Shown here one piece after another: positions 1-63,542 of a DNA stretch of 63,542 bases (position 1 is the first letter of the stretch; each line of letters begins with the position of its first letter). The notes under the pieces are model-generated. The model was not told where the DNA came from. It did no database searches and saw only the letters and a program-made list of their open reading frames with translations. This DNA is from Hyphochytrium catenoides (Eukaryota; Protista; Hyphochytriomycota). The position numbers and the translations under genes are program-made. The stretch is taken from positions 1 through 63,542 of the forward strand of contig FLMG01003040.1 of NCBI GenBank assembly GCA_900088475.1, in the 5' to 3' direction.

Positions 1-146
1 TCAACTCTTTACTGCTTTTCTCTTTCCCTTCCGTCGTGCTCGTCTCTGTCCCCTACTTGATGGTGAAGGGCGGCGAGCGGCAACCGACGCCCAGCAGTCC
101 CTCTAACGAAGTAGAGCTGAGGTGCAAACGGTTCAAGCTCCGTCAT
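1..146 (-). CDS. Possible first exon of an unknown gene running off the window edge, divergent from PKA-R
   Basis: ATG at 146 opens MTELEPFAPQLYFVRG..., with plausible GT donors downstream. Head-to-head layout matches other gene pairs here. No homology recognised. Confidence 0.25.
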
Positions 147-544
147 CGGCCCCTGTCTTGTCTTCCTCTTCGTTGCGAGAGAGTCTGATCTGCGTTCATC
201 TTTGACCCTGAAGATTTGCAAAGAGGTAAGAGGAATGCTGTTACCTGCTGAGGCTATAATTGACTCAGTGAAAACTTTCTCTCTCTTCGTGGACTACGGT
301 TAGATCAGCTATTCATAGCTCATCCACGGGGAAGAGACACAGAGGAAAGAGTCCGGCGGCAGTTTGGGCCAGATAAAGACCTATTGATTAGACAAAGCTT
401 CCAGGTAGTTGTCAGTCCATCTTACTCTGAGTTTTGCTCTGGCTTTCCCCTTCCACCCATGGTTTCGCCTTGTATCTCATCCGTTTGTGGTGCGATGGCA
501 ACCTGACTGTAGTGCTTAACAGAGCCGAGAAAGGATCAGGAACG

Positions 545-2479
545 ATGACTGACGCAGACGCCATCCAGAAGGAGCTTCAGGTAACGACGATGCCCCTTCA
601 TTGCATCACGCCCCACCGTTAAAGGGCCATAGGTAGTTCACTAACGATGGTCGCCATGTCCTTGTGACTTCGTTTCGTCTTCCCATGATGCTCTCTGATA
701 GGACTACTTACAAACCAAGAACATCAACAACCTCTTCATCACCATCGTCGAGGCGCTGCTCCTTGAGAAGCCTGATAATCCCATCAAGTTCATCGCCAAC
801 TACCTCAAGACACACTACCCAGAACAGCTAGGCGAGACCCAGAAAGCAGAGACAACGCACTCAGCCAGTCAGCCCATAATCCAGCTGGCAGGGAACAAGG
901 ACAAGGTAGTCTCTGACACTGAGGAGAGCGACCAGGACGAGGATGAGGACGCCCTCACCGAGATGAGTGCACCTGTTACTGTTCCTGTCAACAGAGGAGC
1001 ACGAAGAGTGTCGGTCTCGGCGGAGTCTGTTGACAACACGAAGTGGGTTACCGCTCTTTCATCTTATGCTCGCATCTCTCTCTTCTCTACTGCGCGCACC
1101 TTCTTTTCAAACAGTAGCTAAACAACACTGCCCCGTCTGCCCCTGTTGCCTCATCTTCGCTTTTTTGCTAGAAGAAAGAGCTATCAGGCCGTGGTCTACC
1201 CTAAATCGGATGTGGAGAAGGAAAAGATCCGTGCCATGTTGGCTAAGAACATCCTGTTCTCCAACCTTGACGACCATCAAATCGACGTGCTTCTGAACGC
1301 ATTCCAGCCCAAGGACGCGGCAGAGGGGGAAACTATCATCAAGGAGGGAGACAACGGTGATTTCTTCTATGTGGTCGAGTCTGGTATCTGTGAGATCTAC
1401 AAAGGAGAGAAGCTGGTGCTGACGGTATGTCCAAAGTCAAGCTATCATCTATCCTACTCTCTTCGCCATCAAGAGGTCCTGAGTATCTGTGTCGGGCCCG
1501 CCATCTTGATTGCTAACTCTTCGCTTCGTGTTCATGAAGTGCCTGTCAATTGTTTGACTGTTTAAATGACGGGAAGTTGCACTTCGCAGTCCATCTTTTT
1601 GAGTTCTTGCCAACCTTATCTACCGCAGTCTTTGATCTCACAAACCGCTCTTCCCGTGCTATTTATCCCACGATTAACCCTCATAGGTCACCGAGGCAAT
1701 GTCCTTCGGTGAGCTGGCGCTCATGTACAACGCTCCACGTGCTGCCACGGTTAAGGCTAAGTCCAGTGTCAAGCTGTGGGCTCTGGACCGTCTGACCTTC
1801 AAGTTTATCTTAGTGGATACTACAATGTCCAAGAGAGATCTGCATAAGAACTTCTTGAACAAAGTGCCAATTTTAGAGTCTCTCACGGAGTATGAGAGAC
1901 TCAAAGTGGCAGATTCTCTTTCTTCGGAGAAATATACCAAGGATGCCGTGATTATCAGGCAGGGAGAGAGCGGAGAAAAGTTCTACATTATCGAGGAGGG
2001 AGAGGCTGTGTGCACGCAGATCCTTTCCGAGGGCTCTGCGCCTATTGAAGTGGGGCGTCTGGGCCCTGGCTCCTACTTTGGAGAGATTGCTCTGCTGACC
2101 AGTCGGCCCAGACAGGCAACTGTCACAGCCTTAGGCGATGTCAAGTGCCTTTCTCTAGACCGAAAGACTTTCACGGTGAGGTGGATCCCTCTTGCTCGGC
2201 CGTACGCTTAACATCTACCTTGCACCTTCGAGCCCCTCTCTCTCTCTCTCTGTCTCTTCTCGTCCTTCAATCTTTCTGCTCCGTACGCTGCTGAAGCACT
2301 GGCCGCTTCTTCTCTTTCTACTCCGTGGTTTGTATTTGGGTTTCTGAACGTGTCAAATGTGTTTGCCTTGGAAGTTAATACTAATGCTTTATTTCTTCTA
2401 GCGCGTGCTGGGCAGCTTAGAGGATGTACTGAAGCGTAACATTGAGAAGTATCAGCAAGTCGTAGCGCACAACATCTAG
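545..2479 (+). CDS. PKAR: cAMP-dependent protein kinase regulatory subunit (5 exons)
   Basis: D/D domain (DYLQTKNINNLFITIVEALLLEKPDNPIKF), inhibitor site RRVSVSAES, two cNMP-binding cassettes FGELALMYNAPRAATV and FGEIALLTSRPRQATV. GT-AG introns join the ORFs; TAG stop at 2477-2479. Confidence 0.95.
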
Positions 2480-3538
2480 AGGGCCCTAGCCTAGTCTCTT
2501 AGCTAAAGGATGAATGTCGTCTGTATGATACTCAAGCAAAAAGCACAGTTGTGTTGAGGCAGCATCAGGAAGTGGAAGGAGGGCATCGGGGGCAGGGGCC
2601 GGGGATTGAGAGACTGTCAGATCAAGACGGACAGGCAATCAGGACGTGGGACCAGAGGTCCGTAGGGTGGTGGACACGGTGGCATCCGAACAAAGGCTTG
2701 TTCAACCGGCCTTCCTTAGGTCCTACGGCAGGACAGCGAGGGTAAGGAAGAGGGAGAGAGAAAGAGATCGGTGAGTGTATCCTCTTTGTGAGATTTGAGG
2801 TTCCAATATATTTGCATGTCCTTGCAAGAGCTGTCACTTCTTACTCTTGTCGCTGGAAGTGGAGGAGAGAGGTAGCGCCTCAGGGCTCAACCAAGTCAGT
2901 CAGCACCGCGGCTCGTTCCTCCTCTTGCCCCATATCCCTTGAGTAGTTAACCTCTATGTACTCTAGATGTCCAGTGAGCCTTGCATCTACCTTCCTGGAG
3001 TCTTCGTTGCTGGGGTTGGAGCGACCTTCAGCGTCCTTGTACAGCCGCTTCTCTCCACTGCCATCGTACATCCTACGACTACTCTGCGCCGCGTTGCTCT
3101 CATTCCTTTGGTCAGATGAAGTTGAAGCAAAGTGGGAATCAAGAAGGAGAAGACAGAGTGCTTCCCCACTCTTTCAAACATATGGGTACTATACGATGGC
3201 GAGGTATAGTAGTAGGCAATAACTACGCATGATTTATATTACTACGCCTCTAGTCATGATACTGTGGTAGGGAGAGATATCATCCCTGTGTCTTTTGCTT
3301 GATACTGCGCTGATGAGAAGTCAGAACCAGCGACATTGGTGCCGATAGCAGGCCGCGAGGCGATGAGAGAGGGTGAGGATGACAGAAGAGCAACGTCCGC
3401 CTCCTGGAGCGCAGGACGAGCCCTATGATAATGATAGTGGCCACTGCCTCGATGACGTTTGAAACCGTGCCAAGGGTGCCTCTCGAAGTATAGGTAGGAA
3501 GGATTCGGTTAGCTCAGTAGTCTGGACATAGCGAAAAT

Positions 3539-5624
3539 ATGGATGGAGCTAGCGCCGCAGAGCTTACGCCTCTGACGGCTGCGATGAAGATCTTCAGTAG
3601 TAGCACGTACAATGAGAGACTGGAGATCAGACCTGGCAGGCATATTCAGGTCCTACGCCTGACAGCAGCCCAGTACCGGGCATCATTTACGGAGGAAGTC
3701 GGGAAGAACTCTGAGGAGCCTGAAGAAGACGAGGATACTAGTACCGCCATCTTCTTTTACCATGGTTCCATGGCAACTATGGCCGACTATGGTCTTCTCA
3801 TGCGCTCTCTCTGCTTTGGGGCGGCTTCCCAGACGGAGCTAGAGAAGCCAGAGACAACAGGAGAAGCTCAGGAAGGGTCAAAAGAAGAGGGAAAGCAAGG
3901 GGCTACAAAGGAAATCCTGCTACATACGGATAGAGAAGGGGAAATGGCTCTTAATGATGACGTTCTGCTAGTCAGCTATGATGCTCTAGGCTGCGGAATG
4001 AGCGCGAAGCCTGAAGACCACGCTGCCTATTCTACCGAGGAGCTCTATGAGGATGCGCTAGCAGTATTTAGGCGGTTCAAGTGCAAGAAGAACCTGCTGG
4101 TGGGCCACAGCTTCGGCAGCAGTCTGGTCCTGAGACTTGCAGGTTGACTATCTCTCTATTCTCAAAAGACGGCACGTGGCTGTGTTTTCATTCAGCTTGT
4201 CCCACTTCTCGTTTCCATAAGCTCTGAGAGTTGCTCCTTCCGCTTTGTATCTCAGCCTGTGGAAATACTCCCCACTTCGTCCTTTTCTACTTCGCCTCGG
4301 TCCTTATGTTCTCTCTTCTTGCCCTCTGACTCCTCTCATTGTTATTCGAGTTTCACTCTGGCGCTCTCTCACATATGGACGATCGATCCAAGTTATTCTC
4401 CTCTCCGATCCATCTTTAAGGGCAAAACCTGACCTTTAGCTTTGGTCGTTGGCCTAGTGGATGTGGTCGGTCGTGTTGCTCGCACTCTCTCTTAGTTCTA
4501 TTCACTCGCATCGCTTCCAGACATCTCTTCTTTGCATAATAGTTTAACCAGAAGTATCTTACCATTTCCTTCCAGCCGCTTTGGATGCTAAACAAGAGGG
4601 TATTCTGGGCGTTATCCTGATCGGAACCACTCTTGGAGGCAGCTCTAGGAATGTTATGCGACAGCTTCTATTCTCTCTTCCGGTCTTCGTGCTCAGATGG
4701 CTGCAGGATGGACTTACAAGGTGAGACGGCTTCACAAGGGGACAAGTACCGAGGATTCCTGGAAGAAGTCCAAGGGCAAAGAGGCAGGTGGTTCTGCAAA
4801 TGCAGTATAGCCAATATGAGGCACATGTCGTGGGTTAAGGCCACTGAGTTCTTAAGGAGTCTACACCTTGGCTAGTTGTCTCTCTCATTTCAGCATCGTA
4901 TTGCCTGACCTTCCTTGATGCTTCTTGCCTAACTACTATTATTGTGGGGCCTTGTTCTTGTCAGACAATTCCTGGCGGCAGGCGTCCATCCCTCAGCGTC
5001 AGAAGAACTCAAGTCTTGGGTGACAGAGAAGTGCAATGCCAATGACATGGCCGTATGTAAAGCATTCTACAGGTAGAATAAGCAAGTGTGACTAAGAAAC
5101 GAGGCGGTGTTGTTAGCGAGAGGAGGACAGAGAGTGTGAAAGGCCGAGAGGGTTGATGCGACGGGGTTGAAGCTTCGATCAATACTTTCTCTACTTCGAC
5201 AAGATCTTGGGATGCTCTGGGACATCTTTGGTAGGGAGGCTCTAGTGCACCTAGCATCTACTCTGCTTCCTGAACTGCTTACCACTAGCCTTACCGAGTG
5301 GGCAAGCGCTGCCAAATGACATCATTAACTGAAATAGCAAGGCCAGTAGCGGCTTAGAAGCTCACTGGTGCTTGAAATGCCCTCAGGCAATTGAAGTGGA
5401 TAGACATCACCATGCTTTCTACCATCGGAACCGAAGTGCTTATCATCCAAGGCGATGAAGATCAGCTCACTCCTCTGCCTGGTGCTCAAGCCCTCAACGA
5501 AGAGCTGAAGAAGGTAACCGTCTCTACTCTGGCGGAGGTCAAGGAAGCCGGACACATGGTGCAATTGGAGAAACCGGACGACGTAGCTCAGATTATAAAG
5601 AAGTTCTTCTTTAGGAAGAACTAA
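3539..5624 (+). CDS. Alpha/beta-hydrolase (ABHD8-like; 4 exons)
   Basis: FYHGS oxyanion motif, YDALGCGMS, nucleophile elbow GHSFG, acid GDEDQLTP and His motif AGHMVQLEKP. Exons at ~4576-4720 and ~4965-5071 splice in via GT-AG. Confidence 0.88.
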
Positions 5625-6021
5625 CCAAAGCGTTATCAAGCTTATAGCCCTTGACTCTAAAAACATGCGGCTTCCTTCGGGAGGGATAGCCTCAAGGGGG
5701 TATGATTTTTCAGACGATAGGTAGTAAGGCTGCCGGATTGCATATGAAGACAAAGCCACGTGAAAAGACATGTCGCAAATCTCTTCTCCAAGGATGAAGA
5801 GTGTGTGTGAGTTCATCTCTGGGTGGCAAGAGAAGAGTGCCTGAGCGGCAGTGCACCACGACAACTGCGTCCCCTTCTTTATATGCAGGACGCTGAAATG
5901 AGAGGGAAGGATTAGCATAGACTCCTCTTCATAGAGGCAAGAAGAATCAGGGCCTATGGCTATATCTGAGCCAGGGCAAGGAAATGAAAGAGCCATGCTC
6001 CTATTTACTTTTCTCTTTTAA

Positions 6022-8115
6022 TCAGGTTTTGAGCTCTTCACTCTCCTTGCTTTCCTTCTGCTCCAGTACCTCAATGACGTAGCTGTCATTGGTGTAGACA
6101 CAGATATCACTTGCGATCCTCATTGATCTCTTGGCAATTTCAAGAGCATCCAGCTCTGGGACTGTCATTAAAGCTCTAGCCGCAGCTGCCAATGCAAGCG
6201 TTTCCGGGAGGTTCAGGAGAGGGAAGGGTATGCTAGTTAGAATGTCGCAGAGCCAAAGAGTGCTCGACACGCGAGATGTCGAGAATGCAACGGAAGCCAG
6301 CAGCAATGGATCCAAGAGGCAGAAAGTCCTGAAGGAAAGGAAATACATTCTACCTACATATCGCGTACGTCCCTCCAGATCCTATGCCTAAGGTGTCACC
6401 CAGGAGATGCAAGGTCTTAGTAAGATATGAGTAATGTTGCAAGAGAAAGGAGAGAACTGAGCACTAGGTTGCATATAAAGGAGAGTTTGTTAGACACGAG
6501 CACAAAGCTGAACAAGACGAGCAGCGAGAGATGAGGCATCTCCACGAAGGGCTGCCCAAGGCGCGTTGATAAGCAGAGTTGCCAGCATTGAAGGATGTAA
6601 AGTTTAGCCTCGCTCTTCTCACCAATAATCCCATCATGTGGCTCGATCACGTCTCCTAAGCCACTTATAGTGAATGCATGATTTCGGTCAGCCACGATGA
6701 TCATCGCCTGAGATGCACACAAGTTAGCCTTAGAACACACAGGTGATCCGCGGCTTCTTCATCTTCGACCCATAGGATCCCCTAACTGTTGTTTCCTTCA
6801 GCCATTCTCCAGTTCCATATGCCACTACGCCACCTTTCTATTCTTGACCCCTATATGTCCTCCCAGCGCTAGTACAAAGTAAGGCTTACCTCCAGCCTGC
6901 GAAGAAATTTATCCGACCGCCAAGCCTTCGCTAGCTCCACACATGCCCGAGGGAGCTGACCTACACAGAATTGGACGGAGTAAGACAACATGGATTACGT
7001 ATTGAGCTATGTGAACGAAGGACGAGCAAGCGGGAAGACAGCCAGAGGGAAGCCAGAACGATAAGAGAGGATGTGAGGCCAGCGAGAGAAAGAGAGAGGG
7101 AAAGGAGAGAAAGGGACAGAGAAAAGGGTAGACAAGAAAGAGGAAAGGATAGACAAGCAAGCGAAAAGGAAAAGAGAATCTGAGCCGGCCACTTCTGAGC
7201 ACGAAGAGCGTTCGAACGTCTCTCATGACTATGCAGCTTCCCCAACCTGGATATGCTTCTAGCTTAGCCTCTAGCCTTTCCATAAGGGTGTACGCATCGG
7301 CTGTAGATCCTGCAAAGCCTGCCACGATATCTTCACCAATCTTCCGAACTTTTTTTGCATTCGGCTTCACTACCGTTGAGCCCAGAGAGACTTGGCCATC
7401 TCCAATCAGTGCCTGAAATGTAGGAAGAGATATATAAGCTGGACTCTGGAGTGGGGCTGAGTCAATAACAAGCCATCAGGGAAGTCTCAGACATATGAGG
7501 TCTTGGTCAGCGTAGGGAAGCAGGGCAGAAGAAGGGCGAGAGAGACCGTGGAGAGGAGACAGAATGGACGCACTGGGATGTAGCAAGAGGATGCTAGGAG
7601 AAGAAAAGCAGAACAGCGCGTTCAATAGAGAGAGAGAGCGACTTACCACCTTACCATCCTTCTTAACGCACAGAATGGTGGTGCCGTACATCACGGGCTG
7701 GGAGAGATAAATAGGATGAAAAGAGCAGCGATTAGCCCCAACAACGAAGGAGAAGCACTAGGTCTCCGCACAGCCAACTCAACGCAAGGAGAATCGGAGC
7801 CTTAGAACAGCCAAGAGGTAGCACTCGCTGATCCCAAAGCATTGCAGAGAGAGACCGCGGTGGTCCAGATAAAACAGGATGAGGGACAGGACTCTCTCCA
7901 GAGCAGGTCCGAGGAACACGTGCTGCCTAGAGGCTGAGGAGTGCATAATAACCTACCGGCCCCGCTCCGTGAAGCATCTCTGGGCGGTATCTAAGGCCAT
8001 CATGTCCTTCTCCACTTCCCCAAGGTCCCGCGTAGTAGCTCTGCACTGGCTGCGCAGGTACCAATCGCCTGCTCACAGTGGTCCTGGAAGCTCGAAGAAC
8101 TCTAGTCGCTAACAT
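6022..8115 (-). CDS. hslV: Mitochondrial ATP-dependent protease subunit HslV (ClpQ), multi-exon
   Basis: Arg/Ser-rich presequence [17 protein letters not shown]; mature N-terminus G|TTILCV; [58 protein letters not shown]. Confidence 0.95.
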
Positions 8116-8364
8116 TGTCAGATTCGCGTCTAATGGCTATCTTCTCCTGCGTCTCCTTCCGTTGGCCTGGCTATCAGAGGAATCTCTGCTGCGCGTTCTT
8201 TCAGACTCTCAAAGGCAGTGACGGAACAAGAGCAAGGAGCGTTATTGGGCGGAAAGGATGAGGGTTGCTGGCAGAGCTTTCGAAGTCATGACATGGGAAC
8301 ATCGAAAGCGGAAGAAGGCACCCGAGGAAATGCGAAGGAAGAGTGTGGAAGAGAAAGAGTGACG

Positions 8365-8524
8365 AAGACAGAGGGAGAGAGAGGGAGATAGATAGATGAG
8401 GTAGAGAGAGAGAGAGAGAGAGGAAGAGTGAGAGAGAGAGCGACAGCGAAAATGTGCGAGAGAGAGAGAGAGACAGACAGATAGAGAGAGCGAGAGAGGG
8501 AGAGATAAATAGGTAGACAGATAG

Positions 8525-8558
<34 letters not shown>

Positions 8559-8645
8559 ANNNNNNNNNNNNNNNNNNNNNNNNNNNNNNNNNNNNNNNNN
8601 NNNNNNNNNNNNNNNNNNNNNNNNNNNNNNGAGAGAGAGAGAGAG
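8365..8645. repeat. (GA)n/(GATA)n microsatellite with assembly gap
   Basis: Visible GA and GATA runs flanking an N run at 8560-8630. Confidence 0.9.
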
Positions 8646-9490
8646 GACCTTGCTAGGAACTAGATGGATTCGGTGGAGACAGATATCACCACCTACTTGT
8701 AGATGGAGACAGCACCTCACACCTGGGGTAGATCTGGCTGCTCCAATTGAAGACAAATCTGCGAACATCCTCACAGCGTCCATCAGCAGCCGTGCGCCAG
8801 CAGCGGGCACCTTCCTCGTAGTAGAGAATGGGCGCCCATGGCCTCGCTTGAACGGGAGGGTTTGGTCTCCGCTGGTGATAGCATTGTGCATGCTCTGGGA
8901 CCATTGTTGGCCTTTACATGCAGGAATGGACGTATTTGTTCGCATTGCAGATTGGCTGACGCTGGTCCAAGGACCTTCCCTTCTCTTCTGACGACCAGGA
9001 TTCCTTTGTGGCTGCTTCTACTTAGTAAGAAGCTACATTCACTCTTGGCAGCTAATTTACTGCTAAGAATGCTCATGCACACTATTCTTTTTTCTTAATC
9101 TGAACCTCTTCTAAGACCAAACGACTTGCCGATCATCTTTTATCTCACTGGCTGTGCTCCATCCTAGTGGAGCCCGAGAAATTCCTCGTTAGAACTAACA
9201 ATCTCAAGTGAGTCAGCTGACTATAGGATAGAGAATTTCTTGGAGAAGTCAGGAAAAGGAGAGAACCATGGGAAGGCACAGCACATTGTGTCTTTAGGAA
9301 CCTTACGATCCTGTTCCTGTTGTTTAGCGCCCTACCCACCGCTAGATAAGTACTGATACCTACGTGCCTACACTGTGCCTGAGGAGCAAGGGGTCACCAA
9401 CTCTCCTATTTATGGTCCTGAGCGTAGGATTAAATATAAGCGACTATCTCTGTCTTTACACGGCTTGGAATCGTTTAGCTGCTGCTTTTG

Positions 9491-11929
9491 TCAGCCTATC
9501 TCTTCATCGTCCGGTTGACTTGAACTCGGCTCCCCTCCGTCAGCCAACTGCGTCTGCTCGTTACCTTCCTCATACCACCATGGCTGCACTCGCTGCTTCA
9601 AAGCTAGGAGGCGATCTATAGGAGCAAATGACACTGGTGCAAGAAGAGAAGGAGGAACTTTGCCCTCAGAAAAGAACGTGTCATAGGCAGAAGATAGCTG
9701 ACCAGGAAACTCGTCAAGCCCTCGATGCATGTCCCATAGAAAGTGACTCTCATCAGGCAATAGAAGTCCTGCTTTGGCTGCCACTGTCTCTATCAAAGCC
9801 TTGAACTCTCTGGCTTCGTCTGTCTTCTCCTTGCTCGCCTTGGGCCCAGAAAGCTTTGTCTTTCTAAGATAAAGGCCGAGCTCTCTCTCTACTTGCTCCT
9901 TTGAGGGTGCCCACTCTAGCGTCCAAAGATCTCTTATGCCCTCGACGTCTTCTTCCAGGAGAAGCCCCAGAGTCACCATAAAGAGCCAGGGGAGAGACTC
10001 GAGCTGGGTAGCGAAACGAGGAGAATACTTCCCCCCTCGATAGTCCCGAACGACCATACGACAGATAAAGTTGACAATGTCGAACCTCCGCCCGCGGCCG
10101 GCTTCTACCAGCACCTCGTCGAACAGACAAACGCTTTGGAGGTATGTTTTCCGGTCTGCGATGACTGATGCGTCCACGCAGAGCTGAAATGCATCGTCTG
10201 GACGCCCTTGACTGAAGAAGAGGCGAGCCAGGGACCGCAGAAGCTCTTCATTCATTTGCAGAAGGACCCAAGGATAGTCCGACAAGAGAAGGGTAAACTC
10301 TTTGTCTGCCACCTGAATGCACTTCCCAACCAGCTGCTCAAGGACAACCACATAATTGGAAAGGTTCCCTCCGACTGCAGTCTTTGTTACTTCCGGCAAA
10401 TACATCGTGCCTTCTCTTTCCAAAATAGGGTCCATCTTGTCACTGCCTCCCTTCAGAGGCCGTTGTTCAGTCATTTTCCCATACCAATGGTCCCTCTGGC
10501 TTGAAAGTATCTCTACCATTCGAAGTCCATGACGTTTGGCCATCACTAGGCAGTCTGCTCTTAGAAAGAGAGCCAGCAAGGCTGCTTCAGCGTCCAGGCA
10601 AGTCTCTTCCTTTACGGTCAGCTTCGCTAGCAAACGACGAAGCTGCTCTTCTGAGGCCTTGACTTGGTGCACGTCCATTAACCCCAAAATCGACCACTGA
10701 ACAAGCATCTGTAGGAGCAGCGTTTGGCCTCCAGAGACTCCAGTGACCATATCCAAGAAGCGGAGAAGCCCTTCCGTATGGTTGACAGCAGCAAAGCACT
10801 CGAAGAAAACAACGACCGTATCAGTGTCAGAAAGGAGGCCATTCCTCTTCTTCTGTCCCATTTCTTCAAAGAGTCTGAAGACTTCTTTCACTGCATTCGG
10901 CTTCGTTCCTGCTTCAGCTATGATGATAGGGCACAGCACATTTGCGTACGCAGCCGCCGTCTTCGGAAAGCCAAAGCGCTCAAAAGAGTCAAAGACTTTC
11001 CTTGCTATCGTCACCCGCTCCTTTCCTTTCAAAAGCCTTCTTCGAAAAGCTCTCCCTCTCCNNNNNNNNNNNNNNNNNNNNNNNNNNNNNNNNNNNNNNN
11101 NNNCGGTGAGAGGGTGAACATAATCCTGATCCTGTAGGTAGGTAGAGGAATGTAAGCGGATGAGTTCCTCAATGACAGTCGCCTCTAGCTTCACACCGCA
11201 TCTCTTTAGCCTTTCTATGGGCTCCACGAGCAAGTCCCTTCGCTCTGTCTCATTCTCTGGGACCAGCTTTGTGTAGGAGAGAAGATACATGGCGGCGCCT
11301 ACAGGTGGTACTGGATATCCAAGCACACTAATCTGCTCGATGAGGTCTCTGCCCACAGAAAAGATGGCCTCCCTATTATTCCCAGAGGTCACTTCTTGCT
11401 TGAAAGTGTCCTCTAAGAAGGTTGTCAGAACGATACGGAAGACCTTATCATAGAGGTTGCCCTCCGCCGCAGCTTCAAAGTCTTTGTCTGATTGCCGCTC
11501 TACGTCCCTGCGGTAGGCATCTTGCAGAGCTTTGATCGCGTAAAGTTTGGAGTTTATCGTAGAACTGCTGCCATTGAGCTGGGTTGAGACACGCTTCAAA
11601 AAGGTCTCATCGGAGACATTCTCTTCAGTCGGCTGACTGGCGGGAATGTCATCAAGAAGTCCATATGGGATTTGGGGTACCTCTGGTGTCTCCGTAACTT
11701 CCACGTTAAACTCATTCAGTACGTTAAAGGCAGGATTTTTGCTCTGGAATTGGGAACCAGTAAGCTTCCTGTCGCTAAAAGGAGCAGCTGAGCCTATGGA
11801 GTCAGCCTTGGGGCCCAGCCTCCTGCTGATCCTCTGGTCCCGGCTGAGACAGGACTCTCTTCCGCCCTTTGAAAGCCCAGACGTAACCGGCAAACATCGG
11901 CAGCCGATGAGTGGCCTCAACCGCTTCAT
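9491..11929 (-). CDS. Intronless ~812-aa helical-repeat (PPR-like) protein, probably mitochondrial
   Basis: Long ORF that stays in frame across the N gap; basic N-terminal presequence (MKRLRPLIGCR...); PPR-like segments KVFDSFERFGFPKTAAAYANVL...VFRLFEEM and LARLFFSQGRPDDAFQL. Confidence 0.65.
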   Translation of the reverse strand: MKRLRPLIGCRCLPVTSGLSKGGRESCLSRDQRISRRLGPKADSIGSAAPFSDRKLTGSQFQSKNPAFNVLNEFNVEVTETPEVPQIPYGLLDDIPASQPTEENVSDETFLKRVSTQLNGSSSTINSKLYAIKALQDAYRRDVERQSDKDFEAAAEGNLYDKVFRIVLTTFLEDTFKQEVTSGNNREAIFSVGRDLIEQISVLGYPVPPVGAAMYLLSYTKLVPENETERRDLLVEPIERLKRCGVKLEATVIEELIRLHSSTYLQDQDYVHPLTXXXXXXXXXXXXXXXRGRAFRRRLLKGKERVTIARKVFDSFERFGFPKTAAAYANVLCPIIIAEAGTKPNAVKEVFRLFEEMGQKKRNGLLSDTDTVVVFFECFAAVNHTEGLLRFLDMVTGVSGGQTLLLQMLVQWSILGLMDVHQVKASEEQLRRLLAKLTVKEETCLDAEAALLALFLRADCLVMAKRHGLRMVEILSSQRDHWYGKMTEQRPLKGGSDKMDPILEREGTMYLPEVTKTAVGGNLSNYVVVLEQLVGKCIQVADKEFTLLLSDYPWVLLQMNEELLRSLARLFFSQGRPDDAFQLCVDASVIADRKTYLQSVCLFDEVLVEAGRGRRFDIVNFICRMVVRDYRGGKYSPRFATQLESLPWLFMVTLGLLLEEDVEGIRDLWTLEWAPSKEQVERELGLYLRKTKLSGPKASKEKTDEAREFKALIETVAAKAGLLLPDESHFLWDMHRGLDEFPGQLSSAYDTFFSEGKVPPSLLAPVSFAPIDRLLALKQRVQPWWYEEGNEQTQLADGGEPSSSQPDDEEIG

Positions 11930-14900
11930 GTTGGATTTAATCTCTTACTAACTAGTGCTATTCCCGTACCTGGGAAGGCTAATCGCCAAGAAATGCATGG
12001 CCATAATAGTCATCGGGACAGATATCCCAGTCAAGACATGTTACCATTCATACCTTACGTAACGATAAGCCATCCCCGCCGTCGACACACTCACCGTCAG
12101 GAAGAACGTCCAGTCTTGCAATTGACAGGAGTAGTCGGAGCATGGACCTCTTAGAGAGAGATGGAGAAGGTGTAGCATTGGCAGTGTGCTCTCATCAGAT
12201 ATCATGAAGCTTCATTGTTGAGATTCTGCAGGCTTCCCTTGAGCTTCTCCACGCAGCGCCATCAACAATAACACACATCAGGTAACCCGGTTAACTATGG
12301 TGCATCCACCCACACCAAAATCGCTACGAATAACTACTGGACAAGTAACTCGGGCACTAACTAGGTAACTAGGGTACTTCCTGATTTCGTCCTAAATCGG
12401 CCTTTCGGTCCCATAAAGGCTACAGTACGTTTGTGGAGTGTGGAACACTGCAAAACCCGGAGTAACACGAAAATAGAGAGAAGGCCGAATAATGATGTTT
12501 GCCTGCTTGAGATAATTACTTCACCATCAGCAAATCATCAAAACTGGAAGAAGAAGAAGAAGAAGAGGAAGAAGAAGAAGAGAGGCCTGTCGTCCTTATT
12601 ATTATTTATGATGATGAGGAGGAGTGCGCCTGCATCAATCACAGAAGAAGCAAGCGCATCTTCTCTGGCTTGAATGCTCTGGGTAAGGCGCACATTTGCA
12701 CTACTGTCATGATTATTAAGAGGCAGCAGTAGAAGCAAACTGGAGAAGAGCTCTTCGTCACATAAGAGGAAAGCAAGCAATGCGGCAGCAGTGCTACCGA
12801 CCAGCAGCAGCAGGGAGATATTCTTCCTATTAGTTGTGGTGCATTTCGCAAGAAGCAAACAAACCATGAGATAATACCGATAGCAAGACGGATAGTGTCA
12901 TTCTACTAATGCTGCTGTCGAAGGAAGTGCAAAGGCACTAGAGAACAGAGGAAGAAGAACCAAAAGGCGGCGAAGATTGAAAGGAACTGCACTCTATCTT
13001 TATTTAGAGGAGGAAATATTCCTCCATCACCTACGCAGAAGAAGTAAGGGCCAGGTTTAGCAGCAAGGCTTGAGAAAAAGAAGAGCCTTGATCAATCATT
13101 GAGAAGTGAGGAAGACGACACCGCCTGAAGAAGCGTGAAAGGGCATATCTCTGCCGCAAGATGCGGTCTAGAGATTTGGCTAGTGTGAGCGACGGCGAAG
13201 AAAAAGGAAGGCAAGAAAGATGGCTCTTTACACATAAGAAAAAATATAGTTCTATATACCATGGATTCGATCTGACAGTCTCACAGTGGCGGTTGGGCTA
13301 TTATGATGATCAATAATGGCGCTAGCTGCCAAGCATTGACTGGCAGATACTAGTATATGCTTCACAAGATCTATGCGACAAAGCCTCACCATATGACCAC
13401 CCTTGCACTTACCTGTTGTGCCTCATCAGAGGCATTCCACACAGATGTTCGGAGTGAGACAGAAGATATGAACACATTATTGGTAGTTCTTTCGCACCAA
13501 AAAAAGTTTCTTATCTTCTCTGTTTGTCACCTACTTGCTGCGTCTACCTTTTCGTTCTCCGAGATAACCCTTCTTTATGAAGCAAGTATGACGAGTAGGA
13601 CTCTAGGGAATGGAGATAGTGAAGACTTTATTCTTCTTCACTACTGTTCACTTTACCATTTTCAAATGACAACTTTAACATCTGTGTCTCACGATTAGGC
13701 CCCTAGAAAGTCTTCTACAATCGTTTTATATGCAAGGACCTTCTGTTATGACTCTGTGCACTCTCTCTGTAAGAACCTTCTTAGAGTTCTTACATCATGA
13801 GATGGGGAGCTGCCTAGCTTGTAAGGAACAATATTGACTCACATGTAAGCTTTTCCCCGCCTAACCCTCTGACCAATGAGGGAAAGGTCTCAAGGCCCAC
13901 ACGCTTTACGGCAGAAAGAGAAGGCGAGTTTGCACCAACAACCTTTTACTTTAATCCTAATAACTACACTGTATGTGCCAATAAGCATCAAGCTAGCAAA
14001 TATCAGGAGATGATGTGTATTATAGCTTCTTCCTTAAGATTCAGGCTCAGGCAAGATCTTTCATTATGGGTGTGTGTACTACTACCACTGCTCATAAGTA
14101 GGAGGAAGAAGAATCGAAAAACGAAGGAAGCTTAACGACTCATCAGCGGCTACAATATGCCAACAAAAGGAATGCGAGTAAGGAACAGGCAGCAAGCTAG
14201 CATCTAACTCATCATCATCAAACAATAAAAGAGTTTGCCAAGATAAAGTGGTGGAGGCCATTGATGAACAGCGGCACGTCAAAGGCTCATCATCGGTCCG
14301 AGGCACAACAAGAGAAAGCTCCTGAAGGTAAAGAAGAGGAGAAGGAAAAGAGAAGGGAAACCCTACGGCTCTGCAACCCTATACTTAGCCAGTAGAGGCG
14401 AAGAAAGTGTAACATTGATGCTGGGTACAGAAGAGACAGCTGCAACGACAAGAATGCAGCAAGAGGAGCAGAAGGCAGTGGAGCGATGAAATAAACGTTG
14501 AGAAGGGCATTCCTCAAAGCAGCGACCGACAGAAAGGAAAGAATGAGGAGGACAAAGAGATATTACAGATTGCATGAGAACGAGTACCAGAACGGGAGAA
14601 TGACGAAGGCGAAGGAGAGCAGGATGTACCGACAGACTGGCAAGTGGCACAGAAGAACTATAGAAAAGTGTTTGATCACTCATGGCATACCTGACCGCGA
14701 GGGAGAAGACAAAGCTCACTTTCCTGTCCGTACTTATTCCCCCTATTAATAAAAGTACGTGGCACACCGTCTCTATCTTCTTCCTTCCTGATGATCGCTG
14801 TCGAAATAACATCAAAAGGAAGGAGGATGATTGATGAGTAGAGAAAGAGACGGTGAATTGAAGCAGAAGCTCCACCACCCTCCACAGTTGCGTAGAATGG

Positions 14901-16492
14901 CGGGGCAAGAAGGAGAATAGTATCAAGATCCTAGTACAGCCGTATCTTTCTGGTTGATTGATGATGTCTTGATGTCCTGCTGCAAGAGAACAGAAGCGTC
15001 AACTAAGGTCTTCTATGCTGCTGTCATCAATCATCTTAGACTTACTTCCTACTAGCGAAGAAATGGATCTTGATGATCATCAGCTGGTGTCTCCAGAGCT
15101 TTGAGAGCCAGTCTATCGAAGAATAAACAGTTCTATCTACCTCGCTCATCAAGCACAGACTTGTCGGTCATTTATACAGGGGCAGCAATCCTCCCATCAT
15201 CATCATTTCTTCTACCCTATAAAGATATGGGAAGGTTTTTTTTTGGTTAAACCCTACTTTTTATACATCAGTACCAGGAAAGCCCAGTACAGGGTAGCCG
15301 TGTACAGTACCTTTAGGAGAAAAAGGGGGTTTAGAGTGGTCTTAGTGGTAGAATAACGGCCGAGCCGATGACGAGGGAGGGCCGACAGTGGGGCAATGTC
15401 CATAGTTATTACCCCTCCTCCCTATCTTCTTCCTCTGCCTTCTTCCTTTAGCCGGTTGATTTCCACCCCAACGGCTCAGGTTCCATGCACAGACAAGCTA
15501 GTCAGGCAGTCAGGAGGAAAAGAAGTAGGAAGAGCACTTGTAAAGACCTTGTCCTCTTCTTCTCTCTCTCTCCTCTCCCTCCTCCTCATGAGGTGACTTA
15601 TTGGTCCTTCCCTCAACGAAGTGGGGCACTTCTGTTGTGAGGATAGGCAACACAGAGGGTGACTGATGTAGGAGGAGAAGGAGGGATGGGTTAACTAACC
15701 ACGAGAGGTAGTCAGTGCTCTTTAGTCTGGTGGCCTCTGGCCTCGTGCTGTCCCCGACAGTGAGAAGGATACGGACCCGTACATGTGGTCTTCCCTTCTG
15801 ACTGTTTCGGTTTCCCCTCCCTTGCTCTCACACTCTAGGAAGTAAAGAAGGTGGTGTTCGTTATGCTGGTTCTAGTTGCTTGATGTTTTAAATTTATGCG
15901 TGTGCCTTCACCGTGAGGAAGAAGGACTGAGATCTTTACCACATCGCATGTTTTACGTTACTCTTAGCCAAGTGCCCCTGCCCTGCCCCTGCTGCGCTGA
16001 AGAGTTGTCCTAGCTCTTCCCCCCAAGTTCAGTAAGATGCAGGATGATGGCACTTCTGATGGCCTGCCGTTGCTCCTCCTTGCCTGAACCTTTCTGATCC
16101 GTCTGGCATAGAATCAAAGGTTAGAGGCGGAAGCAGGGTGCGACACAGTCCTCGCAATCGTATCATCATCCTATTCTTTTTCCCCCACTTCAATAGGCAA
16201 CAAGGGAAGCAACATAGGACCAGACAGATGATGATGGCTCTGTATCGCAAGCATATAATGCAGAGGAAGTTCTTGACTGTACTTGTCGCTGACCACATCA
16301 GTTTAGAGACAGAGTATCATCATGCCTGCATGTGTAGTGCACCATAGCAGTATGAGTAAGGAAGAGAGAGACTTTGTCCTGTCCACTCTCGCTCCGGCAC
16401 ACTCGATACACTTCTGATCCCACCCCAGATCCCACTGGGAAGGAAGTAGAAACGGAGATCATAAGCTCCTCTTGTTGCTAGAGAAGAACATC

Positions 16493-16505
16493 CTCACTTC
16501 TCAAT
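16493..16505 (+). promoter_or_regulatory. Putative oomycete-type initiator CTCACTTC upstream of the BAS2-like gene
   Basis: CTCACTTCTCAAT ~70 nt before the ATG; fits the YCAYTY initiator core known from oomycete promoters. Confidence 0.4.
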
Positions 16506-16570
16506 ATACCTCCAACTACGCAATCATCACCAAGACCTAACTTTCCGTCTAACAAACCTCAAGACGAAGG

Positions 16571-17698
16571 ATGCGTCTCGGACTTATCGCAACGACTCTT
16601 ACCTCTGTCATTGTACTGCTTCATTCCTCTGTGGACCCAGTGGTGGCTAAGACTTTCATCACTGATGTCTGCAAGAGTGATGATGATTGCTTTTCTGGAT
16701 GCTGTGGCTTCAACACCGGCAAGTGTGCTGGTCCAGTAGTCGCTCAAGAGCGCGATGGCGGCTGTGGATTTGGCAATGCTCAGCCTAACGCAAACGCTGC
16801 AAAGGCTCTCGGGTCATCTATCACTGCCGCGGCTATTGGACAGGCCAACCGTGGGGCTGCTGCTGGAAAGCAACCAGCCACTGGCGGTGCTGCTGCCAAG
16901 GCTCCCGCGCCTCGTGCCGCAGGCAAGAAGACATTCATCACAGATGTGTGCACGAGTGATGCTGATTGCGCTTCTGGATGCTGTGGCTTCAACACGGGCA
17001 AGTGCGCCGGCCCAGTAGTTGCTCAAGAGCGCGACGGTGGCTGTGGATTCGGCGATGCTCAGCCAAACGCAAACGCAGCCAAAGCTCTCGGGTCATCTAT
17101 CACGGCTCCAGCTATTGGACAGGCAAACCTTGTGGCAGGAAAGCAGGCTGCCACGGGAGGTGCTGCTGCCAAGGCTCCTGCTCCTCGAGCAGCAGGCAAG
17201 AAGACGTTTATCACAGACGTCTGCACGAGTGATGCCGATTGCGCTTCAGGATGCTGTGGCTTCAACACCGGCAAGTGTGCCGGCGCAGTAGTTGCTCAAG
17301 AACGAGACGGCGGCTGTGGCTTTGGCGATGCTCAGCCGAACGCAAATGCAGCAAAGGCTCTCGGATCAGCTATCACTGCCCCGGCGATTGGACAGGCCAA
17401 TCGTGGGAATGCACCCGCAGGGAACCAGGCCAACACTGGTGGTGCTGCTGCTGCCAAGGCTCCAGCTCCGCGAGCTGCAGGCAAGAAGACGTTCATCACT
17501 GACGTCTGCACAAGCGATGACGATTGCGCTTCAGGATGCTGTGGCTTCAACAGTGGCAAGTGTGCCGGGCCAGTAATTGCTCAACAGCGCGATGGCGGCT
17601 GTGGCTTTGGCGATGCTCAGCCCAACGCCAACGCTGCAAAGGCTCTGGGTTCGTCAATCAGAGCACCTGGCGTTCCACAGAGAAGGCTCCTCCGCTAA
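16571..17698 (+). CDS. Secreted protein with four tandem 6-Cys domains resembling the fungal biotrophy-associated secreted protein 2 (BAS2) family
   Basis: Signal peptide MRLGLIATTLTSVIVLLHSSVDPVVA; four copies of (K)TFITDVCxSDxDCxSGCCGFN(T/S)GKCAGxV(V/I)AQxRDGGCGFG (C-x5-C-x3-CC-x6-C-x12-C) separated by Ala/Gly/Pro linkers; intronless. Confidence 0.88.
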   Translation: MRLGLIATTLTSVIVLLHSSVDPVVAKTFITDVCKSDDDCFSGCCGFNTGKCAGPVVAQERDGGCGFGNAQPNANAAKALGSSITAAAIGQANRGAAAGKQPATGGAAAKAPAPRAAGKKTFITDVCTSDADCASGCCGFNTGKCAGPVVAQERDGGCGFGDAQPNANAAKALGSSITAPAIGQANLVAGKQAATGGAAAKAPAPRAAGKKTFITDVCTSDADCASGCCGFNTGKCAGAVVAQERDGGCGFGDAQPNANAAKALGSAITAPAIGQANRGNAPAGNQANTGGAAAAKAPAPRAAGKKTFITDVCTSDDDCASGCCGFNSGKCAGPVIAQQRDGGCGFGDAQPNANAAKALGSSIRAPGVPQRRLLR

Positions 17699-18310
17699 AA
17701 AGAGAGGAAAGTTGGCCTTCGTGGACGCTCCCTGCAAGCGATGGTTATCTCTTCTTCTCAGTGTGTATACCTAGCTTTTCAAGTCGTCGGAAGTGTCCGG
17801 TCGGGACACTCCACGCTCAAGAACAGGGCATGTGGTCCCAGCTTACTCGGTGGTGTGCGGCTTTAACGCGGACGTACCGCACAGATAAGACAGATCCATC
17901 CGTCGTTGGTGAACCTTCACAACGACCACTATAGAACTCTAATAAGAGTTATTAAGGGGGCATCGACCTTTAACATAGATTTTCAATTTCTCTTAAATGC
18001 ACATTCTAGCTCATGATAACGACAGATCTCCATTCACTCTGTGCACCATTAAAGGCGATAGATGGGAGTTGTTAGCCATAACGCAATGAGCAGAGCGTTA
18101 TCTTTATCCGGACAGACAATACTTCTCAGTTCAATTCACATACTCACTCATAACCGCCATGAGACCGAAGGGGACAGGACAGGCAGGTAAAGAACAACAA
18201 GACGTGGAGGTTAGCCAGGATAGAAGAAGACAGGAGCAATAATCATGACGAGCAGATCAGCTTATGAAACCCCGAAGAAGGTCTTTCTCAAGAAAAATGG
18301 TAAACTCGCT

Positions 18311-19745
18311 TTAGGACGCTGAATTATAGAAGTGGTAGTTATGATAGTAGTAGATAGAGTTGTCTACAAGGAACCGCATTAGACTGCCCAGCAATGGTGT
18401 CTCCTTTGTTCCCTGGCAAACCTGTGAAGCAAGAGTCAGTGGGTTCCAATCACGGCTAATAAAACGAGAGTTTTGGTCTTCTAGCAACTACCTTTTCTGC
18501 AGCTGGAGCTGTGTGCTTGGTGAAGAACGGCTCNNNNNNNNNNNNNNNNNNNNNNNNNNNNNNNNNNNNNNNNNNNNNNNNNNNNNNNNNNNNNNNNNNN
18601 NNNNNNNNNNNGCGCTTGAGGTGAGTGAGGAACATAATAGACTGTACAAACAGTTAGAAAGCCACAAAAGCTCGTCAGGCTAGCTACTCGTCTTACCTGA
18701 GAGCGTCAGTAAGCAGGGAAAAAGCGAAGGGTTTCCACGAGGTTTTCGGATATTGGGACCTGTCATGCATCATGCCGCGTTAGATAATTCTAGATGAAGA
18801 GTCATCGTCGCAGTACTTTACCTCGACAAAACGTAGACTACCGGTCTTAGAATATGAAGTACCTCTCCTAACGTTTGAAGGGGGCCTTCTCGTCCGGAAT
18901 ACTCCGTGGCTTCTCGCACAACGCATTGCATGGGCTCTTTGCAAAATGAAATTGTCAGAAGAGAAGGCCAAGAATAGGGCGGGCATGAATAGCCATAACA
19001 GATACCTGCGGTAGGCATCGGCTGAGATGGATTGGTTGCCGTTTTAGGGGCCAAGTACTAATTTCTGGTGTCAGCTTACGTAGGGCGGCTATGTCATCAT
19101 GATGGCTTACCTGCCCACCGCTGAGTAAGACTTTGGCGCGGCCTTTGTAGAGTATGTAGAGCTTAAGAGCACACTTCAGTAGTTCCACTCTGACTATCTG
19201 CAGGTTTGATTGAGAGCTCAACCCCTAATAGTGACCAAGGAGCCTCCATCGAACCCACCAGCTTCCACGCTCCTGCCACTCCTCCCCAGCGCCTAGCTAT
19301 AAGCTCTGCTATGACTTCAGTATGCGCTAAGAGCGTCAGAATAAGTCTGGATGGGTCCAATTCTCTAAACGGCAACACGATGCATCAGGGTTGGCCAGAG
19401 TCTGCATCGAATAGGGAGGCGGAGCCAACTCACCTCAACCTGGGCAACCTTCGCTGGGGAGTAGCCGTTCTTGCTGAAGCGATGACTATGTTGTGGTATA
19501 GGCTCAAGAGGCCTACGGTTGAATATCCCGCCTCGGTCATAAGCTCCTTGTCCGGAAACTGTGGAATGAGAGTTAGCGGCCAGCAATGCACATTAGCAAG
19601 CGTCGAAAGATGGGAATACCGGAAGTAGCGAAGGGGCGATGTAGATAATCTGCTCCAGCTGCCTAACTGCTGCAGCGTTTTTTCTAACAAAGGCATTATA
19701 TCTCTGTAAAGCTGAAATGACCGGATTGGAAGTCGTAGTCGCCAT
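18311..19745 (-). CDS. PEX16: Peroxisomal membrane biogenesis protein Pex16 (multi-exon; one exon partly in a gap)
   Basis: Spliced segments ELMTEAGYSTVGLLSLYHNIV, LLAHTEVIAELIARRWGG, VELLKCALKLYIL, GEVLHILRPVVY, SWKPFAFSLLTD, EPFFTKHT and PLLGSL...YHFYNSAS* follow the Pex16 motif order. Confidence 0.85.
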
Positions 19746-20474
19746 CTTCTATTACTTCCCGCTATGCTTGGTCGTCCTCGTTTGCCTTATAATAGAGCGA
19801 ACCCGAAGAAGACTAGTGCCCGGCGAGCCTCTCCAGGGCATGACCCAGATACCACCGCCAGCAGGGCACCGTTAAAGAGAGACCAGTGACTCGTAGTAAC
19901 CAACCTACAGCGCTGGAAGGAGCTAATAATGCGGAATGTCGGCTGCGCCGTCAGCAGTCCACCTTGAAGACTCGCAGTGAAGGCCAAAGCCCCAAAGGCG
20001 TCATCCGAAGCCCGCTCTTCAGTCTGCAGTCTGCACTTGAGATCAGAGACGTCAACATCCGTTGCCCAAACCCGAAGGGGAATCAGAGTGACCTGGGTTA
20101 GCTACGGGTACCCATGGGTTACAATCCTCAAACCCGGGTAGCTCATGTTTCTTGCAACATAACCCTAACCTTGGTAAGTGGAACTCCGCTATTGAGTATC
20201 TCGCTACCAATGCATATATTAGCTCTAGCAAGAATCAATGGGTAATACTAGTTACCGGAAGTAAGGAAAGCGGAGTCTAGTGGTGTGGGGAGTGGTGCTG
20301 TGAGGGCCATTGGACCGAGCGATGAAGCGAGAAATCTACAGAGTGGAGGACGAAGATCGGATTGAGACCTGTCATCGGCTTTCTTGAGATCATTCGGCGC
20401 GTTGATCTCCCATCTGTTATAGAGACTTCTACTGCTCCGTACATTGGATAGGCTTGTTGCACTCTATAGGAAAC

Positions 20475-22755
20475 ATGGTAAGAGTACCTCTATCAGGTTG
20501 CTTGTGTTGAGCTAGGATGTCTGATTTTGTCCCTGCCGCGATGTTGCAGAAACCATTGCTGCTCAAGGGTCATGAAAGACCCATCACCATGGTCAAATAT
20601 AACAGAGAGGGTGACCTCCTCTTCAGTACAGCAAAGGATCAGACACCAACCCTCTGGTATGCAGACAATGGACAGAGAGTAGGCACCTACAACGGGCACG
20701 CTGGTGCTGTTTGGGCCTGTGATGTGACATGTACGTCATAGCACGGCTAGCTTTTGCGGTATTCTTGTTGATATGAAGGATTTCTCATCGTATGGCTTGC
20801 TATAGGGGATTCTGAACGCTTTTCCACATGCTCTGCTGACACGACGGCCCGTCTGTGGCAGACTGAGACAGGAGACGAACTGATGGTATTCAAGCAGACT
20901 GGGTAAGTGAAAACAACTTACTAAACACTCGCTTTGGTGGGAGGCTTACAGTAGCGCCCTATTGTACCCTCTTTCAGTCCGGTCAGAATGGTAGATTTCA
21001 GTGATGGCGATAAGCTTCTGGCATGCGTAGCGGATCAGTTTATGGGCCATCCTGCCACCATTAACATCTATGATGTGTCAAACGGATCTGGTAAGTTGCA
21101 AGTTGCCTTTCTATTGATGCTGGTTTACGGAAAACATAGCTCTTGCAAAAACAAGTAGGCGGTAATGCACTGCCATGGTCCTCATATGCTTTCGCTTTCC
21201 TCTCTACTATCCTGCTATTCTAGCCTCTTTTTCTGTCGTCGTGTTCTGTCCCACTTCCGTATCCTGAATCTCTCTCTCTCTTTTGTCGCTGGCAGCCTCC
21301 GACAATCCTGTCATCCAGATCACAGAGACTGGACATGAGGGCAAGATAACCGGTGCTTACTGGCTCCCACTTAACAAAGGCCTGTTGACCACTGGCCAGG
21401 ACGGCACCATCAGAGTCTACGACATGAAGGCTGGCAAGTTTGTGAACAGTGCCCCAGTTCATACGAAGACGATCAACAGCTTCCAGTTTAACAAAGAGAA
21501 GACGCTGGCAATTACTGGCTCGGCAGACAACATGTCCAAAGTAAGACATACATCTTCTGCACTTCCCTTTCTCTGAGACGCTGTTCTTGCGCCATACCGC
21601 ACCGTCGCGTCTCTACTATCGGTGCCCCCTTTCTGATTTTCCTCCCTCCTAACTTGGTCTTTGGGATCGGAAACAATCTCGTGCGCCTCTGTCTTCCACC
21701 TTTGTCACTCCTGCTTGACCCGCGTTCCGATGGCTTATCACATCTTGTGCCCCACAGCTCCTGGACGTGGACACACTTGAAGTCATCCGTACATTCGAAA
21801 CTGATCGTCCAGTCAATGCTGCCGCTATCCATCCAACTAAGGATCATGTAAGTCCATCATTAGGCTGTGGGGGGTTTCCTCTCATTTTCTATATACCTAC
21901 TGGGTTGACAAAGAAAAGAAAGGCTGAGGCTTCAGGTTCCGTAGAGAGGGACTGTAATTTGAAATGAGTTAGGTGATGCTAGTAGCAGAGAGATACAGGA
22001 GGAGAATGGGCGAAGCAGTTGTGAGCTTCACGATAACCTACGAAGAGAGACAGATGCCCGGGCTCCTTAAGACGGGAAGTGCTTCCTTTGCGAAGGAGGC
22101 TTATTAACGTCCTAGTTTGCAAAGTGATTGATGTACTAAGGCTCTCATTGTGCTCCATTGTCTTTCCTTAGGTCGTTATCGGTGGTGGTCAGGAAGCAAT
22201 GAGTGTCACAACGACCTCCACTAGAGTCGGCAAATTTGAGGCTCGATTCTTTCATGCTGTCTATGGCAATGAGTTCGGCCGTGTCAAGGGTCATTTCGGA
22301 CCTATCAACTCTATTGCTATCAACCCTGACGGAAGAAGGTAGGCATCTCGCTCTTTCGTTCTCTTACTCATAGTTTTTCGGTCTCATCCTTACGACATCG
22401 GCCTCTATTATGACGCTACTTGCCCGTCGGTCTTATGCCGTTAACGATCTGAAGTTTTAGCTTTAGATGCTCTCTATTTTGTCCACATGTTGTTGGGGCT
22501 CTTCTTTGTTCTCGCTTGGCCCTCACCGGTTCCTACTTTTTCATTTTGTCACCCGTTAACCTCACTTTTCACTTTGATATGGCTTTCGCGGAATCGTCTG
22601 TACTCATGTACTTCTCTTGTTGTATGTGTCGTTCCAGCTACGCAAGCGGTGCTGAGGACGGTTACGTGCGCCTTCATCACTTTGATAACGATTATTTAGA
22701 GATGGACAACGACGACGGCGACGATGTCGATGGAGAGGATGAGGAGCAGCCTTAA
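20475..22755 (+). CDS. EIF3I: Translation initiation factor 3 subunit I (WD40), 8 exons
   Basis: ATG|intron|[26 protein letters not shown]; [14 protein letters not shown]; [24 protein letters not shown]; VKGHFGPIN; [16 protein letters not shown]. Confidence 0.96.
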
Positions 22756-25050
22756 AAACGATATATCTAGCTTTACCCGCTGAACTGCTTGTTATTGCGC
22801 CGGGGGTTAGCACCGGAGACTCGCCACAAAGTCATGTCTCGTGTTGCTTACATCACCGGTTTTTTGACTCTGGGACTCTTGCACTTACTGTTGTCCTCTT
22901 GGTCTTTCTGTTTTGGTGGTGTTGGGGAGAGGGTAAAGAAGCAAGGGAGAGGTCGGGAAGATATAATTGAAGTTGCCACCTGCGACAAGCTTCTAGTGCG
23001 AAAGATAGATGCAGGACTGGAGAGGAGGATATTTGACAGTAATTAGGCGTGCTAAGGATCCTGCTATGTAATCGCTTATTCCTGTCCTAGCTACCCTTGT
23101 CTGTGAAAAGCTCAGTGGCTAGTCATTGAGGTCAGCCTGATGTACTGTCAGTTCCTGTGGAGGCGCCGATCTAAGGAGTCTGACTAGACTCTACTTCTTG
23201 CTGGACTTGTACACCTCAAGAAAGACACTGGAAGGGGCGGGTATGGATGACTTATGGAACTTGAGGCAGGAAAGCACCATTCTTAGGGGCCTCTTAGCAG
23301 TAGTCCTAGCCATTGCTCTGTTTGGTTCTATCAAGGCCCTCACTGTTTTCCTTACACTCCTGTTGACGAAAGCAGCTCTTGTGTGACAAGGCAAAAGTGG
23401 AGTTTAGCACTTCCGGTCACGTATAACTAATTCATACGGAAAATGGTCAAGATTTTCTTATTAGGATCAGGCTGAAAGTGGAAAGAGCAGGTTCGAGCTG
23501 CACGCATAGGGATAAATTAGCCATATGATAAGACTGATACAAGGATAACGGCTGCCACAGGATAGCTTGAAGACCTATCTACCCAGCATAAACTGGACTG
23601 GCGATGGAAGCTGACACAGGATGAGTTCACCGGGGCCAAGAACATTTCTTTCAAAACAATGGTGCCGGATAATTGCTTATGGTACCAACGCATACTGGCA
23701 AAACAATTGTCATCAAGAGTTGGTCCGCGCCCCACCCCTAGAGAGCGGAGAAAACGAGTGACTCTAGCAGAAGCAAGAGATTCAGCCGGTGCTATGAACG
23801 AGACCTGCCTGTTTCTTCCTCCTTTGCACCCACCGATGACTACGATGGCGCTCGCTGTCTCTGTCATCTCGCCTTCTGTCACTCCCAATTCTTGTGCTAT
23901 GTAGTGAGGGAACTGTTGTGTCATCTCCTCTTATTGGAGAATGCTGAGAGGGCAGGTGATGCATCACCCGCTACTAGCAAAGGGCCCTGAGTGGCGTCTT
24001 ATCTTCGTCTACTTCTCTTCAAGTTCCAATACTAGAAAGGACGGACAGTAGTAGGAAAGAGAAACAGAGTGTTGTGTCCAGAAAGCCCGACAGCTGCATC
24101 ATAACCAAGCATACTTCTCCTACCTTCCTTTCCACATGTGCCTCTCGCCATCTCCGTTAGCTCTCGCTCGGTCCTTCTCCTCCGGCTTATCATAAACCCA
24201 GTAGCTCATACCACACACACACAGTCCCTCTCTCTTCCCTCTTCTCACGAAGAAGTGCGACTAAACCTGGCCCCAGAGAGAAGCGAGACAAGAGGGAAGA
24301 TGGAAGCAAGGGACGACAGCAAGAGGTCTGACTCCGAGTAGGAGGACAGAGAAGGCAAATGCTGGCCCGAAGGGCAAAGACGAAAGGTTCAGCAGAAACA
24401 AGTCTCAGATGTGAGGTGAGGAGGAAAACCAAGTACGGAGTAACGGCCATCATCACACAAAGTGAATCCTAACCTTATATTGTCGTACTAGTAACACTCA
24501 CTACTTGCTTAGCTAAACAATGCAGTAAAGTCGGCATTATGGGAAGATTGGGTAAAGCAAGGCTTCTGACGGATAGCAGGGCCTGAGATTGTCGCTTGTG
24601 AAGATGCGAATGCTTTCTGGGATTATCAGAATCACTCTGATCCAACAAGACGACTAAGACCTAGTATTCCTGATATCAGCGTTCAGGCACAAAATCGGAG
24701 CTAAGCTTTATCACCCCAGGAAGAAGACTGGCTTCACGCCCTAGTATAACAGGCAAACTGTACTCTGAGATGCATCACTAGCAGCCATCATGAGGCTATT
24801 TAGAATATCAGCCATAATAGAGTAAGAATGTTGCCTTTCTACATACCATTGCTTTGAAGTAACATTTACAATAATACGCCTGTCTGAGTGGTGGTGGGCT
24901 GGAGGTAGGTCATCAGGACCCTCAGAGAAGGCTCATCTTAGGGTCTCGAAGGGTTATGAGAGGGTAGAGGGGCCGATTGAGAGAAAGACAGAGTGCCAGT
25001 TAGTACTGTAACACAGGAGGAAAGAGTTATTGAGATAGAGTGCTTAGGGT

Positions 25051-25112
25051 GAAGAGAGAGAAAGAGAGAGAAAGGAACATGAGAGGATGTTGGATGCTGG
25101 ATTAGGGAAGAG

Positions 25113-25145
<33 letters not shown>

Positions 25146-25192
25146 CGAGAAAGAGAGAGAGAGAGANNNNNNNNNNNNNNNNNNNNNNNNNN

Positions 25193-25224
<32 letters not shown>

Positions 25225-25225
25225 A
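25051..25225. repeat. (GA)n microsatellite with gap
   Basis: Visible GA run and N gap. Confidence 0.9.
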
Positions 25226-25788
25226 GGAGGGAATGCGAAAGTAACAACTAAATTAGGGAGGAAAGCGAGTGGGGTGAACGGGACGGGTTGGGGCAGGTAG
25301 GATGGACAGCGAAAGAGATAGCAAGCGGGGCCATGAACAGGAGAGAGCGCAAGAAGCTGAGTGACTTCAATCTCCCTCCCATCTAACTTGAAGGGACAGA
25401 GAGGGTGAAGACTGATCGAAAGTGAGAAAGAGACGTACCTTCAATGACAAGACGGAAGACTGTGGCGCTCGGTTCAACAACCAGTTGCGCCGACAGCGAG
25501 TGGCATCGTAGAGAGTAACCGTGAAAAGCTCTTCTAAGAGCAGGAAGTTCCCCCACAACGAAAATTCTCTCATCTATCACTACTTTCGCCATTATATTCT
25601 GAGGCCGCTGCTTGTTGCACTAACCGAGCTCGGAAGCCTATTGACTCTATGAGAGCTTACTAAACGATGGGCTGTAAGGTACTTGTTTACTATTTTGCTT
25701 GTCCAGCAGCTCTCTGCACCCGCTATACAACGTGAAGCACGGACACGGTGACCTTCAAGGCAAGGTCCACCGTTTCCACGACGACAAG

Positions 25789-26628
25789 ATGAGTTGCAGA
25801 GGACTATCGAGATTTCCAATCCTTCTCTTTGTTCTACTATGTAAAGGGTTGGTCATTGGTACGATCGGAGCTGAGATGGCAAGCATCTCATATGATCAAG
25901 ATAAAGTGGTCCTGCTTCCTTCTCGAATGGTAAGCGACAGTGTCAAACAGGGGTCGGCCCCTGAAGGCTTACCAGTAAGCTTTGAGGCAAGCTCAACCGC
26001 TTCCCAGAAGGGGCTGATTCTGGGAATGTCAACCACGAGCTTCACGTTGATGATCTCTGGAATTCTGATTGGCATGGGAATCGTCGCAGTTGGAGCTGCA
26101 ATGTACTTTCGTAACCGGGGCCAGGAACACTATAGCGGTCGTCCGGAGACTCCAGCCGACAGAAACTTCCGTCAGAGCTTGGCCACTGATAGATTCACGA
26201 AGAAAGGGAATTTGGATGATATTTTTACACGGAACAGTGGGATTGAACTCCAGCGGAACACTTTGGAGCCGTACAATCCGAGGCGAAGCAGCATAACCGC
26301 GCCCTTTAACTTCAGGGCTTCTATGGCAAGGCAATCAATACCAGCAGGGGCTGCTGTGCAAAATCTAACTCCTTCTAACCGAGCATCACAAGCGGCAATA
26401 GATGCTATTAGGGCATCCTCTGTAACTGGACAACTCTATGACGTGCACTTAAAGGATGTGGACATGGACGTCCGAGTGACTGCTAGACAGCTGGAGCAGC
26501 TAAAGAGACTGCATAAGAATGATGTCGTCGTCAGCGATGACAGCACAGCATCTCCAGATTATCGAATCTCACAGTTCTACACTCGTCGTGAGAGTGTAAA
26601 AGCTGCTACGTACAACCTGCCTGCATGA
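25789..26628 (+). CDS. Intronless single-pass membrane protein of unknown function
   Basis: 279-aa ATG-started ORF; hydrophobic N-terminal signal (FPILLFVLLCKGLVIG), one TM helix (FTLMISGILIGMGIVAVGAAMYF) followed by RNR and a Ser/Arg-rich tail. Confidence 0.7.
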   Translation: MSCRGLSRFPILLFVLLCKGLVIGTIGAEMASISYDQDKVVLLPSRMVSDSVKQGSAPEGLPVSFEASSTASQKGLILGMSTTSFTLMISGILIGMGIVAVGAAMYFRNRGQEHYSGRPETPADRNFRQSLATDRFTKKGNLDDIFTRNSGIELQRNTLEPYNPRRSSITAPFNFRASMARQSIPAGAAVQNLTPSNRASQAAIDAIRASSVTGQLYDVHLKDVDMDVRVTARQLEQLKRLHKNDVVVSDDSTASPDYRISQFYTRRESVKAATYNLPA

Positions 26629-28067
26629 CTGGCACAGACGTGATTTACTCTTCCTTCACACGCAGGGGCAAACCTTTCGGCAACTATTATAGAGAAAAGC
26701 CGGTCCCATCAGCCCCTATTTCTATAAATGTCTTTATAACTATTTATTTTACCCATACAAGTTGGCCGCAATGATGACTATTGCTTTCCTGAAAGTCAAA
26801 GAGAAGAGCTGAAGCCCAAAGCCTTAGTAAGAATTCGCAAGTCGAGTTCAATAACTGTTGACCATCGTTGTTGGCCTTCCTGCATTGGCCAGTATGTTGG
26901 CCATGTCGGAGGCGTAAGCTTTGGAAAAACTTTCGTCCACTACAGGTAGGCGTGAGGGTGCCTGCCGAGCGCAACCTCACAAGCTTCAAGAGGTCTAATC
27001 ATTCTCGCTTTATGTTAACAATATGCTGCCTCCGCTGCAAAACTTGGGCATGAGTTTGGGGCCTCTGCGCTAATGCGGTCGTCAAGAAGCGGAAATCTCC
27101 TATCTACCCGATACGATGATGCGAAGTGAAGGCCAACACCAGTGGCATCGTCCTCCTGGGATAAACCAGAACATGTAGATCCTAAGAATGTCAGGGACTT
27201 TCCCTGGGCCACTTCCAAGGAGGTTGTGCAGTAGAGTTTGCTGTGAGAGGACTCTTGCCAGCACCACTTCCGACTGCTTCTGCTCTCCTTTTTCCCTCAA
27301 GGCAGCAGCTTTTACCGACAGACTCTGATGGAAAAGATGACTTCATTATACCATGAAAACTGTGTTTTTAGGATGCTGCCCCGCCTCTTTGAAAAAGATT
27401 GAATTTTTGCGGACCTGAGCGAAGACCTTGTAAAGAGACAGTCTTTACAACATAATTAATAACGGAAAGCTTTGTGAAGGACTAGCGACTCAGATGTCTT
27501 GCTGCCAAGGAAAGCGTTGCCTACTATCAAAAGAGTGTCAAAGAAGAGCGCCATGGACGAAAGAAGAGAGCAATTCATCATCCCAGCAAGCGACAGAGTG
27601 AGGACCACGGAAGTGCTAATCCATCATCCCTTTGCTCAACCTGCCTCGAGGATATTCCTTCTCCCTGCATGCAGGAGGCATCAATGAGAAGGATTGGGAC
27701 TATATTCAAGTCCTGCCGGGCGAGCAAGCCACTTAGACAAGGATGCCCCTACATAGTTCTTGGTTGGCGTGGTATGCTCGAAATATCAAATGGGAGAACA
27801 GTTCTTCTTCCTTCTGTTGAGGGCTGCTCGTGGATAACGAAAATGATAGCAACAAAAGGAGTATCTGGACACGAGGGAGGCTACAATAACTACTACCAGC
27901 GAGCGGGAAGTGGCACTGCTGCTGTTATTATCCTTGTGAAGACTCGCTCGAGCGCGACTTCGTCCTGCCAGAGGGGGCAAATAGACTGGCCACGATCATC
28001 TTATTCATAAAGAGGTGCAAGCAGGCAGGCGAAGTGGGAAGGGAAGGTCGGAGGCGGTTCATTTATT

Positions 28068-28166
28068 TGCTGCTGCTGCTGTTATTGTTGCTGCTACTGC
28101 TGTTGTTGCTGCTGCTGTTGCTACTGCTGTTGTTGCTACTGCTGTTGCTGCTGCTGCTGTTGTTGC

Positions 28167-28198
<32 letters not shown>

Positions 28199-28211
28199 CT
28201 GCTGTTGCTGC

Positions 28212-28278
<67 letters not shown>

Positions 28279-28341
28279 CTGCTGCTGCTGTTGCTGCTGC
28301 TGCTGTTGCTGCTGCTGGTGCTGCTGCTGCTGCTGTTGCTG
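28068..28341. repeat. Imperfect (CTG/TTG/CTA)n trinucleotide repeat
   Basis: About 270 bp of tgc/tgt/tac triplets, producing homopolymeric ORFs in several frames. Confidence 0.92.
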
Positions 28342-28888
28342 CGACTGTTTATTATTCCTAGACAAGTACCTTTATCTTGTGCTGGGTACTTTTATTTAGT
28401 TACGAGTACTAGTTGGAGAAACTAATGTGCTGGGTACTTTGTTTGGCTACAATACTTCCGATAGGAATCCCATGGTTCTAGCTGGGTCTTGGGTCTTGGG
28501 TTAACTCTAATGCTGTACTTGTACAAGTACCTGCTGCTTCCCAGCTCTGCAAGATCAGTACTTACTTACTTATGTCGAGCTACAAATCTTCGAAATGAGA
28601 GAGGATGGTCTTCATCAGAACTTCGTCAGGAGAGCATCATCCTCTATGGCAGGATCTCTATCCACGGGCGAGAAGAGTCGTGGGCTCTGCCAAAGCCTCG
28701 CGCGATGGCTTTGTGAGGTGGAGGGTATCTGCATTATAAGGTGATGATGGAGAGTCCTTGATTACGTTGACCTAGGGAATGAACATTTCTACGCCGGAAG
28801 GTCAGGAGTGAACTGAAGCTTTCGCCATACGACAAGTACGACCCTTGATAATTGCTTGAGTGAGGCCTGGTAAGCGGCATAAGCCAAC

Positions 28889-31670
28889 ATGGACCATGAG
28901 GACGATACAGAGATCTCGCTAGCAGAATGGGAAGCTCTCATGGATAAGGAGAGTGAACTCTTCAAGGGTTACAAGTTCTACATTCCACTATTTCCCGGTC
29001 GTCTGGTCCTTATGGAATGCATCAGAGTAAGTTGGCTCTGACACACCCTCTATTCCTCTTTGTCTGCCAGCTACTTACGCACTCAGTGATCTCTATCTGA
29101 GTTGCGTTCTAAGGGCTTCAGAAGTCTCACATATCTTTTTTCCGGAACCAGTCCAATGGTGGTCAAGTCCTTCCCAAGAAGGATGAGAGGGTGGACTTCG
29201 AGGTCGTCCTTCATGGTGCGCGCGTACTAGGATACCGTACGGTCTGTGTTCATTTCATCCAGAAGTCGATAGAGGCGCAGGCACTACTATCTCCAGACGA
29301 CTATAGGCCACAAACCTGCGGGTCACAGTCCGCAACTACCAAGAAGGCGCGGAAGAAATTCTCACTGGACGACCAGGCAGCTATGCTTCGCTATGTGATG
29401 GTGAGTAGAGCCACACTGCTTATCGAGGGGTAAGGGAGAGAGCAAGCAGCACAATAGGCTCCAATTTGCACGGACCCGAGGGAAGCTGGGCAGGCGCCCT
29501 CACACCACCAGCGGGAAGCAGCGTTAGAGACTTCTTACTATCTCACCCTATGGTATTCTCTGTACCTGCTTAGGCTCATGCCAAGGACAAGAAGAATGCT
29601 GACTTCTGGAAGCACGCCGCGGATGCGAAAGTTAGTGCCGATTATGGGGCCCATTTGCATACTTGCTTGCAGCCCTGTCGTCTGTTTTCTCCGCATCAAT
29701 AACCCGTCATGGACCGCTAGCTGGGCCTCATAACATGTCTCTTCATTATCCCCTTTTTATCTATTATCTCTCCTTCGTCTCCTTATCGATCTCTTTGCTT
29801 TCCCTTTCTTAGTCGATTGGTTACCTTGTCTGCAGCAACTGGTCTCCTCCTTTAACTTTATCTGTTTCACTAATGGTATCCTTTCGCCTTGCTTCGGCCT
29901 CCTCCCAGATCACTGAGCATTCCTATCAGAGCATGATGACGCACTATAATCGCATTCTGTCTGTTCTAACGCCCAAACAGAAGGCCTACATCCTTGAGGT
30001 CGGTTGAACAGCTTTCTTAAAACTGCTTATGAAGATCAGCTGCCCACTGCAAGTTCCCTCTTATCTTTCAACGATGTCCTCTTTCTGTTTATGCCAATAA
30101 GTTCTCACACTTTTCTTTAAATATCTTTGTCGGTCGGCATACTACCTTTCCTTTGGGTCCATGCACCTCAGAAAGCTGATAAGCTCAAGGCTGAGAAGAA
30201 TAATGACCCTTCCGACGACGGAGAGAGGACCGAAGAAGAAGTCTACAAACCCGACGACGAAGAACCAAGAATCAACGATAAGTCGAAATCAACGACTCAT
30301 GCTGGTCGTCCCTCCAAAAAGCAGGATGCCGTGACTCAAGACACCGAAAGGGAGGACAAAACCTCGATCAAGACAGAAGCGCGACAAGAGAGCTACCTCA
30401 AAGCAAAAGTGGAACGGAACAACGGAGACGAACCTACTAACGACAAGGAGGGCGAAGAGCAGTTGGCGGAGGGCGGCGGTACTGTCAAAGAAGAAAGCAA
30501 AGTCCCCAGCAAAGAGAGCCAAGATATACCGATTAAAAAGGAAGACGAGGAAGAGACGGACAGAAAGGATGACCAGGATACATTTTACAGTCTGGATAGC
30601 GAGGCTACGGATATAGAGAAGGAGCCAGAGACTCCTACGCGCTCTGGGCAACCAAGGAAGCCGCGAAAGGCCACTCCTCGACGAGCTGCTCAAGACTTTC
30701 AGCGGGAGACTCTCCTGGGGTCAATGCACTCTGTGGATAAACATAAGGACGATGCTGAGGAGTACAAGGAAGGCGGTGATGGTAAAAATGGAGGAGAAGG
30801 GCACAAGCATGTAAACAACCGGAGCGATATGCAAGAGAGAGACGAGAGAGTGATGGAACAGAGTCCGAGGACGCATAAGAAGAAAGAAAAGCGAGACAAG
30901 GGCGAAGAAGGTTGGGAAAGCGATGATACGGTGACTACTGCTGAAGAGCCTTCAGGGGCAAGAGCAGTAGAGGATCAAGCAAACGGAGAACAGCGGAAAC
31001 CAGATCAGAACAGAGAGGAACCTGACGATACAGAGCCGAGCAAGAGTCTTCAAAAACGAAGGATAAAAATCGTTGTGGACGACGATGAAACACCGATCAA
31101 GCAGAAGAAAGCAAAATCAGACCTAAGTGAGGAGGACGGAGTTTGGGACGACAATGGTTATTTATCACCTTCCAACCGAGATGACGACGCTGACAACGAC
31201 AATGACAGAGCAAGTGGGAACAACGGAAAGCAATCGAATGGCTTAGCCACACCTGGCCTAAAGAGAAGTCGACCAGATGAAAGAACAGCTAAGGTGGAAC
31301 CCGACGAAATCGACCTGTCGCAACTTGTTCACCGAATACAACGGCTTACTGGACATTCTCGGGAGAGTGTGCTGGCTTGTCTCTACGTCTGTTCAGGCAA
31401 TATCAGGGCTACGGTTACAGCGCTAACTGGTGCATATGAAGGTAAGCCACTAATGACGTACTGATCCGGTCTATGCCTTGATAGTTGGTCATCCTCTTCT
31501 TGACTGCTCATCTTTTCCCTTTATTTCTCTTTATAGACCACACATTTGCTGTCTGGACACCTTCCGAAGACAAGCAATTATTGTCTTCCAAACTGTCTTG
31601 GAAAGGTGGAAGTAGCTTGCGATTCAAACAAGAGTGCGAAGCGAGAAGACAATTCTTCATTAGCTTGTAG
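28889..31670 (+). CDS. RAP1: Rap1/TERF2IP-like telomere protein (BRCT - Myb - acidic linker - RCT), ~6 exons
   Basis: BRCT-like LFKGYKFYIP...CIR|SNGGQV...HFIQKSIEAQALLSPDDY; Myb-like RKKFSLDDQAAMLRYV...FWK...TEHSYQSMMTHY; C-terminal VLACLYVCSGNIRAT...VWTPSEDKQLL...CEARRQFF. Confidence 0.78.
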
Positions 31671-31699
31671 TAGTGGGCACAAGCGAGTCGAACACCAGC

Positions 31700-32329
31700 G
31701 TAGTGTGAGCAAGTAGCCCACAAGGCGAAGACCATCGTACGGCAATCGACTGCTCGTGCGGGATCGTTCTAGCTTATCTACATCCTCCTGCTCTTTGGAC
31801 GGAGAACTGGTCCCAAAGCAGTTTTTGCCCTCGGACTCCGTCGGTAGTTTGCTGCTGCTCATATTCTTGACCAGCACTGAAACCATAACAACAGTCAAGC
31901 CCATGGGTCCACACTACCTCCATCTGACATGGATCTTCCTAGGTATTTATATGAATGCTGGTTGTCTGTTTTAACCTGCCACCGACCAGCTAATACATAA
32001 GAAGCCTATGAAGGCTGACCGACACGGCGCCTGATAGTTGCTCATCAAAATGATTCACGGAACGCCATTGGCTTTGTACTCATTCTCCGGACTTGACGAA
32101 TGTCGTCGAATGAGGTTATGCCATTAATCCTTCTGGCCTGTAGTGATAGACCGTGATGCCGACTGTCGAGAGCAGGATCGCCACCCTCAGACTGCTTGAA
32201 CAAAGTTTCTGTTGTGCGCTGACGCTGTGAGTGTGGTGTTGAGGATGGCCGAAGGAAGCGAGCCAGAGCGACATAGTTAGGTGAGTGGCGTTGGCATATC
32301 CATGCCGAAGAAGGGAGCCTAGAAAGCAT
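31700..32329 (-). pseudogene. Possible gene or pseudogene fragment with mitochondrial-type presequence
   Basis: ATG 32329 MLSRLPSSAWICQRH...ARFLR is Arg/Ser-rich with few acidic residues. Continuation by splicing is uncertain and no family was recognised. Confidence 0.2.
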
Positions 32330-33429
32330 GCCCGCCTACCGGAGTGGGGAAACAGCGTATTCTACTCTCGGGTTATGCTAGTCCTTCATAGTATTCCGGC
32401 ACTGATTGTTGGTACAGTAGGCCTGTGTCTGACTGCAGCTAAATGAGCTGACTACGCGGACCACGCTTGTCTTGACCCATAGGGCAATCATTCGGCATTC
32501 CGGCTTTCTAGATTGTGGACTAGGAAGAGCCTACTCTAGGAAGTAAGCGTTAGCTCACTTCTTTTTTAAGGGAAAAATAAACGTTTCAATGGGTCATCAT
32601 GGGAGCCAGGTGTGGGTTGGATCCGTGAGGGAGGAGGGGCGAAGCGAAATCTCTGAATTAGGAGCTTCTCCCTTTATTAGCACCTCAACAACTGACTCCC
32701 AGGAAATCAGGTTGACAGATTTCCTACTGGTTTGATTAGTGCTTGTTTAAAGGCAATAGAGGCAGCCATAGGCTCATTGCAGCCCACGATCCCGTCTCAG
32801 TTAGTATGGCAAGTAGTACAAGGCTGGTCTGGATGTGGCCGCCCGAAAAGGACGTGAACCATCTCAACTTTCACACTGAAAAGGAGAATAGTTGACAACG
32901 CCACAAGTCGGATTTGTGCGCCCTTGCCTGATGTGAACAGGTGTGATTAGATGATGCTACTGTGGACTTCTTTACGATGTTCCCATAGAACTAGCTGGCT
33001 GGGATTGGTGTTGGGAAGGAACATTGATTAGGTGTTAAAGCGCGGACCCAAGGCAGCGCCCCATGTTTGAATAGTACGGCAGTAGTCTCACTCTTTTCCT
33101 TTTGCGTCCACTATGAGTTGATGAGGCTGACAATCGTGGCTGGCTAGTACTGTGATTGAGATGCCGCTTTTAGCGACAGGTGCTGCCAGAGCTACGAAGC
33201 CGACTGCTTTGTTAAGAGATGATAATTAGAGAGCCGCTAGAAGATATTGACTCGAAGTTGGTCAATCTTATGAGTCCGAGCTCTCACTCTTCACATGCCT
33301 TACTACCTAGTGCTGGTGAGTCTGATTCATGACAGAGGAGAATATATATCTGGTCGTCTAAAATCTGTGTGGTTGAGAAGCTTGAGCCGTTCATTATTAC
33401 TCCTCCCATACGACTGCTGCTGCACAGGA

Positions 33430-36400
33430 GACGAGCGGCTCTTCTCCTCTCCGGATAAACGGCTCAATCATCCCAACCACACAGATATTAAACGACTCGC
33501 CCTGCAGGCTTCCGGTATGGCCCTTGATAGAGCTTCTCAGCACCTTTCTTTGTGAGACCTGCATTCTTGCGAAGCTAACTCGTAAGCCTTACCAGTGCTC
33601 AGCCCCGTAAGACAACAAGACTGCTTGATCTTCTGCACGCCGACGTTGGCATTGTCAATACTCGTAGCTACCAAGGCTATGTACATTTTCTGTTCGTCGG
33701 GGATGATCACTCTCGAAGGTGCTTTGTTCAATTTCTTCGGAGCAAAGGAGAAGCAGAAGCTAAGTTGGAGGAGCTCATTCTGTTCATGGAAGAACCAGAA
33801 CGGTGAGCGGGTGAAGAAGATACGCTCCGATCGCAGGGGAGAGTTCGTTAGCAGTGCCGCTCGCTCGCGGAGTGTGCTCAAGCCGGGGGATACTGCACTC
33901 TCCTACACCTGCTTATTCATCCTCTAGCAAAGGATGCTGTGAACGCTGGATGAGGACTGTCATGTAGGCGACGAGTTGCCTTCTAATTGCTACTGACCTG
34001 CCTCATTGTTTTTTAGCAGATGCATTGGCCTCCGCAGTTCACGTCATCAATCGCTGTCCTACTGCCTCACTCGATGGCTCTACCACCTACGAAAAAGTGG
34101 TGTAATAAGCCGCCTGATCTTGGTCACCTACGCGCCTCCTTTCGTTCACTTGCGTATGCCTTGCAGCCATCAACGATGCTGCGAAAGCTTGATGCGCGGA
34201 GCTCTCGGTATAGAGTTGTAGGGTATGACTCTGGCACCCATGGCTATCGACTGTATGATCCTGTGACCAAGAGAATCTCTGTGCAACATCATGATTATGT
34301 CTCTTTGTTTCCCATCATAGGGAGCGAATAAGCAACTGCCGCTGAAGTAGGGCAAGTAGGTGGTGAAAAGAGTGCGGCGAGACAAGCAGAACAAAGAAGT
34401 GCACCTTCGGTTGACGCAGCAAGTCCAGAAGAGCCCACCAGTGACTTTCTTCTGGAGCCGGAGGCGAGAGCAGCGTTGCTGATGAAGCCCATCCGGCAGC
34501 TTCTTTTCCCTCCTCTCCGACCACAATCACTTCTCCACTCATTCCTATCCCTATCACCCGTGGTTGGTCGTGGTCGACTGCGCAGGAAGACTCTCTCTCT
34601 TTTCCAATAGGCCAGGCTAATCTTCTGCATGTCTCTGAACCCAAGATAGTCCGCGAGGCACTCTCCGGACCTCATGCCACAGAATGGCTAGCCGCCATTA
34701 CCTCAGAGCTTACATCAACAATGCAGTTCAATGAGGTTTACGATCTAGTGCCTCCACCCCCAGGCGCTCATATCATCGGCTCTCAATGGGTCTTTAGGGT
34801 CAGGTTGCATAGCGATGGCTGCGTGGACAAATACAAGGCTCGTCTGCTCGCTCTTGGCAATCAACAAAAGCAAGGTATGACTTTAGCGAGATCTTTGCTC
34901 CAGTAGTGATAGGGCATGACACTGTGCGCTGCCTTCTCTCGCTCGCCGCCACGCTGGATCTAGAAGTGCACCACGCGATAATAAGACCTCCTTCCTGGAT
35001 GGAAACTTAGACGAGCAGGGTGTACATGCGGCAACACCCCGGTTTTGCAGCTCCTGGACAAGAAGATCACGTCTGGAGGCTGATGAAGAAGTCGATATAT
35101 GGTCTCCGCCAGAGCCCCAAGATGTGGAAGAATGACACGCTGCACCATTATTCTGATTGAGTAAGGGTCCCAGCGCAGCGTCTGTGACTTTGGAATGTAC
35201 GTCAAGCGGCACTACTCTTCAATGACCTGATGACCTTGAGACCGTCGGCGTCTTCGTTGATGACATGCTCCTCTTTGCTCCCAACACCGAGCAGATTGTA
35301 GGTCTCAAGACTATGCTGTCTGCTTGTTTCTCCATCGCCGATCTAGGGGAGATAAGAGTACTACTTGGGCATCCAAGTAAAGCGGGATAGAGCTGTAGGA
35401 AGATATACCTTCGACAGTCGAAGTATATCACCGAGAGCTTGGAGCGCTTCAACCTACTTGATTCCTACCCAAACCCTGTCCCAGCGGTGCTAAGACGTAC
35501 TTGCCCAAAGCTTCTACCATTCCTCTTTCGGATGATGAAGCTGACCGGTTCGCTCGCACCCCTTATCGCCAAGCAGTGGAGTCTTTGTTTTATGTCATGG
35601 TGTGCACGCGGCCTGATATCGCTTATTGCATTGTTGCAAGCTGTGAGCCAACATGTAATTGCCTTCCGCCACGTCCGCTGGGCGGCTGTCCAAACGTATC
35701 TTCACCTACCTCACGGCCACCCAAGATTACTCCTTGTCTCTAGGAAAAGATGCTCCTGTTGTTCAACTCTCGGTACTGGCTGATGCTGATTGGGCTAGTG
35801 ACCCAGCTGACTGCAAGTCTATTACAGGTTATCTATTATTGAGCCTCAACGGCGGTGCTTTTGCGTGGAAGTCAACAAGAAACAATCTCTCCGAGCGTCG
35901 TCAACGACGGAAGGGGAGTGCGTTTCTCGTTGGTCCGCAAGCCAGGTCGCAGAGCACTTCAGCGTGTTCCTGAGCGAGCTTGGCTTCTCCAACCAGCTGC
36001 CCATTCACATTAGCCAGGATAACAAGAGCGCGATTGTTCTCTGCTCCTCTCACGACCAAAGTCAAATACCTTAGAGTGTCCTGCAAGAGAAGATAGCCCA
36101 TGATGGGAGAATTAAGCTGGTCTACACTCCCTCTGCAGCTATGGTAGCCGATGGCCTCACCAAGCCTTTACCCGCTCCTCTCTTTCGGATACTGCGTCCT
36201 CACCTTGGAGTCCTCCCTCCTAGTATCAGTACTCTTGCCACTACCCACCCAGCTTTGTCTGCCGACACGGAGAGGAGAAACGTGAGTGAGACCGACAAAT
36301 TGGTGAGTTATTCGACCGTCACCACTGATGGTCCAGAGAAGCTAGGCATGACGGGAAGTGTTGAGTGCTACAATGCTCGTTGTCAGTGGTACATTCTCTA

Positions 36401-36610
36401 TACACACCTAGCTCTTAGGGACATAGATGTTACGGGTACAGCTGTGATATGAGAAAGAGGGGTGTGGCGGCAAGCTGGGAGGGCGGACACGCAAAGATCT
36501 TGTTGTTGACAAGAGACCAGACCGATGTCATCACTGATCATTCAGAGAAATCTCAATCATATATCACTACCCAGTCCCTTGGTATCGGTTCATCTAGATT
36601 GTACTCATCA
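33430..36610 (+). mobile_element. Degenerate, 5'-truncated Ty1/copia LTR retrotransposon
   Basis: Copia order GAG-pre-integrase (KRLNHP...CETCILAK), integrase (KKIRSDRRGEF; VGYDSGTHGYRLYDP), RT (EPKIVREAL, WVFRVR...KYKARL, VFVDDML), RNase H (ADADWASD..KSITGY, MVADGLTKPL). Many frameshifts. Confidence 0.93.
36359..36610 (+). repeat. Putative 3' LTR of the copia element
   Basis: Starts TGTTGAGTGC directly after a purine-rich tract (GACGGGAAG) and ends GTACTCATCA, an 8/10 inverted match with TG...CA termini. No matching 5' LTR seen. Confidence 0.55.
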
Positions 36611-38838
36611 TCATACAGCAGCAGAAGCAGCGTAGTAGTAGTAGTAGCTTCAGGCACCCATCCTTCCAGCTCTGTAAGTTTCATGAGGAGGCAAGAAGGC
36701 TGTCCCAGGCAGGAGAAGACAAGATGAAAGGAGATTCATCAACAACAAAGGCGAAGAGGCCACAAGCTTCAAGCAGCAGAGCTCGAGAGTCTTTCGTATC
36801 TTCTGCGAGGAGAAGATCTGTCGTCCCTAATTTACCTTCTTCTTGACAAAGCAGTAGCAACATGTCCATCGATCCTACCATTTCCTCTGACGAGGTGGAG
36901 CACTTAGTGACATAGAGTGATCGATGGATGAGTGTGACGTGCGTGATGACGTTGAGGCATCAATTCCTGCAGCAAGCGAACTACCACGACGAGCCAGAGA
37001 AAAAGACATAACGTGAGTCGCTTGTATCCTCCTACTAAGAGGAATCCTCATGACAAGGAGGTGCGATGACTGCGTGTCACGTCGTCTTGCCCCGGCTTAA
37101 GGTTGCCAATACAGCTATTGTTCTTCGTTATTATGATCCAAGAGAACATAATAATACATGGACCCAAGAAGCATCATCCACTTATTACTCATCATCATAC
37201 GACAACTGTTGCCTGCTACATTTTGCTATGCAGTGAAAGCCACCGCCCTTTCTTTCAAGGTCATCATTCTACTCATCTACTACTAATAAGGCTACTCATC
37301 CATAATCAGCAAAAAGATAATAACAAGAGCTCGCGGCGGGGTATGTCACCCTCCCACCGTACAGGCCCCAAAATGGTGTGTGAACTGCTTTGGGAGTGGT
37401 GGAGGTGCCCCCGTTCTCTATAGCCCCTACTTGTACAAGCGTGAAGGTGGTGGCTTGTTGCCATGGTTTCTTGGCCATCCTGATAGTGAGCCCTAAGATC
37501 GAAGGGCCCACAATTTCCAAAACGGTAGTTCGAGGCATTACTACCCAGCTCCTGTGAAAGGTGGAAGAAAACAATGTCAGTACCACAACATTTCCATTTT
37601 TTTTGCCAAGCTGAGTTTTCACTACAGTAGCAGCTTTCCTGCTGGAAAATTGCGAAAGCTTCAGACCTTTGTTTCAAGGGGTTGGTTCAAGAGCAAGGGA
37701 GGGGTGGCCCGGCCCACTAGAGGGACAGTTCTCGATTTTTGGACGCCAACCGCCATTTTATCCTTGGTGATGAGCTCACAACCCCACTACGAGTACCATA
37801 ATACCGTCCATTTAACAGCCTCGCTAATGAGTTCTGAATAAAACGGCACTGAAAGGGGTTGGAAAGGCTTGCTTGTTCTTTTATAAATAAGCGTCTAGAG
37901 AGGACCATGAGTTATTCTTCCGTAGGTTCTCGAGAAAATAGAAGCCACTTCTTCATCGCCATGATGATGGCTTCAGTCAACAAAGATGTGGTGGAGGAAT
38001 CGTCAACAAGTACGAACATAATAGGAAAGTACTCAGGCCTCCTCCTCGTCGCCTACAGATATATTGTCTCTTTTGTTGTAGATCCCCATCCCGTCACCCA
38101 TCTTCAGCTTTCGCAGCAGAAGCTTCAAGGAAGGAAGGCGTCCTCATCATGCAGTATGGGCTAGTGAAGCGCCATGAAGAGGGAGCTATTATTATAAAAC
38201 GGTGGCGACCTGCTGGAAGAATTGGTCCATCAGGAGGTAAATAATAAAGTGACAGCTGCTGGTGTAAGATAGAGCTGGCTGCGATTATCATCGGTATTCT
38301 GGCCGCTGGCAAGAAAGAAGAAAAACAGCTCTCCCCTGTTGCTGCTGGTGGTGGTACAGACCCAGGTTTTGCTGACGCTCACCACCACCGGTGGTGTTCG
38401 ACGATTTTTAATGAGAACAGAAGGGTTGGGAGGAGATAATTTTTATATATAATGAAAACAAGTTTAGCAATGATACAGATCTTTTTCCTTCCGTGGTGGT
38501 TGAAACCCGGCTTTATCATGGTGCGTACAGATAGTGGGTTGACTTTGTTGTGTTACTGCCAGCCATCACCATCAATCCAGTGACGACACGGTGCAAATCT
38601 TAGGAACGTTACGGTCCCATTAGATAAAAAGAAAGCTCGTCATTATCCCTGCTATGATCCTCGCCTGCTGCTTCTGCTCAGAGTCAGAACGAGTGATATA
38701 TCATTAGAGGATTTCCCAAGGCTCACTTTGACTTTGTGGAGGAAAGGGAAAGCGGACATTTAGCCTTTAATGACAAAAGAGGCTACGGCTGATGAAGGTT
38801 GAAGCACCAAGCCTTCTCTCTACGACTCTTCTTCCGTT

Positions 38839-38852
38839 CTCACTTCCAAATA
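38839..38852 (+). promoter_or_regulatory. Putative oomycete-type initiator CTCACTTC upstream of the crystallin-like gene
   Basis: CTCACTTCCAAAT ~100 nt before ATG 38948. Confidence 0.4.
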
Positions 38853-38947
38853 ATCCAGCACAACCGCAAGTACCAGCAGGGCCACATTACCAGGACGACG
38901 GCGTTAACTACCAAGGAAAACACGCTTCGCTCTCTCTCACAAGAGTC

Positions 38948-39274
38948 ATGAATCTTCAGACAAAGCTTGGCGGAGGAATTCTCTTCCTGTTTCTCACACT
39001 CTCCGGCCCGTGCTCTGCCAGCTTCTACGGCTGTGAGCGGACGAACTTCCAAGGCCACTGTCAGGACTATCATACCGGCGACGGAGGGTGTATCCCTGCG
39101 AACTATGACTTTGGGTCTGGACGCGCAATAAACAACTGGCGGTGCACTGTATACAAGAACAGTAATTGCGACCCTTCCGCAGGAGCCATGTGCGTCGACG
39201 TCGAGGGCTGGAGTAACTTTGGCATGACAGTGCGTTCTGTTCGATGCTGGGACAGGAAGCCTACCACCTGCTAG
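38948..39274 (+). CDS. Small secreted Cys-rich protein, beta/gamma-crystallin-like (fungal killer-toxin/MiAMP1-type fold by inference)
   Basis: Signal peptide MNLQTKLGGGILFLFLTLSGPCSA; 84-aa mature part with 8 Cys; Greek-key-like motifs FYGCERTNFQGHC, CTVYKNSNC and terminal VRSVRC; intronless. Confidence 0.72.
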   Translation: MNLQTKLGGGILFLFLTLSGPCSASFYGCERTNFQGHCQDYHTGDGGCIPANYDFGSGRAINNWRCTVYKNSNCDPSAGAMCVDVEGWSNFGMTVRSVRCWDRKPTTC

Positions 39275-40855
39275 TAGAAAGAAAGAGATAACATGGTGAC
39301 AACATGACTGACACGAGGGAACAGGAACATCTTAGCCAGCGCTCATAACGACTAGGTCGCCTTACGAGAGAGGCCCCCTCAGCTGTGATGTTTTTAAGGG
39401 AAAGGTCTTGGTGGCGGTGAGCCGGAGAGGGGAGAACAGTAGTACTCTTACAGTACTTCTTACTTTTGATGCTGATAAGTAGAACTAAAAAGAACGATTT
39501 CCTATCCCCTACCTCGCTATCGCCAAAGTCGACAACTAACCTTGACTGCCTCTATCTCCTTCGTCCGGGTATCGTTGTCAGGAGTAGTAGTAGTCCACCT
39601 TCCCCATCCAACCATCAGACAGTTCTATAACTCCACAACATTAGAAAGAAGAAGCCTAGCAGAAAGATCCTCGGCGCAGCAGTGATTCAGATTCTCAGTG
39701 TAATGACGCCACAATGAAGGTTGAACAAGCGTACAATCTGTTGCGAAGATCCTTTGGTCAGAGCAACGAGAAGAAGCACGTTTAAGGGGATTTTTTTCCT
39801 GTTGCCTTGGAGGAGTGTGGGGTGCGGGAGACATAATCAATGTGCCACCGTCAGGTTGAAATTTACCAAGTTAAAAGAACGACCCCATACAAGAAGCTCG
39901 AAGCTTCTTGATGATGTAGACCGTCATCACCAAACCGCTCTACAACCATGGTGCTTTGCTGCAAAACAAAGAAATTGTTCTTCTCGACTGGCTCCTAAAC
40001 TGCTTCCTGCCCGCGGTCTGTTGTGCATCGTCGTCATCTTGAGCCGCCCGCCATCGTGCATTCATATCAACCAATATAGCGACCTTATTAGTGCTACCTC
40101 GTAACATCCATCCTGGAAGTCATTCTCTTCTGCCCGCCTTCGTACGAGCCCTGCATGTTCCCATGGCAAGCAGCAGTCCAACAGCAGAATAGTTCCTCCG
40201 TCATCATCTGCAGCTTTGTTCTCACTGCTCAGCTTCCAGACTTCCAGCTGCAGATGTGTAAGTTCGTCTGGATACTGTAATATCAGCAGGTTTATTGTAC
40301 ATATTATGGAACGGCAGTCAGGTTTATTCTTGACAGGCAGTTCGTAGGCTGTGATACTGGAGGAGGACTGAAAGAATGAGTACCAATCGTATCCACAGCT
40401 TCACTTCAACATTTTTGCTGATCCTACGAGTAGAACATCACAAGCGCGAATGAGAGTGAGTAGAGAGACCGAGTTAAGGAAACAGAGGCACAGAGATACA
40501 AAGACATACTGCTACAAACATTAGAGAGGCTGAGAAACAGAGGTGCAGAGAGACAGAGTGTCCCGGGAGAAAGAAAATGGGACAGTGAAAATTCCTTATT
40601 AGTGCGAACAAAGGAGAGAAGACAGAGGTGAGCTACAGCAGCAAATCATAAGGGAAGTAGACTGTGGAGAGAGGAGAGGACGGGGAATCCTTCTCTTCTT
40701 CGTGTCGTTTCGACTTCCATTCTCCGCCATCGATCCAGTGCGAGCGAAGCGAAGAAGCTTGAGCTGGTCTGCCAAGCGCTGCAAGACAGTTCACAGATCT
40801 CTTCACATTGATCGCGGAGCTTTCTCTCATATCTGTACCTCCTCTGTCTGCAATA

Positions 40856-44002
<3,147 letters not shown>

Positions 44003-44156
44003 CTTTTCTGTCCTCTTTAACCTCATCAACCCGATTTGGAGACGAACTCGAGAAGAGCGATGAGCGATTTTTGCATAGATAGCTGTGTCCGAAGGTGTTG
44101 GTCAGAGAGCGCAAAGTAGGAGAGGAAAAGCACTGCAGCTGAAGTGTCTATGGGTC

Positions 44157-46096
44157 TTACCGGTAAATATCCTGAAGGACGTAGTGAACAAGAGCTCCGT
44201 TTGCTTCCGCTATCGCTGCCTTGTCATCCTTGGCAAGGTTACCAAGACGCCAGAGCTCGTTTAAAGATCTAACAAACTTTCCTGTCAACCCGAGAACAAA
44301 AGAATTAGTGTTTATATGATCTACCAGCCTGTGCGGGCGTGGGGTATGACGCAGCGATGAGAAATGGAAATCGTGTGTGTATCGGGCTGAGGGAAACATT
44401 TAGTACAGAACGTTATGAGCTTAGGAAGCATCAGCCCACAGGAATAGGTCAGGGGCTACCGGCTACCTTGAGGAGTCACGAAACCCTTCTCACCCCTCTG
44501 CCAACCCTGAGGCGGCTCTATAACGTCGGTAGGGTCTCTAAGGAGCTTCGGTAGTAGCACTGCACATATCATAAGGTAACTTAGGGTTGGGAAGGAGAGT
44601 GACATAGAGTCGAGAGGGCTACGGCAGACAAAGAGTTGGTATCTTACCTAGAAAGCGAAGCAGATGCTCTGCTCCATACACATTCACTAGGGCCGTGTTT
44701 TTGTCTAATGCCTAGGAAGTTCAGAAGATGCCAAGAACAGTTGCGGAATGTTATCACGTGTTCATAAAGAGGATTATCGCCATGGCAACAACGGGCTTCA
44801 AAGGAGAAGTCACCTGGAATTGCTCCTCTTCGACTTGATACAGGAGCACCCGTCCAACTACCTCCTCAAAATACTGGCCCAGTTCGTCCAGGATCAGTCG
44901 AGGGGCTGCGTCATACTTTTTCATCACTACGAGGAAGTAGGCCAGTCGATCAGAGTCGAAGGCCCACCAGGCCCAAAGGCACCAGAGACATAAGGAACAT
45001 TTGATGGACTAGTAGAGTTCGGTCAGCTATTGAGGGGTCAAGGACCTGCGAGCTTCTCTAAGATATCGTGTACTGTCACTCCTCGAGGCAGGGTGTAGGT
45101 CTGACGCCTGTTATGAACAAAGTCATAATCTTCTAATAGCTCGTCCTTCAAGAGCTTTGGGATGTGATCCGGAGAGTCATAGCCGAGAATGGTTGCTGCT
45201 GCCTGCCACAAGCGTATAAGAGGGGATAGGGTAGACTGTGAGGATCAGAGGCGAATGAACCATAAAGAAATGCCTGAGCACCCCAGCGAACCTACCTTAC
45301 TCTTTGCCTTTTTCGTAGGTAGAGACTGAACGTTCTCGGGCTTTGGACGCTTAAGATTCACGACCACGATCTCTTGATTCTGCGTAGTAGGAGGGTCCAC
45401 AAGAGAAGGGTGACAATAAGGTTCAAAGGTTGGCCGAGAGACGAAAGATCAGAGCTACTCCTTACGATCGGTTGCACTTCCAGAGCTTTGCTTGCCAACG
45501 TGAAGCGGAGCTGGTACACTCCCGGAGACAAGAAGGTTGGCTCTCTGAAGTAGAAGCACTTGTCACTCCATGGCTTGCTGCCAAATGTGAGAAGTGATGT
45601 TATTAGTGCCATGCAAAGACTGTGCACGAGAAGATAGTTTAGGGCTGGGGGTCAAAAGGCCCAACGAAGAGTTCCGAAGCAGAATGAGCGTGGTGAGACT
45701 GTGGACGGCCGACACAGCTTGGCTACTTACCCAGCAGAGGTTGTGAATAGGACGTTCTCCTTCCTATCCCCTGCGAGCTGAACTATGTCGTACTGAACTC
45801 TAGTGTCCTTCGGACACTTTATCAGTATGCCAGTCGCAGCATTTTTGGCAGCGACAGCGTAATACCCTCCGCCCCACATGAATCTGCCATCGTCATCCAC
45901 GACTGCAGTTGGAGTTGTTATATCAGGCGCGCGTTAACTCTCTGGTCAAAAGGCGCTCACCTTCTCCTCCATTGGCCTTCTTCGGAAGTGCTGCTCGTGG
46001 AGGGACTCCAGACGACTTCTCGCTAATGACAAAGTCGAGTATGACCTGATCTTCCTCTGGCCCTTTGACTTTCAGTTCCTCTTTGTCAGTCGCCAT
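44157..46096 (-). CDS. MRG-domain chromatin protein (Eaf3/MRG15-like C-terminus; divergent N-terminus), multi-exon
   Basis: IPKLLKDELLEDYDFV...LPRGVTVHDIL, QYFEEVVGRVLLYQVEEEQF and VYGAEHLLRFL match MRG-domain motifs. Confidence 0.78.
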
Positions 46097-46968
46097 GGCT
46101 GCTATTACTAAAAATTCTCATGTAGTCTTGCTCTCCCTATGCCTGGCTCCACCATTCCTACTTTCCACCATAGATCTCAGGCATTCCTGGCGATATCTCT
46201 TTAGCTATGATTGCCTCTTTCGAAGCTCTACGGACGCGTCGTCGTCCTTTCCTCATGTCAGGCTCGTTGAGCTTCATCGGTGTGAGACGTCATACTGTCA
46301 AGGAAAAACATCTAAAAATCTTTGAGAGAGAGCGGAGAGAGCTTACCAACCCTAACTTGTTCATAAATATTATTATTCTTACCTGATAACGTTGTATTCT
46401 CTATATGTATCGATAAAGAGTAAAGCAGTAACTCAGATACCTACATCAAGTGTTAATAGTCGTACGATAAAGCCAGATCTGTTCCTCGTATTGCCGCAAT
46501 CGAGGGAAGCTCAATGCGACAATATCTGTTGTTTCTTCCCCATTCCTCGGGTTAACATTCTGAGCAACTTCAACCGTCGAGAGTCTTTCTTAATAGAGCT
46601 CAGATCTCTGGTCTCTGCCATGTCAGAAGAAAGTGGACATCGCTGATGTGGCTGATGGTCTCTGGACAAATCTTCGAGACTCGTACTCCTCAATCGCTGC
46701 CTCCATTAGTGCCTTGCGGCTGCTGTTACTCGCTGTGACAGGTGCCTTGGCAGAGAACAAGCCGCTTAAGAACCCCCGCCGTGTTCCAAATACGGGGCGG
46801 CGCAACAGATACACTGACGGCGGGGTGTCCCGTCCTCGTGCTGAGTCTTAGGGAAGTGACCGGAGGCCTCCAGACGGTTGTCACTACGAGGACCCGGCGG
46901 CACATCTTAGTCCAAGCTGGAACCAAGTGCGCATATCTTCAATATCGTAGTGTCATGCTGAGACTAAC

Positions 46969-49917
46969 ATGCTTGTGCCGGCTGCTGCAGAATTCGCATT
47001 TTCACCGCCCAGCAAACGGCGGAAGGTGGCGCGGACTGCCTCTGAAAATGGTGCCGAAAGCGCAGCTGATAGCAAGCCTTCAGGTGTGCTCTTGCAATGA
47101 TGCCTGTACAGGCATTCCCCTCGTTATGCTAGACTCTCACTGCGCCGACCAAACAGGCATGAAGGAAGGCACTATGAAAGCCGAGACAAGCTCTACAAGG
47201 TAAGGCGGGATATAGCAGATTGTCAGCGCCATAATCATAACACTGCATCTCTATTTATAGCAGAGCTTGGAGCCTTGATAAGGAGGAGTATCTCAAAGTT
47301 CTTATCGGTGCAATCGATGAGCTCGGTTATAGGTAAGAACTCCCCGAATGGTAGTTGCTTAGGATATCTTCGCCTTTTGACAGAAGTGCATAGCCGCTGC
47401 GCCAGGGCACTTGAGGAAGATTCGGGCATTCAAGTCACCAACGAGGCGGCCAGCGGCTTCTGCACAGCGATCCTAGGAGGGGACTGGGAAGAAGCACTCA
47501 AGCTCTTGACTAAATTGCAGTTCAAAGATAGAGATGGCGCAGAAAAAGCCCAGTTTCGCATCCTTGCCCAGAAGTATCTGGAGATGGTGGAGGAAGGAGA
47601 CTACCAGGCCGCTATCAGATGCCTGCAGAAGGAAGTGGCCAACTTGGCTCCTGTACGTGATGCCCATTTCCTCGTTTTCCATTGCATCTTAGCTATCTGG
47701 TTTGAGTGAGCTCTGGCCGCCGTCTTAGCATCTTCGCCTCTCTCCTTGTTTTCCTCGTCCTTCACCTAGACCTTTAACGCTTGAATGGAGCTATATTGCG
47801 TCACCCTTTTCGAAAGACCTCTAAACGCTGAAACCACCTGTCTAGAGCCCTGAAGAACTCCATCGGCTGTCATCTGCCTTGCTTTACGCCAATGACCCGC
47901 CTCGTCTCTATCTAGAGATGCAGTGGCCAGGCACCAAGGGAGGCTCAAGAGCCGAACTACTAGAGAGTGTGAGCGCTATCATGTCTCCAAAGCAAATGGT
48001 TCCCAGGAATAGATTGCAGGTGGAGTCACCCGTAGGCTTATGTGCGACAGGATTGAGCAGGGATCTCCTACAACGAAACAAAATACCAGGGCAAGAGGCA
48101 ACGTGGAAGATAGCTGAGTTAGGGAAAACAGGGTCACGCATCTGTGGACTCATCATCTTCTCTCCTAGATCCTCATTCAGCGGTCTATCCAGTGTCAAGT
48201 ACAGAACTTTGAAGACAACAATGTTCCTGCCACTTCGCTTTCTCTTTTGGAAGACTCCTCATTCGATAGGTTCCTCTACAACCCCGTGTCTTACTCGTGC
48301 ATTGTCTGATCCGCCGGTGGGTCTCCTCTGTCTTAGGCCACTATTGCCCAGACATACTCTGTACGTCTTGGAGGAACATTGCGATGAAGTCCTCTATGTG
48401 AGCTTTTCCCACAAGGGTGATCGCTTTGCGTCGGCCTCAAAGGACCTTTCCATCATTATATGGGCTTACTCCACCGCGGTATGCCGAAGGTCATTACTTT
48501 AGACGCCTAGATGTGACGTGCACATGGAAACCGTAGTCAAGAAGGAAGAGATCCCGGTCATGGAGGGTAACAAAAGAAAGTGCCTCTCTGGACTGACTTG
48601 CTAACATTGGAATATTTCAGCAATCACCGACACAACTTCATTCTTTGCGGGGCCATTCCGATGCTCCGTATTCCCTCGACTGGTCCCCAGACGACAAACG
48701 GATAGTATCCTGCGGCAATGATAGCCTGGTGAAGCTCTGGGATGCTGTGGTATAGCAAACAAGTCGACCACCAGTGGAGCAAACGTCTCATCATCTTGTC
48801 TTGGTGTAGTCCGGGGAATGTATTTCTACTCTAGACAAGCACTCCATGCCCGTGCAAGCAGTGGCTTGGCTACCTGACGGCCAATCCTTTGTATCAGGGG
48901 GCCTGGATAAGAAGCTCTTTCGATGGGTGAGCCGCTAAGATATGCTTAGATGATACCGTTTGACCAATACTCCACCACTAACAAAAGCCTGTTCCATGCA
49001 GAGTCTCTCGGGTCAGGTCTTGCAAGAGTGGTCAGGACATCGGATCAATGACATCTCGGTGACTCCTGACGGTAATCGAATCTTCGCAGTTTGCTCAGAG
49101 AAAATGCTTCGGGTGTACTACACCGATGAGTGGAAGAAAGCTGAGACGTAAGAAATCAAGCCCTTCACCTGACTTTGGGCAACCTACACGGCTTTGTCGA
49201 TGGTTTACTTAGTTGCCTCTCGTATTTCTTTTTGTGCTTTCTAAGTTCCACGTTTCTTATGCTTTACGACCACACTTCAGGGTTCTCGAGCCAGACAGCG
49301 TCACATCACTTTCGTTGGATGCCCAGGGACGGTATGCCCTGCTAAATATAGCAGGAGAGGTAAGATGCTTCCTTCTAAGGCCCAGAGCTAACACAAAGTG
49401 GAGCCTAATACTTCATGCGAAGAAGGGAGAAGTCCAATGCGTGGACACTCTACAGGGTGCAGTTATAGGAACCTATAAAGGACACAAGCAAGGGAGGTTT
49501 ATCGTGAGGGCCGCGTTTGGCGGTCTGAACCAAGGGCTGGTCGTATGTGGCAGTGAAGGTGAGAAAGGCTTACACTCTCCCCAAACTTGATGCTATCCCT
49601 CCTTAATGCTAGTTCCCGGCTCGATCGTCCTAAATGCCTGCCACCCCTGGCGCGTTGAAGAATGTTCAGCATTCCTACCACCGATAAATATCCGTTACTC
49701 TTCAAACTCGTCGGGAGACCTTGATACCTTCTTATTCAGTCTCTCTTCATATCGTGTAGACTCCTGCATTTACATCTGGCGAAGAAAGGGTGGGGAGCTG
49801 CTCGAGCGGCTGCTGGGACACTCCAGGACTGTGAACTGCATCACTTGGCACCCGTCAGATCCCCATCTTTTCGTCTCCGCTAGTGATGATCACACACTCA
49901 GAGTCTGGGGTACGTGA
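46969..49917 (+). CDS. WDR26: WDR26/GID7 (LisH-CTLH-WD40) subunit of the CTLH E3 ligase; start codon uncertain
   Basis: LisH (DKEEYLKVLIGAIDELGYS...ALEEDSGI), CTLH (ILGGDWEEAL, FRILAQKYLEM), MVPRNRL, LEEHCDEV, YKGHKQGRFIVRAAFGG, GSED, LLGHSRTVNCITWHP...SASDDHTLRVW. Confidence 0.9.
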
Positions 49918-50207
49918 CCTCTACGGTGAACGAGAAAAGAGGCCCCGCTGACAGGAGAGAAGTGGCAGATATGCGTGAGTTGAATCTGTACAAGGTATAT
50001 TACATAAGAGCTAGTGTCACAGTCTTCCAAACCCTGCCATGTTCTGCCGGTGCGCGGGTTCGTCTCTGGCTTTTTCAATGTCGCTTAACTACACTGGCCT
50101 TCATCACGGCTGTCGGAGGTACATCTGTCTGAAAGTGTCCTCTGCAGCTACGAACAGTTCCGTCTTCCGCAGAGGATAAAAGCGCGGTTTTGCGTGCATG
50201 GATCGCC

Positions 50208-50920
50208 CTACTTAAGGGACATCTTATACTCCTTGGTGTTCAGCACCTTCCGACCACACATCGCGCATATTCCTACGATATAGGCAAGAAAACTTAGCGC
50301 GGCCTCACTCGTCAAGTCACTACCACCTTATTTCATACCCGACTCACATATATATATATAGGGCAGAAAATGTCAAAATGGGAGGAAGCAGGGTAAACAA
50401 GGATTTTCAGTAGAGGAGCATCCGGGCCTCAAATGGAAGAGGAGCAGCTGATAGGAACATAGAGAGTGGAGATGAGGGACAGGTGCATTAAAAACAAGTG
50501 TTCTAGCTGAGGAAAGGGCTAGCATGGAAAGAAGAGGTCTGAAAAGGTACACGACTAGCCCGTAGTTGATAGGAGGGTTGAGACAGTCTGCAGAATCCGT
50601 TGGCGAAGAAGCTACCTTTTTTGTAGGCACAGCCCGTGCAGTAATGAGCCTCTTGCGATACCTTCGACTTGCAGATCCGGCAGGCCCTAGACATCGGCGT
50701 AAACCTACAGCCTGGAAGTCAGCGCCATACTACAATGGGACTGAGGTAATGTCATACTAATGCTTTACCTTGCACTCTTGCCACGCTTGCTCAGAAGTTG
50801 ATTGGACGGCCCTACAGCTCTACCACCATCCTTCCCGCCGACGGTGTTTCTGGCACCATCCTTCCATTTGTCGGGTACAACGAGCTTGGAGAGCTTCTCT
50901 TCACACTTCTCGCAGACCAT
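50208..50920 (-). CDS. CRIPT: Cysteine-rich PDZ-binding protein CRIPT (3 exons)
   Basis: MVCEKCEEKLSKLVVPDKWKDGARN...CRICKSKV...YCTGCAYKKG|ICAMCGRKVLNTKEYKMS. Confidence 0.94.
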
Positions 50921-51502
50921 CTCTGCGTTAGTGCAGGATAATACTCTCTCCTCTCCGCTTCGGCACCGAAGTTCTGCGGCCACCAGTCAACACAGGGAGT
51001 GCTTCAGATTGGCGTCTGAGTAACTTCTGCTGCTTGGGACTCAACAAGAATATCAACATCATCTTCTGGCCGCAATGCTCGCTTCCTTGCTCTGTGAAGC
51101 TGTGGGGACTGTGAACCTGTTCTGAGTTTGTGAACTCAATACTTTTTTGTTTCACTGTTAATCAAAGAGACACAGTTGCCAAGAAAAAGCTATTTTGACG
51201 TCAAATACAACATATTTTTCTGCTCTCAGCTGTGATAATTAACATGGAACCCTATGTGCCTTTACAGTGGTCGGAGTGGTTAGGTCCCACATTTACCCTA
51301 AATGGACGGGTTAGGGAGGCATCCGAACTCCGATAAGCTGTTTCCATACTTGAACAAAGGGTTGTCAAGTTTATAGGAGGCGTTATGTACCGATATCTTT
51401 GTTGGTAGAGTTCTACGGTACGAGCTTCTGTCTTCCCTCCATCACAGCATCACAGCTCGCCGTCCTTCACAAAGAAGATCCGTGTCAGCGATCTCTTGCA
51501 CT

Positions 51503-51514
51503 CGTCTCTTTCGT

Positions 51515-51588
<74 letters not shown>

Positions 51589-51650
51589 CCCATCTCTCTA
51601 TCTATCTTGCTCTCTCTCTTGGCTCTTTCTCTCCTCTCTCTCTGCTCTCT
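51503..51650. repeat. (CT)n microsatellite upstream of CIPK
   Basis: Visible CT run. Confidence 0.9.
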
Positions 51651-51874
51651 CGTCTGACGCTTCTCTCCTTTGCTCTTGATCTTACGAGTAGCGTCAGTCT
51701 TTTTCTGATCGGGAGCATCCGCTGACAGAGCTCACTTGTGCTTCTGCTCAGCGTCTGTTTCTCTTTGGGCCATCCTGTAAAAGCACTGTTGAAGCTCCTT
51801 TTGACATAAATATAGACCTTGATCTTAGACCCGAGAGAAGGAGGAGGATATCGGAGCTGCGTTAGGGAGCCAGA

Positions 51875-54894
<3,020 letters not shown>

Positions 54895-55163
54895 AGTAGG
54901 GTAGAGCCTTACGCTAGCTGCCACACGAGTCTAGAGCTCTAAAACTATGAGTATGGAGTGAACTACGCAAATTACACTCGCTACCAACTGTAAAAGTGAC
55001 GTCGGTGCGGAGAGGCTAACCTCATCCAAGCTTGGATAGAGACTAGGCGCATGCACGAGAAAACTTAAGGGAGAGGGAAGGGGTTGTCTTGTCGAAAGTT
55101 GGGATGAGGAAGACTAACAAGCGGGTCTAACTTAAGATAGAAACTGTACAGCCCATGTCGGGA

Positions 55164-63542: not shown

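Follow-up and report, generated by a model that had tools for sequence, protein, structure and literature searches.

Gene transfer from fungi to oomycetes is a textbook case in which gene sharing helped convergent "fungal" lifestyles. Forty-eight fungus-to-oomycete transferred families have been reviewed (PMC4447370). Hyphochytrium catenoides, a fungus-like stramenopile described as free-living, has a genome of 4758 scaffolds plus the mitochondrial genome; viral scaffolds are among them, and such viruses have been proposed as transfer vectors (PMC5795050). Giant viruses of zoosporic fungi have also been described (PMC13533422).

The closest described proteins to the one considered here are the fungal BAS2 proteins. 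The rice blast fungus secretes MoBAS2 at its biotrophic interfacial complex (PMC10669146). Deletion of CgBAS2 reduces penetration and lesion size and also affects conidiation in culture; deletion of MoBAS2 gives no phenotype (PMC6073657).

Here, we describe a BAS2-family gene in a 63,542-nucleotide stretch of H. catenoides DNA, which is referred to below as the window. We propose that this single-copy gene probably stems from one old horizontal transfer from a chytrid-type fungal donor, either directly or via a large DNA virus. An initial annotation, made from the sequence alone, had read the gene as a candidate Dikarya-type effector acquired from a fungus; parts of that reading are revised below.

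Architecture of the gene and its product

The locus was first annotated as an intronless ORF coding for a secreted protein with four near-identical domains, and that description holds (secretion as judged by inspection). The 375-aa frame has zero internal stops and contains four tandem units of 91 to 95 aa (Table 1), starting at aa 27, 120, 211, and 306. Each unit carries one 57-aa six-cysteine module, for a total of 24 cysteines, and the FITxxC-type motif quoted in the initial annotation is present in all four. Tandem Repeats Finder reports a single array of 3.6 copies with 84% matches, while a separate repeat search at the locus gives 4 copies of 271 nt.

The protein is presumably secreted, as suggested by an N terminus in which Met-Arg is followed by a 15-residue hydrophobic stretch, a V-V-A small-residue site, and then module 1. 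Cleavage probably occurs immediately N-terminal to the opening Lys of module 1. This call was made by inspecting the sequence and aligning it with homologues; the signal peptides of three homologues (P0029, P0046, and P0111) end at the same module start.

Magnaporthe oryzae BAS2 and Colletotrichum gloeosporioides BAS2 share with the window protein the 57-aa module, its tandem arrangement on low-complexity linkers, and a signal peptide, and the modules have in common the blocks CC-G/A-F, G-K-C-A-G, and R-D-G-G-C-G-F-G. The window gene differs from these fungal genes in its stramenopile host, in a module start of T-F-I-T-D-V-C as opposed to the Dikarya Q-F-I-T-G, and in Ala/Gly/Pro/Lys-rich linkers with a Lys-Lys junction. 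Moreover, no link to biotrophy is known for it.

Table 1. Features of the BAS2-family locus and its surroundings (positions in the window)
Feature	Position	Strand	Remarks
BAS2-family gene	16571..17698	+	Intact ORF, ATG start, 375 aa + stop, intronless
Signal-peptide-like N terminus, aa 1-26	16571..16648	+	Inspection and homologue alignment
Tandem array of module + linker units	16649..17650	+	Period 273 nt
BAS2 module 1	16646..16816	+	57 aa, 6 Cys; 91% identical to P0053 module 1
Linker 1	16817..16924	+	Ala/Gly/Pro/Lys-rich, low-complexity, C-terminal Gly-Lys-Lys
BAS2 module 2	16925..17095	+	Alignment
Linker 2	17096-17197	+	Resembles linker 1
BAS2 module 3	17198..17368	+	98% aa identity to module 2 despite dS 0.68
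Linker 3	17369-17482	+	Resembles linker 1
BAS2 module 4	17483..17653	+	Followed by short basic tail with Arg-Arg pair
812-aa orphan ORF	9491..11929	-	In frame across N gap 11062-11103
Upstream stretch without recognizable gene, 4.6 kb	11930..16570		ORF list and Pfam
Dispersed repeat, ~490 bp	13305..13795		At least 12 other contigs carry copies (66-80% identity)
N gap right of gene	18534..18611		Spanned onward by one Logan contig
Pex16 exons	18818..19745	-	PF08610 positions 1-248; convergent with BAS2-like gene

Integration into the H. catenoides genome

The gene is a nuclear, single-copy gene of H. catenoides, integrated into the genome and not a contaminant. The BAS2 family occupies a single locus in the assembly of 4759 records. 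Because the N gaps lie at 11062-11103 and 18534-18611, the gene sits within a gap-free stretch of 7.4 kb (11104-18533), and this stretch is tied to the host genome by the dispersed repeat that recurs on other contigs. Logan contigs from two libraries of different samples (2011 and 2017) tile positions 12534-18533, with depths of 26-36 and 414-480 over the gene and of 20-34 and 200-420 over the flanks. One Logan contig of 1575 nt (run X1) starts in module 4 and extends 564 nt beyond 18533. The flanks carry allelic variants among the Logan contigs, as expected for diploid H. catenoides, and the GC3 of the gene is 0.485, compared with 0.49-0.61 in neighboring ORFs. The claim that the island is contiguous with host sequence is supported by even depth in two libraries, tiling contigs, the host repeat, and host-like GC3. 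None of the RNA runs contains this stretch.

These data bear directly on the alternative that the gene came from a chytrid in the culture or from a false scaffold join. The fungal type of the sequence, the N gaps on both sides of it in the scaffold, the adjoining 812-aa ORF without homologues, and the origin of all DNA runs in one study would fit such a contaminant or chimera. Nevertheless, the matching depths of gene and flanks, the overlapping contigs across the whole 6 kb, and the contig that joins module 4 to sequence past the right gap all argue against it, as do the host-wide repeat in the same gap-free stretch and the GC3. Moreover, the assembly holds no second BAS2 copy or other contaminant trace, and the contamination screens of the genome paper were negative (PMC5795050). 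We therefore give this explanation hardly any weight.

The surroundings of the gene are indeed gene poor, as first described: all seven ORFs or open frames examined in 11930-16570 lack Pfam matches. No LTRs, TIRs, relic donor genes, or viral genes were found near the gene. The 812-aa ORF had been called PPR-like but has neither a Pfam match nor a homologue in a protein search; as an orphan, it is of no use as a taxonomic anchor and was dropped as such. The left N gap does lie inside this ORF, in agreement with the initial annotation. The companion claim, which places the right gap within Pex16, is plausible at most, as the candidate last exon to the left of that gap (18311-18487) has no Pfam match when the Pex16 exons are searched individually.

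Elsewhere in the assembly, a rhodopsin ORF matches HcCCR of H. catenoides (PDB 8gi9/8ifu) with 456 bits over 195 aa, in keeping with the earlier recognition of a stramenopile-type pseudofungus genome. The 4759 records of the assembly also agree in number with the published 4758 scaffolds plus mitochondrial genome (PMC5795050). Nuclear 18S rRNA gives a single match, on the last record of the assembly.

Family membership and distribution

Assignment of the domain to the BAS2 family is secure. A protein search with one repeat unit returned 44 matches, with E values down to 1.7e-42 and 59-90% identity over the module; 41 of these are annotated with PF28293 (named BAS2), and all 44 carry or match it. 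A search with the whole protein returned 305 matches (best E value, 4e-152), and an exhaustive profile search found 235 clusters in 1.84 billion proteins. The match lists considered here cover the best 120 of the 305 and the best 150 of the 235, and about one-quarter of their entries are named. Nothing on function was gained from a direct Pfam-A scan (with a model set without PF28293), a sequence search of the PDB, or the ESM Atlas.

In an alignment of 30 sequences, 16 columns are invariant, including the six cysteines, and 9 more are near-invariant; all are kept in the four window modules. The conserved cysteine spacing, C-x5-C-x3-CC-x6-C-x12-C, is also present in the four modules, together with Gly/Asp blocks. 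Single modules of the window protein are 70-91% identical to family modules, with values of ~82% for chytrid proteins, up to 91% for cellular metagenome contigs, and ~70% for the viral protein P0029. Tandem organization is common in the family: three modules occur in 116, four in 30, and five in 7 of a set made up of 308 proteins and the query.

All named homologues among the matches listed belong to the Ascomycota, Basidiomycota, or Chytridiomycota. No named non-fungal cellular homologue appears among the ~200 matches listed, from databases rich in oomycete, diatom, plant, and animal proteomes. The unit search thus yields significant fungal matches and, among the matches listed, no named stramenopile homologue. 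Several of the closest relatives (P0053, P0020, P0016, and P0231) are metagenome sequences that have no taxon label and could be non-fungal. Outside H. catenoides, BAS2 is seen only in fungi and on two giant-virus contigs among the named matches listed.

Two metagenome contigs were considered as possible relatives of the locus and set aside. Contig L015 seemed to show synteny, with a proteasome gene, a PPR protein gene, and BAS2 in the order of the window; the two large neighbors are unrelated (E = 5). Contig L017, which carries the closest homologue, was considered as coming from a relative of H. catenoides and does not, since the module alone matches (72-77% at the nucleotide level); identity over a mitochondrial-carrier fragment is 50%.

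Probable donor and age of the proposed transfer

Since the family is distributed across fungi and one stramenopile among the matches listed, a transfer from the fungal side, as first suggested, is the best reading. The initial annotation had further regarded BAS2 as a Dikarya family. That restriction must be dropped: the family also occurs in Chytridiomycota, and the window modules carry the "TFITDVC" signature, which is common to the chytrids Globomyces and Phlyctochytrium, in place of the Dikarya form "QFITG." In a maximum-likelihood tree of 57 columns, a 96/93 split places all four modules with a chytrid/virus "TFITD" group. However, an AU test on the same 57 columns leaves placement with the Dikarya-type group unrejected (P = 0.32); a single clade of all four modules is not rejected either (P = 0.125). 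The phylogeny therefore favors a chytrid-type relationship and leaves the Dikarya-type placement standing in the AU test. Taken from these sequence features, the donor group was probably of the chytrid type.

The chytrid genes offer a direct comparison. Proteins of Globomyces pollinis-pini (P0005 and P0021) and Phlyctochytrium planicorne (P0064) resemble the window protein in the T-F-I-T-D-V-C start, a Lys-rich junction ahead of the module, and Ala/Pro-rich linkers, and their modules are ~80-82% identical to those of the window. Two modules are present in the chytrid proteins seen, along with an additional N-terminal Cys-rich region in P0064, and the genes flanking these chytrid genes are unrelated to those of the window.

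Between the four modules, dS is 0.56-1.08 and dN/dS is 0.01-0.12, indicating that the duplications are old and that selection has been strong. Likewise, the host-like GC3 and the near-saturated synonymous sites between repeats point to a transfer long ago. Amplification of the domain after the transfer, as had been envisaged, is possible; it is also unnecessary, as multi-module proteins are the norm in fungi.

An ancient eukaryotic family that descended vertically in hyphochytrids and suffered near-total loss outside fungi would account for the same gene. The module is extremely conserved, such that chytrid and Dikarya versions are 60-80% identical and high identity alone is no proof of recent transfer. 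Against vertical descent stand the lack of any named non-fungal cellular homologue in the lists described above and the position of the window modules inside fungal diversity, with one chytrid subgroup, and not outside it. We regard this scenario as extremely improbable. On balance, the locus offers a credible case of an old fungus-to-hyphochytrid transfer.

Giant-virus copies of BAS2

A new finding is that signal-peptide-bearing BAS2-family genes occur on two different metagenomic giant-virus contigs. The first (L010; GC content, 26%) encodes a minor capsid protein P8, a Pox_A22-type resolvase, an adenain-like protease, PCNA, and the small subunit of RNR. The second (L014) belongs to a 115.8-kb contig on which D5_N primase, P9_TM, and DUF5767 are also found. 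Both viral proteins fall into the same "TFITD" tree group as the window modules. In the viral proteins, TFITD is followed by S, N, or D, not V, and there is an extra Cys-x-Cys tail. No BAS2 relatives were found in IMG/VR or in a phage collection. A search of the H. catenoides genome for the NCLDV major capsid protein (PF04451) gave no match, and neither did its control.

These copies raise the prospect that the direct donor belonged to the giant viruses (Nucleocytoviricota) and had captured BAS2 from a zoosporic fungus that it infected before passing it to the hyphochytrid lineage during infection or integration. The grouping of both viral proteins with the window modules is consistent with this route, as are the viral scaffolds of H. 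catenoides, the vector proposal made for them, and the existence of giant viruses in zoosporic fungi. However, the window modules are nearer to chytrid and metagenome modules than to those of P0029, the sole viral protein in the domain alignment, and they lack the viral residue after TFITD and the viral tail. The clean surroundings of the gene and the result from IMG/VR also argue against a viral donor, and the flanks are heterozygous in the manner of normal diploid DNA, whereas the viral scaffolds have few SNPs (PMC5795050). We thus consider a virus an unlikely direct donor.

A broader and somewhat less probable proposal, which we offer as speculation, is that BAS2 might be a wall or surface toolkit module that moves among unrelated zoosporic, chitin-walled osmotrophs (chytrid fungi and hyphochytrids) on the giant viruses infecting them, with the H. 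catenoides gene as a domesticated remnant of one such delivery. If true, the gene would give the virus-vector idea of the H. catenoides genome paper its first concrete example at the level of a single gene. The viral copies also provide a testable path for eukaryote-to-eukaryote transfer without phagocytosis.

Predicted fold and proposed function

The AlphaFold2 model (pLDDT, 84.5) suggests a knottin-like fold class. Its best structural matches are nearly all knottins, with rmsd of 0.5-1.8 Å over 26-32 N-terminal residues, although E values of at least 0.4 and Z scores of at most 3.1 are not significant alone. Foldseek against the PDB likewise returned nearly all knottins (E values of at least 2.3), VIA-align gave Z scores of at most 3.1, and the best match in BFVD was a conotoxin-like protein (E value, 0.44; rmsd, 0.5 Å over 28 aa).

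Known knottins, such as the squash trypsin inhibitor EETI-II, spider and cone-snail toxins, and baculovirus conotoxin-like proteins, have a C-C-CC-C-C framework with an adjacent third and fourth cysteine, as in the window modules. Also, some BAS2 family members have weak precomputed matches to squash-inhibitor and gamma-thionin Pfam models. The window module departs from knottins in that its last cysteine comes 12 residues later, after a helix, and is followed by a second helix. The likeness lies in the cysteine framework and may extend to the fold; it does not speak to protease inhibition or toxicity.

We propose the following working model. Once the signal peptide is removed immediately before module 1, the exported protein would consist of four small disulfide-locked modules on flexible Ala/Gly/Pro-rich spacers, each with a predicted knottin-like N-terminal core of ~30 residues followed by two short helices. 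Every module probably binds one conserved extracellular partner, and with the same partner for each of the four, binding would be multivalent. As that partner, we favor part of the cell wall or surface of H. catenoides itself, or else a secreted protease, rather than a target specific to a host.

Alternatively, the protein might be a polyprotein from which a kexin-like protease, cutting at the Lys-Lys pairs and at the tail Arg-Arg, would release four near-identical knottin-like peptides of ~6-9 kDa. Every linker ends in Gly-Lys-Lys directly before a module, P0231, P0064 (Phlyctochytrium), P0016, and P0069 have the same Lys-rich junction, and in many proteins of the family the C-terminal tail contains a dibasic pair. 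The repeated small secreted units with basic pairs between them also recall the Kex2-processed repeat proteins of fungi. However, the window has Lys-Lys in place of Lys-Arg, and Lys-Lys is a poor kexin site. One Lys of each pair also belongs to the module itself, since module 1 opens with Lys right after the signal peptide. Furthermore, most multi-module BAS2 proteins have no basic junction; multi-module linkers in Dikarya occur without any basic residue (e.g., P0191), so processing between modules is not a family trait. Cleavage into peptides is therefore doubtful, and we retain the intact multivalent protein as the working model.

Finally, the BAS2 name and the initial annotation both suggest a host-targeted effector in a parasitic interaction. 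The site of MoBAS2 secretion and the penetration and lesion defects of CgBAS2 mutants speak for such a role. Nevertheless, H. catenoides is described as free-living (PMC5795050), the MoBAS2 deletion has no phenotype, and CgBAS2 acts in culture too. Saprotrophs, lichen fungi, and chytrids of pollen or soil also show strong conservation of the family, and its dN/dS in the window is very low, unlike what is seen for fast-evolving effectors. The effector assignment is thus very unlikely to be correct here. Constraint on BAS2 in a free-living protist, together with its presence in giant viruses, favors a basic extracellular function over a host-specific effector role.

Comparison with fungus-to-oomycete transfers

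Few small secreted Cys-rich modules of fungi are as conserved as that of BAS2. Its acquisition by H. catenoides would be a separate, old, and selectively kept transfer into hyphochytrids, implying that such exchange is wider than the plant-pathogenic oomycetes, and zoosporic fungi, which share the same pollen, soil, and freshwater niches, are indicated as donors.

This locus differs from the fungus-to-oomycete cases described by Richards and co-workers in several respects. The window family is absent from oomycete proteins among the matches listed; the recipient is a hyphochytrid, a lineage that served as an outgroup in that work; and the donor appears chytrid-like, as opposed to a filamentous ascomycete. 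The parallels are nevertheless close. In both settings, a secreted fungal-type protein with a patchy distribution is found in an osmotrophic, fungus-like stramenopile, and in both, duplication would have occurred after or around the transfer.

A four-module BAS2-family gene

The BAS2-family protein starts, in translation, with Met-Arg; a hydrophobic run of 15 residues and then a small-residue site come next. Its units, each a 57-aa module plus linker, start at amino acids 27, 120, 211, and 306. All 24 cysteines are accounted for by six in each of the four units. A second repeat search returned a 271-nt unit in four copies; the repeated element is the whole unit, module and linker together. The ORF listing, translation, and repeat searches bear out the four-domain ORF that the initial annotation had described, at the coordinates it gave. 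Overall GC is 58% because the ORF is Ala/Gly-rich.

Coordinates of the gene and other features of the window
Feature	Position	Strand	Remarks
BAS2-family ORF	16571-17698	+	375 aa, ATG start
Tandem array	16649-17650		period 273 nt, 3.6 copies, 84% matches (Tandem Repeats Finder)
N gap, left	11062-11103
N gap, right	18534-18611
Single-exon orphan ORF	9491-11929	-	812 aa; adjoins gene island
Dispersed repeat, about 490 bp	13305-13795		at least 12 other contigs in the assembly have old copies (66-80% identity)
Pex16	exons between 19745 and about 18818	-	right of gene; exons searched singly
Exons	702-2208	+	Dpy-30/RIIa-like motif plus two cyclic-nucleotide-binding domains; product probably a PKA regulatory subunit
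Open frame	34445-34903	+	weak RVT_2 (copia-type reverse transcriptase) match; probably a retroelement fragment
Open frame	38774-39271		no Pfam match

A local Pfam-A scan of the protein gave no significant match, and a PDB sequence search returned only a squash trypsin inhibitor, marginally. A word-indexed protein search with one unit as the query (16646-16921) retrieved 44 proteins, with E values down to 1.7e-42 and identities of 59-90% over the module. PF28293 (named BAS2) is precomputed on 41 of these 44, and "Biotrophy-associated secreted protein 2" is the UniRef label of many homologues, confirming the family assignment. In an alignment of 30 modules (A1; 57 columns), 16 columns are invariant and 9 near-invariant, with a mean column identity of 70%.

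Integration in the host genome

The assembly searched has 4759 records totaling 61.0 Mb, of which the window is one entire contig; for H. catenoides, PMC5795050 gives 4758 scaffolds and, in addition, a mitochondrial genome. One of its rhodopsin ORFs matches PDB entries 8gi9/8ifu ("HcCCR"), the H. catenoides cation channelrhodopsin, with 456 bits over 195 residues. The genome is therefore that of H. catenoides or a nearly identical organism (Stramenopiles, Hyphochytriomycetes), in agreement with the earlier description of a stramenopile-type pseudofungus.

The two N gaps place the gene within a gap-free stretch, 11104-18533, the left part of which holds the first 275 codons of the 812-aa ORF, in frame across the gap. 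That neighbor had been called PPR-like, a label that is unsupported: no Pfam domain was detected in it, and a search of 5.8 billion proteins brought up no homologue at E up to 0.001. Logan contigs from two DNA libraries that carry one organism label, dated 2011 and 2017, fully tile 12534-18533, and a 1575-nt Logan contig starts in module 4 and extends 564 nt beyond 18533, across the gap toward Pex16. Word depth in the two libraries is 26-36 and 414-480 over the gene versus 20-34 and about 200-420 in the flanks, where lower depth coincides with allelic variants; such variants are expected because H. catenoides is described as a heterozygous diploid (PMC5795050). The stretch turned up in no RNA run. 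GC3 of the ORF is 0.485, compared with 0.49-0.61 in neighboring ORFs. No LTR, TIR, or recognizable gene relic was found around the gene, and no local LTR or TIR was seen at the dispersed repeat. The module occurs at a single locus in the assembly; together with the tiling and depth, the gap-spanning contig, the dispersed repeat, and GC3, this makes contamination or a chimeric join an unlikely source of the gene. The gene is real, intact, and integrated in a stramenopile genome.

Distribution and donor

The whole-protein query retrieved 305 proteins (best E, 4e-152). Because the claim depends on absence elsewhere, an exhaustive profile search was run as well: of 1.84 billion representatives, no more than 235 clusters (50% identity) matched at E up to 0.001. 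Among the matches listed (best 120 of 305 and best 150 of 235), about a quarter are named, all of them fungal, and none is from an oomycete, diatom, plant, or animal. Among hyphochytrids, H. catenoides was the one species whose genome these searches covered. The named homologues come from Ascomycota (Pseudogymnoascus, Exophiala, Cladophialophora, Corynespora, Trichophaea, Thermoascus, Sporothrix, Hyaloscypha, and a lichen-fungus MAG), Basidiomycota (Marasmius, Mycena, Moniliophthora, Dichomitus, Volvariella, and Rickenella), and Chytridiomycota (Globomyces, Phlyctochytrium, Powellomyces, and Nowakowskiella), and an ESM Atlas look-up was consistent with this fungal distribution.

Modules carry one of two signatures: G-T-Q-F-I-T-G in Dikarya and Powellomyces and K-T-F-I-T-D-x-C in the window gene, Globomyces, Phlyctochytrium, and about 20 unnamed proteins. 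Module identity to the window gene is highest for three homologous proteins, P0053 (91%), P0020 (85%), and P0016 (84-86%), and reaches 81-82% for Phlyctochytrium and Globomyces. The initial annotation had proposed a Dikarya BAS2 origin, to be checked by homology search and phylogeny. The matches support its fungal side; "Dikarya" is too narrow, given the TFITD signature that the window gene shares with Globomyces and Phlyctochytrium. In a maximum likelihood (ML) tree of 85 modules, all four window modules fall in a 34-row "TFITD" group (split support, 96/93), while an AU test over 57 columns did not reject their placement with the other signature type (p = 0.32). A chytrid-type donor is thus the best-supported reading, not a proven one.

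BAS2 genes on giant-virus contigs

Two BAS2-family proteins, P0029 and P0188, are encoded on metagenomic contigs of giant viruses (Nucleocytoviricota). The P0029 gene (L010:8001-8279) lies on a 23-kb JGI contig (Ga0502774_0002313; GC, 24-29%) with genes for minor capsid protein P8 (E = 1e-24), a Pox_A22/Ydc2-type resolvase, an adenain-like protease, PCNA, a GH18 chitinase, and an intein-bearing RNR small subunit. The P0188 gene (L014:10001-10261) lies on a 115.8-kb JGI contig (Ga0502764_0000351; GC, 35-39%) beside D5_N primase, P9_TM, and DUF5767 genes. Both proteins have a signal peptide, belong to the "TFITD" group, and bear an extra Cys-x-Cys tail. No mention of BAS2 in viruses or in Hyphochytrium was found in the literature. 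The occurrence of BAS2 genes in giant viruses is new and was observed in passing.

Large DNA viruses have been suggested as gene carriers between fungi and pseudofungi (PMC5795050), a suggestion that these contigs fit. We nevertheless consider a viral route into the hyphochytrid lineage improbable, as the window modules are nearer to cellular chytrid-type proteins than to P0029 and no viral sequence lies near the gene.

Separately, a "TFITD"-type BAS2 gene occurs at 4467-4784 on a gene-dense JGI contig (Ga0400242_001445, L013; 11.5 kb, about 30% GC), with histidine kinase, PIF1 helicase, and B-lectin protein genes as neighbors.

Module amplification and selection

Across 308 family proteins and the query, 68 have one module, 88 two, 116 three, 30 four, and 7 five; the four-module layout is therefore ordinary. 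Modules of the same protein mostly group together in the ML tree, which suggests lineage-specific duplication or concerted evolution, and a single clade of the four window modules was not rejected (AU test, p = 0.125). Between window modules, dS is 0.56-1.08 and dN/dS 0.01-0.12; modules 2 and 3 differ by 1 amino acid and 18 synonymous changes. The modules were duplicated long ago, and strong purifying selection has acted on the protein ever since, which is the best available sign of a working gene.

A different pattern occurs in P0046, a four-module protein from a flagellate eukaryote (L015:10001-10981, a contig with CFA20). One canonical module is followed by three strongly divergent ones (K-K-L-I-F-N-D-C type), which sit on a very long branch of the tree and suggest neofunctionalized repeats.

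Structure and function

AlphaFold2 modeling on A1 yielded a small, confident model (pLDDT, 84.5), with short strands extending to about residue 28 and two helices, 30-37 and 46-54. Foldseek against the PDB matched EETI-II, hanatoxin, SGTx1, MCoTI, nemertide, and atracotoxin, weakly (E at least 2.3), with rmsd values of 0.9-1.8 Å over 24-29 residues in the better rows. VIA-align returned spider and cone-snail knottins, colipase, and Dickkopf (Z at most 3.1), and BFVD returned baculovirus conotoxin-like proteins (rmsd 0.5 Å over 28 residues; E = 0.44). Combined with the C-C-CC-C-C framework, these matches make a knottin-like core plausible, not proven. A short terminal tail with a dibasic pair is common among BAS2 proteins, and some of them have weak precomputed matches to the Pfam models for gamma-thionin (PF00304) and squash inhibitors (PF00299); these features hint at processing of the C terminus and at a relationship to knottins.

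Experimentally, MoBAS2 is known to be secreted at the biotrophic interfacial complex (PMC10669146), and its deletion gives no phenotype, whereas CgBAS2 deletion reduces conidiation and penetration (PMC6073657). For the window gene, the "effector" label was not borne out, as H. catenoides is described as free-living (PMC5795050) and module evolution is very slow. The product would be secreted, with its four disulfide-locked binding modules strung on flexible spacers, and would probably act on an extracellular partner that is conserved and belongs to the organism itself, either a protease or a component of the wall or surface. Cleavage at Lys-Lys junctions into four peptides is possible, but it would be no family-wide trait because Dikarya linkers lack basic residues.

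An old transfer into the hyphochytrid lineage from the fungal side, probably from a chytrid-type donor, accounts best for this BAS2-family gene of a stramenopile. The gene would join the known class of fungus-to-pseudofungus transfers as a further member.
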